Below the pieces are notes generated by a model. That model saw only the letters and a list, made by a program, of their open reading frames with translations, was not told the origin of the DNA and made no database searches. This document shows, piece after piece, positions 1 through 64,000 of a stretch of DNA of 64,000 nt (its first letter is position 1; each line of letters starts with the position of its first letter). The translations under genes and the position numbers were made by a program. This stretch comes from Candidatus Omnitrophota bacterium. Its GTDB lineage: Bacteria > Omnitrophota > Gorgyraeia > Duberdicusellales > 4484-171. Location: assembly GCA_016935525.1 (NCBI GenBank), contig JAFGQU010000016.1, forward strand, positions 32,342 through 96,341. The letters are read 5' to 3'.

Positions 1-90
1 CGGGCTTTTCAATACAAACCCTTCCGACGACATCCCGTAGGCGGTAAGTGTAGTTACGAGTAAAACGAGAGTTACGAATATTTGTTTCAT
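1..90 (-). CDS. Partial CDS, N-terminus only; signal-peptide-like start MKQIFVTLVLLVTTLTAYG, gene continues beyond the window edge
   Basis: ATG on the minus strand at 88-90, followed by a hydrophobic signal-like N-terminus; the frame stays open to the window edge. Confidence 0.3.
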   Translation of the reverse strand, partial: MKQIFVTLVLLVTTLTAYGMSSEGFVLKSP

Positions 91-106
91 AGGGGCTCCT
101 TTTTTT

Positions 107-137
107 CGTAACGCGTAACGCGATACGCGTAACGCGT
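107..137 (+). repeat. CGTAACGCG tandem repeats (cgtaacgcgtaacgcgatacgcgtaacgcgtgg)
   Basis: 4 tandem 8-9 nt units between two minus-strand genes. Confidence 0.55.
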
Positions 138-237
138 GGAGAAAAGATATTATAGCATGATAAGGGGAGAGGGTACAGGGTGCCGGGGAAAATTACAATA
201 TACAATAAACAAATTACAAAGGGGGAAGGGATGTTAA

Positions 238-267
238 CCCGTTTGCCCGTTATCCCGTTCGCCCGTG
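238..267 (+). repeat. CCCGTT heptad direct repeats (cccgtttgcccgttatcccgttcgcccgtg)
   Basis: 4 tandem units; same family as 7150-7179. Confidence 0.6.
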
Positions 268-288
268 AGGAAGAAAGGTGAAGGGGAA

Positions 289-525
289 TTAGCTCAATTC
301 AGATATTAGTTTTTTGCCTCTTGGAGAATCTACAGGAACCATGTTGGACGCGCCACATTTGGGGCATGCTTCATAACGAGAAGTTAATCGCCAGAGAGAA
401 TATATAATGCCTGGCACAATAAACATAATCCATAAAGCTAATTCAATAATAAAACTCCCTTTTGTTACAACTTTTGCATGTCCTGAATTACCACAATTTG
501 GACATATCAAATCTTTCGCCATCAT
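289..525 (-). CDS. Small membrane protein with split zinc ribbon (CPNCG ... CPKCG) flanking one TM helix
   Basis: 78 aa ORF; two CxxC pairs; central hydrophobic segment ALWIMFIVPGIIYSLW. Confidence 0.45.
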   Translation of the reverse strand: MMAKDLICPNCGNSGHAKVVTKGSFIIELALWIMFIVPGIIYSLWRLTSRYEACPKCGASNMVPVDSPRGKKLISELS

Positions 526-600
526 TCATCTCCTACATCCATTTTTTCTCTTGTATTTCCTTCTATCATCCGACTTCACCTGTATAAAAACGTAACTTTT

Positions 601-969
601 TTATTCAATAGAAATCTCTAAAGGTTGTACGGGATTTGTTTCTATATATGAGTAATCTTTGACTACGCCGTTATCATCAAAATTAATTGTAAGGCCGTAT
701 GATGATGCCTGATAACTTGAGGTGAAAAGCCCAGATCTATGTTTTGACTTAGCTAACGAATAAGTCCACATTGTTCCTAATATGCCGGTTCGCATTTTTG
801 ACATGGGCTCACCGAACATAGTTAGTATTTCTGCTTGGGTTGTTGCTCCTTTAACGATTTTACTCACATTCTCCGGGATAATGTTTTTATTACCGTAAGT
901 TGTCTTCATCGTACTAGCACACCCACTAATTAAAATTAAGCCGATTATGATTAGATAAAATTGTTTCAT
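601..969 (-). CDS. Lipoprotein, BamE/SmpA-OmlA-like
   Basis: Lipobox LISGC after an N-terminal hydrophobic segment; 122 aa; GATTQAEILTMFGEP resembles the BamE fold motif. Confidence 0.45.
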   Translation of the reverse strand: MKQFYLIIIGLILISGCASTMKTTYGNKNIIPENVSKIVKGATTQAEILTMFGEPMSKMRTGILGTMWTYSLAKSKHRSGLFTSSYQASSYGLTINFDDNGVVKDYSYIETNPVQPLEISIE

Positions 970-1018
970 AAAATCTCCTTTATCACATTAATACCCGCTG
1001 GATTGAGTTGCCTATGAT

Positions 1019-1492
1019 TTATTTAAGTATCCATTTCCCATAAATATTGGGATTTGAAGTTTCACTGCCTCTCGCTTTTGTCTCACGAAAACTCTTTTCT
1101 GCAAAATGGTCTTTCAAGGATATTGTAATTTCAATATCCGCCACAGGGGCTTCTCGTTTTGCCTTTATTGTATTATCGGAGTAATCTATTATCTGATAAA
1201 CAGATCGTTGGTGATAAAGTAGATTCTCTTTTAAGATCGGTTGTTCTTTTGGTGTCCAGATAAAAGATTCAATCTCTTCACATGTCATGTCGTTAGTATC
1301 GCAGGATATAGATGCGAAATTAATTTTAGGAATAATGCCCAGACTGGTAGCCAATATTATTCCCCATCGTCCTTCTGCGAATACCAAATTTCCTTTTTGA
1401 ACTATATTTTTTTCAGGAGTTTCTATTCTATTTATGTCCGAACACCCTGCAAGGAGGATTATGGAAGATATAAGAAATATTATTTTATTCAT
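1019..1492 (-). CDS. Hypothetical lipoprotein
   Basis: Signal peptide plus lipobox LLAGC; 157 aa. Confidence 0.45.
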   Translation of the reverse strand: MNKIIFLISSIILLAGCSDINRIETPEKNIVQKGNLVFAEGRWGIILATSLGIIPKINFASISCDTNDMTCEEIESFIWTPKEQPILKENLLYHQRSVYQIIDYSDNTIKAKREAPVADIEITISLKDHFAEKSFRETKARGSETSNPNIYGKWILK

Positions 1493-1544
1493 TCTAATCG
1501 CTATACGCTATCCCTAGTCCGTTGGATTGAGTTTTTATGGGTTG

Positions 1545-1946
1545 TTAATATCCATAAGGATCATTATCTTCAGTATATCTTGGTGGATTCCAGTGGGGAT
1601 TATCTACAAAATGCACAAATTTGCAATCAGGTGTAGGACATTTATACTCCGTACTGGATACAAGTGTTCTAATTACTAAATGCGTTTTTCTTTTTTTTGA
1701 TCCCCCACAACCAGGACAATAAGGATATTCTTCTCCTTCAATATAATAGAATTTCCCATCAAATTTCATTTTTTGAGAATCATCGAGTTGCTTTTCTAAT
1801 TCTCTTATTTTTTTATCTTTTTCAGTGTTTGAATTCGATAATTCTAATGCTTGAGTTTGTATGTTAAGTATCTTCTGGTAGAGTTCAATATTATCCAGTT
1901 TTTGAACCACTCCAACTACATCTTTGAAATTTTCATATAATCCCAT
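1545..1946 (-). CDS. Hypothetical coiled-coil protein with C-terminal zinc ribbon (CPGCGG ... CPTPDC)
   Basis: 133 aa; Lys/Glu-rich coiled-coil N-half; C4 cysteine cluster; SD-like aagagga sits 6 nt upstream of the ATG. Confidence 0.45.
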   Translation of the reverse strand: MGLYENFKDVVGVVQKLDNIELYQKILNIQTQALELSNSNTEKDKKIRELEKQLDDSQKMKFDGKFYYIEGEEYPYCPGCGGSKKRKTHLVIRTLVSSTEYKCPTPDCKFVHFVDNPHWNPPRYTEDNDPYGY

Positions 1947-1986
1947 AAATCCTCTTTTTCTCTGTATCCCAACGCGTTAGGTGAAC

Positions 1987-2065
1987 TTGTTAGTTTTCAT
2001 CTATGGTCTATGGACTATCGACAGGCTTTCCTAGGCAGGTAATTCCAATTATACCGCTATTTTTA
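1987..2065. repeat. Copy 1 of an ~85-nt conserved intergenic element (ttgttRRttttcatctatggtcta...ccaattataccgctattt)
   Basis: Near-identical to 3099-3180; on the minus strand it carries TTGACT-N22-TATAAT and lies ~40 nt upstream of the 1946 start. Confidence 0.7.
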
Positions 2066-2216
2066 CTATTATCCCAGTCAAAAAACCCCCCTTATTCTAT
2101 TGGCGATTTTTACCATATCACACCTACGAGGTGTGATATTGAGGTTTAACGCCCTCGCAGGTAACCTTCTTGGCAATTCGTAGGTTGCCAAAGAGTTGTA
2201 AAATACCCCTGTTTTT

Positions 2217-2249
2217 ACGTGTGACTATGTGTCTATGTGACCTTGTGAC
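2217..2249 (+). promoter_or_regulatory. TGTGAC octamer tandem array (acgtgtgactatgtgtctatgtgaccttgtgac)
   Basis: Member of a 6-copy motif family in this window, all following ttttacg; this copy lies at the 3' side of the NYN gene. Confidence 0.5.
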
Positions 2250-2290
2250 TTTCGTCTTCGGCGGGGGATTGAGTTGTTAGGTTGAAATTA

Positions 2291-2926
2291 TTACCAGGAA
2301 CTGGGTTTACGAATTTCTTTGCCGTCGGATAGAATTACCGGATCAGGTAATTTATGGCGCAGGTATTGTTTTTTACTTATAGAAAAAGAGCCGGGAGCTA
2401 ATGAGAGTAATTCTTTATTTTTTCGAGCGAACGGAAAAGCGAATAGTATTTTTTTCTTTGGAAATAATTCAGTACACCTTCTCACGGCCGGGGAGAGATC
2501 GGTGTCGCCGGATATAATAACCACGCTATCGCAGGAATCAGTGAAAAGGATTTCTAGTAATTTTACGCCGATCGCGACATCGGTCTCTTTTTCTTCGTGT
2601 TTCAAGATCATACTTTTACATTGATCACAAAACACTTCTTTTTCTTTAAACCGTCCAAGCTCAACCTTGATACCTAACGATTCAAGACAGGTAATGTAAT
2701 TCTTATGTTTTGTGATTTTGCCGGGATCTTTCGCGCTTAAGTAGTGCGCTAACGCTGAAAAATAGTAGATGTCTTGAAGCCGAGCGTCTTTGCCGAATAA
2801 ATTCAGGTATGAGCTGCAGAGTGATGATAGATTAAGCCATTTTGCGCGATAGCCGGTACTCTTTTTCAGGCTTAAAATGGAATGGTAGACATTAAACCCG
2901 TCGATTAAAAATGTTACTCTATTCAT
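2291..2926 (-). CDS. NYN-domain (LabA-like, PIN-like) putative ribonuclease
   Basis: MNRVTFLIDGFNVYHS ... VVIISGDTDLSPAV matches the NYN/LabA signature; I moved the start to the internal ATG at 2926 (the ORF track extends to 2983 through a hairpin). Confidence 0.6.
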   Translation of the reverse strand: MNRVTFLIDGFNVYHSILSLKKSTGYRAKWLNLSSLCSSYLNLFGKDARLQDIYYFSALAHYLSAKDPGKITKHKNYITCLESLGIKVELGRFKEKEVFCDQCKSMILKHEEKETDVAIGVKLLEILFTDSCDSVVIISGDTDLSPAVRRCTELFPKKKILFAFPFARKNKELLSLAPGSFSISKKQYLRHKLPDPVILSDGKEIRKPSSW

Positions 2927-3098
2927 ATAAATAAAAAAACCTCTGGATCGTAACCCAGAGGTGGCTAGTGAGATAAATCCCACTAGGGATGATTACATTT
3001 AAAATATATAACATTTTACCAATATTGTCAATAATCATGATTTTTCCCTAATATACCAATAACTATCGATTTTTTCACGTGTTTCACGTTTCATGAAT

Positions 3099-3180
3099 TT
3101 GTTGATTTTCATCTATGGTCTATTGACTATGGACTATCGACAGGCTTTCCTGGGCAAGTATCCAATTATACCGCTATTTC
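3099..3180. repeat. Copy 2 of the ~85-nt conserved intergenic element
   Basis: About 90% identical to 1987-2065 with a 9-nt insertion; on the minus strand it sits upstream of the NYN gene. Confidence 0.7.
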
Positions 3181-3226
3181 TCTGTCTGGAAAAGTCAAAA
3201 AATCCCCCATTTCCCCCTCTATTTTT

Positions 3227-3260
3227 ACGTGTGACCTTGTGACTATGTGACCTTGTGACC
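3227..3260 (+). promoter_or_regulatory. TGTGAC octamer tandem array (acgtgtgaccttgtgactatgtgaccttgtgacc)
   Basis: Four tandem TGTGACYW units; lies in the divergent intergenic region between NYN (-) and nadX (+). Confidence 0.55.
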
Positions 3261-3340
3261 TGTATTTATAAACTTCTTGCCCAATATCCCTCTTGTAATA
3301 TAATAAGGTTTACAATATATAGTATTATTAACGTATTTCC

Positions 3341-3374
3341 ACGTGTGACGTGTGACCTTGTGACTATGTGACCT
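3341..3374 (+). promoter_or_regulatory. TGTGAC octamer tandem array immediately upstream of the nadX start (ATG 3384)
   Basis: acgtgtgacgtgtgaccttgtgactatgtgacc ends 10 nt before the ATG; no SD is present. Confidence 0.55.
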
Positions 3375-3383
3375 CGAATAATT

Positions 3384-4187
3384 ATGACTAATAAACTAAA
3401 GATTGGGATAATCGGCTGCGGGGCGATCGGCATGAAAACTGCCGAATATATCGTCACGGAACTTCGTGAGAAAACCGAACTGGTCGGCCTGTACGATAAA
3501 GATCCGGATAAACTTTCCGCGTTAAAAAGGATCGCGTCCGGTAAGATCGTGACCGATCTTGACGGTATTTTGAAAGAAGCCGATCTTATTGTGGAAGCGG
3601 CAAGTAAAGAAGCCGTACGTGACCTTATCCCGCGTATCGTTCAATATAATAAAGATCTTATTGTAATAAGTGTCGGCGCGTTTGTCGTGTATCCCGAAAT
3701 CTTAGAGATGACGAAACAATGTAAAGGGAACATCTATGTCCCGTCGGGGGCGATCATCGGGATCGACGGACTGAACAGCCTGCGGTTCGGGAACGTACGG
3801 TCGTTGACCCTTACGACCGCAAAACCTCCGCGATCGCTTAAAGGTGTGAAAACTGCCGACGGAGAAGCGGTCGAATCGGTAAAAGAAGAGAAAGTGTTGT
3901 TTGAAGGGGATATCATGCAGGCAATAAAACTGTTCCCGCGTAACATCAATGTCGCGGCAACGATATTCCTCGCGTCACGGTATGAAAACGTGAAAGTGAT
4001 CGTAAAAGTGAATCCGGCGCTTGAGAGGAACACGCATCGTATCGAGATCGACGCGGAGGAGGCGAAAATGCGGGTTGAAGTCGAGAATATTCCGTCAAAA
4101 GATAATCCGCGGACAAGTTATCTTACGATCCTTTCGATAAAAAGTATTTTACAGCGGATTACGTCGAACCTTAAGATTGGGAGTTAA
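3384..4187 (+). CDS. nadX: L-aspartate dehydrogenase family protein (NadX-like)
   Basis: [10 protein letters not shown] Rossmann motif at the N-terminus; [11 protein letters not shown] ... [12 protein letters not shown] ... [14 protein letters not shown] resembles TM1643-type AspDH. Confidence 0.7.
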
Positions 4188-4192
4188 TAAAA

Positions 4193-4242
4193 GTCACACG
4201 ACACACGCCCGCCTGTCGGCGAGCTAGTCACATAGACACACG
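4193..4242 (-). promoter_or_regulatory. Inverted-orientation copy of the TGTGAC array (gtcacacgacacacg ... gtcacatagacacacg)
   Basis: Reverse complement of the cgtgtgtcgtgtgac / cgtgtgtctatgtgac units; located just 3' of the nadX stop. Confidence 0.45.
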
Positions 4243-4243
4243 T

Positions 4244-4262
4244 AAACCTGCTTCGCAGGTTG
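4244..4262 (+). terminator. Candidate stem-loop (aacctgc-ttc-gcaggtt) after nadX
   Basis: Perfect 7-bp stem with a 3-nt loop; the downstream sequence is only weakly T-rich, so intrinsic-terminator status is uncertain. Confidence 0.3.
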
Positions 4263-4300
4263 ATTACACAACACATTTTAATTGTATTTTCTTTCTCTTC

Positions 4301-4334
4301 ACGTGTGACCTTGTGACTATGTGACCTTGTGACC
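4301..4334 (+). promoter_or_regulatory. TGTGAC octamer tandem array immediately upstream of uvrA
   Basis: acgtgtgaccttgtgactatgtgaccttgtgacc ends 9 nt before the ATG at 4344; no SD; the ORF-track GTG start at 4329 lies inside the motif. Confidence 0.55.
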
Positions 4335-4343
4335 TGTATAACT

Positions 4344-7130
4344 ATGATCGATACCATAAAAATCCAAGGCGCGAAAGAACATAATCTCCAGAACATCAGT
4401 GTAGAGATACCGAAGAACAAACTGGTCGTCGTGACCGGTGTATCGGGTTCAGGGAAATCGTCGCTCGCGTTTGATACCATTTATGCCGAAGGGCAACGCC
4501 GGTATGTCGAAAGTCTGTCCAGTTATGCCCGCCAGTTTCTTGAACAGTTACAGAAACCGCACGTCGATCATATCGAAGGGTTATCGCCGGCAATCGCGAT
4601 AGAACAACGTACTGCCGGCGGCTCGCCACGGTCGATCGTCGCGACCCAGACCGAAATATACGATTACCTGCGTTTATTGTTTGCCCGGATCGGGATACCT
4701 CATTGTTATAGTTGCGGAAAACCCGTCGTCCGGCAGACCTCAAGTGAGATCATCGAACGAGTGTTATCGTTAGGGAAAGACCATCGTATCCATATTTTAG
4801 CGCCGCTGGTACGCGGGAAAAAAGGTACGTACGAATCGTTGTTTGAGCGGCTTGTCAAGGAAGGGTTTCGCCGGGTACGCGTCGATGGGAAGACGTATGA
4901 TCTGGATGAAAAGATAAAACTCGACCGGTACCGGGCCCATACGATCGAGATCGTGATCGACCGGATAATGGTCGCGCCGAAATATAAACAACGTATTGCC
5001 GATTCGGTCGAGATCGCCCTGAAATATACGCAAGGATTGATCGGGATATACGATGAAACCGGGAATAAAGAACATCTGTTTAATACCCAGTTCAGTTGTC
5101 CGGATTGTGATGTAAGTTTCGCGGAACTCGAACCGCGGATGTTTTCGTTTAATTCCCCGTTCGGTGCCTGTCCGGAATGTAACGGGTTAGGGATGCATCT
5201 GGAGTTTGATCCTGAATTAGTCGTGTCCGACACGTCCCGCGCGTTAAGTGAAGGGGCGATCGAACCGTGGCGGCGCGGGTCAAAAGGGTATATGATGTAT
5301 TATCGCAGCCTTCTGCGGGAAGTTGCCGATGCGATCGGAGTCGATTGGGCACGTACGCCGTTTAAAAAAATACCGAAAAAACTGCAAAAAGTCGTCCTGT
5401 ACGGCGATAAGAACCTGTATATCTGGGATAAACCGTATGAAGGAGTGATCCCGCGTCTGGAACGGGTGTTCCGGGAGACCGATTCGGATTATGTGAAACA
5501 CGAACTTACCCAATATATGTCGAAACTCCCGTGCCCGAAGTGTCAGGGGATGCGGTTGAAACCGGAGAGTCTGGCGGTATTTATTGCCGGTAAATCTATC
5601 TGGGATGTCGTGAAGATGAGTATTGCCGAATGTGACGAGTTTTTTACGAACCTGAATTTATCGTCTTACCAACAGAAAATCGCGTATAATGCCCTTAAAG
5701 AGATAAAGAAACGCCTGCAGTTCTGTCTGCGGGTCGGGGTCGATTATCTTACTCTCGATCGGTTGTCTTCGAGCCTGTCCGGAGGAGAATCGCAACGGAT
5801 AAAACTTGCCACGCAAATCGGATCGGCCTTAAGCGGGGTGATCTATATTCTCGATGAACCGACCATAGGGTTACATCCCCGGGATAATACGAAACTGATT
5901 GAAACGCTTAAAAACTTGAGAGATGTCGGGAATACCGTGATCGTCGTCGAACATGACGAAGAGATGATCGAAAGTTCCGATTGGCTGGTAGATCTGGGGC
6001 CCGGCGCGGGTATCCATGGCGGAAAAATCGTGTTTAACGGTCCCAAAGAGAAGATACCGCAGTCTTCACTTACCGGGCAATACCTGCTCGGTAAAAAACA
6101 GATCGCGGTACCCGCCGCACGGCGTCCGGTGCAGAAAGGGATGTCCCTTACCGTACGCGGCGCGTCCGAACATAACCTTAAACATATCGATATCGAAATA
6201 CCGTTAGGCGTGTTTGTGTGTGTGACCGGGGTATCGGGATCAGGTAAATCGACGTTAGTCGAAGATATCCTTTACAAGACTCTTGCCCGTGAGCTTTACG
6301 ATTCGAAAGAGAAACCGGGTGAGTACCGGTCGATCGAAGGGTTAAAGAATATCGATAAAGTGATCATTGTCGATCAGACTCCTATCGGCCGGACACCGCG
6401 GTCGAACCCGGCGACCTATACCGGCGCGTTTACGTATATTCGTGAAGTGTTCAGCCAGTTACCGGAATCTAAAGTACGGGGATATAAACCGGCCCGGTTC
6501 AGTTTTAACGTTTCGGGGGGCAGGTGCGAAGCGTGCCGGGGTGACGGGATAAAAAAGATCGAGATGCATTTTTTACCGGACGTGTACGTACCGTGCGAAG
6601 TGTGCGCGGGGCACCGGTTCAATAATGAGACGCTGGAAATACGGTTTAAAGGGAAAAATATTTCCGATGTACTGGATATGAGTATGGAAGAAGCGTACCG
6701 GTTGTTCGAGAATTTTCCCCGGATACGGAATATCGTCGAAACGCTCAAAGATGTCGGGTTAGGATATATCAAAGTAGGCCAGTCGGCGACTACTCTTTCG
6801 GGCGGTGAAGCGCAACGGATAAAGTTAGCCGCGCAGTTAAGGAAAAAAGGGACCGGTAAGACTATCTATATTCTCGATGAACCGACGACCGGGCTGCATT
6901 TCGATGATACCCGTAAACTCCTTGCGGTACTGCAACGGCTGGTCGATAAAAAAAATACGGTTTTGGTTATCGAGCATAATATGGATGTGGTAAAATGTTG
7001 TGATTATGTGATCGATCTTGGCCCGGGCGGAGGAAATAACGGGGGCGAGGTGGTCGCCGCGGGCAGCCCTGAAGATATCCTGAAAGCCAAGAGGTCGTAT
7101 ACGGGTAAGTTCTTGAAAGAAAAACTGTGA
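4344..7130 (+). CDS. uvrA: Excinuclease ABC subunit A
   Basis: Two ABC ATPase modules ([23 protein letters not shown] and [13 protein letters not shown], each followed by LSGGE signatures) plus zinc-finger cysteine clusters; start set at [15 protein letters not shown]. Confidence 0.93.
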
Positions 7131-7149
7131 TAGAGAAGATACAAGTTCA

Positions 7150-7179
7150 CCCGTTTGCCCGTTACCCCGTTCACCCGTT
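7150..7179 (+). repeat. CCCGTT heptad direct repeats (cccgtttgcccgttaccccgttcacccgtt), followed by cgtaacgcgg
   Basis: 4 tandem CCCGTTNN units in the uvrA-TPR intergenic region; same family as 238-267, 37924-38012 and 39364-39442. Confidence 0.6.
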
Positions 7180-7215
7180 GGGGAGAAATCGTAACGCGGA
7201 AGAAAATAGAGAGAC

Positions 7216-9666
7216 ATGAATAGGAGATCAAAAAATATCAGAATAGGTGTGAAAATATTTATTTTCGCGGTAGTGATCATCAGTATCGCCGGTATCCATC
7301 CGGTCTTGTGCGCCGATAAAGGCGAAGAAGCGTTTTATGTCGCGGAAAAAGCGTATATGGATAAGTTTTACCAGGCCAGCGGTACTCTGTTTGAAAAGTT
7401 TATTCAGGATTTCCCGCAAAACAACCGGGTCGTGACGGCCCAGCTGTATATCGCTAAATCGCTCTATTTTCAGGAACAGTACGTGAAAGCGCTGAATATG
7501 TTAGAACAGTTAAAACGTGACCCGAAAGCGAAAAGTATCGCCGATCAGGTCGATTATTGGTTAGGACAGGTATCGTTCCAGGGGAAAAATTTTACCCAGG
7601 CGCTCGAATATGCCCAGAAGATCGTCGATACTTATCCTGATTCGCCGCTACGGGGATGGGGATATTATCTTGCCGCGGAATGTTATGCCCAGTTAGGCGA
7701 ATATGATGAAAGTGAAAAAACGCTTAAACTGATCCTGGACGAAAGTCAGGACCAGAAACTTATCGAAAAAGCCGTCCTGGACCTCCTTGAGACGTATTAT
7801 GTCCAGCAAAACTATACCGCGCTCGTGAGTGAAGCCGAACGGTTAGAGGAGCGCCTGGTGACCGATGAAGCGAAATCGCAGTTATTGTTTTATAAAGGCG
7901 AAGGCCTGTACGGCCGGGGAGATTTTGCGTTAGCAAAAGAAGTATTTGAGAAAGGGTTGAAATTCTCATCCGCAGAGAACCTGACCGACCTCTATTTACA
8001 GCGGTTAGGCGATTGCCTGTTCGCTCTGGGGAATGCCGCGCAGGCGAAACTCCAGTACGATAAGATAACGTCTTCCGAGATCAGCAGTTATTCGTTTGTC
8101 ACCTATTATCGTAACCTGAAACAGTGCCAGGATGTGCTTTCAAAAAGCGCGGACTTTATTGCCGGGTTTCCTTACAGTAAATATGTCCCCCAGGTATATC
8201 TTTATCAAGCCGATTGTCTGTATGAGACCGGCCGGATCCAGGATGCGCTCGGTATATATCAGAAGATCCTTACCGAACTGAGTGATTCCTCACCCCGTAA
8301 CGTCATCGATCAGGCTCATTACGGCCTGGCCTGGTGTTACCTGAAAATAGGAGAGTTCAAAAAAGCGATCGACGAGTTCAAAAATACCATCCAGTTTACG
8401 GCTAATTCGATCGTACGGATAAGTTCTCAGATCCAGATCGCCGACGCGTACCAGGAAAAAGAGATGCATGAAGCGGCGCTCCAGACCTATAACCAGATCC
8501 TTAAAGAATACCCTAATAACGTGTATTCCGATTATATCCAGTTCCAGATCGGGATGATCTTTCTCAGGAACGACCGGCTGGAAGAGGCGAAGTTCAGTTT
8601 TAAGAATTTAGAGAAAAACTTTCCTGAATCGAAATTGATCCCGCAGGCCCGTTATTATCTTGCCGCGAGCTATTTTTCCGAAGGGAACTATCCGGCCGCT
8701 CAGGATATTCTCGATGATTTTCCTAAAGATTTTCCCGGGAATAACCTCAGTGATCGGGCGCGGTATCTTTACGGGAAATGCGAGTTTAATCAGGGTAAAT
8801 ATAATGATGCGTTGGATATTTTTCAGAACCTTATTAAAACTACCGTCGATAACGAACTGAAACAGGTGATATGGATCGATACCGCGTACGTGTATATCAA
8901 TCTTAATAAATATGACCAGGCAAAAAACACGCTCGGGGAGTTTACCCAGCGGTTTAAACGGTCCCGTTACCTGCCTTCGGTACTGCTTAATCTCGGCAGC
9001 CTGTATGAACGGGAACGCGACCCGGTGAAAGCGAAAAAATATTATACCGAGATCGTCGAGAACTATTCCGGTCATTCGCTGATGTATGAGGCGAAACTCG
9101 CGTTAGCCCATCTGTCCTGGCAGGAAGGCGATCTGACCGGTGCCAAAAAATATCTTCAGGAATTGATCAACAGCACCAATACGACCGCGAAACAACGGGC
9201 GACTCTTTCTCTGGCGGATATCTACGCTCAAAACGGCGATACCCAGGAAGCGTTTAAACTTTATGAAGAACTGATCAAACTGGACGGGAACTTCAGTAAA
9301 GCGGCCCTGGCAAAAAAAGGGATGTTACTTAAAGAGACGAACCGTTACGCCGAAGCCGTGACTACTATCCGCCGGGCCCTTGAACGCGGGATAAAAGACC
9401 CGCAACTGCATTTCGCGTTAGGGTATTCTCTGGAAAAGATGAATGCCGCCAAAGAGGCGCTCGCGGAATATTTTAAGATCATATATCTTTATGATGAACT
9501 CAAGTATAAAGTAAAAGCGTATTTCCGTATTGCCAAGATCTACGAAGATCAGAACCGCCTGGTCCAGGCCCGGGAGATGTATGAAAAGGTCATCGGCTTA
9601 AACGCGGAAGAGGCGAAGATCGCGAAGTTAAGGATCGAAGAGATAGATACACAGTTGGGGAAATAA
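7216..9666 (+). CDS. Secreted/periplasmic TPR-repeat protein (YbgF/Tol-Pal-associated type)
   Basis: 816 aa; N-terminal signal/TM IFIFAVVIISIAG; many TPR-like helical repeats; sits upstream of exbB-exbD. Confidence 0.65.
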   Translation: MNRRSKNIRIGVKIFIFAVVIISIAGIHPVLCADKGEEAFYVAEKAYMDKFYQASGTLFEKFIQDFPQNNRVVTAQLYIAKSLYFQEQYVKALNMLEQLKRDPKAKSIADQVDYWLGQVSFQGKNFTQALEYAQKIVDTYPDSPLRGWGYYLAAECYAQLGEYDESEKTLKLILDESQDQKLIEKAVLDLLETYYVQQNYTALVSEAERLEERLVTDEAKSQLLFYKGEGLYGRGDFALAKEVFEKGLKFSSAENLTDLYLQRLGDCLFALGNAAQAKLQYDKITSSEISSYSFVTYYRNLKQCQDVLSKSADFIAGFPYSKYVPQVYLYQADCLYETGRIQDALGIYQKILTELSDSSPRNVIDQAHYGLAWCYLKIGEFKKAIDEFKNTIQFTANSIVRISSQIQIADAYQEKEMHEAALQTYNQILKEYPNNVYSDYIQFQIGMIFLRNDRLEEAKFSFKNLEKNFPESKLIPQARYYLAASYFSEGNYPAAQDILDDFPKDFPGNNLSDRARYLYGKCEFNQGKYNDALDIFQNLIKTTVDNELKQVIWIDTAYVYINLNKYDQAKNTLGEFTQRFKRSRYLPSVLLNLGSLYERERDPVKAKKYYTEIVENYSGHSLMYEAKLALAHLSWQEGDLTGAKKYLQELINSTNTTAKQRATLSLADIYAQNGDTQEAFKLYEELIKLDGNFSKAALAKKGMLLKETNRYAEAVTTIRRALERGIKDPQLHFALGYSLEKMNAAKEALAEYFKIIYLYDELKYKVKAYFRIAKIYEDQNRLVQAREMYEKVIGLNAEEAKIAKLRIEEIDTQLGK

Positions 9667-9689
9667 ATATGAATATAGAAATATGTTCA

Positions 9690-9835
9690 CTTACGCTCGC
9701 GAAATACGCCCACAGGGCGAAATAAGTGGCACTTCGTGCCACGAAATACAATTGTATTTCGCGGAGTGAAACGGAGCATATTTCACGAGTGTAGCGAGTA
9801 TATTTCGCAAAACGAAGTGCAGCATATTTCTATAT
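9690..9835. repeat. ~150-nt palindromic GAAATAC/GTATTTCG repeat element, copy 1
   Basis: Centre is a perfect 18-bp palindrome gaaatacaattgtatttc (9743-9760), with an adjacent hairpin gtggcac-ttc-gtgccac; the left arm carries cgaaatac repeats and the right arm tatttcgc repeats; homologous to 33285-33435. Confidence 0.65.
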
Positions 9836-9857
9836 ATTTAAATTAAGGAGGACCCAC

Positions 9858-10490
9858 ATGGTAGAGTTGATTATTAAAGGCGGATGGTTGATGGCTCCGA
9901 TCATTTTGAGTTCGGTGCTTTCTTTGACGATCATGATCGAACGGTTTATCTGTTTTGTCCGTATCCGGCTTAATGTGACGGAACTGCTGAACGAGATCTT
10001 CAGTTATGTCAAAAAGAACCGGATCAAAGAAGCGATAGACCTGTGCGTCAAGAATCCTTCGTATCTTACCAATATCCTGAAAGCCGGCTTGTTTCATTAC
10101 GACCAGTCTAAAGAAATAGTGAAAGAGTCGATGGAAAACGCTTCGTTATATGAAGTGCCCCGGCTGGAAAAGAACCTTAATTTTTTAAGTACCCTGGCGC
10201 ATATTACTCCGCTTCTGGGGCTTCTGGGGACGGTCGTGGGGTTGGTGAAATGTTTTGTGGTCATCGAGCAGAAAGCGATCAGCGTGGGGGTCGTGAACCC
10301 TTCGGATCTGGCCGGAGGGATATGGGAAGCGCTGCTTACTACCGCGGCCGGGCTATGTGTGGCGATCCCTACGTTTTTAGCGTACAATTATTTCGTCCAT
10401 AAGGTGAATATGTATATACTCGCGGCCGAACGGGCAAGCACGGAATTATTGGAAGTGCTTGCCGAAAGAAGTTATAGCAATGAAATTTAA
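9858..10490 (+). CDS. exbB: MotA/TolQ/ExbB proton-channel family protein
   Basis: Three TM segments; LSTLAHITPLLGLLGTVVGLVKCF is the family core; strong SD aaggagg upstream. Confidence 0.85.
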   Translation: MVELIIKGGWLMAPIILSSVLSLTIMIERFICFVRIRLNVTELLNEIFSYVKKNRIKEAIDLCVKNPSYLTNILKAGLFHYDQSKEIVKESMENASLYEVPRLEKNLNFLSTLAHITPLLGLLGTVVGLVKCFVVIEQKAISVGVVNPSDLAGGIWEALLTTAAGLCVAIPTFLAYNYFVHKVNMYILAAERASTELLEVLAERSYSNEI

Positions 10491-10878
10491 AAAACGCCTT
10501 ACCCCCGAAAGCGGGATCAAACAGCTGGAGATCACTCCGTTGCTCGATTGTATTTTCCTTCTGCTTATTTTCTTTATGCTTACTTCTAATTTCATCGTCG
10601 TTCCCGGGATCAATGTGAAGTTGCCTAAAGCCGTAAGCAGTGACGCGGTCAATACGCGTACGGCGACGATCGTGGTATCTTCGGAAAATATCATCTATTT
10701 AGACGGCGAACCGATCAGCCGAAAAGAGCTGGAAGAGTACCTGAAAGCCGGCAATACCGAATCGGTCTTTATCAAGTCCGACCGGGATACCAGTATGGGG
10801 ACGGTAGTGGAGATATGGGATATCTGTAAACGCCTGGGGATAGAAAAAATCGGTATTGCTACCACCTATGGGGATTGA
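10459..10878 (+). CDS. exbD: ExbD/TolR biopolymer transport protein
   Basis: ITPLLDCIFLLLIFFML single TM plus periplasmic domain; an alternative start MKFKKRL at 10480 is plausible. Confidence 0.8.
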   Translation: MPKEVIAMKFKKRLTPESGIKQLEITPLLDCIFLLLIFFMLTSNFIVVPGINVKLPKAVSSDAVNTRTATIVVSSENIIYLDGEPISRKELEEYLKAGNTESVFIKSDRDTSMGTVVEIWDICKRLGIEKIGIATTYGD

Positions 10879-11443
10879 TGGAAGATCCAAACCTTTTTCA
10901 AGAAGGTCTTCTTTGTTCTGGGCGTTTTTTTTCGCTCTGCTTTTTCATATCGTGATCTTTCTGTCGGTCCAGCCGACTCTTTATAAGCAGGATACCCCAG
11001 TGTTGACCAGCTGGTTGGGCTTGTTATCGATAGATGACCTGAAATCGTCTTCTTTGCACAAGAGTCCGCTCAGTAAAGAATTGATTCCGTCCCAGATCTC
11101 TAAAAGTTTTTTCCTGACCTTCCATCCCGACAGCTCAGTTCCCGGGCGGGTACACCAACGCGGGATATTTTCTAAAAAAGAAGCGCTTGCGTATGTATTC
11201 CGGGAAGAGGTCGTGTTATCAAAAGAATTTATTCCGTTTGCGCCGATCACCGATACCGAGTCGAGAGAGCTTATCTATCGGGCCGAAATATCGCCGCAAG
11301 GGCGGGTATTGCTGGTGACTCCGCTGATCTTACCTATCCATGTGAGTACCGAGAATTATGTGGAAGAATACTTAAAATCGTCGTTTTTTCGTCTGGGTGA
11401 AAATGATTTTATCTGGACAAACGTATATTTGGTGATAGAATGA
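10856..11443 (+). CDS. TonB/TolA-like energy-transducer candidate (N-terminal TM anchor, periplasmic C-domain)
   Basis: Position after exbBD; TM segment LFWAFFFALLFHIVIFLSV; no clear Pro-rich linker, so the assignment is tentative. Confidence 0.35.
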   Translation: MLPPMGIDGRSKPFSRRSSLFWAFFFALLFHIVIFLSVQPTLYKQDTPVLTSWLGLLSIDDLKSSSLHKSPLSKELIPSQISKSFFLTFHPDSSVPGRVHQRGIFSKKEALAYVFREEVVLSKEFIPFAPITDTESRELIYRAEISPQGRVLLVTPLILPIHVSTENYVEEYLKSSFFRLGENDFIWTNVYLVIE

Positions 11444-11658
11444 GACTTGATATTGGCCTGCTTTTTGTGTTATTTTTCTGTTTCGAATTAATAATAGTGT
11501 TTGCCAATATCCAGTTCGAGAATTATAGCTTTTTAAAAAGAAGGATCGCGAAAGCTAAAATAGTAAAGTGTGAAGTATGTTCATACGTGTATTTTAATTC
11601 GGCGATAACCGTGTACTCAAAATGCCCAATATGCCAGAGTATCGCAAAAACAACATGA
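11440..11658 (+). CDS. Small membrane zinc-ribbon protein
   Basis: 72 aa; N-terminal TM helix; CEVC ... CPIC pair. Confidence 0.3.
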   Translation: MRLDIGLLFVLFFCFELIIVFANIQFENYSFLKRRIAKAKIVKCEVCSYVYFNSAITVYSKCPICQSIAKTT

Positions 11659-11870
11659 TCACCGAAATCGGGATAGTCGCGGGGGAAATATGGCATTTTC
11701 TTGACCGTAACGGCGAGGTAAATATCGATGTCCTTTTCGCCGGTATTGAACGCCGTCAGGAAGTGGTTCTGATGAGCCTGGGATGGCTCGCCCGGGAAGG
11801 GCATGTCGTTCTCTGGTATATCGACGGAAAATATCAGGTCGGTTTAAGAAAACCCGGCGATGAGTATTAA
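11622..11870 (+). CDS. Hypothetical small protein, winged-helix-like
   Basis: 82 aa ORF continuing the + strand operon; no recognisable catalytic motif. Confidence 0.3.
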   Translation: MPNMPEYRKNNMITEIGIVAGEIWHFLDRNGEVNIDVLFAGIERRQEVVLMSLGWLAREGHVVLWYIDGKYQVGLRKPGDEY

Positions 11871-11950
11871 AATAAAAACTACAGTAAACAAAATCCTGCT
11901 TCTCGTATTGAAAATACACCTGTAAATATTATATAAATATCAGAGGGTCT

Positions 11951-12268
11951 ATGAACAGCACTGCAAAAAAAGGAGTGATTTTAGCGATTACGGCGATCAT
12001 GCTTATCGTCATATCTCTTCTGGCGCTTGTCGCCCTGTTTGTGATGACTCAGGAAGCCCGGGTCGCTGAACATAAGATCAAACGTATCCGGGCTTATTAT
12101 GCCGCCAAAGCCGGCCTGGTCTATGCGTTCGAAATGATCAACCGCGGTTCGGCTACAGTCAATACCGTACCTCCGCTTGATGTCGGGGACGTAACGGTTT
12201 CTTTTTCCGGTACCCCGAATGCCGGCCCCAATGAGACCGATACGCTTTCAGCTACGATCACCTACTGA
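11951..12268 (+). CDS. PilX N-terminal domain protein (type IV pilus minor-pilin associated)
   Basis: KKGVILAITAIMLIVISLLALVALFVMTQEARVAEHKIKRIRAYYAAKAGLVYAFEMI matches the PilX_N architecture (TM helix followed by conserved AYYAAEAG-like segment). Confidence 0.5.
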   Translation: MNSTAKKGVILAITAIMLIVISLLALVALFVMTQEARVAEHKIKRIRAYYAAKAGLVYAFEMINRGSATVNTVPPLDVGDVTVSFSGTPNAGPNETDTLSATITY

Positions 12269-12612
12269 TTCCCCCTTTTTTTACCGCTTACCTTATATAA
12301 TGAGAAGGTTATTCGAAATAGACCGGTTATATCTTGGATAGGGGATACCCTTTTATACGTATTATGGGATATACTGCGTGTGACAGACTGCGGTGAGGCA
12401 GTCGTATGACGTGCTTGCCCCGTTGTGAAACTTATGAGGTGTTGTGTGGCTTGACCTGTGGGTTCTGTGGTGAGATCGCGCTTATGAGGTACGCTTTCGA
12501 GGTATACTCCTCAAGGAGGGTGGGAGCCATTCGGAGGAGGCACAATATATTGTTATAGTAAGCAGGCGGCTACAATATGTATGAGATTATAAGAAAATTA
12601 TAGAGAAATGAC

Positions 12613-12641
12613 TTGACATAGGTTAAGATAACTATTTAAAT
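12613..12641 (+). promoter_or_regulatory. Sigma70-like promoter TTGACA-N17-TTAAAT upstream of the HTH-pilM operon
   Basis: ttgaca at 12613-12618, 17-nt spacer, ttaaat at 12636-12641, about 25 nt before the ATG at 12666. Confidence 0.4.
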
Positions 12642-12665
12642 GTATATATAAAGAAAGTTAACAAT

Positions 12666-12857
12666 ATGAAAAGAAAGAGTGAAAGAGATTTAATGGATGT
12701 TGATGAATTAGCCGAGTATCTGGGGTTGCGCAAGCAGACTATCTATAATTGGCTCCATAAACGTAAGATTTCCGGGATAAAGATCGGGAAAGTCTGGCGT
12801 TTTGAGCGGGATGAGATACAGAACTGGCTCCGGGAACATCGGGTTAAAAAGATATGA
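12666..12857 (+). CDS. Excisionase/MerR-family helix-turn-helix DNA-binding protein
   Basis: 63 aa; LMDVDELAEYLGLRKQTIYNWLHKRKISGIKIGKVWRFERDEI is a typical HTH_17 / excisionase-family signature; its stop overlaps the pilM ATG (ATATGA). Confidence 0.6.
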   Translation: MKRKSERDLMDVDELAEYLGLRKQTIYNWLHKRKISGIKIGKVWRFERDEIQNWLREHRVKKI

Positions 12858-14323
12858 GAGAAATAGGCCTATATTTAGGAAACCAGACCCTTTCGGCTGC
12901 GGCTACCGAAAATAAGAAAGTGATCTCTTTCAGTAATTATAGCCTCAGCGAAAGTGACGCGAAACCTCAGGATAACGAACTTAATTTCGAGGTTTCGCTC
13001 AATAAAGTATCCCGCGAACTGCAGCTCCAGCAAAATGAGACGATAAATCTTGCCATTGCCGATAAAGAATTTATTATCCGTTCGTTTGTGATTCCTTCGA
13101 TGAGCCGTAAAGAGATCGAAAGCAGTATGGAATTCGAGATCGATAAATATATCCCTTTTAAAATGGAGGATCTCGAGTGGAATTACAGTTATGAGCGGAT
13201 TTCCCGGGAAAATAAGATCCTGGTCTCTTTTATCGGGTATAAACGGAAGAATTTCACTCAATATACCGATTCGTTCAACCGGTTGGGGTTTACTCCTAAA
13301 GTGATTGAACCGGGGGGGCTGGCGCTCATGCGTATGGTCAAGAGTATGAGCCAGTATGTGAACCTGAAATGGTATGCCATTTTAGAGGTCGCTCCCAAAC
13401 AGGGAAATATTACGTTCTTTTACAATACGTTACCGGTGTTCAGCCGGGTAGTAAGTGTCGATCATGAGGGTAAAATAGATGCCGCGAAAGTCCTGGAAGA
13501 AACCCGGTTTTCTTTTCAATATTTTAAACGGGAATTTCGCGCCTATGACCTGGAAAAACTGCTCGTGATTACACAAGAAGCTCCTGAAAGTCTCGCGTCT
13601 ATGGGTGAAAGCCTGGAGTTACCGGTCGAATTTATCAATCCCGGTGAGCTGGTCGGCGCCGATCAGGTAGATGTTTCGCGGTTAAAAGCCTATAGTAGTG
13701 CTACTTTTGACCATTTCATCCGCCGGTTTAGTCCTTGTATCAAACTTGAATCTCCTTTTTTAGGGGGAGTGCCGGCAAAAGTCTCACCGTTTCGAACGGC
13801 GATCGCGATCGCGATCGTGGTAGTGGGGGTGGTGATCACTATTTTCATAAATGCTTCGTATCATCGTAAAATAGTCGCTCAGGAAAAGATGCTGGAACAG
13901 AAACAGAAAGAAGTCCAGTTAAGTGACGACTTAAAACGGCAAAATATAAGAAGTATCCGGCGTTATATCGAAGAAAAAGAAAAACAGATCAATGTGTTGG
14001 CGACAAGGACCAAAGCCCGTATCGAAGCAGCTCCGATCCTTAAACAGATAGAACAGGCGGTTTTGGACGGAGCCCAGGGGGTATGGTTGAGTAAGGTTAA
14101 CTTCAACGGCGGCCGGGGCAAAAACGACGCGAATATACGTATTACCGGATATATCTATCTAAACGACCCTAACGAGGAGACGCTCAGTTTAGACCGGCTG
14201 ATGCTTAATTTAAACCGTGACAGTAAGATCAAAGAATCATTTTCCCGTCTGGAATTGGGCGGAAAAGATAAAGAAAGTTACGAAGGATTTGAGGTAACCA
14301 TGTTCCAAATCAAGTTATACTGA
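12854..14323 (+). CDS. pilM: Type IV pilus assembly protein PilM fused to a PilN-like TM plus coiled-coil module
   Basis: The N-terminal ~310 aa have the actin-like PilM pattern (IGLYLGNQ ... KYIPFKMEDLEWNYSY); then a TM helix AIAIAIVVVGVVITIF and a coiled coil as in PilN. Confidence 0.6.
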   Translation: MREIGLYLGNQTLSAAATENKKVISFSNYSLSESDAKPQDNELNFEVSLNKVSRELQLQQNETINLAIADKEFIIRSFVIPSMSRKEIESSMEFEIDKYIPFKMEDLEWNYSYERISRENKILVSFIGYKRKNFTQYTDSFNRLGFTPKVIEPGGLALMRMVKSMSQYVNLKWYAILEVAPKQGNITFFYNTLPVFSRVVSVDHEGKIDAAKVLEETRFSFQYFKREFRAYDLEKLLVITQEAPESLASMGESLELPVEFINPGELVGADQVDVSRLKAYSSATFDHFIRRFSPCIKLESPFLGGVPAKVSPFRTAIAIAIVVVGVVITIFINASYHRKIVAQEKMLEQKQKEVQLSDDLKRQNIRSIRRYIEEKEKQINVLATRTKARIEAAPILKQIEQAVLDGAQGVWLSKVNFNGGRGKNDANIRITGYIYLNDPNEETLSLDRLMLNLNRDSKIKESFSRLELGGKDKESYEGFEVTMFQIKLY

Positions 14324-14832
14324 TGCAACAGCAGATATTACAATTTATCAATGATTATAAAAAAATAGTGGCTGCCGGTTTGATCCTGGTCGTATGTCTG
14401 TTCAGTATCTACCACAATAAGGTCCGTTACCAGGAAAAAGTCAAGGCTTTAGAACGGACAGTCAAAGAGTGGAATGAGAAGATGGCTCTCGGTAAAGATC
14501 TGACCAAGAGAGAACAGACCTACGAAAAGATCAATGAATATTTATTGCGTGACTTTTTCCAGTTAAAACAGATCATCGATGCCGCTGCCCGTAAAGAGAA
14601 CATCGTTTTTAATTCGCTCCGTCAATCATTAAAGGGAGAACAGGAATTGTTTCGTGAAATAAATGTCGAGGTCACCTTATTGGCTTCTTATGATCAGTTG
14701 GTAGACTTTCTCGCGGATCTGGAGAAAAATCCGGCGGTAAGCATGGAACAGTTAAATATAAATTTTAAAAATGACCCGAATGCTCTGGAAATTCAATTGA
14801 ATATAGTAGGGTTGATGAGGAAGACTCAATGA
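14323..14832 (+). CDS. PilO-like pilus assembly protein
   Basis: 169 aa; N-terminal TM; coiled coil; position after pilM/N. Confidence 0.45.
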   Translation: MQQQILQFINDYKKIVAAGLILVVCLFSIYHNKVRYQEKVKALERTVKEWNEKMALGKDLTKREQTYEKINEYLLRDFFQLKQIIDAAARKENIVFNSLRQSLKGEQELFREINVEVTLLASYDQLVDFLADLEKNPAVSMEQLNINFKNDPNALEIQLNIVGLMRKTQ

Positions 14833-15326
14833 GGTTATTCGCATGTATAGTGGCCGTGGTTATTATAGGTAACGGAGTGTCGTTTTTAGCTCAGGCTCAA
14901 CCGGCTCCGGTCAATATTTTTGAACCAAGAATACCGCAAACCAGGAAAACAAAATCAGCGACCACCAGCGAAACGGAGAGTCCTTCAAGGTCTTCGGGTA
15001 CGGTTTCTCAGTCTATGGGCTCCTCCCGCAGTACCAAACGGTTTTCTTCGGAGATAGAAAATGTCCCGGTTGCTCCGGAAAAGATCTCTTTGAATGTCGA
15101 AGGGGTGATCTGGGGTACGATCGTACCGAAGGCGATCATTGACGGCGACATCTACAGCGAAGGAGACCGGGTAATAATCGACGCGGGCAAAAAAGAAGCC
15201 CCGATTTCGGACGCGGTCATCCGCAAGATCGATAAATTAGGGGTGCATGTCGAATATGCCGGGAGGATGTATACTGTGGACGTTGTCGATAAGCCGAGTA
15301 GTAAGAAAAAAAATAAGAAAAAGTAA
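14829..15326 (+). CDS. PilP-like pilus assembly lipoprotein/periplasmic protein
   Basis: 165 aa; signal/TM; Ser/Thr/Pro-rich linker; C-terminal beta-rich domain; immediately upstream of the secretin. Confidence 0.4.
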   Translation: MRLFACIVAVVIIGNGVSFLAQAQPAPVNIFEPRIPQTRKTKSATTSETESPSRSSGTVSQSMGSSRSTKRFSSEIENVPVAPEKISLNVEGVIWGTIVPKAIIDGDIYSEGDRVIIDAGKKEAPISDAVIRKIDKLGVHVEYAGRMYTVDVVDKPSSKKKNKKK

Positions 15327-15422
15327 TCTCGTTCAGCCGGATACATTCATTGATAAATATCTGTCTTAGCTCATTTGTGTTATAAAATGATAGCGAATAA
15401 GATAAAAGAAGGAGGATAATCC

Positions 15423-16898
15423 ATGAGAAAATTACTTATAATTATACTGTTTCTTTTCTGTATTCCTCTCCTTGTCTATCCCGACATAGATATCGATAAT
15501 ATCTATGGCGATCATCTGATCACCCGCGCGAAGAAAAAAGTCTCGATGAACCTGGAGAACGTCGATCTGGTAGATCTGTTGAAAATATTATCGCAACAGA
15601 CCGGGCTTAACTTTATTTCTACCGAAGCGGTGCAATCGCGCAGTATCACGCTTTATATCGAAAACGCCCCGCTTAAAGAGGCGATGGATATCATTTTCAA
15701 GGCAAACCATCTGTCTTACGATTACTACCCGGAGGCGAATATGTTTATCGTCAAAGAAATGGGGCAGCCGGGATTAGAATTAAAGACGAAAGTATATAAG
15801 TTGAAATATACCCGGGTCCAGAGGACGCGTATACAAAGAGAAATAGAAGAAGTGATCTCTACCGACAGCGACGAACTTGAAGATGAAGAGGGGATTGTCG
15901 CCGCGATCGAGCGGGTATTGACTGTGAACGGTAAAGTCATTTCCGAACCGCTTTCCAATTCGATCGTAGTCGTCGATGTGCCTACTCAATTTCCGGTGAT
16001 CGATGATGTGATCGCTTATTTAGACGTACCTCAGCCGAAAGTGCTGATCGAAGTAGAAATGGTCGATGTGTCCAAGCAACTTATGGATAAAATGGGATTC
16101 CAATGGGGGTCCGGACAACAGCCCGGATTTACGGCAACGGTAACCGGAGGGGCTTATGATAATCCCTGGCCGTTCCCTAACAGGCTGCTGAACAGTATTG
16201 CCTGGTCGTCGACTCCCGAGCGTACGTTAACGTTAGGAACGCTTGACCTGACCAAGTTTCAGGCAGTTATGGAATTTGTCAAATCCGATACCGACAGCAA
16301 GATGCTTGCCCGTCCTAAAATACTTTCGCTCAATAACGAGACGTCCGAGGTAAATCTTACTACCGATGAAGCGATCGGGCTTATCACCACAGTTTCCGAT
16401 AGCGGGACTATTACTCAGGAGATCGAACGTACCGAAACCGGTACTAAATTACGGGTTACTCCTCAGATCAACCTGCGTACCCGGGAGGTCACTCTGGTAT
16501 TAGAGGTGTTTACCAAGACCGCCGAAGCCAGCGGTTTTGTGTTGACCGGGACTGCCGCGGGAACCGTCATGAACCCTACGCAACGGGGAACAAAATCGGT
16601 ATTACGCTTGAACGATAATCAGACCCTGCTTATCGGAGGGCTGATCCGGGAAGATAAAGAAAATACCCGGGTAAAAGTGCCTTTCCTGGGAAAGATCCCG
16701 TTTCTTGGCGGAGCGTTCCGTCATAAAAGTAAGACCGATGACTCACGGGAACTGTTGATTTTCCTGACCCCGCGTATTATCGACGATGATATCTATTACA
16801 GCGAAGCTCCTCAGTCGATACCCCGAGAACAGAGTGAACAGGGGATGAAACGAGATTTGATTCATACGACATTAGATAGATATTCGCCACGAAGATAA
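15423..16898 (+). CDS. pilQ: Type IV pilus / T2SS secretin (PilQ/GspD family)
   Basis: Signal peptide; the C-terminal secretin motif GGLIREDKENTRVKVPFLGKIPFLGGAFR ... ELLIFLTPRII is diagnostic. Confidence 0.8.
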   Translation: MRKLLIIILFLFCIPLLVYPDIDIDNIYGDHLITRAKKKVSMNLENVDLVDLLKILSQQTGLNFISTEAVQSRSITLYIENAPLKEAMDIIFKANHLSYDYYPEANMFIVKEMGQPGLELKTKVYKLKYTRVQRTRIQREIEEVISTDSDELEDEEGIVAAIERVLTVNGKVISEPLSNSIVVVDVPTQFPVIDDVIAYLDVPQPKVLIEVEMVDVSKQLMDKMGFQWGSGQQPGFTATVTGGAYDNPWPFPNRLLNSIAWSSTPERTLTLGTLDLTKFQAVMEFVKSDTDSKMLARPKILSLNNETSEVNLTTDEAIGLITTVSDSGTITQEIERTETGTKLRVTPQINLRTREVTLVLEVFTKTAEASGFVLTGTAAGTVMNPTQRGTKSVLRLNDNQTLLIGGLIREDKENTRVKVPFLGKIPFLGGAFRHKSKTDDSRELLIFLTPRIIDDDIYYSEAPQSIPREQSEQGMKRDLIHTTLDRYSPRR

Positions 16899-16908
16899 TT
16901 AGTAAACG

Positions 16909-18612
16909 ATGCCAAAACACAAACGTTTGGGAGAAATTCTTGTGGCTGAAGGGATGGTTACATCTGAACAGCTGCAGGAAGCTGTTGCTTTTCAGAAAGA
17001 AGACGGAGGAAGATTGGGTGATGTCCTCGTCAAGCTGGGGTATGTCACCGAAGAGCAGATCCTTATTGCCTTAAGTAAACAGCTGGCTATTCCCTACGTG
17101 ACGCTTACTTCCGGAAAATTAAAGCCGGATACCGACCAGAATCTGGAAGAGATCATCCCTTACGAGTTCGCGGTACGTAACCTTATCCTCCCGCTTTCCC
17201 GCAGTTATAATTCGCTTACCGCGGCTATTTTCGACCCGTTAGACCTGATCCTTATCGATAATGTCCGCAAGATGACCAATAGCGAGATCAATCCGGTATT
17301 GGCGACCAAGACCGATATCCTCAAAGCGATCGAAGATTTCTACGGCCGGGAGAAGATCTTTAAAGAAGCTATCCAGGCCGCCTACGGAGACGGGATCGAG
17401 GAAATCAAAGATATCTCTTCGGAAACGGAACTCAGTTTAGATAAACTTATCGCTAAAGCGGAAGAGGCACCGGTGATCAAACTGGTCGACCTTATGGTCC
17501 GCCAGGCGATCGAAGAAGGCGCGTCCGATATTCATATCGAACCGCAGCGGGATAAATTGCGTCTGAGGTACCGTATTGACGGGATCTTGTATGAGATCTC
17601 TCCTCCGACTAAAGCGTTGCACCTGCCTATTGTCTCGCGTATTAAGATCCTTGCCCGGATGGATATCGCCGAAAAGCGGCTTCCTCAGGACGGGAGTTTT
17701 ATGGTGAAGATCCATGAACGGCTGATCGATCTGCGGGTCTCCAGTGTCCCGACTATTTACGGCGAAAAGGTCGTTATGCGTATTTTGGATAAATCACGGG
17801 TCCCGTTAGATCTTTCCAAGATCGGGTTTCTCGGCCAGGAGTTAGGGATGATCAAAAAAGGTATTAATTATTCTTATGGATTAGTATTTTTAACCGGGCC
17901 GACCGGCTCAGGTAAATCGACTACATTGTATGCCGGGTTGAACGAGCTGAACGGGGCCGGTAAGAATATTACTACGATCGAGGATCCGGTTGAATACCGG
18001 TTAGACGGGGTGAACCAGGTCCAGGTGAAACCGGAGATCGGGCTTACGTTTGCCAACGTCCTGCGTAGTTTCCTGCGGCAGGATCCGGATATCATCCTGG
18101 TCGGAGAGGTCCGTGATCTTGAGACCGCGGAGATCTGTATCCGGTCGGCATTGACCGGCCATCTGGTTTTATCGACACTGCATACCAATGACGCGGTCGG
18201 GGCGGTAATGCGCCTGGTCGATATGGGGATTCCCAATTATCTGGTGGCCTCTTCCCTACGGCTGGTAGTAGCTCAACGGTTAGTAAGAAAGTTATGTCCG
18301 GCGTGTAAAGAGCCTTACGAAATAAAAAAAGGAGATATCCCGGCCGGCCTTAATCTCACTGCTTCGGTGATCCATAAGCCGAAAGGGTGTGAGGCGTGCC
18401 GGTATATCGGTTTTAAAGGCCGGACATTGATCACCGAGGTCATTCATGTCGATGAAGAGCTGAGAGAAGCGATCCAGCGTAAGATGAGCCCCTCGGAGAT
18501 CATGCAGATCGCGAAGAAGAAAGGGACTTTAAGCCTGCTTGAGAGCGGGATCAAGAGAGTTGAGGAAGGCACTACATCGTTAGAAGAGATATTGTCAGTT
18601 GTCGCCTATTAA
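16909..18612 (+). CDS. pilB: Type IV pilus assembly ATPase PilB / GspE family
   Basis: N-terminal T2SSE_N domain; Walker A LTGPTGSGKSTTLYA; Asp/His boxes; C-terminal CxxC ... CxxC zinc motif. Confidence 0.9.
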   Translation: MPKHKRLGEILVAEGMVTSEQLQEAVAFQKEDGGRLGDVLVKLGYVTEEQILIALSKQLAIPYVTLTSGKLKPDTDQNLEEIIPYEFAVRNLILPLSRSYNSLTAAIFDPLDLILIDNVRKMTNSEINPVLATKTDILKAIEDFYGREKIFKEAIQAAYGDGIEEIKDISSETELSLDKLIAKAEEAPVIKLVDLMVRQAIEEGASDIHIEPQRDKLRLRYRIDGILYEISPPTKALHLPIVSRIKILARMDIAEKRLPQDGSFMVKIHERLIDLRVSSVPTIYGEKVVMRILDKSRVPLDLSKIGFLGQELGMIKKGINYSYGLVFLTGPTGSGKSTTLYAGLNELNGAGKNITTIEDPVEYRLDGVNQVQVKPEIGLTFANVLRSFLRQDPDIILVGEVRDLETAEICIRSALTGHLVLSTLHTNDAVGAVMRLVDMGIPNYLVASSLRLVVAQRLVRKLCPACKEPYEIKKGDIPAGLNLTASVIHKPKGCEACRYIGFKGRTLITEVIHVDEELREAIQRKMSPSEIMQIAKKKGTLSLLESGIKRVEEGTTSLEEILSVVAY

Positions 18613-18639
18613 AGTGTAGGATAAAGAGAGGAATACATC

Positions 18640-19872
18640 ATGCCGTTATTTTATTATATCGCCAAAGGTAAAGACGGAAAGACCGTGAAAAACGTCGAGG
18701 ACGCCTCGTCGCGTGATGAGATCGTCAGTAAATTGAAAGGTAACGGGATGTTTATTATCTCTATCCGGGAAGCCGAACAGAAAGAGCGCGGAGGAGGCCG
18801 GCTTAAGATCGGCCGCGGGAAAAGAAAACATTCCGGTATCAACACGCTCGATGTCGCTTTTTTTGCGAGAAACCTGGCGACGACGTTATCGGCGGGAGTG
18901 CCGTTGTTGCGGAGTCTTGAGATCATGGCCGCGCAGACCGAGAGTAAAGACCTTTCGAAGATCTTAAGTGAAATAGTCTTAGGAATCAAAAAAGGCCTGT
19001 CGTTGAGCGAGTCGATCGCTCAATATCCCGCGATATTTTCTCCCCTATGGCGGGGGATCATCGAAGTAGGGGAGACTTCCGGTAATCTGCCGTTTGTACT
19101 CGATAAATTATCCGATTATCTGGAATTACGGGTCGAATTCGAACGTAAGATGAAAAGCGCGATGATCTATCCGATCATCCTGATGTGTGTCGCGTTCGGA
19201 GCGGTCCTTTTATTTTTTAAAGTCATCTTGCCTAAATTTACCACCCTGTTCGATCAGTTTAATATCGCCCTTCCGTTACCGACGCAAATACTGTTTAACC
19301 TGAGTAAATTCGTCGATGCCTATTTCTTTGTCCTTTTGTTTACGATGCTCATCCTCGGCGGGGTCGGATGGTACGCGCTTAAAAAACCGGCTACCAAAAA
19401 ATATCTCGACCGTCTGGTATTGACTCTTCCTTTGATCCGGGACGGAGCTTTATATAGTTATCTTGAACGGTTCTCATCGACCATGTACATCCTTCTTGAG
19501 AGCGGCGTTCCGATAGTCTATACCCTGGAAGTAGTATCGAAAAGTATAGGTAACAGCCTTATCGAGCATGAGATGCTTCAGATAAAAGAAAATGTCCGCC
19601 GGGGCAAAAGCCTTTCTTCGGAGCTGGAAAAACTTGATTTATTCCCGCCGCTGGTGACCGAGGTGGCTCATATCGGGGAGGAAGCCGGTAATCTGCCGGA
19701 GATGTTCAAAAAGATATCGACGCATTATCAGAAACAATTAACGACCATTATCGAACGGTTAGTCGCCGCGTTTGAACCGTTGATGATCGTGATGATGGGG
19801 ATCGTGATCGGGTCTATCGTTATTTCGCTCTTTTTACCCATGTTTAAGATCGCGACATTGGGTGGTGCTTGA
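18640..19872 (+). CDS. pilC: Type IV pilus inner-membrane platform protein PilC / GspF
   Basis: 410 aa with two GspF repeats; typical TM pattern. Confidence 0.9.
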   Translation: MPLFYYIAKGKDGKTVKNVEDASSRDEIVSKLKGNGMFIISIREAEQKERGGGRLKIGRGKRKHSGINTLDVAFFARNLATTLSAGVPLLRSLEIMAAQTESKDLSKILSEIVLGIKKGLSLSESIAQYPAIFSPLWRGIIEVGETSGNLPFVLDKLSDYLELRVEFERKMKSAMIYPIILMCVAFGAVLLFFKVILPKFTTLFDQFNIALPLPTQILFNLSKFVDAYFFVLLFTMLILGGVGWYALKKPATKKYLDRLVLTLPLIRDGALYSYLERFSSTMYILLESGVPIVYTLEVVSKSIGNSLIEHEMLQIKENVRRGKSLSSELEKLDLFPPLVTEVAHIGEEAGNLPEMFKKISTHYQKQLTTIIERLVAAFEPLMIVMMGIVIGSIVISLFLPMFKIATLGGA

Positions 19873-20060
19873 TAGAGAGAGGAGAATCTATAGGAAGTGT
19901 ATATATATCAATCGAGGAGGTGATGACTGTATTTGACGAACTGAAAATAATATGGTATAAATTATTGTTAGGGAGAAAAAGGATACGGTAAAACCAACAT
20001 AAACATAAAAACAGGTAAAAACAGGTAAGTATAAGTAACAATACAAGAAGGAGGTTTGCG

Positions 20061-20477
20061 ATGAGAAAAGGGTTTACGCTTATAGAATTATTGATCGTAG
20101 TTATCGTTATTGCTATCTTAGCCACGTTTGCTATCCCCCAATATATGAAAGCGGTAGAACGGGCAAAAGTATCGAAAGGCGCGCATCATATAGGACTTAT
20201 TGCTCAGGCAATGAAGATGTATCGTGCCGATACGGATGAATATCCCGATGCCAGTACCGGAGATTTCGGCGATACGTTCGTAGATTACGTTGAACTGAAT
20301 GAAATCGATAATGATAGTGATTGGGATTATACGGTGACCGGAGATGCTAACGGAGAGACCTTTACTATCACCGCAGATAGAACGGCCGGCCCTTATGCCG
20401 GACAGGTTCTTGAAATAAATGAGATGGGTGAATGGGACAATTCCGATCACCTTTTGTTCCGTATCCCCGGTGAATAA
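20061..20477 (+). CDS. Type IV pilin / pseudopilin (GspG-like), class III signal
   Basis: MRKG|FTLIELLIVVIVIAILATFAIPQY prepilin cleavage/methylation motif with Glu+5; SD aaggagg. Confidence 0.8.
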   Translation: MRKGFTLIELLIVVIVIAILATFAIPQYMKAVERAKVSKGAHHIGLIAQAMKMYRADTDEYPDASTGDFGDTFVDYVELNEIDNDSDWDYTVTGDANGETFTITADRTAGPYAGQVLEINEMGEWDNSDHLLFRIPGE

Positions 20478-20511
20478 TCGCCCGGATATTCAGAGAGAAC
20501 GGTACGTAGTT

Positions 20512-20907
20512 ATGTTACAGAAAATGACATATTCCAAGTGCGCTTTTACGTTGATCGAGCTTTTAATCGTGGTAAGTATCATCGCTCTGTTAGCTACGTT
20601 TGCCATGCCGGCATACCGCAGGGCCCAGGAACGGGCCCATGATAATGAAGCGACAGCGATGTTGAAGCTTATCCAACATTCCGAAAAGGTATATCATATG
20701 GAACGTCCTAATGAATACGCCGCCTGCGGCAATACGAGTGCCTGTAACGTCGCGTTGAATTTAAACCTTTCTGCGGCCTACTGGGCGTATAGCGTAAGCG
20801 CGGACGCAAGCGGTTTTTGTGCCGAGGCTACGCATTCGACCGGCGGCAACCCGCGGACCTGGTATATCAACGAAACCGACGAAGAGCCTAACGATAGCGG
20901 TTGTTAA
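20512..20907 (+). CDS. Type IV pilin-like protein with atypical leader (Ala at -1)
   Basis: MLQKMTYSKCA|FTLIELLIVVSIIALLATFAMPAY; start moved to the ATG at 20512; C-terminal Cys pair. Confidence 0.65.
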   Translation: MLQKMTYSKCAFTLIELLIVVSIIALLATFAMPAYRRAQERAHDNEATAMLKLIQHSEKVYHMERPNEYAACGNTSACNVALNLNLSAAYWAYSVSADASGFCAEATHSTGGNPRTWYINETDEEPNDSGC

Positions 20908-20940
20908 AAACATTCCTGCTGAGAGTAGAGTGTGTTGAGT

Positions 20941-21288
20941 ATGAAGAAGAAGGGATTCTCATTACTTGAGGTATTGATCTCCACGCTGATCCTTTCCATA
21001 GCGTTTGGCGGGATCATCGCGAGTTTCTCTTACGCGCGAGCCTATGTGTTACGGGCAAACCGCCGTCTGGTCGCCGCCAATCTCGCCCGCAGAGTGTTTG
21101 ATTCGCTTACCCCCCATGTGCGTCAGGATGAATGGGATGATGCGGCCAATCCTCTTAATCCGGCTTATGCCGACAAGACTTTTTCGGAAACGTTTGATGA
21201 CGGAATACATAACGTTACGTATACCGTGGAGGATGATCCGTTAGGATATCGCAAGGTAACGGTAACGGTAGATTATGAGGATTTATGA
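20941..21288 (+). CDS. Minor pilin / pseudopilin (GspI/PilV-like)
   Basis: MKKKG|FSLLEVLISTLILSIAFGGI; 115 aa. Confidence 0.6.
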   Translation: MKKKGFSLLEVLISTLILSIAFGGIIASFSYARAYVLRANRRLVAANLARRVFDSLTPHVRQDEWDDAANPLNPAYADKTFSETFDDGIHNVTYTVEDDPLGYRKVTVTVDYEDL

Positions 21289-21905
21289 GGAGACCGTTCA
21301 AACCCGCCGTTACTTTAATTGAACTGATTATTTCGGTCGTGTTGTTTTCAGTGATCATGCTTGGGATTGTCGCTTTTGATTCAGCCAGTCGCCGGTTTCT
21401 ACGTTCTACCGAACGCCGTACCAAAGTAGTGAATGAAGTAATGTTCATCCTCGACCATATTTCCAAGACAATGTCTACCGGTATCGGTGATATTACCGAT
21501 CCGGGGATAGAAGTCACCTGGCAGGCCTCAACGGAAGATTGCAACAGCGGTTCCCATAACTGTATTATTGATGTCCGTACTGCCGATCCTGCCGATGTAG
21601 CTACTCTATCGCCTCCGTATACGAACAGTATATGGCAAAGATATGAATATGATGCTGGTTCCCATACCCTGTCTTATTTCCCGGATAGGGATTTTGGTAG
21701 TTCCGAGGTTCTTTCCGCCAACCGTATCGTTGATTTTCAGGTATCGTCTCCGGCCAGTACCGGGGATTGCGATCGTATTCAGATCGACTCGTTGGTATTA
21801 CGTTACGAAGATGACGGCCCGGACGACGATCCTACGAATAATCCTACCGTAACGCTTGATGATGTCGATATCGGCCTGACCAGTTTTTCTCAATCCTGCC
21901 GTTGA
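21285..21905 (+). CDS. Minor pilin / pseudopilin (GspJ/PilW-like), Ala at -1
   Basis: MRRPFKPA|VTLIELIISVVLFSVIMLGI; 206 aa. Confidence 0.55.
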   Translation: MRRPFKPAVTLIELIISVVLFSVIMLGIVAFDSASRRFLRSTERRTKVVNEVMFILDHISKTMSTGIGDITDPGIEVTWQASTEDCNSGSHNCIIDVRTADPADVATLSPPYTNSIWQRYEYDAGSHTLSYFPDRDFGSSEVLSANRIVDFQVSSPASTGDCDRIQIDSLVLRYEDDGPDDDPTNNPTVTLDDVDIGLTSFSQSCR

Positions 21906-22221
21906 TTTACCGTGTACCCGTACATTTTGTTTCTTCTCCAGAATGGTTGAGTTATTTTGAGTATTAGATATAATATACTTTCCCCTTTGAGGGAAGCGTC
22001 GCTCGTGGACAGTATCTGGTGGAGGAAAAGAGACAAAAACTATATACTAGAGACCAGAGACTAGAGACTGAAATTAGCACATAATGGGCCGGTAGTTTCC
22101 CGATATCGCCCGATTTCTAGTAAGCTCATCGGGATCAGCCTGTATAAGAGAATTAAGGTCGCTGACAGTCGGGATTATATCTGTTTTAAGTACAAATGTT
22201 CATTATAGTAGTTATAAAAAT

Positions 22222-22294
22222 GGGCCGGTAGTTCAGTTGGGAGAACACTTCGTTCGCAACGAAGGGGTCGGCAGTTCGAATCTGCTCCGGTCCA
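22222..22294 (+). tRNA. tRNA-Ala (anticodon CGC); CCA not encoded
   Basis: Cloverleaf folded by hand: acceptor gggccgg/ccggtcc with G3:U70, D-stem gttc/gaac, anticodon stem cttcg/cgaag with loop ttCGCaa, T-stem ggcag/ctgct with loop ttcgaat, discriminator A. Confidence 0.85.
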
Positions 22295-22345
22295 TTTTAA
22301 ATAGCGTATAGCGGCTAGCGGATAGCGATTAGTGATAGATTGAAA
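22278..22345 (+). repeat. Direct repeat A: tRNA 3' end (17 nt) plus ~50 nt downstream flank
   Basis: About 90% identical to 22463-22530 (gaatctgctccggtccattttaaatagcgtatagcggctagcg...attgaaaa). Confidence 0.7.
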
Positions 22346-22462
22346 AGAGAGTAAGAAGAGAGAGGGCAGATGAGGACTTCGCAGCGAGAGCTGCGATGGA
22401 GGTCGCGAAAGCGCGCGAAGCGCGCTGGAGTCCATAGGGATTGCGTGCAATCCCGGTCATGG

Positions 22463-22530
22463 GAATCTGCTCCGGTCCATTTTAAATAGCGTATAGCGGC
22501 TAGCGATTAGCGGTTAGTGATAAATTGAAA
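22463..22530 (+). repeat. Direct repeat B: duplicated tRNA 3' fragment plus flank, attR-like
   Basis: The exact 17-mer gaatctgctccggtcca is present without the 5' half of the tRNA. Confidence 0.7.
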
Positions 22531-22671
22531 AAAATCGCCTCGCTGTCACCCCGGAGTAATATCAGGCAAGAGATTTTCTTTTTTAGTGGTACACTCTGTT
22601 AAAGAGAAAATGTGCCGGCAGCATAGGTAAATATACTCCATTGTAGACAAGAGATATCCCTCTATCAGTAT

Positions 22672-24177
22672 ATGCTCACGAAATCAGAGAATAACCTTTC
22701 TTTCGTTACATCCCTTTTACTGCTTGCTTCAACTATCGCGTATTATATTTTTATCCAGTTTGTCTCGCCGGTCCTTTATGGGGTCGACGGGTATTATCAT
22801 ATTGCCGTGGCCCGGTGTATTAAAGATTTCGGGCTGAAATACGGTTTCCCCTGGGCTCAGTTTTCTACTTTTACGAACGCGTTTTCCGATAAAGAACTGC
22901 TGTTCCATCTGCTGAGTGTCCCTTTCCTTTATGTGACCGATAATATAATCCTGGCCGCAAAATTTTCCGTTGTTTTTTATAACCTCCTGTTTTTCTCGGT
23001 GTTCATATTCATTTTGAGAAAATATGTGCCGTACTTTTTAATCGGCGTGTCCCTTTTATTCCTTGTCGCGTCCGGTTACTTCTCAGTCCGGTTTACCTGT
23101 CTGCGGCCGGAGATCCTCGCGATCATCCTTACTGTGTTAGGCGTATATTTTCTTATCAAGAAAAACCGCTGGGGAGTTTTTATCATTGGTGTGGTCTATT
23201 CGTTATCGCATATCTCGTTTTTCACCCTGTTCATCTTTGCCGTCTGCTGTGAAACTGTCCGGTACATAATGAAAAAAGAGGTGTGTGTACCGAATCTGTA
23301 TATGTCGTTTCTCGGTATCCTGTCCGGTAGCCTTATCCATCCTCATAATCCTTATAATTGGGTAAGTTTCCATCTTAACGCTATTCTGGTCCCTTTTTAT
23401 TCGATGAGGGAGGTAGCTCTTGACCTGGGGCCGGAACTGCTCTCTACCGATAGCAAGAAGATCTTTATAGAAAATATATCCTTATTCCTTTGCGGGAGCG
23501 GGATCATCGGGTTTGTTTTGATGCGTACTACAAAATTGAGTGTGGATACGGCCGTGTGGTGGGCGTGTTTCATGTTCTATTTTTTCTTAGGGTTCATCGG
23601 TTCGCGTTATTGGTACCCGGCAACCGCGCTTTTTATCGTTTTTGCCGCGTCTTTTGTGTATGACTGGACCGCCGGGAGAAATATCCGGGACATAACGGTT
23701 GCATTGCGGCCGGTTGTGTTGGCAGTAATGATCTTTTTAGGGCTCCATGCTTCCTACACCATAACCAAAATGGCAGAACATATCACCTTCTATACGTTCC
23801 GTAACGACCAATATGAAGAGGCCGCGTCATGGATGAAAAAAAATCTTCCCGCTCAACAGACCGTATACCACGCGAATTGGAGCGTTTCCCCTTATTTCAT
23901 CGCATTAAACCCAAAAGATAACTATCTCGTAGTGCTGGATCCGATCTATATGTTCTATCCTTATCCGGAAAAATATATGGTTTATAAGGAATTGTTCCAT
24001 GGAAAAGCGAAAGATCCTTACCGGGCCATAAAAGATAATTTCGGAGTGACCTACGGGTGTGTAGATAAAAACACGCGTTTGTACCGGCAGATAAAAGGGG
24101 ATAAAGATCATTTCCTTATGCTTCATGAAAATATTCGGGTTGCGGTATTCCGATTATTAGATAATAAAGAGCAATAA
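22672..24177 (+). CDS. Polytopic membrane protein, GT-C-like glycosyltransferase (ArnT/PMT-like) candidate
   Basis: 501 aa; ~10 TM helices in the N-terminal two-thirds plus a soluble C-terminal domain; the first periplasmic loop YGVDGYYH is reminiscent of GT-C acidic loop motifs; weak assignment. Confidence 0.35.
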   Translation: MLTKSENNLSFVTSLLLLASTIAYYIFIQFVSPVLYGVDGYYHIAVARCIKDFGLKYGFPWAQFSTFTNAFSDKELLFHLLSVPFLYVTDNIILAAKFSVVFYNLLFFSVFIFILRKYVPYFLIGVSLLFLVASGYFSVRFTCLRPEILAIILTVLGVYFLIKKNRWGVFIIGVVYSLSHISFFTLFIFAVCCETVRYIMKKEVCVPNLYMSFLGILSGSLIHPHNPYNWVSFHLNAILVPFYSMREVALDLGPELLSTDSKKIFIENISLFLCGSGIIGFVLMRTTKLSVDTAVWWACFMFYFFLGFIGSRYWYPATALFIVFAASFVYDWTAGRNIRDITVALRPVVLAVMIFLGLHASYTITKMAEHITFYTFRNDQYEEAASWMKKNLPAQQTVYHANWSVSPYFIALNPKDNYLVVLDPIYMFYPYPEKYMVYKELFHGKAKDPYRAIKDNFGVTYGCVDKNTRLYRQIKGDKDHFLMLHENIRVAVFRLLDNKEQ

Positions 24178-24188
24178 GGTGGATACGT

Positions 24189-25691
24189 ATGGGGTTTGAA
24201 TTAAGACGTACGCGGATGGTTTTGTGGGTATCGATGATCGGGTTGGTACTGGGAGGTATTTTTTGCCTGCCCGGGTATACTCAATTAGTGAAACCTCATG
24301 AATTTGCCGGCACGTTTTATCCTCAAAATAAAAACGATCTCACCCGGTATATTCAGTCGGTGCTCACCGAAGCGGCGGATGTCGCGTCAAAGGTGCCCGA
24401 GCATATTTTCGGGATCATCGTCCCGCATGCCGGTTACGTGTATTCCGCTCCCGTAGCGGCGGTCTCTTATAACGCGATCAAAGGTATGGATATTGATACG
24501 GTGATCCTTCTGGGCGCGTCTCACCGGTACCCTTACCGCGGTATTGCCGTCTGGCCGCAAGGCCGGTTCACGACGCCATTAGGATCTCTAGATGTTGACG
24601 AGAAGGTTGCCGAAGAATTTATGGAATTGAAATTCGTAGAGCCTCAGACCCGTTATTTCTATGATGAACATAGCCTGGAAGTACAACTTCCTTTTTTACA
24701 GACGATATTGCCGGGAGCAAAAATCGTCCCGCTTTTGTTCGGCGAGGTCACTTATGACCAGTTAGAGATGTGTGCCCGTACGCTCGCTGAGGTAGCTCGT
24801 ACCAAAAAAATACTGGTCGTGGTTTCTACCGACCTGTCGCATTACCATGAGTATAAAGAGGCCTGCAGTATCGACGCGCGGACGGTGGATTATGTTTCGC
24901 ATCAGGATTTTTTCAATCTCTGGACGAGCGTGCAGTTGGGAGAACAACGGGCTTGCGGGATAAAACCTCTCATCGCTTTTTTGATGTATACCGACCGTAT
25001 CGGGGGTGAGGTGAACATATTGAAATACGCGAATTCGGGGGATACTGCCGGTGATAAAACTAAAGTCGTAGGGTATATGAGTGCTGTTGCTTTTAAAGAA
25101 GAGAATGCCAATAAAAAGGAGACATTGATGGACCATCCCACATTGACCGATTCCGATAAAAAAGTATTATTACATATTGCCCGGTTGACTCTGGAGAATT
25201 ATCTGCGTGATCAACCGGTCCCGGAATTTGAACAAGGTTCGCCGATATTGTATGAAAAACGAGGCGCGTTCGTGACGTTGAAAGAACACGGCCAGTTACG
25301 CGGCTGTATCGGCCGGATAGTCGCCGATACGCCTCTTTATAAGGTGATCTCCGATTTTGCGATAAATGCCGCGGTCCATGACATGCGGTTTAAACCGGTC
25401 GAATATAAAGAGTTAAAGGATATCGAAATAGAGATATCGGTGTTGACTCCGTTTGAACGGGTCCAGTCGCTCGATGAGATCGAAGTCGGTACTCACGGGT
25501 TGATGATCCAGAAAGGGCCTTATTCCGGCTTGCTTCTTCCCCAGGTGCCTCTTGAATATCATTGGGACCGGGATACCTTTTTGGAACATCTCTGTTATAA
25601 GGCGGGGCTCCCTTCAGGTGCCTATAAAGATAAAGACGCGGTGATCTATAGATTTTCCGCTTCGGTCTTTTCCGAAAAAGAATTCAAGTAA
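24189..25691 (+). CDS. AmmeMemoRadiSam system protein B (MEMO1-like) fused to protein A (AMMECR1 domain), with N-terminal signal/TM segment
   Basis: N-half GTFYPQ ... IVPHAGYVYS ... LGASH (Memo family); C-half GAFVTLKEHGQLRGCIGRIV (AMMECR1 GCIG motif). Confidence 0.75.
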   Translation: MGFELRRTRMVLWVSMIGLVLGGIFCLPGYTQLVKPHEFAGTFYPQNKNDLTRYIQSVLTEAADVASKVPEHIFGIIVPHAGYVYSAPVAAVSYNAIKGMDIDTVILLGASHRYPYRGIAVWPQGRFTTPLGSLDVDEKVAEEFMELKFVEPQTRYFYDEHSLEVQLPFLQTILPGAKIVPLLFGEVTYDQLEMCARTLAEVARTKKILVVVSTDLSHYHEYKEACSIDARTVDYVSHQDFFNLWTSVQLGEQRACGIKPLIAFLMYTDRIGGEVNILKYANSGDTAGDKTKVVGYMSAVAFKEENANKKETLMDHPTLTDSDKKVLLHIARLTLENYLRDQPVPEFEQGSPILYEKRGAFVTLKEHGQLRGCIGRIVADTPLYKVISDFAINAAVHDMRFKPVEYKELKDIEIEISVLTPFERVQSLDEIEVGTHGLMIQKGPYSGLLLPQVPLEYHWDRDTFLEHLCYKAGLPSGAYKDKDAVIYRFSASVFSEKEFK

Positions 25692-25695
25692 TCTC

Positions 25696-26424
25696 ATGTC
25701 ACGGGTGCGTATTTTTCAAGCCTTACCGGCGATAGAGGATACTCTGCGGATCAGGGATATCGAGATCGTCCGGAAGATAAAGACCGTGTTACGGATGGAA
25801 CCGGGAGAGATCCTTTTCGTGTTTGACGGGGAAGGAAAAGAGTTCTCTTATACGGTCGAGACGATAAGTAAAAAAGAGCTCGTGTTACAAAAAAAAGGAT
25901 TGGTACGCCAGGAAAAAATACAACCGTTTTTGCTCGTCCTTGCCGTTCCGCTTCTGCGTGATGTAAAAATGGAATTTATCCTGCAGAAAACCTGCGAATT
26001 GGGAGTGACCCGTATTATCCCTTATATTTCTGCCCGCGGCACGGTACGCAAGGCGCCTTCGGCGGCAAAGAGCGCGCGGTGGATGAAAATAGTCACCGAA
26101 GCTGCCCGGCAATCGGAACGGCTCTGGATACCAAAGGTGGATCCCATACGTTCGGTAGAAGAAGTCGCGATAGAGCCGGCTGAACTGAAAATAGTCGCGC
26201 ATCAAACCGGAGATACGCGTGTCGGCTTGGTTCAGGAGAAAAAGCCGAACACGGCGCTGGTGATCGTCGGCCCGGAAGGAGATTTTTCCGAACACGAGTT
26301 GCAATTGTTTAAAGAGAACCGGTTCCATCCGCTATCTCTTTCTCAACAAATATTACGTACCGAGACCGCGGCAATATTCGCGGTGGGACTGATACGCTAC
26401 CTTGAGACAGCGTATAGCGGTTAG
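25696..26424 (+). CDS. rsmE: 16S rRNA (uracil1498-N3)-methyltransferase
   Basis: 242 aa; RsmE architecture with PUA-like N-terminus and SPOUT C-terminus (VIVGPEGDFSEHE). Confidence 0.75.
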   Translation: MSRVRIFQALPAIEDTLRIRDIEIVRKIKTVLRMEPGEILFVFDGEGKEFSYTVETISKKELVLQKKGLVRQEKIQPFLLVLAVPLLRDVKMEFILQKTCELGVTRIIPYISARGTVRKAPSAAKSARWMKIVTEAARQSERLWIPKVDPIRSVEEVAIEPAELKIVAHQTGDTRVGLVQEKKPNTALVIVGPEGDFSEHELQLFKENRFHPLSLSQQILRTETAAIFAVGLIRYLETAYSG

Positions 26425-26606
26425 CGGTGAGAGGATAGAGTGAAGAGAATTAGCAATGTCCAATTAGCAATTATCAGTTAGCAATGAGAGAAAGAATAGG
26501 GAGAGAAACTCCGGATTTTAAATTGCTAATTGCTAAATGCTAATTTTGCATTGATCATTTATATTAAACGTGTGATCGGCTTGTTTTCACCTGCGCGGCG
26601 GAGGTA

Positions 26607-27884
26607 ATGAAGAATATGATGAGAGAGAATAAGGCAAAATTGAAGGTAAAGTTTGTGACGCTCGGGTGTAAAGTGAACCAGTATGAGACTCAAGTGTTAC
26701 GGGAGGATTGCGCGCGTCACGGGATGGATGTGACCGAAGAGGCCGCCGATATCTATGTGATCAATACCTGTAGCGTTACCCATCGTGCCGATCGTAAGTC
26801 GCGGGATGCGATTGTACAGGCCCGGCGGGAAAATCCGAACAGTAAGATCGCCGCGGTCGGATGTCTGGCCGAACTGAACCGGGATATGCTCAAACGATTG
26901 GATGTTGAGTATATCCTCGGCCAACATGAAAAATATTCGTTAGGTAACGTGTTGGCCGGAGGCGAGATAAGCGAGATGTCGCCCTGGTCGTTTTCGGTAA
27001 CCTCAAGTGGTAATCACCGGGCGTTTGTAAAGGTCCAGGACGGGTGTGATAATCTTTGTTCGTTCTGTAAAATACCTCATTTGCGCGGCCGGTCACGAAG
27101 CCGGCCGATAGATGATATCATCGCCGAGATCGAACGGATAGAAGAGGATCATCACGAGATCGTTCTCTGCGGAGTCAATCTCAGCCTTTACGGGAAAGAT
27201 CTCTCGCCGGCACAGGACCTGTCGGGTCTGGTCGCTTGTTGTCTGGAAAGAAAGAGGCTCGGCCGGTTGAGGATAAGTTCTCTGGAATCGTTATACCTGG
27301 ATGAATCGTTATTACGGGTTTTGATTCACCCGCGGTTTTGTCCGCATCTTCATCTTTGTTTTCAAAGCGGCGATGACCGGGTCTTACGCGCGATGAATAA
27401 AAAGGAAACAGTTTCCCAGTACCGCGATCTTATCGCTCGAGCGAGAAAAGTAAACCCTGATGTAGCGATCAGCGGCGATATTATCGTAGGCTTTCCCGAA
27501 GAAGACGAAAAAAGTTTTAAAAATACTTTTGATTTCCTTAAGGAGATCAAACCCATGCGGCTGCATATATTTCGTTTCTCGCCGCGGGAAAAAACCGTCT
27601 TTGCCGGAATGCGTCCGGGTAACGGGAAAAAGATAAAAATCCGGTATACGGTATTAAAGGCCGCAGCCCAGAGGTGGTCTTTAGAATATAGCCGCCGGTT
27701 CGAAAACCGTCGGGTAGATGTTATTACCGAAGGGAAAAACGGCGACTATTTTTACGGGTATTCTCAGCATTATGTGCGGGTGCATTTTACCGGTGATGCC
27801 CGGTTAGGTGAAATTACCAAAGTAAAAGTTACCCAGATAAATCAGAAAGGCGTATTCGGGGAATCAATTAAGGAAAAATCCTAA
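26607..27884 (+). CDS. mtaB: Radical-SAM methylthiotransferase, MtaB-like (MiaB/RimO family)
   Basis: MTTase N-domain TLGCKVNQYETQ; radical SAM motif CDNLCSFCKIP; C-terminal TRAM-like domain. Confidence 0.8.
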   Translation: MKNMMRENKAKLKVKFVTLGCKVNQYETQVLREDCARHGMDVTEEAADIYVINTCSVTHRADRKSRDAIVQARRENPNSKIAAVGCLAELNRDMLKRLDVEYILGQHEKYSLGNVLAGGEISEMSPWSFSVTSSGNHRAFVKVQDGCDNLCSFCKIPHLRGRSRSRPIDDIIAEIERIEEDHHEIVLCGVNLSLYGKDLSPAQDLSGLVACCLERKRLGRLRISSLESLYLDESLLRVLIHPRFCPHLHLCFQSGDDRVLRAMNKKETVSQYRDLIARARKVNPDVAISGDIIVGFPEEDEKSFKNTFDFLKEIKPMRLHIFRFSPREKTVFAGMRPGNGKKIKIRYTVLKAAAQRWSLEYSRRFENRRVDVITEGKNGDYFYGYSQHYVRVHFTGDARLGEITKVKVTQINQKGVFGESIKEKS

Positions 27885-27996
27885 ACTCTAAGCACTAAAT
27901 TCTAAACAAATCCAAAGCTCTAAATTCAAAACAGGTATTCGTTCTCAAAATTAGGATTTAGGATTTGTTTTGGATTTAGAATTTAGGGTTTTTAAT

Positions 27997-28027
27997 CGTG
28001 TGACGTGTGACTATGTGTCGTGTGACT
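27997..28027 (+). promoter_or_regulatory. TGTGAC octamer tandem array immediately upstream of rluB
   Basis: cgtgtgacgtgtgactatgtgtcgtgtgac ends 5 nt before the ATG at 28033; no SD. Confidence 0.55.
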
Positions 28028-28032
28028 TGAAT

Positions 28033-28731
28033 ATGCGTTTAAACAAGTATATTGCCCAAAGCGGAGTGTGTTCCCGGCGGCACGCTGATGAACTTATCGG
28101 CGAAGGCCGGGTGAAAGTGAACGGTGAAGTCGTCCGTACGCCGGGGATACAGGTGGTTCCCGGTGATCAGGTGAGCGTGGACCATCAGCCGTTACGGGCT
28201 TCCGAGCTGGTGTATGTGATTATGAATAAACCGGCAGGCGTGACTTCCACGGTAGAGGATCCTTTTGCCCAAAAAAAGATCGTGGATATGGTCCCGTCCC
28301 GACTGGGGAGGCTTTATCCGGTCGGCCGGCTCGATAAAGATTCACGCGGCCTGATCATTTTGACCAACGATGGCGATTTATGCCAGAAGTTGACTCATCC
28401 CCGGTTTGAGATAGAGAAAGAATATGTGGTGTTAGCCGATGGCCGAGTCCCGCAAAGCGCGTGTCTACGGTTCAAACGGGGAATAAAAGACCAGGGAGAA
28501 TTATTGAAAGTGACTTCGGTGAGGATACAGGGATACCGGGGAGATCAAACCGTATTACAGGTGATCGTGAAAGAAGGGAAAAAAAGGCATCTGCGCCGGC
28601 TGTTCGCTTATGTGGGCTATCCTGTCCGCGATTTGAAAAGGGTACGTATCGGGAATATCCGGCTGGGTAATCTGGCTGAAGGGGAATTCAAAATAGTCGA
28701 CAAAAAAATAATATACGGGCTTATCCGGTAA
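28033..28731 (+). CDS. rluB: rRNA pseudouridine synthase, RsuA/RluB family (S4 domain plus PseudoU_synth_2)
   Basis: MRLNKYIAQSGVCSRRHADELIGEGRVKVNG (S4 domain); GRLDKDSRGLIILTNDG catalytic Asp motif; start moved from the ORF-track TTG at 27970. Confidence 0.8.
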   Translation: MRLNKYIAQSGVCSRRHADELIGEGRVKVNGEVVRTPGIQVVPGDQVSVDHQPLRASELVYVIMNKPAGVTSTVEDPFAQKKIVDMVPSRLGRLYPVGRLDKDSRGLIILTNDGDLCQKLTHPRFEIEKEYVVLADGRVPQSACLRFKRGIKDQGELLKVTSVRIQGYRGDQTVLQVIVKEGKKRHLRRLFAYVGYPVRDLKRVRIGNIRLGNLAEGEFKIVDKKIIYGLIR

Positions 28732-28786
28732 GGGAAAAGGCATTGCAATATCGTTAAGGAGATGGTAGGCTAATAACTTATATAAT

Positions 28787-29338
28787 ATGAATATAGTGTT
28801 TCTTGACCGTGACGGTGTGATCAATAAATTTCCCGGGAAAGGCCAATATGTGACCTCTCCAGGCGGATTTTCGTTTTTACCCGGCAGTATCGAAGCGATA
28901 AAAAAACTGAACGATAACGATTTTAAGGTGTATGTCGTTTCTAATCAGGCCGGAGTAGCCAAAGGATTGTATTCGCAAAAAGATCTTGATGCGATCGACC
29001 GTAAAATGACCGAAGGCCTGAAGAAGAAAAAAGCTCATGTTGACGGGATCTATTATTGTACCCATTCATCGGATGAGAAATGTTCCTGCCGTAAGCCCGC
29101 AACCGGGCTTCTCCAAAAAGCTATGGAAGGATATAAAGGGAACTCAGGTTGCGTTTTCTTTATCGGCGATTCGATGGTAGATATCGAAACGGCAAAAAAC
29201 CAGAATATCAATTCGATACTGGTGCTTTCCGGAAGAGTAAAATTGAGCGAACAGGATACCTGGCGGATGAGGCCCGATTACGTATTTGATAACCTGCTGC
29301 TCGCGGCGTATTATCTCTGTAATCATTATGGAAAATAA
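28787..29338 (+). CDS. gmhB: D-glycero-D-manno-heptose 1,7-bisphosphate phosphatase (HAD family)
   Basis: FLDRDGVIN HAD motif I; CxC ... C zinc site CTHSSDEKCSCRKP typical of GmhB. Confidence 0.7.
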   Translation: MNIVFLDRDGVINKFPGKGQYVTSPGGFSFLPGSIEAIKKLNDNDFKVYVVSNQAGVAKGLYSQKDLDAIDRKMTEGLKKKKAHVDGIYYCTHSSDEKCSCRKPATGLLQKAMEGYKGNSGCVFFIGDSMVDIETAKNQNINSILVLSGRVKLSEQDTWRMRPDYVFDNLLLAAYYLCNHYGK

Positions 29339-30398
29339 GATCCTTATCGTGCATGCCAGTTGCGGCCGGGGACATGAACATGCCGCAAAAGCTCTGGCTG
29401 AAGAATTCGGGTGTGATTGTCATGATATCCTGGATTTCGCGCCCGGTATATTTAAAATGGTATATTGCCGGGGGTACCGGTTCCTGGTCAAACATTGCCA
29501 TTGGGTATGGATACTTATATTTGAAATAAGCAAATGCGATCTTCTTAACCGGGTTACCCATTTTTTCAATACACTTATTTTTCGTAAATTCCTCGCCTAT
29601 GTGCGCCGGGAGAAGCCGGCGATCGTGATTTCGACCCATTTTTTCAGTTCTTCGCTTATTTCGGATATAAAAGATGAGATTGCCTGTAAGAATGTGGTGT
29701 TGGTCACCGATCTCGGAGTCCATCCGGTCTGGGTCAATAGGAACGTAGACCAGTATTATGTGGGGCTTGAGTGCACCGCAGAGGATCTCCTCGCCCAGGG
29801 TATCCCTCCGGAGAAGATCAAAGTGACCGGATTGCCGTTACGCGAAGGTTTTTACGCCGAGAGTGTCGAAAAAGACATCTATGAGATATTGGATCTCACT
29901 CGCGATAAACCGTGCATACTTTTTTTAGCGACTGATTTAAGAAGAATGACGTATTTGCCGGGAGTTTTAAAAAAACTTGATCCGGATTTCCATCTGGTAG
30001 TGAGTTACGGCGGTAATCTTAAATTAAAAGAAAGACTTGAGCAGTTGAACCTTGCCAATCTGAAATTATTTTCTTTTTCCGACTGTATCTGGGTATTGAT
30101 GCGCGGAGCCGAGATGATCGTGACTAAACCCGGAGGGCTTACCGTTTTTGAATCTTTTCAGTTGCGTAAACCGCTTGTATTCACTCATTTTATCTGGGGA
30201 CAGGAGAGAAGTAATATGGATGTCGCTTGTGCCCGGGGTGTAGGGTTTTATGCGCGATGCGCGCATGAGCTCATTGAGAAAGTGTATTTTGTCCATAATA
30301 ACCTTACCGCCATCACTCAGAAGATGTTCCCGGTGAGCAATGCCCGCAGCCTTATAAGAGAATATACGGATCAGTTATTCTCCTCGACCACTATTTGA
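29328..30398 (+). CDS. GT28-family glycosyltransferase, MGDG-synthase/UgtP-like
   Basis: MENKILIVHASCGRGHEHAAKALAEE N-terminal MGDG_synth motif; C-terminal GT-B domain; start moved to the ATG at 29328. Confidence 0.55.
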   Translation: MENKILIVHASCGRGHEHAAKALAEEFGCDCHDILDFAPGIFKMVYCRGYRFLVKHCHWVWILIFEISKCDLLNRVTHFFNTLIFRKFLAYVRREKPAIVISTHFFSSSLISDIKDEIACKNVVLVTDLGVHPVWVNRNVDQYYVGLECTAEDLLAQGIPPEKIKVTGLPLREGFYAESVEKDIYEILDLTRDKPCILFLATDLRRMTYLPGVLKKLDPDFHLVVSYGGNLKLKERLEQLNLANLKLFSFSDCIWVLMRGAEMIVTKPGGLTVFESFQLRKPLVFTHFIWGQERSNMDVACARGVGFYARCAHELIEKVYFVHNNLTAITQKMFPVSNARSLIREYTDQLFSSTTI

Positions 30399-30515
30399 GA
30401 GAGCTCTGAAAAAGTCTAAAAACCTGTGGAATTTCCTGATTACAGTGGCCGAAAAGACGAAAGTTTTTAATCTCCGGAATCATCCTTTAATCACTGTAAT
30501 CAGACGCTGGAAAAG

Positions 30516-32354
30516 ATGAAATATTCTGTCGCCCGTGTCGTGTTTAATCTTGGGGTGGATAAAGCGTTCGATTATCGTATCGGCTCCGGCCAGCATATCT
30601 TACCCGGTATGCGCGTATGGGTAGAGCTGAACGGCCGCGGGCGTATGGGAGTCGTGACTAAACTTCTCGGCCGTACTCAGCGCCGGGGGTTAAACCCGGT
30701 CCTGGAAATATTGGATGCCGCCCCTACCCTTTCTGAAGCTCAACTTGATTTTGCCTGCTATCTCACTCGTTATTATCCTTATCCTCTGGGAGAATTCTTA
30801 TTTATGATGATCCCGCGTAAATTAAAAGTCAGGAAAACCCGGTTTGAACCGCAAGAGACAATGATACACGCTTGTGTTCCGCGAAAAGGAGAAAACCGTT
30901 CACGGGTCACCTATATCCAGGCCGGTTTGTTAAAAGAGCGTATTGAAGCTTACCGCCGGTATATCCGGGAAGCTCTGAAAGAAGGGTCGGTGATCCTCAC
31001 GGTGCCGTTGGTGGCGACTCTTAAATATCTGCGCAAAGAGCTTGCGGGCGAGTTCAAAGATATGGTCGTCCTTTCCAGCTATCAACGCGATAACGAGATG
31101 TATTTTTCCTGGCAACACGCGCATTCTCAAAAAAAACTGATCTTGAGTACCCGGTTGGGACTGTTTCTTTTTCCGGCCGATGTGCGTCTTGTTATTGTGG
31201 AGGATGAAAGTAATAGCCATTACTTTTCTCAGGAGAAACCTTACTATTATTTCATCGATATTGCCCGGTATCTTAAGGAATGCCGGGGTATCGATCTTGT
31301 TGTCGGGTTCGATTATCCTTCATTGGAAACGTATAAATCAATAAAAGAAAAACAGGGCAATCCCGAGATCATCAGGATCCCTTTTGATTTGTGCGCGACG
31401 GAAATCATCTCGACGTTAAGTTTCTTTACTAAAAAGAAAGGGTTCCATTTTAACAATCTGTTTTTAGAATTGGTCCGTAAAAACCTCGATGAGCAGAAAC
31501 GGGTGCTTATCCTTTATAACCGGCGGGGATATGCGACGTTACTCAAATGTTCACAATGCGGCCATGTATACCGTTGTAAACGTTGTGAAAGCGTGCTGAA
31601 ATTTTCGGCCGCGGCCGACGAACAGAAAGGGGTCTGCCCGTTTTGTCATTACCAGGAAGATATCCCGAAAGTGTGTCCTCAATGTAATTCCGGATATATC
31701 CGGACCCTAGGGCTGGGAATAGAACGGTTGGAATCACATCTTAAAAAAGCTTTCCCGCAGCATAAGGTCGGTCTGGTTTCGCCGTCGGTTCCCCGGGATG
31801 CCGAAATCCTGGTAAGTACGTATGGGGTGCTCGACGGGCCCTATTTAGAGGCCAATAGGCCGGACGCGGTGTTTGTCTTGGACAGTGACCATTCTCTTGT
31901 CCGGATCGATTTCGAAGCGACCTTGCAGTTATATATCTATTTGCGCCGGTTGGCTGCGTATACGCGCACGCGGGTGTATATCTTTACGCTCAATAGAGAT
32001 CATTATGTGTGGGAAACATTATCGGATGAGTCCGATGTCTTTTACCTGGCCGAAAGCCGTCTGCGCAACCAGGCTCATTTACCGCCTTATTGTCATTTTG
32101 CCAAGATCTCGTTACGGGGCCGGGATGAGAAGAGGCTTTTCATCGGTGCCAATACAGTATACAATAAACTACATGACAACCCTCAATTAGAAGTGTACGG
32201 CCCGATTACGGATGTGCCGTTTAAACTGAGGGGTTATTTTTATTATTCGGTTATTGTAAAATCCAAACAGAAGGCCCCTTTATATCAGGCGGTCGAGGAG
32301 ATCACGAAACATTCACGAAGTAAAGCAACAAGGATAGCAGTCCAATTACGATGA
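30516..32354 (+). CDS. priA: Primosomal protein N' (PriA) homologue with degenerate ATPase motifs
   Basis: The N-terminal 3'-DNA-binding domain and the helicase-core segments (VIVEDESNSHYF, LILSTRLGLF) align with PriA; Cys-rich zinc-binding insert CSQCGHVYRCKRC ... CPFC ... CPQC present; the Walker A GxGKT is absent. Confidence 0.65.
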   Translation: MKYSVARVVFNLGVDKAFDYRIGSGQHILPGMRVWVELNGRGRMGVVTKLLGRTQRRGLNPVLEILDAAPTLSEAQLDFACYLTRYYPYPLGEFLFMMIPRKLKVRKTRFEPQETMIHACVPRKGENRSRVTYIQAGLLKERIEAYRRYIREALKEGSVILTVPLVATLKYLRKELAGEFKDMVVLSSYQRDNEMYFSWQHAHSQKKLILSTRLGLFLFPADVRLVIVEDESNSHYFSQEKPYYYFIDIARYLKECRGIDLVVGFDYPSLETYKSIKEKQGNPEIIRIPFDLCATEIISTLSFFTKKKGFHFNNLFLELVRKNLDEQKRVLILYNRRGYATLLKCSQCGHVYRCKRCESVLKFSAAADEQKGVCPFCHYQEDIPKVCPQCNSGYIRTLGLGIERLESHLKKAFPQHKVGLVSPSVPRDAEILVSTYGVLDGPYLEANRPDAVFVLDSDHSLVRIDFEATLQLYIYLRRLAAYTRTRVYIFTLNRDHYVWETLSDESDVFYLAESRLRNQAHLPPYCHFAKISLRGRDEKRLFIGANTVYNKLHDNPQLEVYGPITDVPFKLRGYFYYSVIVKSKQKAPLYQAVEEITKHSRSKATRIAVQLR

Positions 32355-33280
32355 GATTCGTTTACTTTGGTACTTCACAATTTGCTGCCGATTTTCTGAA
32401 ATTGCTTTGCGATAAAAACATTATACCGGAATTAGTAGTCAGCACTCCCGATGTCCACTCGGGAAGAGGGCTGAAACTGCAGAGTTCTCCGGTAAAATCG
32501 TGTGCCGCCGAAAAAGAGATACCCTGTATTACCCCTCAAGACCTGTCGGATCCCCGCTGTACCAAGAAGATACAGGATCTAGGAGCCGACCTCTTTGTCG
32601 TGGTCAGTTACGGCAAGCTTATTCCGCACAAGATGCTGTCTTCGGCGGGCAAATTCCCGTTAGGCGTTCATCCTTCTCTGCTTCCCCGCCTACGGGGCGC
32701 GGCTCCTATCCAGTGGTCGTTGATCAACGGCGAAGCAGTGACCGGAGTGACGGTCTTTGTGATCGACGAAAAAATAGACTCAGGCCCTATTTTAGTGCAG
32801 GAAAAACTGGTTATTCATAAAGACGACGACTATTTTTCTTTATGCCGGCGGCTCGTCGCTTTAGGCGTAGAATGTATCGTAGGGGCATTGCGACTGCTTT
32901 CTTCAGAGAAATATGAGCTTATCGAACAGGATAAAGCTCAGAGTACCTATTCCCGTAAATTGAAGAAATCCGACGGTAAGATCAATTGGCGAAAACGCGC
33001 GAAAGATATTGTCAATCTTATCCGCGGCACAAAAGAATGGCCCGGCGCGTATACGTTTCATAAAGGTAAACCGATCAAGATCATTCAGGCTGTAGAGGCT
33101 CAAAGCTGCGAATGCCCGCCGTCACCGGGTATCATCACGGTGAAAGAGGGGATGCTGTATGTACGGGCCGGCGATATCGCGGTCGCGGTCCTTAGGCTTA
33201 AACCGGCCGGGAAAAAAGAGATGCCGGCGGAAAGTTTTCTTAACGGATATAGAGTCAAAACGGGAGACCGTTTTGAATAA
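32351..33280 (+). CDS. fmt: Methionyl-tRNA formyltransferase
   Basis: Formyl_trans_N plus C-terminal domain; HPSLLPRLRGAAPIQWSLING motif. Confidence 0.85.
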   Translation: MRFVYFGTSQFAADFLKLLCDKNIIPELVVSTPDVHSGRGLKLQSSPVKSCAAEKEIPCITPQDLSDPRCTKKIQDLGADLFVVVSYGKLIPHKMLSSAGKFPLGVHPSLLPRLRGAAPIQWSLINGEAVTGVTVFVIDEKIDSGPILVQEKLVIHKDDDYFSLCRRLVALGVECIVGALRLLSSEKYELIEQDKAQSTYSRKLKKSDGKINWRKRAKDIVNLIRGTKEWPGAYTFHKGKPIKIIQAVEAQSCECPPSPGIITVKEGMLYVRAGDIAVAVLRLKPAGKKEMPAESFLNGYRVKTGDRFE

Positions 33281-33284
33281 ATCC

Positions 33285-33435
33285 GAAGCGCGAAAGAGCT
33301 TTAGAAAAATGCAGTCGAAATACGATAGAAATACATGGAAATACAATCGTATTTCACGCAGCATCAGCGGAGTGTATTTCGTGTAGCGTAGCGAAACATA
33401 TTTCGCGAAGTAGAACGAAGCATATTTCAGTAAAG
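33285..33435. repeat. ~150-nt palindromic GAAATAC/GTATTTCG repeat element, copy 2
   Basis: Central gaaatacaatcgtatttc (33339-33356); same arm composition as 9690-9835. Confidence 0.65.
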
Positions 33436-33439
33436 CGAT

Positions 33440-35741
<2,302 letters not shown>

Positions 35742-35790
35742 AGGCAAAGAATAGTTGATTTTTCTTATAAGCCGACTAAAATAGTCTATA

Positions 35791-36276
35791 ATGATGATAC
35801 GAAAAATAACTTCAGCGGTATTGATCTCGGCCCTGTTTTTATCGAGCGGATGTCTTACTCTCCGCAAGAAATTTGTCCGTAAAAAGAAATCGGAAACCGA
35901 ACCCGTCGCGTATGTCGATTTCAAAGAATATCCGGACGCCCCTTCAAAAGAGATATATCATAACTACTATATATTCGCTCAAGGCTGGTTGGGAGACCTT
36001 TATCAGGCGCTCACCGATACCGGTAATCGCAAAAAACAAAAACAGGCGATAGATGAAACGCTCATGAATGTCGAGCAGATGATTTCTTATTTTAACGAAG
36101 ACGGGAAAACCAAAACCGCGGGTATCTATGAAGAACTTCTTGAGGTCAAAAAGCAGATAAGTGCTCCGGTACTGAACGAGTTGGAAGTGGATTATCTGGC
36201 CAGAAAGGTTGAGCAATTGAAACGGCGGATAATCCGGGAATTAGACTGGCGGGTAGTGAGTGAATGGGTACATTAA
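35791..36276 (+). CDS. Hypothetical lipoprotein
   Basis: Signal peptide plus lipobox LSSGC; 161 aa. Confidence 0.45.
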   Translation: MMIRKITSAVLISALFLSSGCLTLRKKFVRKKKSETEPVAYVDFKEYPDAPSKEIYHNYYIFAQGWLGDLYQALTDTGNRKKQKQAIDETLMNVEQMISYFNEDGKTKTAGIYEELLEVKKQISAPVLNELEVDYLARKVEQLKRRIIRELDWRVVSEWVH

Positions 36277-36890
36277 AGATCAAATCTTTCTGTCTGGGCG
36301 ATCTGTTCACCAACGCATATCTGGTCATTAATCCCGATACCCACAATTGCGTGTTGATCGATGCCCCCTCCGGTTCGGGCGCGGTGTCTCAATATATCCG
36401 GGACCATGAGTATCATCTTCAATATATCCTTTTGACTCACGGCCATTGCGATCATATCGCCGGCCTTAAAGAGATCTCCTCTCCGGTCTACATCCATAGT
36501 AAAGATGTCCCGCTATTGAAAGATCCTTCCTTAAACTTCTCATTTCTGTTTAATCCGTTTACTATTGAACAGGTCCCTTTAGAACTTGCCGATAACCAGG
36601 CAGTATCTTTAGATGACCACAGGTTAAAGATACTCCATACTCCCGGGCATACCCCCGGTTCGTTATGTGTAGCCTGTGAAGGCCTGCTGTTCAGCGGGGA
36701 TACATTGTTTTTCGATTCGGTAGGCCGGACCGATATGCCGTATTCTTCAGGTTCCCAGCTGATCGATTCGATAAAAGCGAAATTATTCGCTTTACCCGGT
36801 GAGGTGAAAGTGTTTCCCGGGCATGGGCAGGACACTACGCTTAAACGGGAAATCGAACATAATCCTTACCTGCAGGCAACTACCCTGTAG
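36264..36890 (+). CDS. MBL-fold metallo-hydrolase (glyoxalase II-like)
   Basis: LLTHGHCDHIAGL HxHxDH motif plus downstream His/Asp ligands. Confidence 0.75.
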   Translation: MGTLKIKSFCLGDLFTNAYLVINPDTHNCVLIDAPSGSGAVSQYIRDHEYHLQYILLTHGHCDHIAGLKEISSPVYIHSKDVPLLKDPSLNFSFLFNPFTIEQVPLELADNQAVSLDDHRLKILHTPGHTPGSLCVACEGLLFSGDTLFFDSVGRTDMPYSSGSQLIDSIKAKLFALPGEVKVFPGHGQDTTLKREIEHNPYLQATTL

Positions 36891-37013
36891 GATACATAAT
36901 CCTCAGAATCGAGCGTAGAGTGTGTAGTGATGAGTAGTAATAGGGAAACCAGAAATTTCTTAAAAAATGGATTATCCGCTCACCGCTATCCGCTCACCGC
37001 TTGGAGTTAACCG

Positions 37014-37904
37014 GTGAGCATGGAAGTGTATGTAGAAGCTTTTCTGGATTATCTCAAAGTAGAAAAAGGGCTTGCGGCCAATTCGATCTTGTCCTATCAT
37101 CGCGACCTTAAAAAATATATCCGGTTTCTCGCGGCTCGGCATATTGGGGAGATAAAAAGCATAAAAAGAGAAGAGATCGTCGATTTTCTGTTTACCTTAA
37201 GAAAAAAGAACGCGACCAGCAGTATTGCCCGGATGGTATCCAGCTTGAAAAGTTTTCACCGGTTCCTTTTCCGGGAAAAGATCACCCGGGACGACCCGGC
37301 CGAACTCATCGATACTCCCCGGATGGATAAGAACATCCCCGATATCCTTTCCGGAGATGAAGTCCAGCGTCTCCTGAAATCGCCCAATCCTAAGAACCGG
37401 CAGGGAATACGCGACCGGGCTATGTTAGAGCTTATGTACGCGACGGGATTAAGAGTTTCGGAAGTATCGACTTTGACGGTTGAAAATATTAATATGGATG
37501 TAGGGTTCTTGCGGTGCCGCGGTAAAGGTTCCAAAGAACGGATAGTCCCGCTGGGCGGTATGGCCAGAAAATTTATTTTGCGATATTTGGAAACAGCCCG
37601 TCCCCAGCTTCTCAAAAACAAAAACAGTACCTATCTGTTTTTAGCTCAAGGCGGGCGGATTTTGAGCCGCCAGAGTATCTGGAAAATGATCAAAAGACTG
37701 GTAAAAGAAGCAAAGATCAAAAAACGGGTCACGCCCCATACGTTGCGCCATTCGTTTGCGACCCATCTTTTGGAACATGGCGCCGATCTGCGCAGCGTAC
37801 AGGAAATGCTGGGGCATGCCAGTATTACTACTACTCAGCTCTATACGCATATTAACCGGTCACGGTTAAAAGAGATCCATACCCGGTTTCATCCGAGAGC
37901 CTAA
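37014..37904 (+). CDS. xerD: Tyrosine recombinase XerC/XerD
   Basis: N-terminal SAM-like domain; C-terminal R ... HxxR ... Y catalytic residues (HTLRHSFATHLL ... LGHASITTTQLYTH). Confidence 0.8.
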   Translation: MSMEVYVEAFLDYLKVEKGLAANSILSYHRDLKKYIRFLAARHIGEIKSIKREEIVDFLFTLRKKNATSSIARMVSSLKSFHRFLFREKITRDDPAELIDTPRMDKNIPDILSGDEVQRLLKSPNPKNRQGIRDRAMLELMYATGLRVSEVSTLTVENINMDVGFLRCRGKGSKERIVPLGGMARKFILRYLETARPQLLKNKNSTYLFLAQGGRILSRQSIWKMIKRLVKEAKIKKRVTPHTLRHSFATHLLEHGADLRSVQEMLGHASITTTQLYTHINRSRLKEIHTRFHPRA

Positions 37905-37923
37905 GGGGAGAGAATGAAGGTTA

Positions 37924-38012
37924 GCCCGTTGACCCGTTTGCCCGTTCAACCCGTTCTAAAAACGGGATAACGGGAATCCCCCTGTGGCGGGAAACGCGAG
38001 CACGGGCGAACC
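37924..38012 (+). repeat. Bipartite CCCGTT-heptad / AACGGG inverted-repeat element with conserved tail (aatcccNctgNggcgggaaacgcg), copy upstream of the cca gene
   Basis: cccgttgacccgtttgcccgttcaacccgtt-ctaaaa-acgggataacggg forms a long imperfect hairpin, followed by a second small hairpin. Confidence 0.6.
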
Positions 38013-38032
38013 GGTTGAAAGGTTAGAAAAAG

Positions 38033-39319
38033 ATGTTTGTAAAGAAGATCGAAAAATTACCGTCGAACGTAAAAAGGGTACTGAAAAGATCTTCGGTCCT
38101 TTCCCGAAAACTGGATGTCGCGATATATCTGGTAGGCGGGATCGTCCGTGATTTTATCTTAGGCCGGGATAATTTTGACCTGGATATTGTCGTTGAAGGG
38201 GACGGGCTTAAATTTGCGCATGCGTTGGGAGAGCATTATAAAGCCGATTTTCGTAAACACCATTCTTTCGGTACGGCAACGGTGTATTTCAAAGGATTTA
38301 AAGTAGATATCGCGACGGCCCGCCGGGAATCCTACCCTCATCCGGGAGCGCTCCCGGTCATTACCCGATCAACGTTAAAAGAAGACCTTATCCGCCGGGA
38401 TTTTTCGATTAACGCGATGGCACTCAGTCTTAACCGGGATGATTACGGCGGGTTGATCGATTATTATAAAGGATATACCGACCTTCGAGACGGGATAATC
38501 CGGGTGCTCCATGACCGGAGTTTCACCGACGACCCGACCCGTATTTTTCGTGCCATACGCTTTGAACAGAGATTCGGCTTCCGCATGAGGAGGGGTACTC
38601 TTAAGTTACTCAAAAGCGCTCTGGCTAAAGGAGCGCTTAAGACCGTGAATGAACAACGCCTTCGTGACGAATTGGCGCTTATGTTTGAAGAAGAACATCC
38701 TTCCCGTTGCGTAAAAAGGGTACAGGCTCTTATCGGCTGGAGATTTTTAAACGCGCAGGTACGGTTATCGTCGAAAGAGCTGGCGTTATTCCGCCATTTA
38801 GACGAGACCGTCCGGGTATACCAAAAATCCTTTCCACATTACCCTAAAGTAGACCGGAGAGCATTGTATTTTGCCGGGTTACTTTTGCCGTTGGACGTAA
38901 AAGAGGTCCTTACGGTTTCGGCCCGGTTCGGGTTACGTAAAAACGAACGGACAGTGGCCCTTGCCGTCGGGAAAGCCTATCGTAAGATATACCGGGTATG
39001 CCGGGGCCGGATCGATCCGGTGAGATTGTATACGGTCCTTTCCGGTTATCCGCTGGAAGTGATTTTGTTTTGTTACGCGTATTATTACCGTAACCGCACT
39101 GTAAAGAAGAACCTTTTATTTTATCTGGATAAACTGTTCGGAGTATCGTTAAAAGTCCGCGGTCGGGACTTGAAAAAACTGGGGTTCGGCCCGGAAAGAT
39201 CTTACAGTAAAGTGTTCACTAAACTGTTACATAAAAAGATCGAAAAGGATTTCCGTTCGCGCCGGGAAGAGTTAAAAGAGCTTAAAAAGTTGGCAAAAGA
39301 CCATTTGCGCAAGAAGTGA
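38033..39319 (+). CDS. tRNA nucleotidyltransferase / poly(A) polymerase family protein
   Basis: PolyA_pol head domain LVGGIVRDFILGRDNFDLDIVVEGDG; RNA-binding C-terminal region. Confidence 0.7.
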   Translation: MFVKKIEKLPSNVKRVLKRSSVLSRKLDVAIYLVGGIVRDFILGRDNFDLDIVVEGDGLKFAHALGEHYKADFRKHHSFGTATVYFKGFKVDIATARRESYPHPGALPVITRSTLKEDLIRRDFSINAMALSLNRDDYGGLIDYYKGYTDLRDGIIRVLHDRSFTDDPTRIFRAIRFEQRFGFRMRRGTLKLLKSALAKGALKTVNEQRLRDELALMFEEEHPSRCVKRVQALIGWRFLNAQVRLSSKELALFRHLDETVRVYQKSFPHYPKVDRRALYFAGLLLPLDVKEVLTVSARFGLRKNERTVALAVGKAYRKIYRVCRGRIDPVRLYTVLSGYPLEVILFCYAYYYRNRTVKKNLLFYLDKLFGVSLKVRGRDLKKLGFGPERSYSKVFTKLLHKKIEKDFRSRREELKELKKLAKDHLRKK

Positions 39320-39363
39320 CTTTAAGGTATAATTTAGGGTTTTAGAAGGCAGAAATAGGTTCG

Positions 39364-39442
39364 CCCGTGTACTCGTTACCCCGTGTGCCTGTTTTTGAAG
39401 AACGGGAGAACGGGAATCCCGCCTGCGGCGGGGAACGCGCCA
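39364..39442 (+). repeat. Second full copy of the CCCGTT/AACGGG bipartite element, downstream of the cca gene
   Basis: cccgtgtactcgttaccccgtgtgcc ... aacgggagaacgggaatcccgcctgcggcggggaacgcg; tail hairpin cccgcc-tgc-ggcggg. Confidence 0.6.
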
Positions 39443-39465
39443 ACCTCAGATACACAACGGGCCAT

Positions 39466-39744
39466 ATGTTTATCGGATATTTGCGGGTAGAACTTTTTAT
39501 CCCTCATAGCCGGTCTTTGAAAGACAAGCGGCAAGTCGTACTCAGTATTAAACAGCGCCTGCGGCAGCGGTTTAATATCTCGATCGCGGAAGAACCTTCG
39601 GATAAATGGCAGCGGTGCCGGCTTGCCTGTGTCTATGTGAACTATCATCGTGGGGAAGTAGGCAATACTCTTGCCAAGGTCGAAGAGAATGTTCGTAATC
39701 ATATCCATTTTCAGGTGATCGATTCGGAATACGAGGTGTTTTGA
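39466..39744 (+). CDS. DUF503 (YlxP-like) protein
   Basis: About 93 aa from MFIGYLRVELFIPHSRSLKDKRQVV; conserved position immediately upstream of rbfA; the ORF-track start at 39367 runs through the repeat element. Confidence 0.6.
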   Translation: MFIGYLRVELFIPHSRSLKDKRQVVLSIKQRLRQRFNISIAEEPSDKWQRCRLACVYVNYHRGEVGNTLAKVEENVRNHIHFQVIDSEYEVF

Positions 39745-39747
39745 GAA

Positions 39748-40116
39748 ATGGGAATGCGTCTGGATAAAGTGAATGCCGAGATCAAAAGGAGAGTGATGGA
39801 GATCATCCAGCAGGAACTGGACGACCCTCATCTGGGCATGGTGAGCGTGACCAGGGTAGACACCTGTGCCGACCTGAAGACGAGCCGGGTCTATTTCAGT
39901 GTCCTTAATAACGATGACTTCGAACGTACCGGGAAAATACTCGCCTCGATGAGCGGATTTATCCGCAGGCTTCTGGGTAAAAAAATGAGGATAAAGATCC
40001 TGCCTACACTCGTCTTTTTACCGGATACCAGTATACAATATAGCGTGGATATCTATGCCAAGATAGAGGAGGTTATGGGTGATCAGGAAGATAATCGAGA
40101 TTCTCAAAAACAATAA
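39748..40116 (+). CDS. rbfA: Ribosome-binding factor A
   Basis: KH-like RbfA fold motif VSVTRVDTCADLKTSRVYFSV. Confidence 0.85.
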   Translation: MGMRLDKVNAEIKRRVMEIIQQELDDPHLGMVSVTRVDTCADLKTSRVYFSVLNNDDFERTGKILASMSGFIRRLLGKKMRIKILPTLVFLPDTSIQYSVDIYAKIEEVMGDQEDNRDSQKQ

Positions 40117-41035
40117 AAAGTTTTTAATCACCGCTCACATGAATCTGGAAGGCGACGCGTTAGGGGCGCAGCTTGCGATGTATTGCCTGCTCAAACATCT
40201 TAAAAAACAGGCGTATATCTGCGATAACGACCCGGTCCCCCGGGCGTACTCATTCCTGCCTCATGTCAAAAAGATCAGGACCGAGGTCCCCGATATCCAG
40301 TTTGATGCGGCACTCGTGCTTGATTGTTCGGATTCGTTCAGGACCGGCATGATCAAGAATCATCTGAGCCGGGCGCGCTATATCGTCAATATCGACCATC
40401 ATATAAGTAATACTTTTTTCGGAGATGTGAATTGGGTCGATCCCTATTCTTCTTCGGCCTGTGAGATCGTGTACCGTCTCTGTAAAAAAATGGGGATCAT
40501 GGATCGTCAGATCGCCCTTTGCCTTTATACCGGGATATTCACCGACACCGGCAATTTTACCTATGCCAATACGACCAAACGAGTCCATAAGATCGCCAGT
40601 GAACTGATCGAATACAACATCTCACCCCATAAGATAGACGAACATCTGCATAGTTTCTGCGATATGAAAGATCTCGACCTTATCGGCAGCATCGTGAAAT
40701 CGCTCAAAGTAAATTCTAACGGTAAGATTGTCTGGGCGGTGATTCAGCATTGGCCCGAAAAAGAGTACGATCTTACTGAGATAATTTTTTCTATTATGCG
40801 TTTATTGCACGATGTGGAGGTGTTCGTGCTGTTCAAAAAAGTCTCGGCTCACCGAGTACGGGTAAACCTTCGCTCCCGTTCACGGGTTGATGTAAACCGG
40901 GTCGCAAAATTTTTCGGCGGCGGCGGGCATAAACGCGCCAGCGGCGCGACCGTTGACGGGACGTTACCTGTGGTCGAAAAGCAAGTGATTTCATTCATCC
41001 GCCGTTTTACGAACGGACGGGGACGGAAATCATGA
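40079..41035 (+). CDS. nrnA: DHH/DHHA1 phosphoesterase, NrnA-like oligoribonuclease / pAp phosphatase
   Basis: DHH motif NIDHHISN; DHHA1 motif GGGGHKRASGA. Confidence 0.75.
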   Translation: MIRKIIEILKNNKKFLITAHMNLEGDALGAQLAMYCLLKHLKKQAYICDNDPVPRAYSFLPHVKKIRTEVPDIQFDAALVLDCSDSFRTGMIKNHLSRARYIVNIDHHISNTFFGDVNWVDPYSSSACEIVYRLCKKMGIMDRQIALCLYTGIFTDTGNFTYANTTKRVHKIASELIEYNISPHKIDEHLHSFCDMKDLDLIGSIVKSLKVNSNGKIVWAVIQHWPEKEYDLTEIIFSIMRLLHDVEVFVLFKKVSAHRVRVNLRSRSRVDVNRVAKFFGGGGHKRASGATVDGTLPVVEKQVISFIRRFTNGRGRKS

Positions 41036-41703
41036 AACGCGAAGGCCTCATTTTGATCAATAAACCCAAAGGTATTACCAGCCATGATGTCGTCGACGTT
41101 ATCCGTAAAAAATTTTCTATCCGGAAAGTAGGCCATGCCGGGACTCTTGACCCTCAGGCTACCGGCCTTTTGCCTATCCTGGTCGGCCGGTATACCAAAC
41201 TTTTTCCTCAATTCGTAAATTTTGATAAAGAGTATATCGGGATCATGAAACTGGGCGAGGTGACGACGACCGGCGACAGCGAAGGGGAAATGATTTCCCG
41301 GTCGCCCTGGGAGCACCTCGGTGAAGACGAGATCCGGGACGCTTTTTCTAAATTCCACGGTGAGATCGAACAGATCCCGCCTATGGTAAGCGCGTTGCGC
41401 GTGAACGGTAAACGGCTTTATAAACTTGCCCGGCGCGGGATAGAGGTCGAACGCAAACCGCGTAAGATCAACATCTATCAATTAGAGATCCAGCGTATCG
41501 ACCGGCCGTTTATAGAATTTTATGTAAAATGTTCCAAGGGAACCTATATCCGTAAGCTTGCCGAAGATATCGGAGCAGAACTTAAATGCGGCGCTCATGT
41601 GGTAAGTATTACCCGTACGGCGATCGGCCCGTTTCGCCTGGCTGACGCGGTAGGGCTTGAGGAATGCGGAGACGCTCATCTTACCGCATATACTTTTAAA
41701 TAA
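41032..41703 (+). CDS. truB: tRNA pseudouridine(55) synthase
   Basis: GHAGTLDP catalytic motif; TruB_N domain. Confidence 0.9.
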   Translation: MKREGLILINKPKGITSHDVVDVIRKKFSIRKVGHAGTLDPQATGLLPILVGRYTKLFPQFVNFDKEYIGIMKLGEVTTTGDSEGEMISRSPWEHLGEDEIRDAFSKFHGEIEQIPPMVSALRVNGKRLYKLARRGIEVERKPRKINIYQLEIQRIDRPFIEFYVKCSKGTYIRKLAEDIGAELKCGAHVVSITRTAIGPFRLADAVGLEECGDAHLTAYTFK

Positions 41704-41764
41704 CCTGTATTATTAAGAAAAAAGGTCGATAAGTACTCATAACCAGGTTGATATTTTTTCTTTT

Positions 41765-41796
41765 ACGCGTTACGCATGTCGCGTTACGCGTTACGG
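41765..41796 (-). repeat. CGTAACGCG tandem repeats (minus orientation) immediately upstream of ribF
   Basis: acgcgttacgcatgtcgcgttacgcgttacggg; same family as 107-137. Confidence 0.55.
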
Positions 41797-41805
41797 GTAG
41801 CACCA

Positions 41806-42720
41806 ATGATCCTTCATTCCAGTACCGGCGGGAAAAAAATAAAATGTGTCGCGACCATCGGCGCTTTTGACGGAGTGCACCGGGGACATCTGTATCTGCT
41901 TAAACAGGTCCTTGATTCTTCCCGTACCATACGCCTGGCTTCGGTCCTGATCACTTTCTGGCCGTTACCGTCGGTAGCTTTGAACAAAAATCCTCATGGA
42001 TTCCTTACCGATCTTGAACAAAAAATAAAGATCATCAAAGACCTCGGGTTCGATCATTTTTTAATACTTAAAACCGACTCCCGTCTGTTACAGACCGAAG
42101 GAGAAGATTTTTTCAAAAAGATCGCCAGGAATCTGGATATCAAAAAACTTATTGTCGGCGAAGATTTCCGTTTTGGCCGGGGCGCGAAAAAAAACGCCAT
42201 AAGCCTTAAACAAATCTCCCTGCGGAGCGGGTTCTCCGTGGATATCGTCAAAAAAAGAAAGTATCGCGGAGCTATCATCAGTAGTTCTTTTATCCGCAGG
42301 GCGCTCGCCGGCGGCGACCTTAAAAAGGTAAAAGCGTTCCTGGGAAGAAATTACCTGGTCATCGGAAAAAGGATCCGGGGAAAAGGGATCGGGACTCAAA
42401 TAGGATATCCTACGGTGAACCTTGATCTGGGGGGATTTGTCGTCCCGGCCAACGGCGTCTATGCGGTACGCGTATTCAGCGGTACCCGATCGTTCCTGGG
42501 GGCGTGTAGCGTGGGAGAGAACCCGACGTTACAAAAAAATAAAAAGATCCGTGTGGAAATACATTTATTACATTATTTTAAAACCGTTTTAAAAGAACGG
42601 CTTGGTGTCGAATTTCTGGAATATATCCGCCCGCAGAGACGTTTTTCTTCACTGGCTGAATTAACAGGAGCTATTTCCCGCGATATTCATCATTTTATCC
42701 TGCCTAAATATAGTAGGTAG
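41806..42720 (+). CDS. ribF: Bifunctional riboflavin kinase / FMN adenylyltransferase
   Basis: N-terminal FAD-synthetase domain (GAFDGVHRGH); C-terminal riboflavin kinase domain; start moved to the ATG at 41806, downstream of the repeats. Confidence 0.85.
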   Translation: MILHSSTGGKKIKCVATIGAFDGVHRGHLYLLKQVLDSSRTIRLASVLITFWPLPSVALNKNPHGFLTDLEQKIKIIKDLGFDHFLILKTDSRLLQTEGEDFFKKIARNLDIKKLIVGEDFRFGRGAKKNAISLKQISLRSGFSVDIVKKRKYRGAIISSSFIRRALAGGDLKKVKAFLGRNYLVIGKRIRGKGIGTQIGYPTVNLDLGGFVVPANGVYAVRVFSGTRSFLGACSVGENPTLQKNKKIRVEIHLLHYFKTVLKERLGVEFLEYIRPQRRFSSLAELTGAISRDIHHFILPKYSR

Positions 42721-42833
42721 TCCCACCGATATCCACAACTTGTTGTGTTCCAATGATTTATTTAGAAAAATTCTTGACAGAGAAAAAGAGGGGTATTATT
42801 ATAAATATGTGTAATAAAGTGGAGTGAAGTGGA

Positions 42834-43265
42834 ATGTGGTACGGAACCTATACTCATACTCTGGACGTAAAAGATCGTTTTATTCTTCCTGCTAAATTCC
42901 GCGAAAAGATTAAAGAATTAGGGTCAAGAAAGTTTTATTTAACCCGTGGCCTCGATGGTTGTTTATTCCTGTTTGCGTATGAGGTGTGGAGAGATTTGGA
43001 AGAAAAGCTTAAAAGCCTTTCGTTTACCAAACAACAGTCACGGTTTTTTAATCGTCTCTATTTTAGCGGAGCATCCGAAGTCGAGATCGATTCTCAAGGG
43101 AGAGTTACGTTGCCTCATTACTTGAAAGAGTATGGGGCGATTTCCAAAGATATTGTGATTATCGGGGTCGCTGACCGTATCGAAATATGGGATCGTAAAA
43201 AATGGGAAGAATTTGATGAAAATAATAGAGAACGATTTGAAGAAATGGCCGAAGGACTCTTTTAG
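42834..43265 (+). CDS. mraZ: Transcriptional regulator MraZ
   Basis: Two SpoVT-AbrB/MraZ repeats (DVKDRFILPAKFRE, DSQGRVTLPHYLKE). Confidence 0.9.
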   Translation: MWYGTYTHTLDVKDRFILPAKFREKIKELGSRKFYLTRGLDGCLFLFAYEVWRDLEEKLKSLSFTKQQSRFFNRLYFSGASEVEIDSQGRVTLPHYLKEYGAISKDIVIIGVADRIEIWDRKKWEEFDENNRERFEEMAEGLF

Positions 43266-44157
43266 TGACGGAGAGATACATTATCCGGTCATGTGCCGTG
43301 AGGTGATCGAATACCTTGCGCTTGCCGATAAAAAGGTAGTGGTCGACTGTACCGTCGGAGTAGGGTCTCATGCTCTTTCTCTTATTCCCCGGATGGCTCC
43401 CGGCGGGTTATATGTCGGGATCGACAAAGATAATGATTCGTTGGAAATCGCCAAAGAACGGTTAGGCGATTTTGTCGGTAGGTTCATATTGATCAAAGAA
43501 GATTTTCGGGCAGTGGACAGCGTGCTTGAGCAATTGCAGATATCCCGGGTAGATGCGTTTTTATTCGATCTGGGCATTTCCAGTTTTCAGTTGACTCAAG
43601 CCGAACGGGGATTCAGTTTCCTGAAAGAAGGGCCGCTCGATATGCGGATGGACCGGGAATCTTTTTTATGCGCGTATGACCTGGTCAATAATCTGAGTGA
43701 ACGGGAATTACGCATGATTTTCGAGAAATTCGGCGAAGAACGGTATTCCCGGCGGATCGCCCATCACCTCATCGAGAAACGCCGTAAGACCCCGCTCTAT
43801 ACTACCCGTCAGCTGGTCGAAGCTATTACCGAATCGGTCCCTTACCGGAGTTTCCGGTATAAGATCCATCCGGCTACACGGGTATTCCAGGCGTTACGTA
43901 TTGCCGTCAATCGTGAGCTGGACTGTCTTTCTCAAGGATTGGATAAAGCGTTCCCTTATTTATCGGCACAGGGGCGGATGGCGGTTATTTCGTTCCATTC
44001 TCTCGAAGACAGGGAAGTGAAACATACGTTTCGCAATTATGCCGCGCAAGGGCACGCGCAGATCATTACTAAAAAGCCGCTTACTCCTTCAGAAGAAGAA
44101 TTGGTTGAAAATAACGCTTCTCGGTCGGCGAAATTACGGGTCATAGAGAAACTGTAA
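43213..44157 (+). CDS. rsmH: 16S rRNA m4C1402 methyltransferase
   Basis: SAM-binding motif DCTVGVGSH; RsmH/MraW family conservation throughout. Confidence 0.9.
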   Translation: MMKIIENDLKKWPKDSFSDGEIHYPVMCREVIEYLALADKKVVVDCTVGVGSHALSLIPRMAPGGLYVGIDKDNDSLEIAKERLGDFVGRFILIKEDFRAVDSVLEQLQISRVDAFLFDLGISSFQLTQAERGFSFLKEGPLDMRMDRESFLCAYDLVNNLSERELRMIFEKFGEERYSRRIAHHLIEKRRKTPLYTTRQLVEAITESVPYRSFRYKIHPATRVFQALRIAVNRELDCLSQGLDKAFPYLSAQGRMAVISFHSLEDREVKHTFRNYAAQGHAQIITKKPLTPSEEELVENNASRSAKLRVIEKL

Positions 44158-44171
44158 AAAAGTTTTTTGAT

Positions 44172-44582
44172 ATGTTAAAAAAAGTTATCTCGACAATCCT
44201 GATCTTCCTGTTTTGTTTAGGATATCTTCATCAAAAAATAGCCCTTTCCGTCGAAGCTTACCGGCTTACCGACCACTACCGAAAGTACCGTCAGCTTGTT
44301 GATAAGCGGGATGTTTTGTTATATAATCTTTCTGAAAAAACATCCTTAGCTGAGATCAATGTCTGGGCCCGTCACCACCAGTTTGAATTCGCTCCCAGTG
44401 AGAAAGTCATCGCGTTACGGATGAATACTGAGCCTCAGCGTAGTACGCATCAAGGGGTCGATACGATCATGCAACTGGCGACCCGCTTATTCAAGGTGCC
44501 CGGAGAATCTGAGGTACTCGCAAAAGAAAAGACCAAAAAGGGACTCCCGCAAAATGCTTCAGTCCCTGATTACAGTGATTGA
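44172..44582 (+). CDS. ftsL: Cell division protein FtsL-like (small bitopic)
   Basis: 136 aa; single N-terminal TM followed by a coiled coil; canonical position between rsmH and ftsI. Confidence 0.5.
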   Translation: MLKKVISTILIFLFCLGYLHQKIALSVEAYRLTDHYRKYRQLVDKRDVLLYNLSEKTSLAEINVWARHHQFEFAPSEKVIALRMNTEPQRSTHQGVDTIMQLATRLFKVPGESEVLAKEKTKKGLPQNASVPDYSD

Positions 44583-44701
44583 TCTAAGATTACAGTGATG
44601 AGAGACTTTAGTGTTTTTAATCGCTGAAATCATGTGTGAATTATTGAAATCAAGTGCTGGTGTTATTATCCACCAGCACTAAAATAGTCCCCTTGTGAAA
44701 A

Positions 44702-46387
44702 GTGAAAAAACTTCGAGTCTCAACGCGCTACCGTGTTATATACCTTTTTTTCTCTGCGCTTTTCATTATCCTCTGGATAAAAATTTTTTATCTTCAGATA
44801 TTGCGGGTCGATTTTTTCCATAATTTGGCTCGTAAACAGTACAACAGTATCGTATCGATTACAGGGGGCCGCGGCCGTATTTATGATGCCAAAGACAGGA
44901 TTCTCGCGACTAATATTACCTCTTATTCGGTATATGCCGATCCCCAGATCGTGACCGATAAAGAACATACCGCCCGGATACTGGCTGAAGAGCTTTCTCT
45001 CGATAAAGACGATGTACTGGAAAAACTTAACCGTTCCCGGCGGTTCGTATGGATCAAACGGCAGATCCCCTGGCCGGAAAAAGAAGCCGTCGAAGAACAC
45101 AATCTGCCGGGAGTGGGCTTGAGGCGTAAGATAAAACGGTTTTATCCTCAGAAAACGATCGCCGCGCATGTGTTGGGTATGGTCGATATCGATAATCAGG
45201 GATTGGAAGGAATCGAGTTGAAATATGACGAAGTATTGAGGGGAAAAGAAGGGTTTATCCAAAGATTTAAAGATTCGGCGGCCCGGGGGCTGATCTTTCT
45301 TCCCGAGTCGCTTACGCCTCAGGAAGGGGCTGATGTGTATCTTACTCTTGACGGACAGATCCAGTATTGGGCCGAAAAGTATTTAGCCGAGACGATAGAC
45401 AAGTTCGGGGCAAAAGGCGGGTCGGTGGTGGTGCTCGATACTCAGAGCGGAGGAGTGCTGGCGTTGGTGAATTTTCCTGATTTTAATCCGAATAAGCCGG
45501 GTTCCTCTCAGGCATCTGAACGCAAGAACCAGGCATTGACCGATATGTTCGAACCGGGTTCGGTCTTCAAAATCGTGACGTTAATCGCCGCCCTTAATGA
45601 AGGGGCGTTTAATGAGGATGATATGTTTTTTTGTGAAAACGGAGAATATAAGATCCCCGGGACGGTCCTTCATGATTATCATCCTTACGGAAATTTAAGC
45701 TTTCGCGAGGTATTCAGTAAATCATCTAATATCGGCGTGGCAAAAATCGCGCAAAGTCTCGGAAAAAACACCCTGTACCGTTATATCAAAAAACTGCAGT
45801 TCGCAAAAGCAACCGGTATCGACCTGCCCGGCGAGATCAACGGATTTATGAAAGAACCGAACCAGTGGAGCAAGACCTCCGGGTACATTGTCCCGATAGG
45901 GCAGGAAGTGGGAGTGACCCTTATTCAGTTAGCTCAGGCGATGTCTATTATTGTTTCCGAAGGTGAGCTTATCCAGCCCTATGTGGTCAAAAAAGTAGTC
46001 CATGAGCATTATACCAACGAAATACCGCCTATAAAGAAAAACGTCCTTTCACCCCGGGTATGTGAACGGGCTAAAGCCGTCCTTATCGATGTCGTGGAAA
46101 ACGGGACGGGACGCTCTGCCTGGATCGAAGGAGCTTTAGTCGGAGGCAAGACCGGGACGGCCCAGAAGTTTGATGTTTCGATCCGGCGATATTCGCCTAA
46201 TAAGTACCGGGCTTCGTTTGTCGGGTTTATAGAAAAAGAAGATATTTCTTTAGTGATTGCAATAAGTATTGATGAACCGCGTAAATCGCATTTAGGCGGT
46301 ACGGTCGCCGCGCCCTTGTTCGGGATGATCGGGAAAGAAACGCTGCGTTATTTGCGGTATCAAAACAGTTCGTCTCGATTACAATGA
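44702..46387 (+). CDS. ftsI: Peptidoglycan D,D-transpeptidase FtsI (class B PBP)
   Basis: PBP dimerisation domain plus transpeptidase motifs SxxK (SVFK), SSN (SSN), KTG (KTGTA). Confidence 0.85.
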   Translation: MKKLRVSTRYRVIYLFFSALFIILWIKIFYLQILRVDFFHNLARKQYNSIVSITGGRGRIYDAKDRILATNITSYSVYADPQIVTDKEHTARILAEELSLDKDDVLEKLNRSRRFVWIKRQIPWPEKEAVEEHNLPGVGLRRKIKRFYPQKTIAAHVLGMVDIDNQGLEGIELKYDEVLRGKEGFIQRFKDSAARGLIFLPESLTPQEGADVYLTLDGQIQYWAEKYLAETIDKFGAKGGSVVVLDTQSGGVLALVNFPDFNPNKPGSSQASERKNQALTDMFEPGSVFKIVTLIAALNEGAFNEDDMFFCENGEYKIPGTVLHDYHPYGNLSFREVFSKSSNIGVAKIAQSLGKNTLYRYIKKLQFAKATGIDLPGEINGFMKEPNQWSKTSGYIVPIGQEVGVTLIQLAQAMSIIVSEGELIQPYVVKKVVHEHYTNEIPPIKKNVLSPRVCERAKAVLIDVVENGTGRSAWIEGALVGGKTGTAQKFDVSIRRYSPNKYRASFVGFIEKEDISLVIAISIDEPRKSHLGGTVAAPLFGMIGKETLRYLRYQNSSSRLQ

Positions 46388-47832
46388 TCATAAGTGAATT
46401 GTTCAACCAGCTTCCTCACGGGACTCCTTTCGCGCGACGAGAGGTGAGGGGTATTTCCCGGGATAGCCGTCAACTGAGCGGAGGCGAGGCCTTTTTCGTC
46501 ATCGAAGGAGATAAATTCGATATATTCAAAGCTCTTGAAGATATCAGCCGGAAAGTCTCTTTGTTGGTGGTAGAGGAAAAACATAAAGGGAAAATACCGT
46601 CTTCGATCAAAGATGTTCCGCTGGTGTATGTCGATGATGTCAAAAAAGAGTTTAACCGTGCCGTCGATATTTTTTATCCGGTTGATCTTAGCCGTTTCGG
46701 ATTTATCGGGGTGACCGGTACCAACGGTAAGACTACGACTGCCCATATCATGTATCAATTGATCCGTCATTTCGATCTGCCGGCTTCGCTTCTGGGAACG
46801 GTCCATTATTGTATCGAGGACGAATGCATCGATGCCCCTTATACTACGCCGGATTATTTTCTATTACGTAAACTTCTCTCGACGATAAAAGAAGATGATA
46901 TCCGCTATGTGGTAATGGAAGTCTCCTCTCACGGGCTGGTGCAGGAACGGATCTGGGGGATCCCTTTCCGACGGTGTATTTTTACCAATTTAAGCCATGA
47001 CCATCTTGATTATCACGGTACTATGGAAGAATATTTTCAGGCAAAAACATCGTTCTTTTCGATGAATCCGCAAAGCCTGGCAGTCTTGAACGTGGACGAT
47101 CCTTACGGGCAGAGGCTCCGGGAACGTATCCCTCACAAAAAGATCACGTATGCCACTTCCGGTGATGCCGATTTCCTGGCCAAAAATATCAAACCGTATC
47201 CCGGCGGTACGGATTTTACGTTACGGTTCAATCAGGAAGAGTTTCCGGTCCGTACCGGGCTTATCGGGATCCATAATGTCTCTAATATCCTGGCCGCCCT
47301 GGCGACCCTTTATTCTTACGGATTCGATATGAAAAAATGCATCCGCTATGTAAAATGTCTGAAAGCCCCTTGCGGGAGGATGGAGGAGGTTATCGAGAAC
47401 GTGTATGTGGATTATGCCCATACTCCCGATGCGTTGGAGAAAGCGCTCGTGACGTTAAAACAATCGGGATATAAAGAAGTGATCTGTGTATTCGGGTGCG
47501 GGGGTGACCGCGATAAAAGTAAACGTCCGGTTATGGGACAGATCGCGACCCAATATGCCGATGAGACTATTATTACGTCCGATAATCCCCGCAGCGAAGA
47601 TCCTCTGGCGATTTGCCGGGAAATCGAAAAAGGATGCTCACCGGGGAGGTACTCGGTAATTGCCGACCGTCGTCAGGCGATAACTCAGGCGTTGATGAGC
47701 CGGGATAGGCGTCCGCATTCGGCAGTATTGATCGCCGGGAAAGGCCATGAAGCGTACCAGATCGTCGGAGCCCGAAGGTTCCCGTTTAAAGACCAGGATG
47801 TGATCAGCGAGGTATATTGTAAAGAAAAATGA
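46384..47832 (+). CDS. murE: UDP-N-acetylmuramoyl-L-alanyl-D-glutamate--2,6-diaminopimelate ligase
   Basis: Mur ligase P-loop GVTGTNGKTTT; DNPR motif (SDNPRSEDP) indicates DAP specificity. Confidence 0.9.
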   Translation: MIISELFNQLPHGTPFARREVRGISRDSRQLSGGEAFFVIEGDKFDIFKALEDISRKVSLLVVEEKHKGKIPSSIKDVPLVYVDDVKKEFNRAVDIFYPVDLSRFGFIGVTGTNGKTTTAHIMYQLIRHFDLPASLLGTVHYCIEDECIDAPYTTPDYFLLRKLLSTIKEDDIRYVVMEVSSHGLVQERIWGIPFRRCIFTNLSHDHLDYHGTMEEYFQAKTSFFSMNPQSLAVLNVDDPYGQRLRERIPHKKITYATSGDADFLAKNIKPYPGGTDFTLRFNQEEFPVRTGLIGIHNVSNILAALATLYSYGFDMKKCIRYVKCLKAPCGRMEEVIENVYVDYAHTPDALEKALVTLKQSGYKEVICVFGCGGDRDKSKRPVMGQIATQYADETIITSDNPRSEDPLAICREIEKGCSPGRYSVIADRRQAITQALMSRDRRPHSAVLIAGKGHEAYQIVGARRFPFKDQDVISEVYCKEK

Positions 47833-49169
47833 GTATGTTTACCTATGAAGCTATGGAAGGGGTGATCCGCCCCAAAAAAGTCATAAAGAGGTCATTGTGG
47901 CGGACACCGCAGAAGATCTCTATCGATTCACGGACGATTTCGTCCGGTGACGGGTTTCTCGCCCTGCGCGGTAAGTGGCATGACGGCCACCGGTTTATTA
48001 AAGAAGCCTGCCGTAGGGGAGCGCGATTTGTTATCGCCCAGGACGAAACCGCGTGCCGTGACGTGAACGCCTGCTCTTATATCGTCGCCGATCCTTACCG
48101 GGCGTTAGAAAAGATCAGCTGTTATATAAGGAAAACGGTGAATCCCCGCGCGATCGCGGTGACCGGCTCGATCGGGAAGACCACGACGAAAGAAATAATC
48201 GCCTATCTTTTACAGCATACGTATTCGGTCCTTAAGAACGAGAAGACCGAGAATAATTTTCTGGGAGTCTCAAAGACCATATTACGGCTTGCCGATGAGG
48301 AATTCATTGTGTTAGAATTAGGGACTAATTCTCCCGGTGAGATCAAACAGCTTACTGCTATAGTGCGTCCGGATATAGGAGTGATCACCTATATCAAACC
48401 GGTGCATACTGAAAAATTACCGACACTCAGGGATATTTTTGAAGAAAAAAAAGAAATAGTCACCCGTTACGCTCACACAAAAGCGGTCCTCAATTATGAT
48501 GATCCGTATTTAAGAAAGATAAAGGCGAAAAAGAAAATCGTCTGGTTCGGTACTAAAAAAGGGGCGACGGTACGGGGCCGGTTTTTAAGCGGGAACGAAA
48601 AAGAAACGGTATTTTTAATCAATGGAAAATATAAAATGCGGCTTAAGACCCCGTTTCGTTTTTATATCTATAATACCCTGGCCGCCCTGGGCGCGGTGTA
48701 TGCTTCAGGCGAAGAATTGCCGGGATATATCGCGATGATGGATGAGTTCGGATTTAATTTCCCGATGCGGATGGAGGAGACCAGAAAACGAGGCATGTTT
48801 TTTATTAATGACGCCTATAATTCCAATCCGTTCGCGCTCAAAACGGCGCTTGAGAATCTTGATTGTTACCGTTACCCTAAAATAGCGGTGATCGGCGATA
48901 TGCGTGAACTGGGCCGGCTCGCCTTTGCGTGCCATCGTCACCTTGCCGCGGATATCCTGCGTCAGGATTTTGAATACGTGCTTACCCTGGGCTTTTACAG
49001 CCGGGTATTAAAAGAGAAACTCGACGCGTTAGGGTATCGCCGCGCGTTTCATTTCGCATCACATGATGAGGTGGTCGCTTTTCTTAAAAAACTGTCGCGT
49101 AAAAAATATCTGGTGTTCGTCAAAGGCTCCCGGGGAATGGAGATGGAGAAGATAATTGAGAAATACTGA
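47829..49169 (+). CDS. murF: UDP-N-acetylmuramoyl-tripeptide--D-alanyl-D-alanine ligase
   Basis: Mur ligase domains; P-loop TGSIGKTTTKE. Confidence 0.85.
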   Translation: MSMFTYEAMEGVIRPKKVIKRSLWRTPQKISIDSRTISSGDGFLALRGKWHDGHRFIKEACRRGARFVIAQDETACRDVNACSYIVADPYRALEKISCYIRKTVNPRAIAVTGSIGKTTTKEIIAYLLQHTYSVLKNEKTENNFLGVSKTILRLADEEFIVLELGTNSPGEIKQLTAIVRPDIGVITYIKPVHTEKLPTLRDIFEEKKEIVTRYAHTKAVLNYDDPYLRKIKAKKKIVWFGTKKGATVRGRFLSGNEKETVFLINGKYKMRLKTPFRFYIYNTLAALGAVYASGEELPGYIAMMDEFGFNFPMRMEETRKRGMFFINDAYNSNPFALKTALENLDCYRYPKIAVIGDMRELGRLAFACHRHLAADILRQDFEYVLTLGFYSRVLKEKLDALGYRRAFHFASHDEVVAFLKKLSRKKYLVFVKGSRGMEMEKIIEKY

Positions 49170-49259
49170 TAAATAGTCGCTGGTCGCTAGTCTCTAGTAT
49201 TTAGTGAAAAATGAAATAAAATACCAGAAACCAGAGACCGTAGACTGGAGATTTTAAAA

Positions 49260-50342
49260 ATGTTATATCATCTCTTCTATTCATTAAGCGATACATTTGG
49301 TATGTTTAATCTGTTCAAATATATTACGTTCCGCAGCGGTGCCAGTTTTATGTGCTCTTTTTTCTTGAGTTTTGTCCTCTGGCAATGGTTTAAAAGATAT
49401 TTCCGCCGGCTTAATTTCAAGGAATCTATCGATATGTACGGCCATGTCCATCTGGAAGCGCTGCATAAATCGAAGAAAGGGACCCCTACGATGGGCGGGC
49501 TTATCCTGATCGGCGCGGTCGGGATCTCTACGTTACTCTGGGCAAAATTGACGGTAAGTTTTGTCTGGTATGTGCTTTTGATTATGATCTTACTGGGAGC
49601 GTTGGGGTTCAGCGACGATTATCTCAAAAGTACCCGGGGGAAAGGATTAAGCCGGAAACATAAATTGATCGTGCAGATAGGGATCGGTGTTTTTTTAGGG
49701 TTGGTAATATTCCTTGACCGGAATATTTCTACTACTCTCGATGTCCCGTTTTTTAAAAAGGTCGTATTTGATCTGGGATTTTTTTATATATTCTGGACGG
49801 CGCTGGTCATAGTCGCCACATCGAACGCGGTCAATTTTACCGACGGCTTAGACGGGTTGGCGATCGGCGGGATCATTACTAATTCTCTGGTATTTGCGGG
49901 TTTGAGTTATTTAACCGGCCATCTCGAGTTCGCCAATTACTTGTTTATCCCGCATATCGCCGATGCCGGAGAACTCGCGGTGATCTGCGCGGCGCTCTTA
50001 GGGGCGGGGCTTGGGTTCCTCTGGTTTAATTCTTATCCGGCTGAAGTGTTCATGGGCGATACCGGAGCGTTGTCTTTAGGCGGGATCATCGGAGTGATCG
50101 CTCTGTTCATAAAAAAAGAGTTTCTTTTGATCATTGCCGGAGGGATATTTGTCCTTGAGGCTTTGAGCGTGGTATTACAGATATGTTCGGTAAGGATGAG
50201 CGGGCGGCGGATATTCCGTGCCGCGCCGTTACATCATCATTTTCAGTTGAAAGGATGGCCGGAATCAAAGATCATCATCCGGTTCTGGATAGTCTCTTTG
50301 ATCTGCGCGATGTGTGCGCTCTTAACCCTTAAATTACGATGA
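49260..50342 (+). CDS. mraY: Phospho-N-acetylmuramoyl-pentapeptide transferase
   Basis: 10-TM glycosyltransferase family 4; NAVNFTDGLDGLA motif. Confidence 0.93.
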   Translation: MLYHLFYSLSDTFGMFNLFKYITFRSGASFMCSFFLSFVLWQWFKRYFRRLNFKESIDMYGHVHLEALHKSKKGTPTMGGLILIGAVGISTLLWAKLTVSFVWYVLLIMILLGALGFSDDYLKSTRGKGLSRKHKLIVQIGIGVFLGLVIFLDRNISTTLDVPFFKKVVFDLGFFYIFWTALVIVATSNAVNFTDGLDGLAIGGIITNSLVFAGLSYLTGHLEFANYLFIPHIADAGELAVICAALLGAGLGFLWFNSYPAEVFMGDTGALSLGGIIGVIALFIKKEFLLIIAGGIFVLEALSVVLQICSVRMSGRRIFRAAPLHHHFQLKGWPESKIIIRFWIVSLICAMCALLTLKLR

Positions 50343-51610
50343 TGCTCGATTCATTTTCCCGTATCGGAATAATCGGTTTTAAACGGTCAGGTATCGCGCT
50401 GTGCCGGATGCTTCTTGATTATGGCAAACAGGTGAAAGTGAGCGATACGGGGTTTGAGGATTCTTTTTCGAAGATCCTGATCGAACGGTTAGGCGCCCGG
50501 GGGGTCCGGTTCGAGTTTGAAAAAAATTCTTGTGAATTTTTAAGTGATTGTGATCTCGTGGTCGTCTCACCCGGTGTCGATGTGGCCGCCTCAGGTATCG
50601 GTGAGTATACCTGTGCCCGCGGTATCCCGGTATACGGGGAGATGGAAGTGGCGTCCTGGGTAAACCGTGCCCGGATCGTCGCGATTACCGGTACCAACGG
50701 TAAGACTACCACTACGTTTCTCGCCTATAGCGTGCTTAAAAGTAAGTTTCCCGGTAGAGTCTATCTTGCCGGAAATATCGGGATCCCTTTTTCCGAAGTA
50801 GCTCCCCGTACTAAAGAAGGAGATATCGTGGTGCTTGAGGTGAGTTCTTTTCAATTGGAAACGATCAGGGATTTTCACCCTGCGGTGAGCTGTATTACCA
50901 ATATCGAACCCGATCATCTTGACCGGTACGCTCAGGTTTCTGACTATGTCCGCGCTAAAAAAAATATTTTTTCTAACCAGACCGCAAATGATTTCGCCGT
51001 ACTGAACAGGAATTGCGCTTTTTCTGACGAATTGAAATCGTCGATACATTCCCAGGTCCGTTATTTCAGCGATGAGTTCGAAAACGAAAATTATTCGGCG
51101 GTATCGGTCATTGCCGGAATATTCGCGATGACTAAAGAAGAATGCGCCCGGGTTTTCTCGGAATTTCGCGGCCTACCGCATCGGATGCAGAAAGTCAGAG
51201 AATTCGGGGGAGTCACTTTTATCAATGATTCTAAAGCGACGAATCCCTCTTCGACTATCTGGGCATTGAAGAATACCAAAGGTCCCGTGCGATTGATCGC
51301 CGGAGGGAAAGACAAAGGGTTGGAATACGGCGAGATCGCACCTTATCTTAATCAAGTAAAAAAGATATATCTTTACGGGCAGGCCCGCACGGCGATTACG
51401 CAGGCCCTCTCTTTTTATCCCGATATCGCCCGGTATGACGGTGTAGAGGAAGCTGTCCGTTCTGCGGCTCAGGATGCGCGTCGCGGTGAGGTGGTCCTTT
51501 TTTCTCCGATGTGTTCGAGTTTTGATCTTTTCAAAAATTATCAGGAACGCGGTAAATTTTTTATCCAAGTAGTAAATAATCTTAATGCAGAAACTTCAAC
51601 GAGAACGTAG
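50339..51610 (+). CDS. murD: UDP-N-acetylmuramoylalanine--D-glutamate ligase
   Basis: P-loop ITGTNGKTTTT; MurD domain order. Confidence 0.9.
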   Translation: MMLDSFSRIGIIGFKRSGIALCRMLLDYGKQVKVSDTGFEDSFSKILIERLGARGVRFEFEKNSCEFLSDCDLVVVSPGVDVAASGIGEYTCARGIPVYGEMEVASWVNRARIVAITGTNGKTTTTFLAYSVLKSKFPGRVYLAGNIGIPFSEVAPRTKEGDIVVLEVSSFQLETIRDFHPAVSCITNIEPDHLDRYAQVSDYVRAKKNIFSNQTANDFAVLNRNCAFSDELKSSIHSQVRYFSDEFENENYSAVSVIAGIFAMTKEECARVFSEFRGLPHRMQKVREFGGVTFINDSKATNPSSTIWALKNTKGPVRLIAGGKDKGLEYGEIAPYLNQVKKIYLYGQARTAITQALSFYPDIARYDGVEEAVRSAAQDARRGEVVLFSPMCSSFDLFKNYQERGKFFIQVVNNLNAETSTRT

Positions 51611-52688
51611 AAAAATATTTCTTACCGTTTTTGCCCTTTCTCTTTTCGGTCTATTAATGATTTACGAGGCTTCTTCGATCTATGCCTTGCGGTTGACCGG
51701 GGACAGCGGCTATTTTTTTAAACGTCAACTGGTATATTTCCTTTTAGGGATCGGTTTTTTCTTCGGGACACTGGCAGTTGATATCGAGTTTTTGAGAAAA
51801 AGATCGGCCGTTATTCTGGGAATCAATCTGTTCCTGCTGGTGCTTGCGCTTCTGGTGGGAAAACAGGTCGGCGGCGCGCGGCGCTGGTTGAGTCTATTCG
51901 GGTTCGGTATTCAGCCTTCGGAATTCCTGAAATTCTCTTTTCTGCTTTACGCGGTAGATTATCTTTATCGTAAACGGGGTTTTATCCGTAATTTTTCCCG
52001 GGGAATCCTTCCGCTTTTGGTGATCGGCGGGATAAGCGCGTTTTTGATAGTGTTAGGGCCGGACTTGGGTACGGTGATGTTCTGGTTAGGCTGGTTATTT
52101 CTCATGCTGTTTATTGCCAATGCCCGTAAAAAACACCTTTTGTATCTTGTCCTGGTCGGGATGCTTGCCGCCGGGGCGCTCGTGAAAGTGTATCCTTACC
52201 GTATGCAGCGGATTACTTCTTATCTTAATCCCTGGGCGGATTCGCAAGGGTCGGGATTCCAGCTTATTCAGTCGCAGATATCGTATGGTGCCGGAGGGAT
52301 TGCCGGGGTCGGGTTAGGGGAGAGCCGTCAGAAATTTCTGTTCCTGCCGGCAGCACACACTGATTTTATTTTTTCGATTATTGCCGAAGAGTTTGGTTTT
52401 ATCGGGGTTTCAATAGTGTTAGGATTGTTTTTTTTCCTGTTTTCCAGTATGTTCGAACTGACGTTACGGATCGGTGACCCTTTCCGACGGATGCTGGTCA
52501 TGGGTATCGTTCTGATAACAGGATCCGAGGTAATAGTCAATATCGGGGTCAGCTGCGGGCTGTTTCCGACAAAAGGGCTGTCGTTACCATTTGTAAGTTA
52601 CGGCGGAAGCAATTTGATCGTCCATTATATATTGTTAGGGCTACTGTTTCGTGCGACTAAAGAAGATGAAAATATTATTAGTCACTGA
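51585..52688 (+). CDS. ftsW: Peptidoglycan glycosyltransferase FtsW (SEDS family)
   Basis: 10-TM FtsW/RodA/SpoVE family; position within the dcw cluster. Confidence 0.88.
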   Translation: MQKLQRERRKIFLTVFALSLFGLLMIYEASSIYALRLTGDSGYFFKRQLVYFLLGIGFFFGTLAVDIEFLRKRSAVILGINLFLLVLALLVGKQVGGARRWLSLFGFGIQPSEFLKFSFLLYAVDYLYRKRGFIRNFSRGILPLLVIGGISAFLIVLGPDLGTVMFWLGWLFLMLFIANARKKHLLYLVLVGMLAAGALVKVYPYRMQRITSYLNPWADSQGSGFQLIQSQISYGAGGIAGVGLGESRQKFLFLPAAHTDFIFSIIAEEFGFIGVSIVLGLFFFLFSSMFELTLRIGDPFRRMLVMGIVLITGSEVIVNIGVSCGLFPTKGLSLPFVSYGGSNLIVHYILLGLLFRATKEDENIISH

Positions 52689-53706
52689 CCGCAGTGCCGG
52701 CCATCTTTTTCCTGCCCTTGCGCTTGCCCGGGCGGCCCAAACGGCTGGACATAACGTGACATTGTTTACGACATCGGCTTATCTTGGCGAGTATGTGCCC
52801 GAAGATATTGCCTGTATTGTCGGTAAAGACCTGAACCGAGCCTGGCTTTTAAGAGAAATGTTCCTGCGCAGCATCGAAGCGGTCCGGATTATTTTTTGTA
52901 TGCGGCCGGATAAGATCATCGGGTTCGGCGGCCGGGGCAGTTTATTTTTTATCCTCTTTGGCGCTCTCTTTTTACGTGATACCGGATTATACGAGCCGAA
53001 TGTCCGGATGGGGAAAGCGAACCGGTTCCTGCGGCACCTGGTAAGGGCAATATGGTACGGGTTACCTCCGCACAATATCACCGCTACGATGAAATCTGCC
53101 GGTATTCCCCGGCATCCCGGTATCCGGCATTATGAGAAAGACCAGGCCCGGAAAAAACTGGGCCTTGATCTTTATCGCCCGGTAGTATTTTGTTTCGGCG
53201 GAAGCCAGGGATCGGAGTTCCTTAATGAGACGTTTAAGAAAATAATTCAGGAAGATGTTTTTTTCCAGGCGATCCATCTTACCGGAGAGAGAGACTATTA
53301 TCAATTTTGTGAGTTTTATGATAAAATAATGAGAAAAGAATATTTTGTTAAGAAGTCTTATAAAGATATCGGCTTGTTATATTCGGCAGCTGATATCGTG
53401 ATCTGCCGGGCCGGCGCGTTAACTATTGCCGAAATCGTCTTTTTCCGGATCCCGGCAATTCTTATTCCTTATCCCGGCGCCGAAGGCCATCAACGGGCGA
53501 ATGCCCTTTTTTTAACCGGGAAGGGAGCTGCGTATTATTGTGAACAAAATGAATCGGCATATGCCGGTTGCGCCAGTATATTACGTGAGGCCTTTGCCGA
53601 TAGGCAAAAACTGGATATGATCAGAGAAAAACTGTCTTCAGTTTCGATAAGTGTCGATGACGGCACGTTCTATTCCAGTATATTTTCTGGCGAGAAAAAA
53701 GATTAA
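52666..53706 (+). CDS. murG: UDP-GlcNAc:lipid I GlcNAc transferase MurG (N-terminal G-loop divergent)
   Basis: C-terminal GT-B signature FGGSQGS ... ICRAGALTIAEI is conserved; the N-terminal GGTGGH reads DRSAGH. Confidence 0.75.
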   Translation: MKILLVTDRSAGHLFPALALARAAQTAGHNVTLFTTSAYLGEYVPEDIACIVGKDLNRAWLLREMFLRSIEAVRIIFCMRPDKIIGFGGRGSLFFILFGALFLRDTGLYEPNVRMGKANRFLRHLVRAIWYGLPPHNITATMKSAGIPRHPGIRHYEKDQARKKLGLDLYRPVVFCFGGSQGSEFLNETFKKIIQEDVFFQAIHLTGERDYYQFCEFYDKIMRKEYFVKKSYKDIGLLYSAADIVICRAGALTIAEIVFFRIPAILIPYPGAEGHQRANALFLTGKGAAYYCEQNESAYAGCASILREAFADRQKLDMIREKLSSVSISVDDGTFYSSIFSGEKKD

Positions 53707-53767
53707 AGGAAGAAAAACCGGCAATAGATGCTCTGCGGGACCTGAACGCAGAGTGGTTGATAGAATA

Positions 53768-55150
53768 ATGCAGCACGAGAATATCCTCACACATATCAAG
53801 AACATACATCTCATCGGTATCGGCGGGGTCGGGATGAGCGCCCTGGCGATGTTATTAAAAGAAAAAGGCTACCGGGTAAGCGGGTCCGATATCAGAGAGG
53901 GGTATTATTTTAAAAAGGCCGAAAGTTGCGGGATCAATGTCCTTACGGGACATCGTGCCGCCCATATCGAAGGTGCCGATATCGTCTGCTATTCTTCGGC
54001 GATCCGGCCGGATAATCCCGAGATAGTCGCTGCGCGAGCAAAAGGGATCGGTGTATACCGTCGTGCCGAGATCCTGGGGATGATCTCTCAGGGAGAGCGG
54101 GTCGTTGCGGTATGCGGCAGTCACGGTAAGACGACTACTTCGGCACTCCTGGTCTTTTTAGCGACGAGTTTAAAATATAAACCGACCGCATTCATCGGCG
54201 CTCAACCGTTAAATTACGAAAAAATGGCATGGTGGGGTAACGATTTTTTTATTATCGAAGCCGATGAGAGTGACGGGAGTTTTCATTCCTACTCGCCCTG
54301 GGTATCGATTCTCACCAATATCGATAACGAACATCTCGATTTCTACGGAACCCGAGAAAAACTGGACGAAAACTTCCTTGAGTTTGCCCGGCATACTCAG
54401 GAGCTTACTATCGGGTGGGGTGATGATGAAGCAGTATCCGGTATCCTGCGGCAAGTCCCTTCACTTTCTTACGGGAAAGATCCCGGGAATCCGGTCCGGG
54501 CCGAAGGGATTCACTACCGGGGCGGATATACTTATTTTGACCTTTATATAAAAGGCCGCTGTTACCCGCAGGTATGCCTGCCGCTTTTAGGCGAACATAA
54601 TGTGCTCAATACCCTTGCGGTAATAAGTTTTTTTGAATTTATCGGCGCGGATATAAAAGAATTGATCCGAGTGTTGCCGGAATTTAAAAGTACAAAACGG
54701 AGGTTCCAGCTTAAAAGTTGTGCCGAAGGGGTTATTTTTATCGATGATTATGCGCACCATCCTACCGAGATAAAAGCTACCTTAGCTGCCGCGCGTGCGC
54801 TTGGGTCCCGTCGACTGGTTGTGTTATTTCAACCCCATCGTTATTCCCGCCTGATGCGGCTTTTGAATGAGTTCGCTTTGTGTTTCGGTGCTGCCGATTG
54901 CCTGATCTTTACCGATGTGTACGCTGCGGGAGAAGAGAAACCTTACGATTTCGATGAACTGGCTCTGGGGCGCCGCCTGCAGGAAGGATTTAACGGTGAA
55001 CTGCATTATGTAGCTAAGGAAAAGTTGGCGGGGGAGGTATCGGGATTCATCAAAGAAGGAGATGTCGTGATCAGTGTAGGAGCCGGAGATATCAGTAAGA
55101 TTACCGATGAAGTTATCAGCGAATTTACCAGAACAAGAATTAAAGCCTGA
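53768..55150 (+). CDS. murC: UDP-N-acetylmuramate--L-alanine ligase
   Basis: IHLIGIGGVGMSALA N-terminal motif; P-loop CGSHGKTTTS; start moved to the ATG at 53768 (the ORF track extends upstream into the murG 3' end). Confidence 0.9.
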   Translation: MQHENILTHIKNIHLIGIGGVGMSALAMLLKEKGYRVSGSDIREGYYFKKAESCGINVLTGHRAAHIEGADIVCYSSAIRPDNPEIVAARAKGIGVYRRAEILGMISQGERVVAVCGSHGKTTTSALLVFLATSLKYKPTAFIGAQPLNYEKMAWWGNDFFIIEADESDGSFHSYSPWVSILTNIDNEHLDFYGTREKLDENFLEFARHTQELTIGWGDDEAVSGILRQVPSLSYGKDPGNPVRAEGIHYRGGYTYFDLYIKGRCYPQVCLPLLGEHNVLNTLAVISFFEFIGADIKELIRVLPEFKSTKRRFQLKSCAEGVIFIDDYAHHPTEIKATLAAARALGSRRLVVLFQPHRYSRLMRLLNEFALCFGAADCLIFTDVYAAGEEKPYDFDELALGRRLQEGFNGELHYVAKEKLAGEVSGFIKEGDVVISVGAGDISKITDEVISEFTRTRIKA

Positions 55151-55988
55151 TTACCCTTTAAGTGGTCTGACTACGATGAAGATCGGGGGGAATGCCCGGT
55201 ATTTCCTTGTACCTGCTACTCAGGAAGAACTTATCCGGAGTATCTTGAGATTGACCAAAGAAGGTATTCCTTATGTCGTGTTGGGGCGCGGGTCGAACAT
55301 CCTTATCTGCGACGACGTCATCCCCGCGGCGGTGATCAAGCTGGGTGAGGGGTTTAGGTGTATCAATCCTGTCTCATCCTACGTGTGTGCGGTGGGGGCT
55401 GCTACGGCTTTAGCGACCGTATTACGTTATTGTATCGAGAACCGTCTGGGGGGCCTTGAAATGTTCGCCGGGATCCCGGCGACAATCGGCGGCCTGGCCT
55501 GTATGAACGCATCGTGTTTCAAACGAGATTTCCTTTCGCTGGTCGAAGAAGTGCGGGTGATCGACCGGAAAGGGAAAGAACATTCGTTATCCCGCAATGT
55601 CATCCGTTACGGGTATCGTAAAAGTAATTTAGACCGGTTTATCATTACAGAAGTGGTCCTTAAATTTAAACCGGAAGAAAATGTAAAGAAAAATATTGCC
55701 GCTTTTCTCGCTCAAAGGATCGCTACTCAGGATTTCCGGTTTCCCAGCCTGGGATGTATTTTTAAAAATCCTCCCGGTTATTCGGCCGGGGCTTTGATCG
55801 ATGAATGCGGACTGAAAGGGTTGCGTATCGGCGATGCGGCGGTATCGGATATCCATGCCAACTTTATTGTGAATCATGGCCATGCCCGTGCCGGCGAGGT
55901 CGATCAGTTGATAAAAACGATTAAAGATAAAGTCTGGGATAAATTCAAGATCATGCTTTCCGAGGAGATCCGCCGATGGGGTTGTTGA
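55107..55988 (+). CDS. murB: UDP-N-acetylenolpyruvoylglucosamine reductase
   Basis: FAD-binding domain (TMKIGGNARYF ... VLGRGSNIL) plus MurB C-terminal domain. Confidence 0.85.
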   Translation: MKLSANLPEQELKPDYPLSGLTTMKIGGNARYFLVPATQEELIRSILRLTKEGIPYVVLGRGSNILICDDVIPAAVIKLGEGFRCINPVSSYVCAVGAATALATVLRYCIENRLGGLEMFAGIPATIGGLACMNASCFKRDFLSLVEEVRVIDRKGKEHSLSRNVIRYGYRKSNLDRFIITEVVLKFKPEENVKKNIAAFLAQRIATQDFRFPSLGCIFKNPPGYSAGALIDECGLKGLRIGDAAVSDIHANFIVNHGHARAGEVDQLIKTIKDKVWDKFKIMLSEEIRRWGC

Positions 55989-56926
55989 ATAAAGACAGAA
56001 TACGTATCGCGATATTACAGGGAGGAGTCTCCGGAGAACGGGAGATTTCTTTCCTTTCGGCACAACAGGTATACGTTTCCTGCCGGCATTTGGGATTAGA
56101 CGCGGTGCCGGTCACTATCGATACCAGAGACGCCAAAGAAATAGAACGGCTGTTGATCGATCAAGGTATTGAATTCGCTTTTATAGCGTTACATGGCGAA
56201 TTTGGCGAAGACGGTTCGATTCAAAAGATTCTGGATGGTATCGGGATTCCTTATACCGGTTCAGGGGCGGCCGCAAGTTACCTTGCGATGGATAAGATCG
56301 CTTCAAAAGAGCTGTTTTTGACTCACGGGATACCTACGCCGGATTTTACGATAGTAGAAAGAAAGAACCTTTCGGTCAAGGTCGATTGCTATCCTAAGGT
56401 CATCAAACCGCATTTCGGCGGGTCCAGCCAGGGGATCCATATAGTGCATAATATCGGAGAGCTTAAAGAAGCTTTGGCCGATGCCGCTTCGTTCAGTGAA
56501 CGGGTGTTAATCGAACAATATATCGAAGGTACCGAGTATACCGTAGGGATACTCGATGAACAGCCGTTGGGGGTAGTCCAGATCGTCCCGCGCAATGGCT
56601 GGTACGATTTTACGGCAAAATATGCCGATGATATGACCGACTTTATCGCGCCGGCGCCGCTGGAAAAAAAGTTGTACCGGCAGGTACAGGAGTATGCTCA
56701 AAAAGCGCATACAACCCTTGGCTGTCGTCATTTCTCCCGGGTCGATCTGCGCCTTGATGTCCAGATGCGGCCGTACGTGTTGGAGGTGAATTCTATTCCC
56801 GGGCTTACTTCGCACAGTCTGCTTCCTCTTTCGGCCCGGTGTGATAATATCGGTTTTGATGAACTTATGCGCAGGATGATAGAACTCGCTCTTAGAGATA
56901 CGTTCAAGATAAAGGCGGGACGATAG
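55976..56926 (+). CDS. ddl: D-alanine--D-alanine ligase
   Basis: ATP-grasp; N-terminal IAILQGGVSGEREISFLS; C-terminal EVNSIPGLT motif. Confidence 0.9.
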   Translation: MGLLNKDRIRIAILQGGVSGEREISFLSAQQVYVSCRHLGLDAVPVTIDTRDAKEIERLLIDQGIEFAFIALHGEFGEDGSIQKILDGIGIPYTGSGAAASYLAMDKIASKELFLTHGIPTPDFTIVERKNLSVKVDCYPKVIKPHFGGSSQGIHIVHNIGELKEALADAASFSERVLIEQYIEGTEYTVGILDEQPLGVVQIVPRNGWYDFTAKYADDMTDFIAPAPLEKKLYRQVQEYAQKAHTTLGCRHFSRVDLRLDVQMRPYVLEVNSIPGLTSHSLLPLSARCDNIGFDELMRRMIELALRDTFKIKAGR

Positions 56927-56928
56927 GG

Positions 56929-57690
56929 ATGGGACGCCGCCGCGGCCGGCCCAGGTCATTTAAACGTCGGATACCGAAAATCCCTTTTCCGGTTGTGGTG
57001 GCCCTTTTGATCCTTATCTTTACGGCCGTTGCCGCCAGTTACGCCCTCAAAAGGATTACTCCGCTTACCTTTTTCAGAGTGAAGACCGTTCGTATCGACG
57101 GGAACGAGGATGGGCGACAGATCAAAACAATCGTAAGCGACTATGCGTTGGGTAAATCGTTACTGTCCCTTGATCTGAAAAGTATCCGCACTACCGTCAT
57201 GCAACGTTATCCGGATCTTGAGGAACTTACTTTTCTTAAAGAATTTCCCGATACGGTTGATGTCAATGTCTTGCGCAGTAAAGCTTTCTTACAGATAAAA
57301 AGCGACCGTTATTATATTTTAAACGAAGCGTTGAAGATCATCGAGGAAGAACGGGGCCCGCGATCGGGACTGGTGACTGTGGAAGTAGACGGGTTTACCC
57401 AGGATATCGCTGCCGGAGCCTATATTGATGACGAACGGGTAAGGCAGGCCGCTCGTCTGTTAGAAGTGCTGTTACGTTCCGACTTATTTTCGCCTACCAC
57501 CATTCTTGCTCATCGTTTGGATAATCTGTCGTTTTTTACTCACGGTACAAAAGTGATATTAGGAGAGCAGGATTTCGAAAAAAAGCTTAAGATATTAGAA
57601 GCATTAATGCGTGAGAATTACGATAACGATTTTTCTACATTACGTTACATCGATCTGCGTTACAGTAAAGTATATATTGGGAAACGATGA
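56929..57690 (+). CDS. ftsQ: Cell division protein FtsQ/DivIB (TM plus POTRA)
   Basis: Arg-rich N-terminus followed by a TM (VVVALLILIFTAVAASYAL) and a POTRA-like region; canonical position after ddl. Confidence 0.65.
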   Translation: MGRRRGRPRSFKRRIPKIPFPVVVALLILIFTAVAASYALKRITPLTFFRVKTVRIDGNEDGRQIKTIVSDYALGKSLLSLDLKSIRTTVMQRYPDLEELTFLKEFPDTVDVNVLRSKAFLQIKSDRYYILNEALKIIEEERGPRSGLVTVEVDGFTQDIAAGAYIDDERVRQAARLLEVLLRSDLFSPTTILAHRLDNLSFFTHGTKVILGEQDFEKKLKILEALMRENYDNDFSTLRYIDLRYSKVYIGKR

Positions 57691-58832
57691 AGCAGGGAAT
57701 GTGCGGTATTGCCCTAGAAGATGGGATACTCTCGGTATTGCTTTGTGCCCGTGAGCGGGCCCAGTTGATCCCGTGTGCCGAATTCTCTCTGCCCGCCGGA
57801 AGTGACGATCTCCTTGAGGTTCTTGGTAAAAATATCGAGAAACTCGACGAAGAAATCACAAAACACGAAGAAGAAAAATCGATCGTCGTAGATCAGGTAT
57901 ATTGTGTGTTGCCGTTTGGCTGGCAACGGTTCAAGATCGCCGACGATATATTCCCTTTGGCGAAAGATAAAAAGAAAGCCGTATTCGCAAAAGAGATCGT
58001 TCAGGCTAAAGACCATATGGAAGGGGTAATGCTGGATTGGAACGAACGGTGTATCCATAATATCATCCTGGAATATCATCTTGATGGGGAGGTCTTCCGC
58101 CAATTGCCGGCACAGGTTTCCGCCCGGAAGCTGAAACTTAAATCACTTCTGGTGTCGATCGAACGAAAGATCTTTTCGGAAATTCAAGCTCTTTTTCATA
58201 ACATTGACCGGCAATTTATGGCGTTTATCTGGTGGCCGCTGGCTGAGTTGAGCGTAAATGCTTCCGATAAGATCCCGGTCCCTTATGTAACCGTAGATAT
58301 ACGCCGTCACGAGACTTATTGTTCGATCCTTTCTGATGAAGGTATCGTGTTCGAGAAATTCGATATGAACAGCGTGCAGATCCAGCGTAAGATCGCCGAA
58401 AAATTTTCGCTTTCACCCCAGGTATGTCAGGATATCCTTGACCATTACGTAGGGTTTCAAAGTGTGATGTCCGGTAAAGAGGTGGTGATGAAAGAGGCCG
58501 GCCGTTATGTGAGTATAAATACGACGGCGATCAGCCAGTATTTACAGGAAATCCTCAGAGAAGAATTATCGGAAATAATCGAGTTTATAAAAAGATATAT
58601 CAGCCAGGAATATAAAATACTCTTTTTGGGGCAATTTGCCGTATTAAAAGGGTTTACCGCATTTATCCGCGGCCAGTTCCCGGGATTACAGACCGAAATC
58701 TCTTCTTTTCGTTCTTCTTCGTCTTACCTCTTAGGATGTGTGAAATATGGCTGCCAGCGGTATCTGGAACGCACCATCCCTCAGGCCGGCATCTTTAACC
58801 GCCTGATGAATATGTACCGCGATTATTTTTGA
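57687..58832 (+). CDS. Divergent FtsA-like (actin/ASKHA-fold) protein at the ftsA position
   Basis: 381 aa; sits where ftsA is expected, after ftsQ; only a weak resemblance to FtsA motifs, and shorter than canonical FtsA. Confidence 0.4.
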   Translation: MKQGMCGIALEDGILSVLLCARERAQLIPCAEFSLPAGSDDLLEVLGKNIEKLDEEITKHEEEKSIVVDQVYCVLPFGWQRFKIADDIFPLAKDKKKAVFAKEIVQAKDHMEGVMLDWNERCIHNIILEYHLDGEVFRQLPAQVSARKLKLKSLLVSIERKIFSEIQALFHNIDRQFMAFIWWPLAELSVNASDKIPVPYVTVDIRRHETYCSILSDEGIVFEKFDMNSVQIQRKIAEKFSLSPQVCQDILDHYVGFQSVMSGKEVVMKEAGRYVSINTTAISQYLQEILREELSEIIEFIKRYISQEYKILFLGQFAVLKGFTAFIRGQFPGLQTEISSFRSSSSYLLGCVKYGCQRYLERTIPQAGIFNRLMNMYRDYF

Positions 58833-58835
58833 ACT

Positions 58836-60794
58836 ATGGTAAATGAGATTTTACTCAAACAATTATTGCGTACTATGAGGATTGCCTTTATCAATGCCGG
58901 GATGTATCATGAAGAACATCCCTTAGTGGCAAAGTCGATCGATGCGTTAAGTGACACGTTACATGAAGTGCTCAAAGACCAGATGTCGGTAGAAATAGGG
59001 TTTACTTCCGAACATATTATGGTCGGTACAGAAGAGTTCAAAGGCGACCGGTTATATGAAGAAGAGGCGCGTTATTTTCATATCCGTAAAGTGAAGTCTA
59101 TCCGTATTTCGACCGGTGTCGATACGTCGGAACTGGCTCTTTTTGTGAAGGAATTATCTGCTTCGCCCCGCGCCCTCGATGAAGCCGGAGGATTGAAGGT
59201 CTTCATAGAAAAAAATGACTTACCTCATATCCATATCAGCGCGCTCGATTATTCTCCTTTCTTAGGGAGCAGCGGCCAGGAGATCTCCGAAGACGTGTGG
59301 AATTATCTTTTGGGAGAAGTAGGAACGCTTCAAACCCAGGAAGACACTAATGGATTCATTTCCCGGTTAACCCAGGCGATTGAGCAAATGAACTTCCATG
59401 AATTGAAAAGCGATTCAGAGGATTTTCTGCGCCTGCAGGATATTGTCGGGCAATTAAAAGAAAAGATGCCGGATGTCTCTCAGTCGCTGGGAAAAGAAGT
59501 GCTTAAAGCGGTCCTTAAGAAGCAGGAACAGATCCAGGATGAAAAAGTGTTAGAGCAGGTGCGGTCTCTTTTTTCCCGGTTAAGCCGTAAAAGTCAAATC
59601 GATACGCTTTGGAACGAAGTGTTCGGCAGCAAGAGTTTCAACCCGGTGATCTTTTCGGTTTTTGACCGGTTGGTGGAAAAAGATAATAAAGAAGAATATC
59701 TCCAAGAATGGGATCAAAAACTGAAAGACCATACCGAACTTGTCAACGACCCCCATTTGCGTGAAAGAGTGAAAAATATGCTGGTGATGGAAGAAACCAA
59801 TGTCTATATGCCCCAGATGTACCGGTATACGCTTACGTTGCTGTCATCTCGAATAGGGGTCGACCTTAAGATGATGCTTAACAAAAACGCTTTATTCCGT
59901 AATTATCTTTTTGCTCTTTTGAACCTGTTGTCATGGGAAGGCCACTGTGAAAGCATTATCCCGCTATGTGATGAGTTGCTCAAAAATACCGAAGAGGTTT
60001 CTCATGTCCACCAGATAGAATTATTGCGCCAGTTTCATCAGGCGCTGAGTATGAAACTGGTTCACCTCGACGATGCCCGGATAAAAGAAGAGATCCGTCA
60101 GCGGGAAGGAGTGCTGTTAACTAAGATCGAAGAAGTCATAGTGGAAGGAACGATCACGATAGACGAGGATACGTTCGAATATTTTATCGGTATCCTTGAA
60201 CGTAGCCAATTTTCCTCAGACCTGTATTTTAAAAAAATATTCGGATTACATCCGCGGCGGCAACATGTGGTGCGGCTTTTTTTGAAGTTCTTCCCGCACC
60301 TCAATAATGCCTTCCTTGAACAATTAAAAAAAGAAAGTACAAACGTAGGGTTTTTAAAAGAGGTCATCGAGGCGTTGAACAAGGTAGATACCCGCCAGGT
60401 ATACTCTATCCTGAAAAATATTTTTTTAACGGCAAATCCTCTGGTAAAAATAGAGGTGCTTAAGGCGATGCAGAATTCTTCTTACGTCGAAGATGATTTT
60501 GTCCTTGAGAATTTACGGCAGGATAACGTATTTCTCAAAAAAGAATTGGTTGCGATAGTAAAGAAAAAAACTCCCGAAGTACAGAAGAAGGCGGGCGAAC
60601 TGTTGCTCTCGGTGTTTAACCTTTTCGGTATCAATAACCGTATTCTTCTTGAGAACATCCGGCTTATCCGTGACGCGCAGCTCGCCAGCAGCCGGGAAAA
60701 ACTCGCGGATCTATTGAAATGGTTTTTGTGTTGGGGCGGTACTCCTTTAAAAACCGAGATTGAACGGACCCTTTCCGAATTCAGGAAACTGTAA
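58836..60794 (+). CDS. Hypothetical 652-aa helical protein sharing an N-terminal domain with the downstream HD-GYP protein; no HD motif
   Basis: The N-terminal ~110 aa are paralogous to the N-terminus of the 60794 protein (YHxxHP ... pattern); its stop overlaps the next start (TAATG). Confidence 0.45.
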   Translation: MVNEILLKQLLRTMRIAFINAGMYHEEHPLVAKSIDALSDTLHEVLKDQMSVEIGFTSEHIMVGTEEFKGDRLYEEEARYFHIRKVKSIRISTGVDTSELALFVKELSASPRALDEAGGLKVFIEKNDLPHIHISALDYSPFLGSSGQEISEDVWNYLLGEVGTLQTQEDTNGFISRLTQAIEQMNFHELKSDSEDFLRLQDIVGQLKEKMPDVSQSLGKEVLKAVLKKQEQIQDEKVLEQVRSLFSRLSRKSQIDTLWNEVFGSKSFNPVIFSVFDRLVEKDNKEEYLQEWDQKLKDHTELVNDPHLRERVKNMLVMEETNVYMPQMYRYTLTLLSSRIGVDLKMMLNKNALFRNYLFALLNLLSWEGHCESIIPLCDELLKNTEEVSHVHQIELLRQFHQALSMKLVHLDDARIKEEIRQREGVLLTKIEEVIVEGTITIDEDTFEYFIGILERSQFSSDLYFKKIFGLHPRRQHVVRLFLKFFPHLNNAFLEQLKKESTNVGFLKEVIEALNKVDTRQVYSILKNIFLTANPLVKIEVLKAMQNSSYVEDDFVLENLRQDNVFLKKELVAIVKKKTPEVQKKAGELLLSVFNLFGINNRILLENIRLIRDAQLASSREKLADLLKWFLCWGGTPLKTEIERTLSEFRKL

Positions 60795-62128
60795 TGGCTC
60801 AAGAGATCGAAAAACTTATCCACGAATTGTTTGCTTTTATGCAAACGTTTTATGTCTACCCTCAAGGGCATCCTAAACTTAAGGAAGGGATTGAACGGGT
60901 CTACGGGATGCTTAAAGATGCGTTTGCCCAACGCGACGAACTCGTGATCGGTATCGTCGGCGATGAAGTCGCATTCGAGAAAGAAATATTTTTTGAATTG
61001 AGTAAACGGTTCGAGACACTGATTCATCAATTGAATAACAAACAGATAGAAAGAATAGTTTTTCTTAAAAATGTGACTCCCGACGAACTGGTGCGGTTTC
61101 TGAAAGCTTTGACCGAACGCAGCAAGGACTTAGAGTCTTATCAGGAATATTTGACTATGCTGGGCGTGGAGAACATCCGTATCGGGAAAATGACTCATGC
61201 CGGGCAACTGCTCCCTCCCGGCGCTCACGGGGAAATAACCGTCCCGATAAAGAAGCCTGATCATAAAGAGGAGGGAGGGGAAATAGATACGGTATTCGAT
61301 TCTTTCTCTAATATCCTTAAAGGAGAAGACCTGGATTTTATCAAACTCCAGATGACTTTGAACGGTTTTTTAACCGATGCCTACCAACAGAAGAAACTTT
61401 TTAGAGAAGCCGGTTTTTTAAGGAATTATGATGTAAGTACGTTTTTGCATTCGGTGAACGTATCGCTGCTATCGATGTATTTCGTTTCAGCGTTGGGATA
61501 CAGCAAAGAAGAGATCTTACAGGTCGGAGTCGCCGGCCTCCTTCATGATATGGGGAAGATCGCGGTGAGCCGCGATATCATCCAGAAACCGGGGGCTTTG
61601 ACCGAAGAAGAGTTCGGGAAGATCAAAAACCATTCTCAACTGGGCGCGAAGATCCTGCTTAAATACGTATATTCTTTAGGGGTGTTGCCGGTAGTGGTGG
61701 CGCTGGAACATCATGTCTCTTATGATTTAAGCGGGTACCCTCAGCTGGATTATCCCGTAAAACCGAACATAATCTCTTCACTGGTGGGGATTTGTGATTT
61801 TTACGACGCGTTACGTTCCCGGCGGGCCTATAAAAAGGAATATCTGCCCGAGAAGATCTATGAGATCATGATGCAGGAGAAAGGAAAACGGTTCGATCCG
61901 TATCTTATAGACCGGTTTTTCCAGGAATTAGGCGTGTATCCTGTCGGTACGAACGTGAGATTATCCGACGGAAGTATCGCCATCGTCAGATCCCAGAATA
62001 AAGAGGATATTTTCCGTCCCCACGTGGAAATAATCAGTCCTGCCGAATTACACGGGACTTACCGTGACCTGAGTAAGCTTCAAGAGATATCCATTAAAGA
62101 ATCGGTATCCTCAAGCCCTGGACCATAA
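60794..62128 (+). CDS. HD-GYP domain cyclic-di-GMP phosphodiesterase family protein
   Basis: HD motif LLHDMGK; HHVSYDLSGYP (HD-GYP signature) in the C-terminal half. Confidence 0.8.
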   Translation: MAQEIEKLIHELFAFMQTFYVYPQGHPKLKEGIERVYGMLKDAFAQRDELVIGIVGDEVAFEKEIFFELSKRFETLIHQLNNKQIERIVFLKNVTPDELVRFLKALTERSKDLESYQEYLTMLGVENIRIGKMTHAGQLLPPGAHGEITVPIKKPDHKEEGGEIDTVFDSFSNILKGEDLDFIKLQMTLNGFLTDAYQQKKLFREAGFLRNYDVSTFLHSVNVSLLSMYFVSALGYSKEEILQVGVAGLLHDMGKIAVSRDIIQKPGALTEEEFGKIKNHSQLGAKILLKYVYSLGVLPVVVALEHHVSYDLSGYPQLDYPVKPNIISSLVGICDFYDALRSRRAYKKEYLPEKIYEIMMQEKGKRFDPYLIDRFFQELGVYPVGTNVRLSDGSIAIVRSQNKEDIFRPHVEIISPAELHGTYRDLSKLQEISIKESVSSSPGP

Positions 62129-62255
62129 CATTTCCCTGTTTCTATGTATTTTTTCCGGAGAAAACAGGTATTGCTGCGGGATATAGTCTATGGTAAAATT
62201 AACCGCTATAAAGTAGTAGTAATGCCGATTCAACACTTTATAAAGGGAAAGCGTT

Positions 62256-63278
62256 ATGAAACTGAGTTCCAATCAACTTCAGAAAATACCGGGAAAATTT
62301 AAGGGGAAAAAAGTGCTGGTCGTAGGGGACCTCATCCTTGACCATTACATTTTCGGTGATGCCGAACGTATTTCTCCGGAGGCTCCGGTCCCGGTAGTAT
62401 GGGCTAATAAAGAGTCATTTGTCGGCGGGGGAGCGGTGAACGTGGCCCTTAACCTGATCGATCTGGGTGCTCGGGTCTCGTTGTGCGGAGTAGTCGGGAA
62501 TGACCATTTTGGTAAGGTGTTGGTATCGCTCGTGAAAGGAAAGGGGATCGATACCGGTTTCGTCGCAAAAGACCGTAGCCGGCCCACTACCTTAAAGAGC
62601 AGGGTAGTTGCCGTACAGCAACAGGTTGTCCGTATCGACTGGGAATCTCAGGAATTTCTTCCGCTTTCTATCAATAGCCGGGTACTGGACCGGATTAAAA
62701 AGAGCATTCACCAGTTTGACGGGGTCATTATTGAAGATTATGGTAAAGGAGTGATCAACCCGTCGTTAGTCGACCAGTTGGTACGGATATGTAAAAAATA
62801 CGATAAGATCATTACCGTCGATCCTAAAGAAGAGCATTTCGATTATTATGAGAATGTAACGGCAATGACTCCTAACTTAAAAGAAGCCCAGATCGCCGGC
62901 CAGATGACGGTGCGCAGTAAAGAACAGATCAACCTTCTCGGTGAAGTCATTATGGACCGGTTTAAACTAAAAGGCCTTTTGATCACGATGGGAAAAGAGG
63001 GGATGCGTTTGTTCTTAGATAATGGTAAGAGTTTTCATATCCCTACGTATGCGTTGGAAGTGTATGATGTCACCGGAGCCGGAGACACGGTTGTCGCAGT
63101 ATTTACTCTTGCGCTTTTGTCCGGAGCTTCCTATCTTGAGGCGGCAGTAATCGCCAATTTTGCTGCCGGAGTGGTGGTCGGCAAACTGGGAGCCGCTACC
63201 GCGACTAAAGATGAGATCATTCAGCGTATCAAAAAAAATAAAGATCCGATTTATCTGCATACAAAATGGAAATTGTAG
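62256..63278 (+). CDS. hldE: D-glycero-beta-D-manno-heptose-7-phosphate kinase (RfaE domain I / HldA-type, kinase only)
   Basis: PfkB-family sugar kinase; VLVVGDLILDHYIFG ... TGAGDTVVA motifs; 340 aa with no adenylyltransferase domain. Confidence 0.8.
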   Translation: MKLSSNQLQKIPGKFKGKKVLVVGDLILDHYIFGDAERISPEAPVPVVWANKESFVGGGAVNVALNLIDLGARVSLCGVVGNDHFGKVLVSLVKGKGIDTGFVAKDRSRPTTLKSRVVAVQQQVVRIDWESQEFLPLSINSRVLDRIKKSIHQFDGVIIEDYGKGVINPSLVDQLVRICKKYDKIITVDPKEEHFDYYENVTAMTPNLKEAQIAGQMTVRSKEQINLLGEVIMDRFKLKGLLITMGKEGMRLFLDNGKSFHIPTYALEVYDVTGAGDTVVAVFTLALLSGASYLEAAVIANFAAGVVVGKLGAATATKDEIIQRIKKNKDPIYLHTKWKL

Positions 63279-64000
63279 GAATTATTCCGGCTCGATACCA
63301 TTCGCAGCGGTTACCTCAGAAACTCCTGAGGCTGCTTCTGGGGAAGCCGCTTCTCCAGTGGACTTGGGAGAGGGCGCGGCAGGCGCGTTGTCTTGACCGT
63401 TTGATCATTGCCTGTGATAACGTGCAGGTCCAGCGGGCTGCTTGTGATTTCGGTGCCGAGGTGGTGATGACTTCACCCGAACATTCTTCCGGCACTGATC
63501 GTATCGCGGAAGCAGTCCGTGATCTCGATACAAAATATGTGATCAATATCCAGGCTGACGAACCGCTTATTCACCCTACTACCATCAATGTCTTGGGCGC
63601 TACGATTGCCGGTGATAATCATCCCGTAATGGCATCGATAAAAACGAAACTCATTGACCCCGATGACCGGGATAATCCTAATGTAGTGAAGGTGGTCGTC
63701 GACAAAAACGACAATGCTCTTTATTTTTCACGTGCTCCGATCCCGTACCGGCGCGAGGCGGATCAGGAAGCCATCTACTATAAACATATCGGTATTTACG
63801 CGTATACCAAAGATTTTCTGTATACGTTTAAGAACCTGCCGGCGTCACAGCTTGAGGGGGCCGAGAAGCTCGAACAATTAAGGGCTCTGGAAGCAGGATA
63901 TAAGATCAAAGTCGTGACCACACAATTCGATTCTCACGGGGTCGATACCGAAGATGATTTCAAAAAAGTCGAACGGATATTGATCCAGAACGGGCACAGC
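63266..64000 (+). CDS. kdsB: 3-deoxy-manno-octulosonate cytidylyltransferase (partial, 3' end beyond the window)
   Basis: MEIVGIIPARYHSQRLPQK ... NIQADEPLI, the CMP-KDO synthetase signature; runs off the window edge. Confidence 0.85.
   Translation, partial: MEIVGIIPARYHSQRLPQKLLRLLLGKPLLQWTWERARQARCLDRLIIACDNVQVQRAACDFGAEVVMTSPEHSSGTDRIAEAVRDLDTKYVINIQADEPLIHPTTINVLGATIAGDNHPVMASIKTKLIDPDDRDNPNVVKVVVDKNDNALYFSRAPIPYRREADQEAIYYKHIGIYAYTKDFLYTFKNLPASQLEGAEKLEQLRALEAGYKIKVVTTQFDSHGVDTEDDFKKVERILIQNGHS

Follow-up and report, generated by a model that had tools for sequence, protein, structure and literature searches.

Cyanobacterial STRR are heptamer repeats of intergenic DNA. TAACTGA heptamer repeats have been described for Beggiatoaceae, Cyanobacteria and Bacteroidetes, where they occur near start codons lacking a canonical ribosome-binding site (PMC4679880), and REP/BIME elements represent short, non-coding, repeated intergenic DNA (PMC2817692). 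Highly similar promoter regions preceding unrelated genes are referred to as reused or 'putative mobile' promoters (PMC3575422). As for integrons, the CALIN criterion is the presence of two or more attC sites, i.e., imperfect palindromes closed by RYYYAAC...GTTRRRY (PMC4889954), and cassettes can insert outside att sites and be expressed from resident promoters nearby (bioRxiv 10.1101/2022.09.11.507474).

The window (the whole 64-kb stretch of DNA analyzed, from an uncultured Omnitrophota bacterium) harbours two copies of a non-coding element of ~120 nt, termed E, with cores at 1975-2091 (copy 1) and 3087-3208 (copy 2), both read on the minus strand and forming a direct repeat, in the same orientation and 1.1 kb apart. 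As in reused promoters, near-identical, putatively promoter-bearing DNA stands upstream of two non-homologous genes of one genome. Unlike these, E is present in two copies only, which flank a single inserted gene as a direct repeat and suggest local rearrangement rather than propagation, and the gene downstream of copy 2 does not have this copy as its proximal promoter. The original prediction of two copies with about 90 % identity holds: alignment of 1987-2065 with 3099-3180 (70 matches, 5 mismatches and 11 gap columns) yields 93 % identity with indels excluded and 81 % over all columns, the copies differing by one 7-nt and one 2-nt indel, and the similarity extends to 1975-2091 versus 3087-3208 (90 % without gaps). 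The core 19-mer of E occurs exactly twice in the window, as compared to 0.01 occurrences expected from shuffles, while a copy-1 39-mer (up to 3 mismatches allowed) matches copy 1 alone because of the indel between the copies. Small plus-strand ORFs across the copies (48 and 49 aa) were rejected, since the 7-nt and 2-nt indels shift the frames of their middle parts. No third copy is present in the window plus 5.3 kb of flank (~69 kb of the genome), and beyond the window pair and an orthologous copy in the relative L037 no further E was found in the other sequences compared; the element is known from these three sequences only. Copy 1 was independently assembled in Logan contig L001.

On the minus strand, both copies contain GGGGGRTTTTTTGACT, 22 nt and TATAAT, followed by an array of three to four heptamer units; the TTGACT reads at 2081-2076 in copy 1 and at 3198-3193 in copy 2. 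The conserved core AAATAGCGGTATAATTG occupies 2046-2062 (TATAAT at 2053-2048) and 3163-3179 (TATAAT at 3170-3165), respectively. In copy 1, GGGGGGTTTTTTGACT is followed by a 13-nt variable stretch, AAATAGCGGTATAATTG, TTACCTGCCTAGG, a small hairpin of the CAGG/CCUG type, three heptamers (TCGATAG TCCATAG ACCATAG, 2001-2021) and ATGAAAACTAACAAGTTCA, leading to a coiled-coil/Zn-ribbon gene (1545-1946, minus strand, 133 aa). Copy 2 has the same layout with four heptamers (TCGATAG TCCATAG TCAATAG ACCATAG, 3113-3140). Read on the plus strand as CTATGGT/CTATTGA/CTATGGA/CTATCGA, these units had escaped the original prediction, which correctly noted gtcaaaaaaYcccc and a TGTGAC array after each copy: on the plus strand, both copies are followed by AGTCAAAAAAYCCCCC and, farther on, by a TTTTTACGTGTGAC array. 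The respective TGTGACNN octamer arrays, each of 4 units, form the upstream ends of the copy-1 (A1, 2218-2255) and copy-2 (A2, 3228-3265) repeat units. From the G/C run to the array start, the distance is ~20 nt in copy 2 and ~125 nt in copy 1, where block H (2092-2217, minus strand) with its two hairpins (TTGGCAA..TTGCCAA and ATATCACACCT..AGGTGTGATAT) lies in between. Block H, of which copy 2 has no counterpart, is ancestral rather than inserted, since it also adjoins the array in the relatives L037 and L039. The proposed conserved leader running into both start codons did not hold up, as the similarity of the copies stops at ~1975 and ~3087, leaving 29 nt to ATG 1946 and as many as 161 nt to ATG 2926.

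The syntenic relative L037 (GCA_964483625.1; aspDH-uvrA-TPR-ExbBD) carries a single copy of E at the orthologous place, pointing away from the aspartate dehydrogenase gene (aspDH). The core AAATAGCGGTATAATTG is identical at 17/17 positions in copy 1, copy 2 and L037, and 38/45 nt are shared with L037 overall. Since this identity is far above that of the neutral yardsticks (aspDH third codon positions 57 %, adjacent block H 40 %), the core is under selection. Conservation extends from about -22 to +20 and is thus wider than the -10 box; beyond about +25, E cannot be aligned with L037. The heptamers inside E differ completely between the window and L037, where the core leads into another heptamer array, then a leader of ~165 nt and finally an unrelated gene (182 aa), as would be expected of a resident promoter serving exchangeable cargo. 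Indeed, the gene content between the conserved intergenic blocks (190-261 and 3137-3402 of the window) is entirely different in L037.

A perfect -10 hexamer (TATAAT, minus strand) is found in copy 1, copy 2 and L037, with neither a -35 box near TTGACA at 16-18 nt nor an extended -10 motif (TGn) in E; the bases preceding the -10 box are CGG, i.e., G at -14 and no TG. The predicted TTGACT-N22-TATAAT is present in both copies, and the caution expressed over its 22-nt spacer was warranted: this spacing is non-functional, TTGACT is absent from L037, and a consensus promoter scan accepts copy 2 only, via a different and weak -35 (TTTCCA at 16 nt), leaving copy 1 and L037 uncalled. As an acceptable -35 is missing there, any activity must rest on the -10 box plus conserved flanks or on an activator. 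Copy 1 runs via the Shine-Dalgarno site AAGAGGA into ATG 1946, and this interval is free of further promoter-like sites; the same layout of -10 box, array, Shine-Dalgarno site and ATG recurs at 90-160 of the window. In the window and in L037, a distance of ~95-165 nt separates TATAAT from the first leftward gene downstream, with no closer promoter, and the E core is ~220 nt from the aspDH start, beyond the predicted promoter of aspDH itself (3277-3304). Promoter activity of E and its leftward direction are predictions from sequence. Among the three readings originally offered, a duplicated promoter plus 5'-UTR fits best, applying to the Zn-ribbon gene (copy 1) and failing for the NYN gene. A sigma-54 reading of TGGA..TGCC was dismissed on inspection (spacing unequal between the copies, GG absent in L037). 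Another leftward promoter-like site, at 3341-3314, is kept in L037 and could place E within a longer leader.

Between the two repeat units lies a self-contained NYN module of 0.8 kb (2256-3063, minus strand), with homologous modules elsewhere. It consists of a boundary GTTATTGG (3063-3056), a promoter, a leader, the coding sequence and a 35-nt 3' flank with AACCTAAC-AACTCAATCC. The encoded protein (2291-2926, minus strand, 211 aa) contains an NYN domain (Pfam) and is HEC-09-like (PADLOC HEC-09, 1.8e-48). A promoter of its own, TTGACA-17-TATATT (3003-3031, minus strand), is predicted by scan and conserved in L002-L008 and L043. The leader (2932-2986, minus strand) folds into hairpin 1 (2986-2965) and hairpin 2 (2962-2939) followed by U7 (z = -4.67; two compensatory pairs) and is terminator-like, with AUG 2926 a few nt past the U-run. 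This promoter and leader make up the last ~105 nt before ATG 2926 and are kept in genomes without the repeat, being present without E in L002-L008, L043 and L041; a scan of viral contigs for the leader retrieved one contig only, already among the known loci. E is absent upstream of the NYN homologues (7/7 loci) as well as of the Zn-ribbon homologues (7/7 loci). Since promoter and leader, the latter conserved and with two hairpins, come with the NYN gene itself, copy 2 does not represent the NYN leader, and since homologues of both genes occur elsewhere without E, the element belongs to the locus and to neither gene.

On balance, E probably represents a leftward promoter plus leader bordering a variable, cassette-like island and duplicated as a direct repeat around the NYN module. 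E would mark where, on the right, a block of small leftward genes ends that is low in GC, varies between strains and is arranged back-to-back with aspDH. Its functional heart may be the perfect -10 box with conserved flanks (AAATAGCGGTATAATTG-N2-4-TACYTGCCYAG), from which transcription would start ~7 nt past TATAAT and proceed through the heptamer array into the adjacent cargo gene. The presumed ancestral order, still found in L037, is aspDH promoter, TGTGAC array, block H, E and first cargo gene. In the window, the unit [array-(H)-E] stands twice as a direct repeat with the 0.8-kb NYN module between the copies; copy 1 may still drive the Zn-ribbon gene together with those that follow. Stranded ~130 nt upstream of the NYN promoter, copy 2 would add at most read-through that meets the terminator-like hairpin of the NYN leader. 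The likeliest route would be recombination between TGTGAC arrays or integration of an E-NYN-array circle, block H being lost from copy 2 thereafter.

For both cargo genes, close homologues occur elsewhere as integron cassettes. An 83 %-identical Zn-ribbon homologue is the first gene beside a divergent integron integrase (TIGR02249, 424 bits versus a cut-off of 265), and NYN homologues have matching cassette ends (GTTAGCTT/AAGCTAAC and GTTATCTT/AAGATAAC), the site of L008 folding like attC. This cassette context, together with the L037 junction described below, fits the preferred reading of a promoter bordering exchangeable cargo. Alternatively, E might be an attI-type platform with a Pc-like promoter in an integron-like locus whose integrase was lost or never nearby, with the heptamers as integrase-binding repeats, ..CTAAC-N-GTTGGGA as crossover and the duplication as integrase product. 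In agreement with this, albeit unlikely, possibility, the L037 leader ends in a CTATTAATT-GTTA type of junction (ATATTAATT-GTTAGAT) matching the integrase-side junction of L009 (CTATTAATT-GTTATAG) and agreeing at 12/13 positions with CTATTAATTGTTA (L009, L010), and the L037 cargo ends in a foldable AAC...GTT hairpin (z = -2.9). The end of copy 1 forms a putative cassette-type boundary, CACCTAAC-GC-GTTGGGA (1983-1967, minus strand), an imperfect inverted AAC/GTT pair placed where the Zn-ribbon cassettes of L009, L010 and L013 have GTTRRRY. Furthermore, AACTCAATCC, which in L013, L010 and L008 makes up the left arm of attC-like sites, is found behind each of three consecutive minus-strand genes, each time 10-25 nt past the stop codon (2266-2275, 1524-1533 and 1000-1009, minus strand). 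However, no integron integrase adjoins the island, aspDH being the divergent neighbour instead, and the L009 integrase finds in the window (tblastn) only an Xer-like tyrosine recombinase (27 % identity, 37.0-37.9 kb). The window also contains no intact attC: on manual folding of candidate sites, none of the three AACTCAATCC sites folds (z = 0.1, 0.2 and 1.5), while the comparator sites of L007 (z = -10.2), L008 (z = -3.7) and L037 do. A purpose-built scanner for attC sites (HAAC...GTTD combined with the duplex energy of the arms) recovered known sites together with dozens of matches inside ordinary genes and was dropped as non-specific. The E junction of the window resembles that of L009 only weakly, copy 1 aligning only loosely, and heptamers wholly unlike between window and L037 do not fit integrase-binding repeats. 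Nor does a duplicated platform fit integrase-mediated insertion (attI x attC), which leaves the platform unduplicated. The locus thus shares with integron platforms, CALIN and SALIN a seemingly fixed outward promoter heading a one-way row of small, exchangeable, mostly promoterless genes, two of which have bona fide cassettes as homologues, as well as the L037 junction; it differs by lacking an adjacent intI and foldable attC sites, by the duplication of E, by NYN cargo with its own promoter and by aspDH in the place of intI. About equally doubtful is a view of E as duplication or recombination scar, in which the conserved core could be an operator or other protein-binding site (e.g., of a regulator of the aspDH region) and copy 2 functionless. 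The lack of a canonical -35 in copy 1 and L037, the extent of the conserved block beyond the -10 box, the generally high conservation of the array regions around aspDH, and the position of copy 2, devoid of block H, upstream of a gene with its own promoter are all compatible with a scar, but the correctly oriented, perfect TATAAT at a suitable distance from the first leftward gene in both genomes, the absence of an alternative promoter nearer to this gene and the distance of the core from aspDH, past the promoter of the latter, favour a leftward promoter.

The remaining explanations fare worse. A small RNA or structured, riboswitch-like leader on the minus strand, as also envisaged in the original prediction, could account for the ~75-80 nt past the -10 box that are conserved between the copies and for the CAGG-AAAG-CCUG hairpin with its U-G/C-G difference. 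This is nevertheless quite improbable: Rfam 15 provides no match in E at the gathering threshold or at E<=10, fold energies are no better than those of shuffles (z = +1.23 and -0.37 for the two copies on the minus strand, +0.80 and -2.13 on the plus strand, with no fold common to both copies), no terminator follows copy 1, and the hairpin and everything past about +25 are not kept in L037. The similarity of the copies goes back to a recent duplication rather than to deep conservation. Even less probable is a MITE-, REP- or BIME-like mobile repeat with many genomic copies, the third of the original suggestions. E is indeed short, non-coding, repeated and intergenic, short intergenic repeats abound in the genome, the multi-copy TGTGAC arrays interrupt an independent assembly (L001 ends inside A1), and a weakly E-like string is found at 62178-62215. 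On the other hand, two closely spaced direct copies in ~69 kb do not constitute a high copy number, no inverted-repeat pair bounds either copy, a palindromic unit is lacking, the flanks differ without a duplicated target, and the single copy of L037 is positionally orthologous. Likewise, exact 17-18-mers retrieved chance matches only: GGAAAGCCTGTCGATAGT had 12 unrelated single matches in 185,579 species genomes (the source MAG evidently not being a representative), AATAGCGGTATAATTGGA had 8 matches in JGI metagenomes, all with unrelated flanks (a pattern that misses L037-type copies, which read ...TAATTGTC), and the E 17-mer had 1 match in IMG/VR viral contigs. Hardly credible at all is a replication origin with iterons or DnaA-box arrays at a strand switch; genes do switch orientation at 2926/3384, and the sign of the GC skew flips near 2 kb, but a DnaA-box cluster is missing (the closest box with 1 mismatch is intragenic at 1600), similar arrays occur in intergenic regions throughout the window, and the left 3.4 kb represent a low-GC accessory island with different content in the relative.

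The tandem arrays at the ends of the repeat units belong to a larger population. In the window, 23/25 period-7/8 arrays are intergenic, though only 13 % of it lies outside long ORFs. The array units in the genome are varied (TGTGACNN, CGTAACG, CCCGTTNN, ATAGCGG, NNNATAG and others) and often form inverted pairs. Array A2 is identical (38/38) to the array before uvrA (4301-4338), and A3 (3341-3374, plus strand), a TGTGAC array of the same family outside the duplication, lies in the 5' region of aspDH and ends 10 nt before ATG 3384, a start without Shine-Dalgarno site. Altogether, TGTGAC arrays end 6-10 nt before such starts in the case of aspDH, uvrA and the gene at 28033, and in the intergenic array regions around aspDH, conservation generally exceeds that of coding DNA (91 % versus 78 %). 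With TAACTGA repeats these arrays share direct tandem units of 7-8 nt in 2-6 copies, the almost exclusively intergenic location and, for the TGTGAC type, the short distance to start codons without Shine-Dalgarno site. They differ in that the window contains many unit sequences instead of one and inverted pairs are frequent, and in that the heptamer array of E lies 54 nt from ATG 1946, where the Shine-Dalgarno site is present. One may speculate, as a tentative and rather long shot, that E, with its heptamers and AAC...GTT end, and the TGTGAC array together form a recombination-and-expression platform of an undescribed, integrase-less, integron-like locus in Omnitrophota, where the duplication records cassette capture via the arrays or a trans-acting integrase and the 7-8-nt arrays of the genome are a new class of recombinogenic UTR or intergenic elements replacing Shine-Dalgarno sites. 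Such a locus, if real, would be anchored beside a housekeeping gene.

Taken by itself, the repeat is a fairly ordinary local duplication of a putatively promoter-bearing segment, useful for MAG annotation and unsurprising; more unusual are the 7-8-nt arrays found genome-wide and the NYN/HEC-09 leader with its conservation. The arrays exceed neutral expectation in their conservation, often stand in place of Shine-Dalgarno sites and, as the duplication shows, sit exactly at rearrangement boundaries. E, for which a leftward promoter is the preferred reading, marks a conserved edge at which, in an uncultured phylum, a hypervariable island begins. The cargo apparently served by a resident promoter at this edge is exchangeable and includes a candidate defence nuclease, which makes the expression and retention of cassettes away from an integrase directly testable in Omnitrophota.

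Reading of both strands of positions 1-5000 together with a repeat finder confirmed that a non-coding element (E, read on the minus strand) is present as a direct repeat of two copies. Their identity, originally predicted as about 90 %, is 93 % outside indels (70 matches, 5 mismatches and 11 gap columns for 1987-2065 versus 3099-3180), and the similarity extends further, to 1975-2091 (copy 1) and 3087-3208 (copy 2). A core 19-mer occurs exactly twice in 64 kb (0.01 expected). The core includes a 7-nt tandem array (TCGATAG TCCATAG (TCAATAG) ACCATAG, minus strand) with one extra unit in copy 2, copy 1 carries an extra AT dinucleotide, and the 13-nt stretch from TTGACT to AAATAGCGG is wholly different between the copies. 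A 125-nt block with two hairpins (block H, 2092-2217) parts copy 1 from its TGTGAC array; no such separation exists at copy 2 (array at 3228-3265). An independent Logan assembly (L001) recovers copy 1 and terminates within the TGTGAC array. A string resembling a compacted E (ATAGCGGT.AATT followed by ACCATAGAC) is found at 62178-62215 (minus strand, CTTTATAGCGGTTAATTTTACCATAGAC), in an intergenic position, the local genes being on the other strand.

A syntenic relative (L037, GCA_964483625.1) shares the order aspDH-uvrA-TPR-ExbB/D with the window (81 % amino acid identity for aspDH, the aspartate dehydrogenase gene) and contains a single E core in orthologous position, directed away from aspDH (minus strand, GAAATAGCGGTATAATTGTCTACTTGCCCAGAGAACCCCGTCGA). 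All three E sequences share the 17-mer AAATAGCGGTATAATTG without a mismatch, and 38 of the 45 core positions match between window and L037. Compared to 57 % identity at third codon positions of aspDH, 78 % for its whole coding sequence and ~40 % for the adjacent block H, this shows the core to be under purifying selection. No conservation in L037 was observed for TTGACT and the G/T run of E; downstream of the core, L037 continues with another heptamer array (TCGAGCG TCGTACG TCGTTTC) and a ~165-nt leader, and the gene that follows (182 aa) is unrelated. Block H is found beside the array in L037 and, near-identical, in the comparison locus L039, and is therefore ancestral and lost from copy 2, which in turn retains ancestral point states (TACTTGCCCAG), so that the two copies are mosaics of one ancestral unit.

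Both copies show the predicted minus-strand arrangement TTGACT-22 nt-TATAAT. The best reading of E is a putative resident leftward promoter with proximal leader at an island border, since its -10 box is perfect and has flanks under selection, its orientation and its distance from the first leftward gene are correct in both genomes, copy 1 is followed by a Shine-Dalgarno site and ATG, and no alternative promoter nearer to the first leftward gene was found. The same layout (-10, heptamer array, Shine-Dalgarno site, ATG) precedes a PBP-family gene at the left end of the window. Weak points of the promoter reading are the lack of an acceptable -35 in copy 1 and L037, and a conserved second leftward promoter-like site at 3341-3314. 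The latter (TGGAAA-16-TATATT, conserved at L037 2362-2389) is located within the aspDH promoter region and could give rise to a long leftward leader through the array at 3228-3265 and copy 2. A conserved leader running into both start codons, as previously supposed, does not hold for copy 2, where the conserved stretch ends 161 nt before the ATG at 2926.

A cis-regulatory or small RNA is disfavoured, as neither an Rfam match nor a shared stable fold was found and nothing is conserved past about +25. A MITE (or likewise REP) is at odds with only two, adjacent copies in the window, devoid of terminal repeats and target duplications, and with the positional orthology of the L037 copy. Coding potential was rejected, the frame being broken by indels. 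A replication origin with iterons would involve the strand switch next to E: left of ~2926, the genes are small and leftward in DNA of low GC content (36-41 % versus 44-49 %), and from 3384 on nearly all genes are rightward (aspDH, uvrA, later the dcw cluster). Since no DnaA-box cluster was found, the origin was rejected, and the switch marks the border of an island, not a demonstrable origin.

The island is delimited by two conserved intergenic blocks (window 190-261 corresponding to L037 665-736, 94 %; window 3137-3402 corresponding to L037 2076-2450), between which the window has five small leftward genes versus two unrelated genes in L037. Across window 1-3400 and L001, the bordering blocks are 91-94 % conserved relative to L037 1-2450; the cargo comprises a Zn-ribbon membrane protein, a BamE-like protein, a lipoprotein, a Zn-ribbon protein and NYN.

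The NYN gene (2291-2926, minus strand) has homologues of 81-87 % identity in four contexts (L002-L006, L007, L008, L043), which upstream match the window only in the last ~125 nt before the ATG. This segment holds a TTGACA-17-TATATT promoter (3031-3003) and a leader of two hairpins, the second terminator-like and followed by U7 and the start codon. Even a homologue of 48 % identity, located on a viral contig, retains this leader, whose predicted fold is far more stable than those of shuffled sequences (z = -4.67). The leader displays compensatory pairs and is absent from Rfam; its AUG is not preceded by a Shine-Dalgarno site. The gene moves together with this promoter and leader (2932-3031, minus strand; also L002-L008, L041 and L043). 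The order promoter, small structured RNA, terminator and RNase gene resembles type III toxin-antitoxin loci, from which the NYN leader differs by lacking tandem repeats. HEC-09 of PADLOC, which the NYN gene product resembles, conferred no protection against any tested phage in the only published assay (bioRxiv 10.1101/2024.01.29.577857).

E is absent from all NYN comparison loci (L002-L008, L043, viral-contig homologue) and upstream of Zn-ribbon homologues (60-83 % identity, L009-L015), and exact 17-18-mers of E yielded chance matches only in genome, metagenome and viral collections. E is thus owned by neither flanking gene. In L043 (2140-2960), NYN is a single insertion between an aminotransferase gene and the apparent beginning of a gene for DNA polymerase III alpha, and in L010-L012 (1-880) the Zn-ribbon gene is one between 5S rRNA and greA. 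Such single insertions in housekeeping contexts are consistent with cassette insertion outside integrons; cassettes inserted outside att sites were shown experimentally to be expressed from nearby resident promoters (bioRxiv 10.1101/2022.09.11.507474).

Further links to integron cassettes exist. In L009, a divergent integron integrase (TIGR02249, 424 bits; cut-off 265 bits) has an 83 %-identical Zn-ribbon gene as its first neighbour. The cassette ends of the NYN homologues are complementary in L002 and L008 (GTTAGCTT...AAGCTAAC and GTTATCTT...AAGATAAC), and the sites of L008 and L007 fold into AAC/GTT-closed hairpins. The L037 leader ends in ATATTAATT|GTTAGAT, in agreement with CTATTAATT|GTTATAG at the integrase-proximal junction in L009 and L010, and the L037 cargo ends with a foldable attC-like hairpin. 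In the window, the exact 10-mer AACTCAATCC is located 10-25 nt past the stop codons of three consecutive genes (1000-1009, 1524-1533 and 2266-2275, minus strand); it also follows the Zn-ribbon homologue in L013 and the first cargo gene of L037. Elsewhere it forms the left arm of attC-like sites, the window sites lacking the right arm. Since these three sites gave no attC-like fold on direct folding and no integron integrase was found beside the island, the locus is neither an integron nor a CALIN as defined by IntegronFinder (PMC4889954), and at most a decayed cassette row.

The TGTGAC arrays are members of a class of 7-8-nt tandem arrays that occurs throughout the genome and comprises many different units; 23 of 25 are located outside long ORFs, as is only 13 % of the window. 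Dozens are spread across the window (e.g., 107-137, 233-266, 3341-3374, 4301-4339, 7145-7179, 22301-22327, 26448-26545, 27881-28027, 36973-37001, 37920-37955 and 49174-49250), several stopping 6-17 nt before start codons without Shine-Dalgarno site. The genes aspDH, uvrA and the one at 28033 all lack a Shine-Dalgarno site and have a TGTGAC array that stops 6-10 nt ahead of the start codon. In L037, conservation of the arrays close to aspDH is 91 %, above neutral level. Some of the other arrays are arranged as inverted pairs across intergenic regions. Within 4188-4343, an inverted GTCACA array past the aspDH stop codon (4192-4250) and the TGTGAC array directly preceding uvrA (4301-4339) can base-pair around a small GC hairpin, an arrangement conserved in L037 and L038. 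At 22221-22530, tRNA-Ala (22221-22295) precedes an ATAGCG array, and the last ~20 nt of the tRNA plus array (GAATCTGCTCCGGTCCATTTTAAATAGCGTATAGCGGCTAGCG) recur ~195 nt downstream, a GC-rich structured stretch lying in between; this could represent an integration-site remnant or a tRNA-like element. The closest described analogue of these arrays are the TAACTGA heptamer repeats of Beggiatoaceae, Cyanobacteria and Bacteroidetes (PMC4679880).

One array-(H)-E unit lies on either side of the 0.8-kb NYN module, from which we infer duplication via recombination at TGTGAC arrays, either by unequal exchange or by integration of a circle carrying E-NYN-array; block H would have been lost from copy 2 thereafter. 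Copy 1 would maintain a promoter ahead of the Zn-ribbon gene (1545-1946, minus strand) and the genes beyond. As the NYN module is equipped with a promoter of its own, and with a terminator-like leader that would halt read-through, copy 2 is probably redundant. The original prediction of promoter plus 5'-UTR modules holds for copy 1 and the locus, but not for NYN. E belongs to a known kind, promoter segments that are duplicated or reused at islands of cassette type; more notable than E itself are the array system around it and the conserved NYN/HEC-09 leader.

Follow-up and report, generated by a model that had tools for sequence, protein, structure and literature searches.

Convergent GAAATAC arrays in two intergenic spacers of an Omnitrophota genome: possible gene-less relatives of IVS-type PF05635 cassettes outside rRNA

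Proteins of the PF05635 family are known mainly in two settings, as the product of the ORF carried by rRNA IVSs and as Avd, the accessory protein of DGRs. PF05635 ORFs also occur in CPR rRNA insertions. In Coxiella the IVS, which is regarded as a selfish element residing in 23S rRNA, has terminal inverted repeats that pair into a 28-bp stem, with the S23p (PF05635) ORF placed in the loop; the ATG is immediately preceded by 3-4 tandem heptamers, a number that varies, and RNase III excises the element (PMC4990558). The distribution of rRNA IVSs is patchy, which suggests horizontal spread, and earlier proposals took them for mobile elements or for leftovers of transposition; with over 25 years gone by since the discovery of IVSs, the origin and function of the IVS and its conserved ORF were still called unclear (PMC4990558). 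PF05635 genes have been reported between cmr3 and cmr2 as well (PMC3936711). A second described system with a bearing on the present locus is Gut-1 (Rfam RF01706; Weinberg et al. 2010), an orphan candidate sRNA known only from human-gut sequences.

The window, by which we mean the whole 64-kb stretch of DNA that was analysed, contains two palindromic elements in which GAAATAC-type units of a left arm and inverse units of a right arm converge on a central dyad (Table 1). Two such elements had been proposed in a sequence-only reading of the window and, apart from small coordinate shifts, both exist as described. Judged by its outermost inverted pair (9673-9685 with 9823-9835, 13/13 complementary), copy 1 ends at 9835, as had been suggested, and begins 17 bp to the left of the proposed start at 9690. 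The perfect 18-bp palindrome expected at 9743-9760 is present, and the hairpin GTGGCAC-TTC-GTGCCAC, also expected in copy 1, lies at 9726-9742. The dyad of copy 2 is likewise present, with one mismatch, and lies one base off the 33339-33356 given for it; the outer pairing of this copy joins 33298-33310 to 33424-33436. A further GAAATA unit at 9660 on the plus strand overlaps the TPR stop codon and brings the copy 1 total to five. The capacity to fold into a long imperfect hairpin, also anticipated, was borne out by predicted RNA folds of -68.4 kcal/mol for copy 1 (z -9.3) and -38.9 kcal/mol for copy 2 (z -3.0), and the minus strands of both copies fold about as well as the plus strands.

Table 1. 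Positions in the window of the two elements, their component parts and the adjoining genes
Feature	Position	Strand	Remarks
TPR-repeat protein gene, upstream of copy 1	7216..9666	+	Pfam; UvrA-TPR-ExbB-ExbD synteny kept in relatives
Copy 1, convergent array palindrome in the TPR-exbB spacer	9673..9835	.	outer inverted pair and RNA fold
Copy 1 left arm, GAAATA at 9678, 9701, 9719 and 9743 (spacing 23, 18, 24)	9678..9749	+	
Filler hairpin CGCCC-ACA-GGGCG, between two copy 1 left-arm units	9707..9719	+	sequence; aligned to the Gut-1 model hairpin
Filler hairpin GTGGCAC-TTC-GTGCCAC, between two copy 1 left-arm units	9726..9742	+	
Copy 1 central dyad GAAATACAATTGTATTTC, 18 bp, perfect	9743..9760	.	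0 mismatches
Copy 1 right arm, TATTTC at 9755, 9779, 9801 and 9825 (spacing 24, 22, 24)	9755..9830	+	
Module ATATTTC-ACGAGTGTAGCGAGT-ATATTTC, two units 22 bp apart around the filler RCGAGYGWAGCGAGY	9778..9806	+	
ExbB gene (MotA_ExbB), downstream of copy 1	9858..10490	+	AAGGAGG ribosome-binding site just outside the palindrome
Methionyl-tRNA formyltransferase (Fmt) gene, upstream of copy 2	32351..33280	+	
Copy 2, convergent array palindrome in the fmt-acyP spacer, left arm shortened	33298..33436	.	
Copy 2 left arm, GAAATA at 33317, 33328 and 33338 (spacing 11, 10, the compact family spacing)	33317..33343	+	
Copy 2 central dyad GAAATACAATCGTATTTC	33338..33355	.	1 mismatch to copy 1
Copy 2 right arm, TATTTC at 33350, 33375, 33399 and 33423 (spacing 25, 24, 24)	33350..33428	+	
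Acylphosphatase gene, downstream of copy 2	33440..33712	+	ATG 4 nt past the palindrome base

Several results argue that these arrays are more than a chance of composition. Only 0.04 matches to the dyad pattern would be expected by chance, and within the 64-kb window at least four GAAATA or TATTTC hexamers per 200 bp occur only at copies 1 and 2. The observed maximum is nine hexamers per 200 bp, whereas the maxima of 300 order-2 Markov simulations averaged 2.75 and never exceeded 5. The two copies have a mean column identity of 60%, and what they have in common is limited to the short units and one filler module. Other spacers of the window hold palindromes too, built of quite different units, such that several unrelated unit flavours occur side by side in this stretch. 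In Rfam searches of the window only a tRNA passed the gathering thresholds, and searches by E-value added a Gut-1 match below threshold and generic matches to miRNA-precursor hairpins.

The identities assigned earlier to the neighbouring genes (TPR, MotA/ExbB, Fmt and acylphosphatase) held up, and both copies end 4-28 nt ahead of a gene start; all four genes are on the plus strand. Proteins identical to this ExbB and this Fmt carry the NCBI name 'Candidatus Omnitrophica bacterium'. Neither element contains a sigma-70-like promoter, in a scan that covers sites of this type and not other promoter types, or a terminator-like site on the plus strand. Inspection revealed no direct repeat flanking copy 1 or copy 2. 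The TATA found at the ends of copy 1 belongs to the palindrome itself, and the empty sites in two relatives (L228 and L229) are too diverged for alignment.

Related arrays were found in other genomes. When one genome per species was scanned for the dyad, 81 loci matched, the majority by chance; at about 15 of these, extra GAAATAC units lying outside the search pattern flank the dyad, and the loci carry five or six phylum-level labels. Family loci in Omnitrophota are L007, L010, L048, L059 and L082, where L082 and L048 are counted as another Omnitrophota MAG, their GC content differing from that of the window and a junction test with the window being ambiguous. One Saccharibacteria genome has six dyad hits, five with extra flanking units, and further loci lie in another Patescibacteria MAG, in an Elusimicrobia MAG (two hits and a further copy nearby) and on contigs labelled Gammaproteobacteria and Bacteroidales. 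Metagenomes, scanned for runs of three units, contributed about 28 additional convergent arrays. We are highly confident that the element and its family are real.

Pooling 300 units from 45 convergent elements gave the consensus G-A-A-A-T-A-C-A-R-T-N, in which the T at +9 (83%) and the A at +7 (66%) are conserved though the expression that defined the units does not demand them. Across the 45 elements, units of the same orientation are spaced by 11 bp (n = 118), 10 bp (n = 45) or 22 bp (n = 11), with small clusters at about 30-35 bp. The family architecture is thus one of left-arm GAAATAC-A-R-T-N units and inverse right-arm units converging on the dyad at 10-11 bp or multiples of this spacing (22, 33). 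Fillers are of two kinds, small GC-rich hairpins or the motif RCGAGYGWAGCGAGY, and several filler hairpins elsewhere in the family have UUCG or GAAA loops. The window copies represent a double-spaced variety, with units 22-25 bp apart plus filler, the compact 10-11 bp spacing being confined to the left arm of copy 2. Three other Omnitrophota loci, L007, L010 and L133, contain the 29-nt module found at 9778-9806 in nearly the same form, so that copy 1 is homologous and not merely analogous to other Omnitrophota elements. The same filler, RCGAGYGWAGCGAGY, is also present in both elements of locus L222, which are described below.

No recurrent neighbour gene accompanies the family: all-against-all BLASTP of 336 flanking ORFs from the 45 elements recovered only synteny between related genomes. 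Where both neighbours could be called (20 members), the flanking genes are co-directional in 14 cases, convergent in six and divergent in none. By our own estimate, the absence of divergent pairs has a probability of about 0.04 if divergent spacers make up some 15% of sites. Literature searches with the exact repeat strings and with combinations of relevant terms returned no description of a spacer-borne array family of this kind.

By the membership tests for each class, the window elements are not MITEs, rRNA IVSs, Gut-1 RNAs or REP sequences. Of these, rRNA IVSs (Leptospira, Coxiella, Salmonella, CPR) share with the family the existence of ORF-bearing and ORF-less forms, the PF05635 ORF in the loop of the ORF-bearing form, and variable short tandem repeats before the ATG; complementary borders that form a long stable stem, as in IVSs, are present in both window copies. 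Unlike IVSs, the window elements lie between protein-coding genes and not in 23S or 16S rRNA, and stems of the window type are made of 10-11-bp units with 3-15 repeats per arm. They differ from the ORF-bearing subclass also in having no PF05635 ORF, as an HMM search found none in the 64-kb window.

The likeness to Gut-1 is confined, in the window, to the left arm of copy 1, and consists of (G)UGAAAU units split by short GC-rich hairpins, some with UUCG-type loops. This arm (9697-9777) aligns over the whole Gut-1 model with 21.5 bits, compared with a gathering score of 50, and neither copy 2 nor any of eight other family loci gave a Gut-1 match. In the published Gut-1 alignment extended into its flanks, inverse units (AUAUCAC plus hairpins) follow further downstream, and Gut-1 itself is therefore one arm of a convergent array. 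The window element is not a member of Gut-1, and Gut-1 is probably a cousin of the same class.

REP/BIME and REPIN sequences of Proteobacteria resemble the family in being short, interspersed, extragenic palindromes that lie downstream of genes, between co-directional or convergent pairs, and in forming larger hairpins when paired in inverse orientation. Unlike them, the present elements have no GTAG-headed 20-40-nt REP unit and no recurrent RAYT/Y1 transposase, a Y1_Tnp gene being found only at L222, with a weak match at L146; their arms are arrays of the 11-bp unit GAAATACARTN. In parC-like type II plasmid centromeres, helically phased repeats of about 10-11 bp flank a centre on either side, a spacing that the family shares. 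In contrast to such iteron arrays, the family occupies chromosomal operon spacers, its arms are mutually inverted, and no partition operon is adjacent; the genes adjoining the window copies are those for TPR, ExbB/ExbD, Fmt and AcyP and include no partition genes. Fur boxes, parS, DnaA boxes, Mu/Tn7 end repeats and DNA-uptake sequences were set aside, as their sequences do not match.

A number of arrays in other genomes enclose a gene. At L130 and L172, a sense GAAATAC array reaching as far as the ATG precedes a 130-aa ORF, and the inverse array begins directly behind the stop codon of this ORF. Homologues at L099, L148, L135 and L207 have the same gene-between-arrays layout, and an incomplete gene at L171 has the upstream array only. 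The encoded proteins belong to PF05635 (23S_rRNA_IVP; E 1e-20 to 1e-22) and TIGR02436 ("four helix bundle protein"). Because these seven genes (L099, L130, L135, L148, L171, L172 and L207) were retrieved through the GTATTTC pattern, the flavour of the units around them is not independent evidence; the position of a gene between the arms is. At L135 and L207, the match through which the locus was picked up is a long way from the PF05635 gene.

To remove this bias, seven PF05635 genes were collected by protein homology alone (L215, two in L218, L221, L222, L223 and L225). All seven are co-oriented with both neighbours and lie within operons (cox, atp and others), for instance between COX2 and COX1 or between the genes for ATP synthase beta and epsilon. 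Five of the seven have clear GAAAY units ahead of the gene and RTTTC units after it, and the others have units of a different type, GATAT at L215 and CGTAT/AATACG at the distant L218 450-812 gene. The oriented motifs are in excess relative to 22 neighbouring genes (Mann-Whitney p 0.0018), and the z scores of duplexes between upstream and downstream sequences range from -0.2 to -11.6, compared with a control mean of -0.6. Some of the cassettes share fillers with window-type elements. Counting against the link, the units around these genes (GAAATT/GAAAC) are slightly unlike the GAAATAC of the window, and a matrix built from them placed the two window loci no better than joint first with one unrelated region. 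A PF05635 gene lies between equivalent arms in L099, L148, L130, L172 and L222 to L225.

The two forms meet at L222, where the atpG-atpD spacer holds a gene-less element and the adjacent atpD-atpC spacer a PF05635 cassette. The arms of this pair match unit for unit, including a filler at the same position (ACGAGCGAAGCGAGC vs GCGAGCAAGGCGAGC), and for this reason we treat gene-less and gene-bearing forms as one family. It is likely, in our judgement, that the window elements are kin to PF05635 cassettes. The association could instead arise if the gene inserts preferentially into pre-existing palindromes. A PDB sequence search with a PF05635 protein returned no match at E 0.001. A HEPN identity for PF05635 was dropped, as the HEPN survey does not mention the family.

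Taken together, these comparisons lead us to favour, by a modest preference, the explanation that the window loci are gene-less vestiges, or non-autonomous kin, of a selfish cassette of the IVS type and not host regulatory sites, and we file them as IVS-type hairpin cassettes outside rRNA. In the family, units sit one, two or three helical turns apart, with extra turns filled by short GC-rich hairpins or the motif CGAGCGAAGCGAGC, and the full-length form carries a small, apparently promoter-less PF05635/TIGR02436 gene between the arms, co-oriented inside host operons. ORF-bearing rRNA IVSs have been described with this same build, in which the ORF occupies the loop, complementary flanks pair into a long stem, and short tandem repeats precede the ATG. 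Since neither window element has a promoter or terminator signal, and since PF05635 cassettes are always co-oriented and apparently lack promoters of their own, we infer that the elements are co-transcribed within the TPR-exbB and fmt-acyP transcripts. The transcript would then fold into a long imperfect hairpin and might be cut by RNase III, as in rRNA IVSs, and cutting of this kind would make insertions tolerable both in rRNA and in tight operons. As for the 11-bp units, we speculate that they are recognized in trans by the four-helix-bundle protein of the cassette, which is the possibility we favour, or alternatively that they act as homology patches for the exchange of cassettes between sites by recombination. 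The RNase III and selfish part of this mechanism, which leans on the analogy with IVSs, is offered as a tentative proposal. Broader still, and rather doubtful at present, is the suggestion that PF05635 genes are widespread promoter-less selfish cassettes in operon spacers and rRNA of at least five phyla, with 11-bp arms bound by their own pentameric protein, and that the window palindromes and Gut-1 are non-autonomous derivatives of these.

The two strands were compared for signs of a constraint on RNA. Seven gene-less elements fold better in sense and four in antisense, and 13 cassettes show no difference in duplex energy between sense and antisense (Wilcoxon p 0.12, with a slight lean to antisense). 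As neither fold energy nor G-U pairing favours the sense strand, a constraint at the DNA level fits at least as well. Several of the filler hairpins have UUCG or GAAA loops on the sense strand, an RNA-like feature seen in a handful of cases. A DNA-level alternative would have the units serve as helically phased binding sites, such that a four-helix-bundle pentamer or a host protein coats one face of the duplex and fulfils a host role, for example in nucleoid organisation, in pairing or as a barrier between transcription units. The strand-symmetric complementarity of the arms with no G-U bias, the spacings of 10-11 bp and their multiples, and an information-rich 11-mer conserved across phyla are all in keeping with this idea. 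However, a host role sits poorly with the lack of any recurrent neighbour gene except PF05635 and with a slot that is empty in close relatives; the use of quite different units in that same slot and in other spacers of the window means that no single protein serves all, and simple coating needs no convergent arrangement. We consider this explanation unlikely.

The slot in question is the spacer between the TPR and exbB genes. Among relatives the UvrA-TPR-ExbB-ExbD synteny is kept and the spacer is not. In the window (ExbB identity 100%), the spacer of 191 bp holds copy 1. In the relative with 88% ExbB identity (L227), a spacer of 166 bp has flanks, ATATGAATA ... AAATTAAGGAGG, identical to those in the window and holds a palindrome of quite different units (CCAATAACC / GGTTATTGG type). 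At 80% identity (L230) the contig breaks 80 bp upstream of exbB, inside a stretch with a family-type filler hairpin, and at 76% (L228) and 72% (L229) the spacers are 51 bp and 25 bp long and contain no element. Upstream of exbB in these four relatives, an element of the copy 1 type is therefore absent or replaced, and its presence or absence differs at an orthologous site between the window and both L228 and L229. For the fmt-acyP slot, the nearest Fmt homologue is only 47% identical, too far for such a comparison.

Change is evident within the arrays as well. L010 and L133, with 80-89% protein identity, both have the element and differ by exactly one 11-bp unit; between L130 and L172 (60-78% identity), a whole arm has been gained or lost; L058 has 11 perfect tandem units; and the Logan short-read contig L002 breaks off exactly within the copy 2 dyad. 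Because the slot varies, units and arms are gained or lost, units expand in tandem and a contig breaks in the dyad, we conclude that the elements are unstable on a short evolutionary scale and are not conserved regulatory sites. Part of this picture, namely the variable unit number (the tandem units of L058, the one-unit indel between L010 and L133) and the several unrelated unit flavours within one window, would also be expected if the arrays were neutral by-products of replication, in which slippage expands AT-rich units and template switching at hairpins makes or keeps the palindrome, with no mobility, partner or function. Such an origin leaves unexplained why the same 11-mer and a 15-16-nt filler recur across phyla and genomes, and why PF05635 genes lie between such arms, and we regard it as improbable.

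A resemblance to a MITE is one of the two identities that the sequence-only reading had put forward. Classical MITEs would be internally deleted IS copies moved in trans by cut-and-paste, and the window elements do resemble MITEs in being small, non-coding, palindromic and interspersed, in being present or absent at an orthologous slot, and in looking like the gene-less version of a gene-bearing element; short-read contigs break inside them, too. This much of the comparison stands, in the loose sense of a non-autonomous relative of a gene-bearing selfish element. In contrast, the defining parts of a MITE were not recovered: once the units are set aside, the two copies have unlike ends, with no shared terminal inverted repeat or common terminus, no TSD was seen by inspection as a flanking direct repeat, the copies share only units and are not near-identical, and no transposase recurs near the 45 elements, with the single Y1 transposase not being recurrent. 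The family is also essentially absent from viral contigs and plasmids: in viral contigs, three consecutive GTATTTC units gave 11 hits, all unrelated simple tandem repeats, and the PF05635 profile gave one distant relative only, while a search of PLSDB plasmids gave none. A classical MITE origin is therefore very unlikely. The other identity, a large operator of multiple half-sites at which a dimeric or oligomeric regulator would co-control exbB and acyP, can draw on the position of both copies 4-28 nt before a gene start and on the frequent metal regulation of ExbB operons, but we give it almost no credence, given elements with no sigma-70-like promoter, members that never lie between divergent genes (0/20) and in six cases lie between gene ends, unrelated neighbour genes, and a slot that is not conserved upstream of exbB in relatives.

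If, as we favour, the window elements derive from an IVS-type cassette, and if the cassette architecture is common in ordinary operons, rRNA IVSs would be only one of the places where a more widespread selfish element lands. The PF05635 reading would then give IVSs an origin and a testable mechanism of mobility or maintenance, provide the four-helix-bundle protein with a candidate nucleic-acid target in the 11-bp unit, and place the orphan Gut-1 motif in a context. There are practical consequences for annotation, since arrays of this kind could pass for regulatory sites or small-RNA genes, and for assembly, since they break short-read assemblies of Omnitrophota and CPR genomes. At the second locus, the base of the hairpin lies so close to the acyP ATG, 4 nt before it, that a side effect on translation is possible.

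The TPR-exbB slot that holds a GAAATAC palindrome in the window is occupied differently in the closest relative (contig L227, ExbB 88% identical), where a palindrome of unrelated units lies between the same flanks, ATATGAATA ... AAATTAAGGAGG. Same flanks around unrelated units imply replacement or else very fast concerted turnover. The window itself carries convergent arrays of two further unit types (see table), and the GATTTAG units of one of these are found too in a second relative (L230, 1-50), in a remnant upstream of its exbB.

Further palindromes and arrays, in the window and in other genomes
Location	Units	Setting
Window 26448-26545	ATTAGCAAT x3, centre ~40 bp, ATTGCTAA x3	Intergenic; flanked by two + strand ORFs, 25696..26424 and 26607..27884
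Window 27883-27991	CTAAAY x5 opposed to (G)ATTTAG x4	Immediately 3´ of ORF 26607..27884
L227 2835-3000	CCAATAACC / GGTTATTGG type, ~130-bp palindrome	TPR-exbB slot
L048 480-4100	GAAATAAATAGAAATAAAAACC... / ...GGTTTGATTTTGTATTTC, ~250-bp imperfect palindromes	Gene cluster for polysaccharide export, in all of its spacers
L218, both sides of 450-812	CGTATWG upstream, CGCAATAC downstream; period ~8-9 bp	PF05635/bAvd-like gene

In L048, from another Omnitrophota MAG, three of the spacer palindromes are near-identical copies ~1.1 kb from each other. The arrays of L218 (duplex z -7.9) surround a more distant PF05635/bAvd-like gene, and their different unit hints that array flavour may track the PF05635 protein subfamily. 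In another locus, L222, a Y1_Tnp (IS200/RAYT-like) gene at 5665-6387 is found 2.3 kb away from the PF05635 cassette, with no recurrence in the other loci. In Saccharibacteria CAZHIA01 (L065, L077 and L078), 3-4 TTGACAAAAT-like decamers are located ahead of the GAAATAC arrays, suggesting either that the whole is a larger composite repeat or that one arm has a promoter-like module attached.

The Rfam motif Gut-1 (RF01706) also bears on this architecture. In the published alignment (supplement of PMC2864571), inverse units (AUAUCAC plus hairpins) are present in the flanks of several Gut-1 representatives, and the palindromic array thus seems to be represented in the Rfam family by one of its arms only. 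The arrays of the window and its relatives break assemblies: one Logan short-read contig matching the window (L002) ends inside the fmt-acyP copy of the GAAATAC palindrome, at window 33346, and another, from the relative L230, starts inside the exbB-upstream slot. Separately, a window hairpin at 2115-2140, ATATCACACC-TACGA-GGTGTGATAT, contains the GTGATAT/ATATCAC unit known from Gut-1 alignments.

The type IV pilus / T2SS cluster includes a pilin gene (window ~20061-20477; L001 15593-16009) with a weak precomputed ComP_DUS match; a reading of the repeats as DNA-uptake sequences was weighed and dropped. Another motif, TGTGACTATGTGWC, occurs 6 times in the window against 0.02 expected (2219, 3237, 3358, 4227 on the minus strand, 4311 and 28005), each time a short distance upstream of a gene start. 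It may be a promoter or an operator sequence, with no relation to the GAAATAC palindromes.

Follow-up and report, generated by a model that had tools for sequence, protein, structure and literature searches.

A four-unit TGTGAC array, conserved between species, stands before rluB and other unrelated genes in an Omnitrophota genome

The window analysed here, a 64-kb (64,000-nt) stretch of one contig from a Candidatus Omnitrophota bacterium, holds a gene for a RluB-type pseudouridine synthase that is preceded at close range by a tandem array of the hexamer TGTGAC (Table 1). Array and start codon lie together within window positions 27997–28035, cgTGTGACgTGTGACtaTGTGTCgTGTGACttgaatATG. An earlier note on this DNA had the array ending 5 nt before the ATG; it does adjoin ATG 28033, with a gap of 6 nt. 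The same note saw no SD at this gene, and we find none either: a GGAG-like SD is absent before ATG 28033, and the array offers GUGA at most. The array as an alternative SD was considered and dropped, as this 4-nt GUGA is its best match to the canonical 16S tail, and strong AAGGAGG sites occur elsewhere in the window. There is no 16S gene within the 64 kb, and an Rfam gathering scan of the window returned tRNA-Ala only.

Immediately upstream of the array lies a hairpin followed by a U-run, which by its predicted fold looks like a terminator for the preceding MtaB-like gene. A promoter scan found no sigma70-like site on the plus strand between 27885 and 28032. The hexamers of the rluB array are spaced as in a sigma70-type promoter, but they do not fit the consensus TTGACA/TATAAT. 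The array does not fold, and it has neither the GC-rich hairpin nor the U-tract of an intrinsic terminator. We also rejected a translational insulator made of stop codons in all three frames, as the rluB frame is open through the array and several of the array families described below are without stops.

Table 1. Coordinates of arrays and neighboring features in the window. L062 is the syntenic locus of a same-genus MAG described in the text.
Feature	Position	Strand	Remarks
Start-abutting arrays of other families	1493–1512, 36973–37001, 41763–41795, 49225–49251		
Four-unit array	2220–2249	+	inside duplicated module 1960–2250; no plus-strand gene downstream
Four-unit array, not start-proximal	3230–3259	+	17 nt upstream of the Asp-DH -35 hexamer
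Sigma70-like promoter TTGCCC-16-TATAAT (predicted)	3277–3304	+	both hexamers kept in L062, spacer diverged
Four-unit array, predicted 5' leader	3344–3372	+	11 nt before ATG 3384 (aspartate dehydrogenase, Asp-DH)
Inverted four-unit array	4193–4243	-	begins 5 nt past the Asp-DH stop codon; paired head-to-head with the 4304 array
20-nt insertion splitting the inverted array	4207–4226		absent from L062
Four-unit array	4304–4333	+	10 nt before ATG 4344 (UvrA)
~40-bp hairpin, then U-run	27881–27992	+	CTAAACT-type heptamer arrays and their complement; -42.5 kcal/mol, z = -3.3
5' flank of rluB array, T-rich and CG (tttaatcg)	27991–27998	+	other copies: tttttACG / ttcCACG
rluB array, TGTGAC g TGTGAC ta TGTGTC g TGTGAC	27999–28026	+	28 bases, spacing 7-8-7, nhmmer E = 9e-9
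Spacer from rluB array to ATG, ttgaat	28027–28032	+	6 nt, without SD
RluB-type pseudouridine synthase CDS	28033–28731	+	Pfam S4 and PseudoU_synth_2; true start ATG 28033

The ORF track starts rluB at TTG 27970, from which the frame stays open through the array. The earlier note suspected this start and placed the S4-domain N-terminus of RluB at ATG 28033, an assignment that the homologues and the Pfam matches (S4 and PseudoU_synth_2) bear out. In an alignment of RluB homologues, 22 of 23 begin with M-R/K/N-L-N (MRLN-type), the window counterpart of which is ATG 28033, and none of the 23 matches the 21-aa N-terminal extension that TTG 27970 would add; the extension of the single extended homologue is unrelated. 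Translation from ATG 28033 gives a protein of 232 aa, which matches the NCBI protein of the same Omnitrophota MAG at 100% identity and with the same start. Judged by these alignments, ATG 28033 is the true RluB start. At uvrA, the caller's start, GTG 4329, falls inside the array, and ATG 4344 fits the N-terminus of UvrA (the N-terminus being the part from which UvrA was identified). Gene callers thus start inside or through arrays at both rluB and uvrA, and array masking would improve start prediction in such MAGs.

TGTGAC occurs 31 times in the window, compared to 13.5 ± 3.6 in shuffles. The three-unit pattern TGTGWC-N1-2-TGTGWC-N1-2-TGTGWC has ten overlapping matches, which make up five four-unit arrays (2220, 3230, 3344, 4304, and 27999), all on the plus strand; 100 shuffles gave no match. 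The rluB array is thus indeed a fifth forward copy in the same orientation, as the earlier note had it. A profile search of the window adds only the inverted split copy at 4193–4243, and no further degenerate copies. Five of these six copies lie within 2.1 kb, and the rluB copy is 23.7 kb from the 4304 copy (the note had said about 24 kb). The note's argument that the motif is not a local duplication is borne out only in part, since the 2220 and 3230 copies belong to a duplicated module of ~250 nt (1960–2250 matches 3105–3260) flanking an NYN-domain gene that is absent from L062.

Three of the five forward arrays end just before a start codon, with 6 nt between array tail and ATG at RluB, 10 nt at UvrA, and 11 nt at Asp-DH. 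Our own rough model, which scatters arrays over the intergenic DNA at random in both position and strand, gives p ~0.004 for finding three tails out of five at ≤15 nt from a co-oriented start. An SD-like tetramer is found at 22 of the 47 window genes and at none of the three array-bearing ones (RluB, UvrA, and Asp-DH). The array is not a general SD substitute, however, as only three of the ~25 SD-less window genes carry one.

The anatomy of the arrays is sharply defined. Twelve arrays were scored, from the window and from four loci of the same-genus MAG; each consists of exactly four units, and the core TGTG[A/T]C is invariant in them except for one TGTGAT and one TATGAC. The spacers are free (1–2 nt; g, ct, ta, tt, or tg), and 7- and 8-nt steps are mixed within a single array, with hexamers 1 and 4 separated by 15–18 nt whatever the combination of steps. 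A CG, mostly preceded by a T-run, closes the 5' flank. Unit variants are more frequent in inner units 2 and 3 (8/22) than in outer units 1 and 4 (1/22; p = 0.02, Fisher test). The sequence next to rluB is best explained as one copy of a fixed-length cis-element of ~30 nt, (A)CG-(TGTG[A/T]C-N1-2)x4. Slippage-driven copy-number drift is disfavored by the constant four units in 12 of 12 arrays; the arrays are unlike a slippage-prone microsatellite and look like a site that is read via its four cores.

A measure of constraint comes from L062, a locus of the same-genus MAG CAZABB01 (labelled Planctomycetia) that was found in a scan of one genome per species. L062 is syntenic with window positions 3197–9015, with nucleotide identities of ~78% in the first 3.9 kb, which covers Asp-DH and UvrA, and ~68% in the next 1.7 kb; the proteins are 80.5% (Asp-DH) and 85.3% (UvrA) identical. 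Fourfold synonymous sites are near saturation (225/456 identical, 49%), whereas the four orthologous arrays are identical at 127 of 129 positions and aligned intergenic DNA at 91%–92%. The Asp-DH promoter provides an internal control, its 16-nt spacer having diverged at about half of its positions with both hexamers intact in L062. The solitary Asp-DH arrays are 97%–100% conserved, and there is no presence/absence polymorphism of arrays between the window and L062. On this comparison, the arrays and most of the sequence around them are functional DNA under selection rather than products of drift, since the arrays are ~98% identical where synonymous sites are ~49% identical. Some trans-acting reader of the solitary arrays is plausible, as these are conserved without a pairing partner and under selection.

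The Asp-DH and uvrA loci place the arrays relative to other signals. Two arrays bracket the Asp-DH promoter, with centers ~114 bp apart in the window and 115 bp apart in L062. The 3230 array lies upstream of the predicted transcription start, and the 3344 array is placed in the 5' leader, not the promoter, because the conserved sigma70-like promoter stands upstream of it. The stretch of ~40 nt that separates the -10 hexamer from the 3344 array is nearly invariant between the window and L062, and the predicted fold of the leader (~70 nt, including the array) is no more stable than that of shuffles, with z = +0.8 for each of the two species. At uvrA, the inverted 4193–4243 copy can pair with the uvrA array in a predicted fold of -50 kcal/mol (z = -3.5). 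The resulting TGTGAC hairpin (4193–4333) is followed by CUGUAUAACU, without the U-tract of an intrinsic terminator.

Scans of sequence collections turned up many related loci, for which locus counts and taxon enrichments are indicative only and apply to the matches listed. The metagenome scan, which used an ACG-prefixed pattern, was dominated by period-7 (ACGTGTG)n from unrelated, GC-diverse contigs and gave about a dozen useful loci. Among the matches listed, TGTGAC arrays are frequent in MAGs labelled Omnitrophota and in MAGs labelled Planctomycetes. A recurrent full form consists of a stop codon, (GTCACA)4, a spacer of 0–135 nt that often ends in tttttACG, (TGTGAC)3-4, and, 2–26 nt further on, an ATG; it is seen between a NusB-like and a PHP gene (L026), in the gap before LplA (L094), and in the gap before RtcB (L024). 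The rpmF-plsX-fabH contig (L200) shows this form, with its inverted pair, in each of four consecutive gaps, with the pair's spacer flipped in one of the four, and also has three-unit arrays. Head-to-head pairs outnumber tail-to-tail pairs by 17 to two among the matches listed, and in related contigs they often span the whole stop-to-start gap.

In other contigs, the array tail lies 2–22 nt before the ATG of genes for RtcB, PHP, LplA, PlsX, FabH, HflX, and an NtrC-like protein, always in sense orientation. More start-proximal, SD-less forward arrays are present in L023, L024, L026, L029, L094, and L213, and copies 19–31 nt from the ATG tend to have GGAG after them. The earlier note had stressed that the motif precedes functionally unrelated genes, and this extends across genomes: by Pfam, the downstream genes (Asp_DH, PseudoU_synth_2 with S4, RtcB, PHP, LplA, PlsX, FabH, and the HflX N-terminal domain) have no common theme. 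Arrays beside tRNA genes, which would have favored a promoter over a translational role, were looked for; the 50 array-bearing loci contain a single tRNA, and the array next to it faces the other way. Inverted pairs fold as beaded hairpins, in which the cores form helices and the spacers internal loops. Of 46 comparisons between spacers of the two arms, two show identity and 19 a difference in length, and a variant core in one arm is not mirrored in the other. Covariation as a sign of a selected RNA helix was looked for and rejected, there being none in the loop-out register and occasional matches in shifted registers only.

The nearest rluB orthologue among the matches listed (L115/L116; 68% RluB identity and the same RsmE-MtaB-RluB synteny) has no TGTGAC array in its rluB gap. 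That gap carries (TCTACAG/TCTATAG)x6 and CTGAAGA-CCAAAGA-CCAGAGA-CCATCGA instead; the last unit of the array ends 7 nt before the ATG, and the gap folds as a beaded hairpin. NNNNGAC arrays occupy the rluB position in L115.

TGTGAC is one of several such families. Tandem Repeats Finder (TRF), with a cut-off of at least 2.7 copies, reports 23 arrays of period 7 or 8 in the window, 21 of which are in the 9.6% of the sequence that is intergenic; shuffled intergenic DNA yields 0.09 such arrays. They comprise at least ten unit types, mostly in ~four units (~3–5), several in inverted pairs, and some abut start codons (Table 1). Many of the inverted pairs fold significantly, with z from -2.1 to -3.7. 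Multiple heptamer families are also found in the related loci and in array-bearing genomes of other phyla, and metagenomes commonly contain (ACGTGTG)n arrays, with copy numbers from three to more than 16 (among the matches listed). A universal periodic GAC core for all families was rejected, as GAC chains are no commoner than those of CTA, TAT, or AGA.

We tentatively prefer to see the array as an unstructured platform in the 5' leader, bound by a trans-acting factor at SD-less starts, although we would not yet call this probable. The array would function at the level of RNA, as an element of the translation-initiation region. In RNA, for which (UGUGACCU)4 can stand, it would present four evenly spaced UGUGWC cores without self-pairing, ending 6–15 nt before an SD-less AUG, and would be bound by a multi-domain or oligomeric RNA-binding factor, or by the 30S subunit with S1, so as to set the initiation level of the gene. 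An inverted copy after the upstream stop could pair with the array, and the beaded hairpin so formed would mask the platform and punctuate polycistronic RNA. The leader platform is favored by the occurrence of sense arrays at SD-less starts and, at Asp-DH, by a leader that is conserved, lacks structure, and follows a promoter which is itself conserved. It is also favored by the tolerance of 1–2-nt spacer variation and by the precedents of the TAACTGA and Nostoc heptamers. Single-stranded RNA binders of the TRAP type tolerate variation in spacing, whereas DNA operators of the MetJ and omega types keep strict spacing.

Several observations count against the leader platform. The 3230 and 2220 arrays are not start-proximal. 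Inverted copies are conserved to the same degree, although they would be GUCACA in RNA and thus unusable by a UGUGAC-binding protein. That the arms do not covary agrees no less well with separate recognition of each arm as double-stranded DNA than with RNA pairing, and in compact intergenic gaps any element falls near a start codon. At rluB itself, a terminator-like hairpin precedes the gene and no promoter was detected between the two, so that transcription of the array is presumed rather than shown; binding of a factor and the direction of its translational effect are presumed likewise.

A lesser but real possibility is that the four TGTGWC cores are bound on double-stranded DNA by an oligomeric repressor or a nucleoid-type protein. 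Solitary arrays would then obstruct or adjust the promoter next to them or the first part of the transcribed region; pairs flanking a promoter would cooperate by looping. Conservation that is independent of orientation agrees with such an operator, as do arms that share only their cores, without covariation of spacers or variants, and the 17 versus 2 bias toward head-to-head pairs (among the matches listed) is expected if a protein assembly imposes the geometry. The clustering of variants in inner units and the two arrays around the Asp-DH promoter also point this way; the latter recall the gal OE/OI arrangement. Precedents are MetJ, whose dispersed regulon uses 2–5 metboxes of 8 bp in tandem, the omega repressor with its WATCACW heptads, and ParG/parH. 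The mixed 7/8-bp spacing, however, would put the units out of helical phase by as much as ~100 degrees, the target genes lack functional coherence, and the arrays follow the start codon rather than the promoter. Pairs in four consecutive gaps around rpmF, plsX, and fabH in L200 would be odd for gene-specific operators, and the more than ten other array families would each require a binding protein of their own.

It seems rather unlikely, on balance, that the arrays are structural or selfish repeats of the STRR or REP kind, which would have spread in intergenic DNA and be kept mainly as the arms of imperfect hairpins acting as terminators, mRNA stabilizers, or RNase III sites; the solitary rluB copy would then be a half-element without a gene-specific role. 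The intergenic location of 21 of the 23 period-7/8 arrays, their diversity of unit types, and the significant folding of many inverted pairs are in keeping with this idea. So are the turnover of families within the same architecture in orthologous rluB gaps, the flipped spacer in one of the four L200 gaps, the presence of several heptamer families in array-bearing genomes of other phyla, and the wide spread of (ACGTGTG)n in metagenomes. Yet the solitary Asp-DH arrays, 97%–100% conserved at saturated synonymous divergence, are not decaying relics, and copy number is fixed at four. A single array, moreover, is not palindromic, unlike REP, no U-tract follows the TGTGAC hairpins, and window and L062 do not differ in the presence or absence of arrays.

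We consider a promoter read by an alternative sigma factor improbable. Units 1 and 4 would then be its -35-like and -10-like elements and the T-rich flank an UP element, and transcription would begin a few bases past the array, yielding leaderless or very-short-leader mRNAs that need no SD. The 15–18-nt distance between hexamers 1 and 4 would suit a promoter, as would the better conservation of the outer units, the tails 6–11 nt from SD-less ATGs with GGAG tending to appear where copies are 19–31 nt off, and the position of rluB directly after a terminator-like hairpin without a sigma70-like site. TGTGAC, TGTAAC, and TGCAAC also resemble ECF -35 elements such as those of Bacillus subtilis sigma-X and sigma-M. 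But identical -35 and -10 sequences are unlike known sigma-factor recognition, the tail of 8-8-8 arrays has no ECF-type CGT/GTC -10 element near it, the inner units are still constrained to TGTGWC, and L200 also has arrays of three units. Inverted partners would drive antisense transcription into the gene before them, and Asp-DH already has a conserved sigma70-like promoter and leader upstream of its array. A RluB that starts at TTG 27970 and is translated through the array, for which the open frame speaks, can practically be dismissed, since 22 of 23 homologues and the NCBI model start at MRLN/28033 and the same array occurs in clearly non-coding places.

Set against these alternatives, the proposals of the earlier note fare unevenly. 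Its dispersed regulon is right in that the copies are dispersed, non-random, co-oriented, and under selection; against it, the rluB gap of L115 has a different heptamer array, and the genes are unrelated. A global promoter or operator, its favored reading, survives in the form of live rivals and is not the best supported explanation, as the 3344 array lies in a leader downstream of the Asp-DH promoter. To speak of a single-motif regulon is too narrow, given that TGTGAC is one of at least ten array families and elsewhere occurs mostly as head-to-head inverted pairs (among the matches listed). Overall, the regulon, operator, or promoter interpretation is plausible but unproven. A more sweeping proposal, which we regard as very doubtful, is that the unit families (TGTGAC, GTTNNCCC, ATAGCGG, NNNNGAC, and others) form a gene-boundary address code in Omnitrophota and some neighboring lineages, each family being read by its own paralogous nucleic-acid-binding protein. 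Together they would replace the roles of SD, operator, and terminator, with TGTGAC as the most widespread word.

Heptamer repeats beside bacterial start codons have been known for decades (the cyanobacterial STRR and the TAACTGA repeats of Beggiatoa), and to our knowledge neither a function nor a binding partner has been established for them. The phenomenon now extends to Omnitrophota, and a quantitative sign of selection is added by the contrast between arrays and synonymous sites. The element is also sharply defined by its four units, its combination of invariant cores with free spacers, and the head-to-head rule for pairs, and can be synthesised as bait.

Our literature search found no specific description of Omnitrophota repeats or of TGTGAC operators, which is not proof of absence. 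Of the known systems, REP, BIME, and REPIN elements are likewise dispersed and extragenic, often form inverted doublets between genes, and may form mRNA hairpins. The single array differs in being a direct tandem repeat rather than a palindrome, with an unconserved spacer of 0–135 nt between arms, and no RAYT gene was noticed among the ORFs of the window. Ribbon-helix-helix operators, which may be direct or inverted, include the MetJ metboxes (8 bp x 2–5), the omega heptads WATCACW, and parH of ParG. They share with the arrays a period of 7–8 bp and a small number of tandem units; the MetJ regulon is also dispersed, and the omega heptad read on the opposite strand, WGTGATW, is similar to TGTGAC. 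These operators are strictly spaced and stand at the promoters of functionally coherent genes or of the operon that encodes the repressor, unlike the mixed spacing and unrelated genes seen here.

In Nostoc PCC 7120, heptamer repeats of the STRR type near start codons alter the expression of recF and recO; deletion of the repeats changes reporter expression, and a binding partner is suspected (bioRxiv 10.1101/2022.06.06.494920). As with the cyanobacterial STRR, many heptamer families share the intergenic DNA of one genome here, near promoters or start codons. Cyanobacterial STRR arrays are usually longer and of variable copy number, and are used for strain fingerprinting. The present arrays differ in being short, with four units in all 12 scored, and nearly invariant between species.

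The closest parallel is with the TAACTGA heptamer direct repeats of marine Beggiatoaceae and some Cyanobacteria and Bacteroidetes (MacGregor 2015, PMC4679880). These occur in 2–6 forward copies just upstream of SD-less starts of unrelated genes, some of them with housekeeping roles; a reader that acts post-transcriptionally has been proposed, and only one indirect repeat was found among 170 repeat sets (PMC4679880). The TGTGAC arrays similarly have four tandem units, in forward orientation, a few nucleotides from the SD-less starts of functionally unrelated genes. TAACTGA is an exact heptamer, whereas the unit here is TGTG[A/T]C with free spacers and mixed 7/8-nt spacing. The arrays differ further in a copy number fixed at four in the clade, in their 17 head-to-head pairs (among the matches listed), in belonging to the phylum Omnitrophota, and in that interspecies conservation was measured. 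By position and function, as far as sequence comparison can tell, the TGTGAC array is an analogue of the TAACTGA repeats and not a member of their sequence family.

In four TGTGAC arrays of the window (each of four TGTG[A/T]C units with 1–2-nt spacers), the 'ta' spacer creates an internal ATG. In three of them this takes the form of an ATG-TGA start-stop (3245-3250, 3366-3371 and 4319-4324), and in the array upstream of rluB the internal ATG opens a five-codon mini-ORF, MCRVT* (28013-28030), whose TGA lies 2 nt upstream of the rluB ATG. An internal ATG of the same spacer origin is found in 11 of 12 TGTGAC arrays of this clade. At uvrA, the start of the longest ORF (GTG, 4329) falls within the array, and the ATG at 4344 leads into a canonical UvrA N-terminus. 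TGTGAC arrays are a systematic source of misleading start predictions.

The intergenic DNA of the window also holds at least ten further families of period-7/8 tandem arrays, with ~3–5 units each (see table). Of 23 period-7/8 arrays, 21 lie in the 9.6% of the window that is non-coding (0.09 expected from shuffles). Several of these other arrays directly adjoin start codons, and several occur as inverted pairs forming long imperfect hairpins. Window 190-261 holds two further arrays, one of TACAATA and one of GTTAACCC units, and is 94% identical to positions 665-736 of L062, a locus of the same-genus MAG CAZABB01. Because the two copies stand at non-syntenic places, families besides TGTGAC are dispersed and conserved as well.

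Positions in the window of the other period-7/8 arrays and of two genes discussed with them
Feature	Position	Strand
Period-7/8 array	107-137	
Period-7/8 array	194-212	
Period-7/8 array	233-266	
Period-7/8 array	2000-2018	
Period-7/8 array	3113-3141	
Period-7/8 array	7145-7179	
Period-7/8 array	22046-22069	
Period-7/8 array	22301-22327	
Period-7/8 array	22494-22521	
Period-7/8 array	26448-26545	
Period-7/8 array	27881-27991	
Period-7/8 array	36973-37001	
Period-7/8 array	37920-37955	
Period-7/8 array	41763-41795	
Period-7/8 array	49174-49251	
NYN-domain gene	2291-2929	(-)
tRNA-Ala gene	22221-22295	

A module of ~250 nt is present twice, on either side of the NYN-domain gene (1960-2250 and 3105-3260). 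Besides a CTATGGn and a TGTGAC array it contains a conserved box, AATTATACC, which on the minus strand has the form of a -10 element. In L062 the module is found once and the NYN gene is missing, pointing to insertion or recombination at the arrays. In the inverted TGTGAC array, a 20-nt GC-rich mini-hairpin, GCCCGCCTGTCGGCGAGCTA (4207-4226), interrupts the middle; it is missing in L062, and similar motifs, CCCGCCTG(C/T)GGCGGG, occur near 37985 and 39418 of the window. Directly 3' of the tRNA-Ala gene, a GC-rich segment of ~150 nt is flanked by a pair of ATAGCG-type arrays (22296-22340 and 22487-22530) that are almost identical and both follow a tttaa; the segment may be the scar left by an insertion or a duplicate of the tRNA 3' flank.

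Arrays stand in gene gaps elsewhere too. In L200 (1-2759), an rpmF-plsX-fabH metagenome contig, four successive intergenic gaps each carry a complete element (stop, (GTCACA)4, ~20 nt, (TGTGAC)3-4, ~20 nt, ATG), with the spacer flipped in one. The MtaB-RluB gap of L115, a locus in a relative and orthologous to that of the window, holds six TCTACAG/TCTATAG units and four NNNNGAC heptads (1859-1975), the last ending 7 nt upstream of the ATG; it is predicted to fold (-35 kcal/mol, z = -3.5) into a hairpin in which internal loops of 3 nt separate the 4-bp helices from one another. Among the matches listed from the metagenome scan (L118-L237), (ACGTGTG)n arrays of 3 to >16 copies occur in many contigs of 30% to 71% GC, so that TGTGAC-type heptamers form a class of microsatellite that is widespread far outside Omnitrophota.

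The mraZ-like gene of the window heads the dcw cluster, and directly upstream of it stand GTGGA/GTGAA repeats (AAAGTGGAGTGAAGTGGA, 42806-42833), which may be MraZ boxes.

What the first reader, a model, noticed from the sequence alone, without database searches (positions are those of the whole stretch)
30516..32354. PriA homologue lacking the Walker A P-loop and with a degenerate DExH box; likely an ATPase-dead primosomal protein
The N-terminal 3'-end-binding domain, helicase-core beta-strand segments and the Cys-rich zinc-binding insert all align with PriA. Where PriA has AGVTGSGKTEVY the sequence reads AGLLKERIEAY, with no GxGK[ST] anywhere in the protein. The DEEH box reads EDES (VIVEDESNSHYF). 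PriA is often assumed to be a universally active helicase, although helicase-inactive PriA proteins have been described. This copy would retain fork recognition but not ATP-driven unwinding.
Basis: partly seen in the sequence, partly recalled or inferred. Interest (0 to 1): 0.6.

Follow-up and report, generated by a model that had tools for sequence, protein, structure and literature searches.

The report
Motor-dead PriA of Omnitrophota bacteria
This gene is the replication-restart protein PriA of an uncultured Omnitrophota bacterium that keeps its DNA-fork-recognition parts but has lost every ATP-motor motif, a state shared by a large part of that phylum and previously described only in Deinococcus-Thermus.

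Summary
ORF 30516-32354 (+, 612 aa) is a PriA homologue. It has the 3'-end-binding domain, a two-lobe SF2 fold, an 8-Cys zinc region and the PriA C-terminal domain.

The motor is gone:
- No GxGK[ST] in any frame, and DEEH reads EDES.
- Motifs Ia, III (SAT to DYP), V (GTQMxxKG) and VI (GRAGR) are also lost.
- There is no winged-helix domain.
- The Walker A lysine position is an Arg (R142), the same change as in E. coli priA300 and in Deinococcus-Thermus PriA.

It is not an artefact:
- 54 GTDB species-representative genomes, almost all Candidatus Omnitrophota, carry the same form in the same gene order (gmhB-MGDG synthase-priA-fmt).
- At least 127 protein clusters at 50% identity carry it too.
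- dN/dS is 0.08-0.18, including in both dead lobes.

Other Omnitrophota have a fully canonical PriA that also lacks the winged helix, at the same locus. The dead form is therefore the positional orthologue and decayed in place, independently of Deinococcus-Thermus.

Most likely it is an ATP-independent fork-recognition scaffold for reloading DnaB. Not tested: biochemistry, and a second priA elsewhere in the genome. I found no paper describing this.

The parts
30516..32354 (+). priA pseudohelicase CDS (612 aa plus stop)
   Evidence: ORF. PriA_3primeBD and PriA_C Pfam hits. PDB PriA E=2.5e-38. AF2 model pLDDT 83.4 with best Foldseek match PriA 8fak_H, TMq 0.77.
30516..30830 (+). 3'-end-binding domain (aa 1-105), with the F18-D19-Y20 pocket at nt 30567-30575
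   Evidence: PF17764 residues 7-100. In 127 pseudo-PriA representatives F18 is kept in 125, D19 in 112 and Y20 in 127.
30831..30902 (+). Short linker (aa 106-129) where gamma-proteobacterial PriA has the roughly 90-aa winged-helix domain
   Evidence: Gap against winged-helix-containing PriAs in alignment A1. pLDDT is below 50 for residues 114-127.
30921..30953 (+). Remnant of motif I (Walker A): AGLLKERIEAY, with R142 on the catalytic lysine column
   Evidence: R is invariant in the window's clade and occurs in 73 of 127 of the wider set.
31002..31028 (+). Remnant of motif Ia: VPLVATLKY in place of VPEISLTPQ
   Evidence: Motif table.
31191..31259 (+). Remnant of motif II (EDES for DEEH) followed by the aromatic-rich loop YFSQEKPYYYFID
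   Evidence: E231, Y236, P242 and Y244 are conserved in at least 85% of 127 pseudo forms. In E. coli this loop wedges into the fork junction (PMC10175261, PMC5175346).
31302..31328 (+). Remnant of motif III: VGFDYPSLE in place of LGSATPSLE
31548..31685 (+). Cysteine-rich region: C345, C348, C354, C357, C374, C377, C387, C390 (two predicted Zn sites)
   Evidence: Invariant in A1 and A2. Kept in 126-127 of 127 in the wider family.
31809..31856 (+). Remnant of motif V: LVSTYGVLDGPYLEAN in place of LVGTQMLAKGHHFP
31938..31970 (+). Remnant of motif VI: YLRRLAAYTRT in place of QVAGRAGRG
   Evidence: No GRxGR anywhere in the protein.
32076..32351 (+). PriA C-terminal domain (aa 521-612)
   Evidence: PF18074 residues 524-607. 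R517, P523 and P524 are conserved.
32351..33280 (+). fmt (methionyl-tRNA formyltransferase), overlapping the priA stop by 4 nt (ATGA). It is the syntenic anchor showing positional orthology.
   Evidence: Pfam Formyl_trans_N and Formyl_trans_C. fmt lies directly downstream of priA wherever downstream DNA was available: 52 of the 54 related loci (the other two contigs end at priA), and also in the canonical Omnitrophota loci.
28787..30398 (+). gmhB-like HAD phosphatase and MGDG-synthase-like glycosyltransferase, the conserved upstream neighbours
   Evidence: Pfam. The same pair lies upstream of the pseudo-PriA, of the second-tier pseudo-PriA and of the canonical PriA of Omnitrophota.

Best explanation
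This is the single, positionally orthologous priA of an Omnitrophota bacterium, and it has evolved into a pseudohelicase.

The SF2 two-lobe core is kept as a fold, but every element that binds or hydrolyses NTP or couples hydrolysis to DNA is gone: motifs I, Ia, III, V and VI, and the His of DEEH. There is no winged-helix domain.

What purifying selection still holds is the fork-reading and partner-docking hardware: the 3'-OH pocket of the 3'BD, the aromatic loop that sits at the fork junction, the two-zinc cysteine-rich region, and the C-terminal domain.

Inferred mechanism: the protein binds abandoned forks and D-loops through the nascent leading-strand 3' end and the junction. It holds lagging-strand ssDNA between the CRR, lobe 2 and the CTD. 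It then acts as an ATP-independent platform that brings in the replicative helicase DnaB, directly or through a DciA-type loader or SSB. This is what E. coli PriA K230R does in vivo and what Deinococcus radiodurans PriA does in vitro. Any unwinding of a duplex lagging arm would have to come from another helicase, or is not needed.

Shown: motif loss, domain retention, lineage-wide conservation, purifying selection, and shared locus with canonical priA.
Inferred: absence of ATPase activity, fork binding, DnaB recruitment.
For: Motif loss:
- No Walker A in any frame.
- No DEAD or Helicase_C Pfam hit, although the 3'BD and CTD hit.
- Below every NCBIfam PriA cutoff; TIGR00595 scores 187 against a cutoff of 230.
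- The motif table shows I, Ia, III, V and VI lost in the window and in 54 of 54 related genomes.

Fold:
- AF2 model pLDDT 83.4, pTM 0.78.
- Best PDB matches are PriA structures: 8fak_H TMq 0.77, and the E. coli winged-helix-deletion PriA 6dcr TMq 0.70.

The gene is real and constrained:
- 55 GTDB species-representative loci, almost all Candidatus Omnitrophota.
- About 135 of the top 150 hits in a search of 1.84 billion cluster representatives are motor-less; 127 of these are full-length.
- All the relatives that carry a source name are Omnitrophota.
- dN/dS is 0.08-0.18 overall and 0.05-0.21 in each dead lobe.
- The conserved set is FDY, W199, Y236/P242/Y244, the 8 Cys, G399/G401, D458, D465, R517 and P523-P524.

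Orthology:
- Window and relatives: gmhB-MGDG-priA*-fmt.
- Second-tier pseudo form: gmhB-MGDG-priA*-fmt-GalT-GalT-GAPDH.
- Canonical Omnitrophota PriA: gmhB-MGDG-UDG-priA-def-fmt-...-GalT-GalT-GAPDH.
- The window protein's best canonical matches are these Omnitrophota-type PriAs, at 204-213 bits.
- NJ bootstrap for all Omnitrophota-type PriAs against other phyla is 183/200.
- Forms with some motifs left exist: P0242, P0246, P0247.

No second PriA-like gene in the 64-kb window or in 805 kb of related loci.

Precedent:
- K230R abolishes PriA ATPase, yet priA300 cells are near wild type and the protein still supports restart in vitro (PMC5778457).
- D. radiodurans PriA has K to R, no ATPase or helicase activity, and binds forks and DnaB (PMC4504706).
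Against: - No biochemical data exist for any member. 'ATPase-dead' rests on motif absence.
- The rest of this genome could not be searched, nor could the three complete related chromosomes (CP070807, CP070684, CP070797). A second intact priA elsewhere is therefore not excluded.
- All relatives come from metagenome-assembled genomes.
- The NJ trees are crude. Monophyly of the degenerate forms has weak support (56% for fully degenerate forms, 30% when intermediates are included), so the number of loss events is unresolved.
- Partners (DnaB, DciA, SSB) were not examined.
- Three acidic residues of motif II (E/D-E/D-E) remain conserved. That could reflect a residual metal or ligand site rather than a purely structural role.
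Confidence: 0.7

Rival explanations
1. The genome also carries an intact priA elsewhere. This copy would then be a specialised, motor-less paralogue, for example a regulator or competitor at forks, and not the cell's only PriA.
For: Canonical PriAs do exist in Candidatus Omnitrophota.
Against: - The dead form sits in the same locus as canonical priA in other Omnitrophota. It is therefore the positional orthologue, not an added copy.
- No second PriA-like gene was found in the window or in 805 kb around 54 relatives.
- Forms with partly decayed motifs suggest in-place decay.
Confidence: 0.1
2. The protein has a new function. It would be a PriA-derived zinc-binding, structure-specific DNA-binding protein whose role is no longer replisome reloading, for example protecting or marking branched DNA.
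For: - It is only 25-27% identical to the closest canonical PriAs.
- New clade-specific conserved motifs have appeared, such as EEENSPYYFQ, DYPSL and LDxDxxLSRxDFEAT.
- The neighbouring UDG and def genes have been lost from the locus.
Against: The conserved residues are largely those shared with canonical PriA: the 3' pocket, the aromatic-loop tyrosines, the CRR and the CTD. The operon link with fmt is kept. No alternative PriA was seen that could supply the restart function.
Confidence: 0.15
3. The protein is still an NTPase and uses a non-canonical nucleotide site.
For: The acidic triad at motif II and an Arg or Lys at the Walker A lysine column are kept in most members. A second weak nucleotide site has been proposed for E. 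coli PriA (PMC5778457).
Against: There are no P-loop glycines and no Ser/Thr. Motifs III, V and VI, including the arginine finger, are all absent. In E. coli, K to R alone kills the ATPase (PMC5778457).
Confidence: 0.03
4. The gene is a decaying pseudogene, or an assembly or sequencing artefact.
For: PGAP labels several close relatives 'hypothetical protein'.
Against: - The ORF is an intact 612 aa with the same N- and C-termini as its homologues.
- The same architecture occurs in 54 species representatives.
- dN/dS is 0.08-0.18.
- No alternative-frame motifs exist.
- The AF2 fold is confident.
Confidence: 0.02

Closest known systems
Deinococcus radiodurans / Deinococcus-Thermus PriA pseudohelicase (Lopper et al. 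2015, PMC4504706)
   Same: Both are natural PriAs with degenerate motifs I and II. Both have Arg in place of the Walker A lysine. Both are conserved across a lineage. The Deinococcus protein lacks ATPase and helicase activity yet binds ssDNA, forks and DnaB.
   Different: - The lineage is different: this form nests with canonical Omnitrophota PriAs, so it arose independently.
- The decay goes further: Ia, III, V and VI are also gone, and roughly 15 residues are deleted between motifs IV and V.
- There is no winged-helix domain.
- No biochemistry exists.
- I could not obtain a Deinococcus sequence for direct alignment. This comparison rests on the paper's description.
E. coli PriA K230R/K230A (priA300) engineered ATPase-dead variants
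   Same: The Walker A lysine is replaced (by R in priA300). The variants still assemble the primosome and support PriA-PriB restart in vivo and in vitro (PMC5778457, PMC10175261). This is the functional model for a scaffold-only PriA.
   Different: The engineered variants carry a single substitution in an otherwise intact motor. They depend on PriB and DnaT, which are restricted to some Proteobacteria. In E. coli the helicase-dependent PriA-PriC route is lost, and Rep is thought to compensate.
E. coli PriA winged-helix deletion protein (PDB 6dcr)
   Same: The domain layout matches: 3'BD, helicase lobes, CRR and CTD, with no winged helix. It is the second-best structural match (TMq 0.70).
   Different: It is a laboratory construct with an active ATPase core. 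In Omnitrophota the absence of the winged helix is natural and is also seen in the phylum's canonical PriAs.
Canonical PriA of other Candidatus Omnitrophota (e.g. P0369 in GCA_028715645.1, and P0211)
   Same: Same locus (gmhB-MGDG-...-priA-...-fmt). Same architecture without a winged helix. It is the closest canonical sequence relative.
   Different: It is 660-680 aa long. It has intact GxGKT/ASGKT, DEEH, SAT, GTQM..KG and GRAGR, and it hits Pfam DEAD and Helicase_C. UDG lies upstream and def downstream; both are absent from the window's locus.

Membership tests
PriA (primosomal protein N', TIGR00595 / PRK05580) | N-terminal 3'-end-binding domain (PF17764) with the F-D-Y pocket | tested here: met
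   PF17764 E=9.5e-19, residues 7-100. F18-D19-Y20 are present and conserved.
PriA (primosomal protein N', TIGR00595 / PRK05580) | SF2 helicase core with motifs I, Ia, II, III, V and VI (Pfam DEAD / Helicase_C) | tested here: not met
   No DEAD or Helicase_C hit. No GxGK[ST], SAT or GRxGR. See the motif table. Only the two-lobe fold is retained, and that is in a predicted model.
PriA (primosomal protein N', TIGR00595 / PRK05580) | Cysteine-rich region with eight Zn-ligand cysteines inserted in lobe 2 | tested here: met
   C345, C348, C354, C357, C374, C377, C387 and C390 are invariant.
PriA (primosomal protein N', TIGR00595 / PRK05580) | PriA C-terminal domain (PF18074) | tested here: met
   PF18074 E=2.5e-11, residues 524-607.
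PriA (primosomal protein N', TIGR00595 / PRK05580) | Score above the curated equivalog cutoff | tested here: not met
   TIGR00595 scores 187.3 against a cutoff of 230.35. All PRK05580 and PRK14873 models are far below cutoff. Several close relatives are named 'hypothetical protein'.
PriA (primosomal protein N', TIGR00595 / PRK05580) | Orthology by genomic position with canonical priA (priA-(def)-fmt) | tested here: met
PriA (primosomal protein N', TIGR00595 / PRK05580) | DNA-dependent ATPase and 3'-5' helicase activity | not testable with these tools
   Needs purified protein. The sequence predicts absence.
PriA pseudohelicase (Deinococcus-Thermus type, PMC4504706) | Walker A lysine replaced by arginine, with motifs I and II degenerate | tested here: met
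   R142 aligns with the GKT lysine. EDES replaces DEEH.
PriA pseudohelicase (Deinococcus-Thermus type, PMC4504706) | Common descent with the Deinococcus-Thermus PriA lineage | tested here: not met
   It groups with Omnitrophota canonical PriAs (NJ bootstrap 183/200) and shares their locus. No Deinococcus sequence was available for a direct test.
PriA pseudohelicase (Deinococcus-Thermus type, PMC4504706) | No ATPase or helicase activity, but binding to ssDNA, forks and DnaB | not testable with these tools
   Biochemical assays are required.

The most novel reading that the evidence does not exclude
A large part of the phylum Omnitrophota runs replication restart with a PriA that has no motor at all and no back-up copy. 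This would be an independent and more extreme repeat of the Deinococcus-Thermus case.

If so, PriA's ancestral, indispensable job is structure-specific fork recognition and helicase recruitment. The helicase activity would be an accessory that can be discarded over long evolutionary time.

The graded series inside one phylum runs from canonical forms, through forms that keep some motifs, to fully dead forms. It would allow the order of motif loss to be reconstructed, along with what compensates for it: for example loss of recG, or gain of another fork helicase, given that helicase-dead priA alleles suppress recG defects in E. coli.
Probability: 0.55. Interest if true: 0.65.

Novelty: new variant of a known kind. 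Interest (0 to 1): 0.55.

Why it matters
[quoted passage not shown] This locus adds a second, independent lineage that is much more diverse: at least 127 protein clusters at 50% identity and 54 GTDB species representatives.

In this lineage the whole motor has eroded, while the fork-reading parts stay under purifying selection. That supports the view that PriA is at heart a fork-recognition and loader scaffold.

Canonical, part-decayed and dead orthologues sit at one locus within one phylum. That gives a natural series for asking which residues matter for ATP-independent restart, and which other genes change when the motor is lost.

There is also an annotation gap. The protein falls below every NCBIfam PriA cutoff and is labelled 'hypothetical protein' in several genomes, so surveys based on those models would score these Omnitrophota as lacking PriA.

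Tried and rejected
- **Frameshift or hidden P-loop.** Regex searches of all six frames found none, and the tblastn segments share one frame. Rejected.
- **Second priA nearby.** tblastn with three canonical PriAs against the window, and with Omnitrophota canonical PriAs against 805 kb of related loci, found none.
- **Whole-genome test for a second priA.** Not possible.
- **Literature.** No paper in the library holds both PriA and Omnitrophota/Omnitrophica. Four papers mention 'pseudohelicase' together with PriA; the only one about a PriA pseudohelicase is the Deinococcus study, and two of the others merely cite it.
- **Names for part-decayed and closest canonical forms.** Cluster look-ups gave no source names for P0242, P0246, P0247, P0211 or P0019. 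Their assignment to Omnitrophota rests on synteny and named relatives only.
- **Former nucleotide pocket.** I wanted to see whether R142 contacts the E229-D230-E231 triad, but model coordinates are not exposed. This remains a hypothesis.
- **Single versus multiple loss events.** NJ bootstrap is inconclusive: 56% for fully degenerate forms, 30% when intermediates are included.
- **Direct alignment with Deinococcus or Thermus PriA.** No sequence was obtainable with the available collections.
Full report
**1. Observation**

The ORF at 30516..32354 (+) encodes 612 aa. Its stop overlaps the ATG of the next gene, fmt, in the sequence ATGA. AGLLKERIEAY is residues 136-146, and VIVEDESNSHYF is residues 226-237.

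No GxGK[ST], [GA]xxxxGK[ST] or bare GK[ST] occurs in the protein. None occurs in any of the six frames of the gene plus 300 nt of flank on each side. There is also no SAT and no GRxGR.

Pfam finds PriA_3primeBD (residues 7-100, E=9.5e-19) and PriA_C (524-607, E=2.5e-11). It finds no DEAD or Helicase_C domain. NCBIfam PriA models all hit but fall below their cutoffs; TIGR00595 scores 187 bits against a cutoff of 230. The best solved relatives are Klebsiella and E. coli PriA (E about 1e-38).

That alignment places R142 on the Walker A lysine (K230 in E. coli). It places E229-D230-E231-S232 on D-E-E-H.

**2. The loss is much wider than reported**

I aligned the protein with canonical PriAs and built a motif table. 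They show:
- motif Ia: VPEISLTPQ has become VPLVATLKY;
- motif III: GSATPSLE has become GFDYPSLE;
- motif V: GTQMLAKGHHFP has become STYGVLDGPYLEAN;
- motif VI: QVAGRAGRG has become RLAAYTRT;
- about 15 residues between motifs IV and V are deleted;
- the winged-helix domain is absent, replaced by a linker of about 25 residues.

The retained features are the 3'BD, motif IV (NRRGYA), all eight cysteines of the zinc-binding region, the GxGxE segment after it, and the C-terminal domain.

An AlphaFold2 model built on 17 relatives is confident (pLDDT 83.4, pTM 0.78). Its best PDB matches are PriA structures: fork-bound E. coli PriA 8fak_H (TMq 0.77) and the E. coli winged-helix-deletion construct 6dcr (TMq 0.70). 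Other SF2 helicases follow far behind. The two RecA-like lobes therefore persist as a fold without their catalytic residues.

**3. It is not an artefact, and it is not unique to this genome**

A protein search found a set of 595-621-aa relatives, 27-43% identical, that carry only the 3'BD and CTD Pfam hits. The named ones are from Candidatus Omnitrophica MAGs.

A scan of GTDB species-representative genomes found 55 loci. Nearly all are labelled Candidatus Omnitrophota, and three lie on complete chromosomes of 1.3-1.8 Mb. All 54 usable genes show the same motif losses.

A profile search of 1.84 billion cluster representatives showed that about 135 of the best 150 hits are motor-less PriAs of 595-680 aa without a winged helix. 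Of these, 127 are full-length and were used for the conservation counts. Every one that carries a source name is Omnitrophota.

For eight closely related pairs, dN/dS is 0.08-0.18 overall. It is 0.05-0.21 in each of the two dead lobes. The whole protein, including the former motor, is therefore under purifying selection.

Across the 127 degenerate representatives, the positions conserved in at least 85% include:
- the 3'-OH pocket (F18, D19, Y20) and W199;
- the aromatic-loop residues Y236, P242 and Y244;
- the eight cysteines;
- G399, G401, D458, D465, R517, P523 and P524.

All of these are shared with canonical PriA. The Walker A lysine column is Arg in 73 of 127 and Lys in 14.

**4. Orthologue or paralogue?**

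The gene order around the window gene is rSAM-rlu-gmhB-MGDG synthase-priA*-fmt-acyP-ligA. It is conserved across the 54 loci, often with the same 4-nt priA/fmt overlap.

Canonical PriAs also exist in Omnitrophota. They are 660-680 aa, also lack a winged helix, and have intact motifs I-VI and Pfam DEAD and Helicase_C hits. They sit in the same place: gmhB-MGDG-UDG-priA-def-fmt-...-GalT-GalT-GAPDH.

A more distant dead form, P0148, is found on contigs of more than 1 Mb. Its locus is gmhB-MGDG-priA*-fmt-GalT-GalT-GAPDH. The dead gene is therefore the positional orthologue of canonical priA.

Further points:
- The window protein's best canonical matches are these Omnitrophota-type PriAs, at 204-213 bits.
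- In NJ bootstraps, all Omnitrophota-type PriAs separate from other phyla in 183 of 200 replicates.
- Forms that keep some motifs exist: P0247 has GSGKT but no GRAGR; P0246 has DEEH and GTQM; P0242 has GSGKM and GTQM and has UDG upstream.
- Whether the motor was lost once or several times is unresolved.
- No second PriA-like gene occurs in the 64-kb window or in 805 kb around the relatives.
- Whole genomes could not be searched.

**5. Mechanism (inferred)**

In E. coli, K230R (priA300) abolishes ATPase, helicase and translocase activity. Yet the cells behave nearly like wild type, and the protein supports restart in vitro. The helicase is needed only for the PriA-PriC route and a few special cases (PMC5778457).

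In the fork-bound cryo-EM structure:
- the 3'BD captures the nascent leading-strand 3' end;
- the aromatic loop of lobe 1 wedges into the junction;
- the CRR, lobe 2 and CTD form a pore around lagging-strand ssDNA;
- the winged helix makes only a poorly ordered contact with parental duplex (PMC10175261).

Exactly those non-catalytic elements are what Omnitrophota conserve. The most likely role is therefore an ATP-independent fork and D-loop recognition platform that recruits DnaB. This is as proposed for D. radiodurans PriA, which binds forks and DnaB but has no ATPase (PMC4504706).

The conserved Arg at the lysine column and the retained acidic triad may pair to stabilise the empty nucleotide cleft. 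I could not test this, because model coordinates are not exposed.

**6. Comparison and novelty**

The known kind is the PriA pseudohelicase of Deinococcus-Thermus. The Omnitrophota form shares the K-to-R change and degenerate motifs I and II. It differs in three ways:
- it arose inside a different phylum, from a canonical ancestor at the same locus;
- it has lost all motor motifs;
- it lacks the winged helix.

No paper in the searchable library links PriA with Omnitrophota, and reviews list Deinococcus as the only exception (PMC5778457). I rate it a new variant of a known kind, of moderate interest.

**7. Context**

The window is ordinary chromosomal DNA with about 46% GC. It carries uvrA, a type IV pilus / T2SS-like cluster, tRNA- and rRNA-modification genes, ligA, xerC/D and a dcw cell-wall cluster. 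Neighbouring proteins are 40-69% identical to Omnitrophota homologues.

Noticed in passing
L056 5589-11479 and L057 5619-11654, compared with window 28787-33280: In Omnitrophota with a canonical PriA, a UDG-family gene sits directly upstream of priA and def (peptide deformylase) sits between priA and fmt. Both are missing from this locus in the window and in the dead-PriA relatives. The motor loss coincides with a local gene-order change.
   Followed up: partly
window 30516-32354; proteins P0002, P0005, P0011, P0013, P0016: Annotation gap. The dead PriA falls below every NCBIfam PriA cutoff (TIGR00595 scores 187 against 230). Close relatives are deposited as 'hypothetical protein'. Surveys based on those models would score these genomes as lacking PriA.
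   Followed up: partly
model m6d7f750f8db6 (window 30516-32351): The AF2 model superposes better on fork-bound E. coli PriA (8fak_H, TMq 0.77, rmsd 6.6) than on apo PriA structures (TMq about 0.70, rmsd about 11). This may mean the CRR is predicted in the pivoted, pore-forming position. It could equally be a modelling accident.
   Followed up: no
L004 (JAIWAR010000002.1): A 70-kb contig labelled 'Methanosarcinales archaeon' carries the full bacterial Omnitrophota synteny (rSAM-rlu-gmhB-MGDG-priA*-fmt-acyP-ligA). It is probably a mis-binned contig. Many other hits are labelled 'uncultured Planctomycetia' (binchicken MAGs) but share the same synteny.
   Followed up: no
window 24189-25691: A single 500-aa ORF fuses a Memo-like domain (38-300) with an AMMECR1 domain (329-494). 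These two are usually separate, neighbouring genes.
   Followed up: no
window 22672-24177, 57687-58832 and 58836-60794: Three sizeable ORFs (501, 381 and 652 aa) have no Pfam hit at E<=1e-5.
   Followed up: no
window 12854-20907: A type IV pilus / type II secretion-like cluster: PilM-like protein, secretin, GspE/PilB ATPase, GspF/PilC, and a prepilin-type N-methylation-motif protein.
   Followed up: no
window 1-2000: The first 2 kb has 36% GC against about 46% for the rest of the window. It holds a 157-aa ORF on the minus strand with no Pfam hit. A NYN-domain ORF follows at 2291-2983 (-).
   Followed up: no
window 29208-30398: The listed TTG start (29286) of the MGDG-synthase-like gene overlaps the end of gmhB by about 50 nt. 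The conserved N-terminus (MENKILIV...) suggests the true start is the internal ATG about 45 nt downstream.
   Followed up: no
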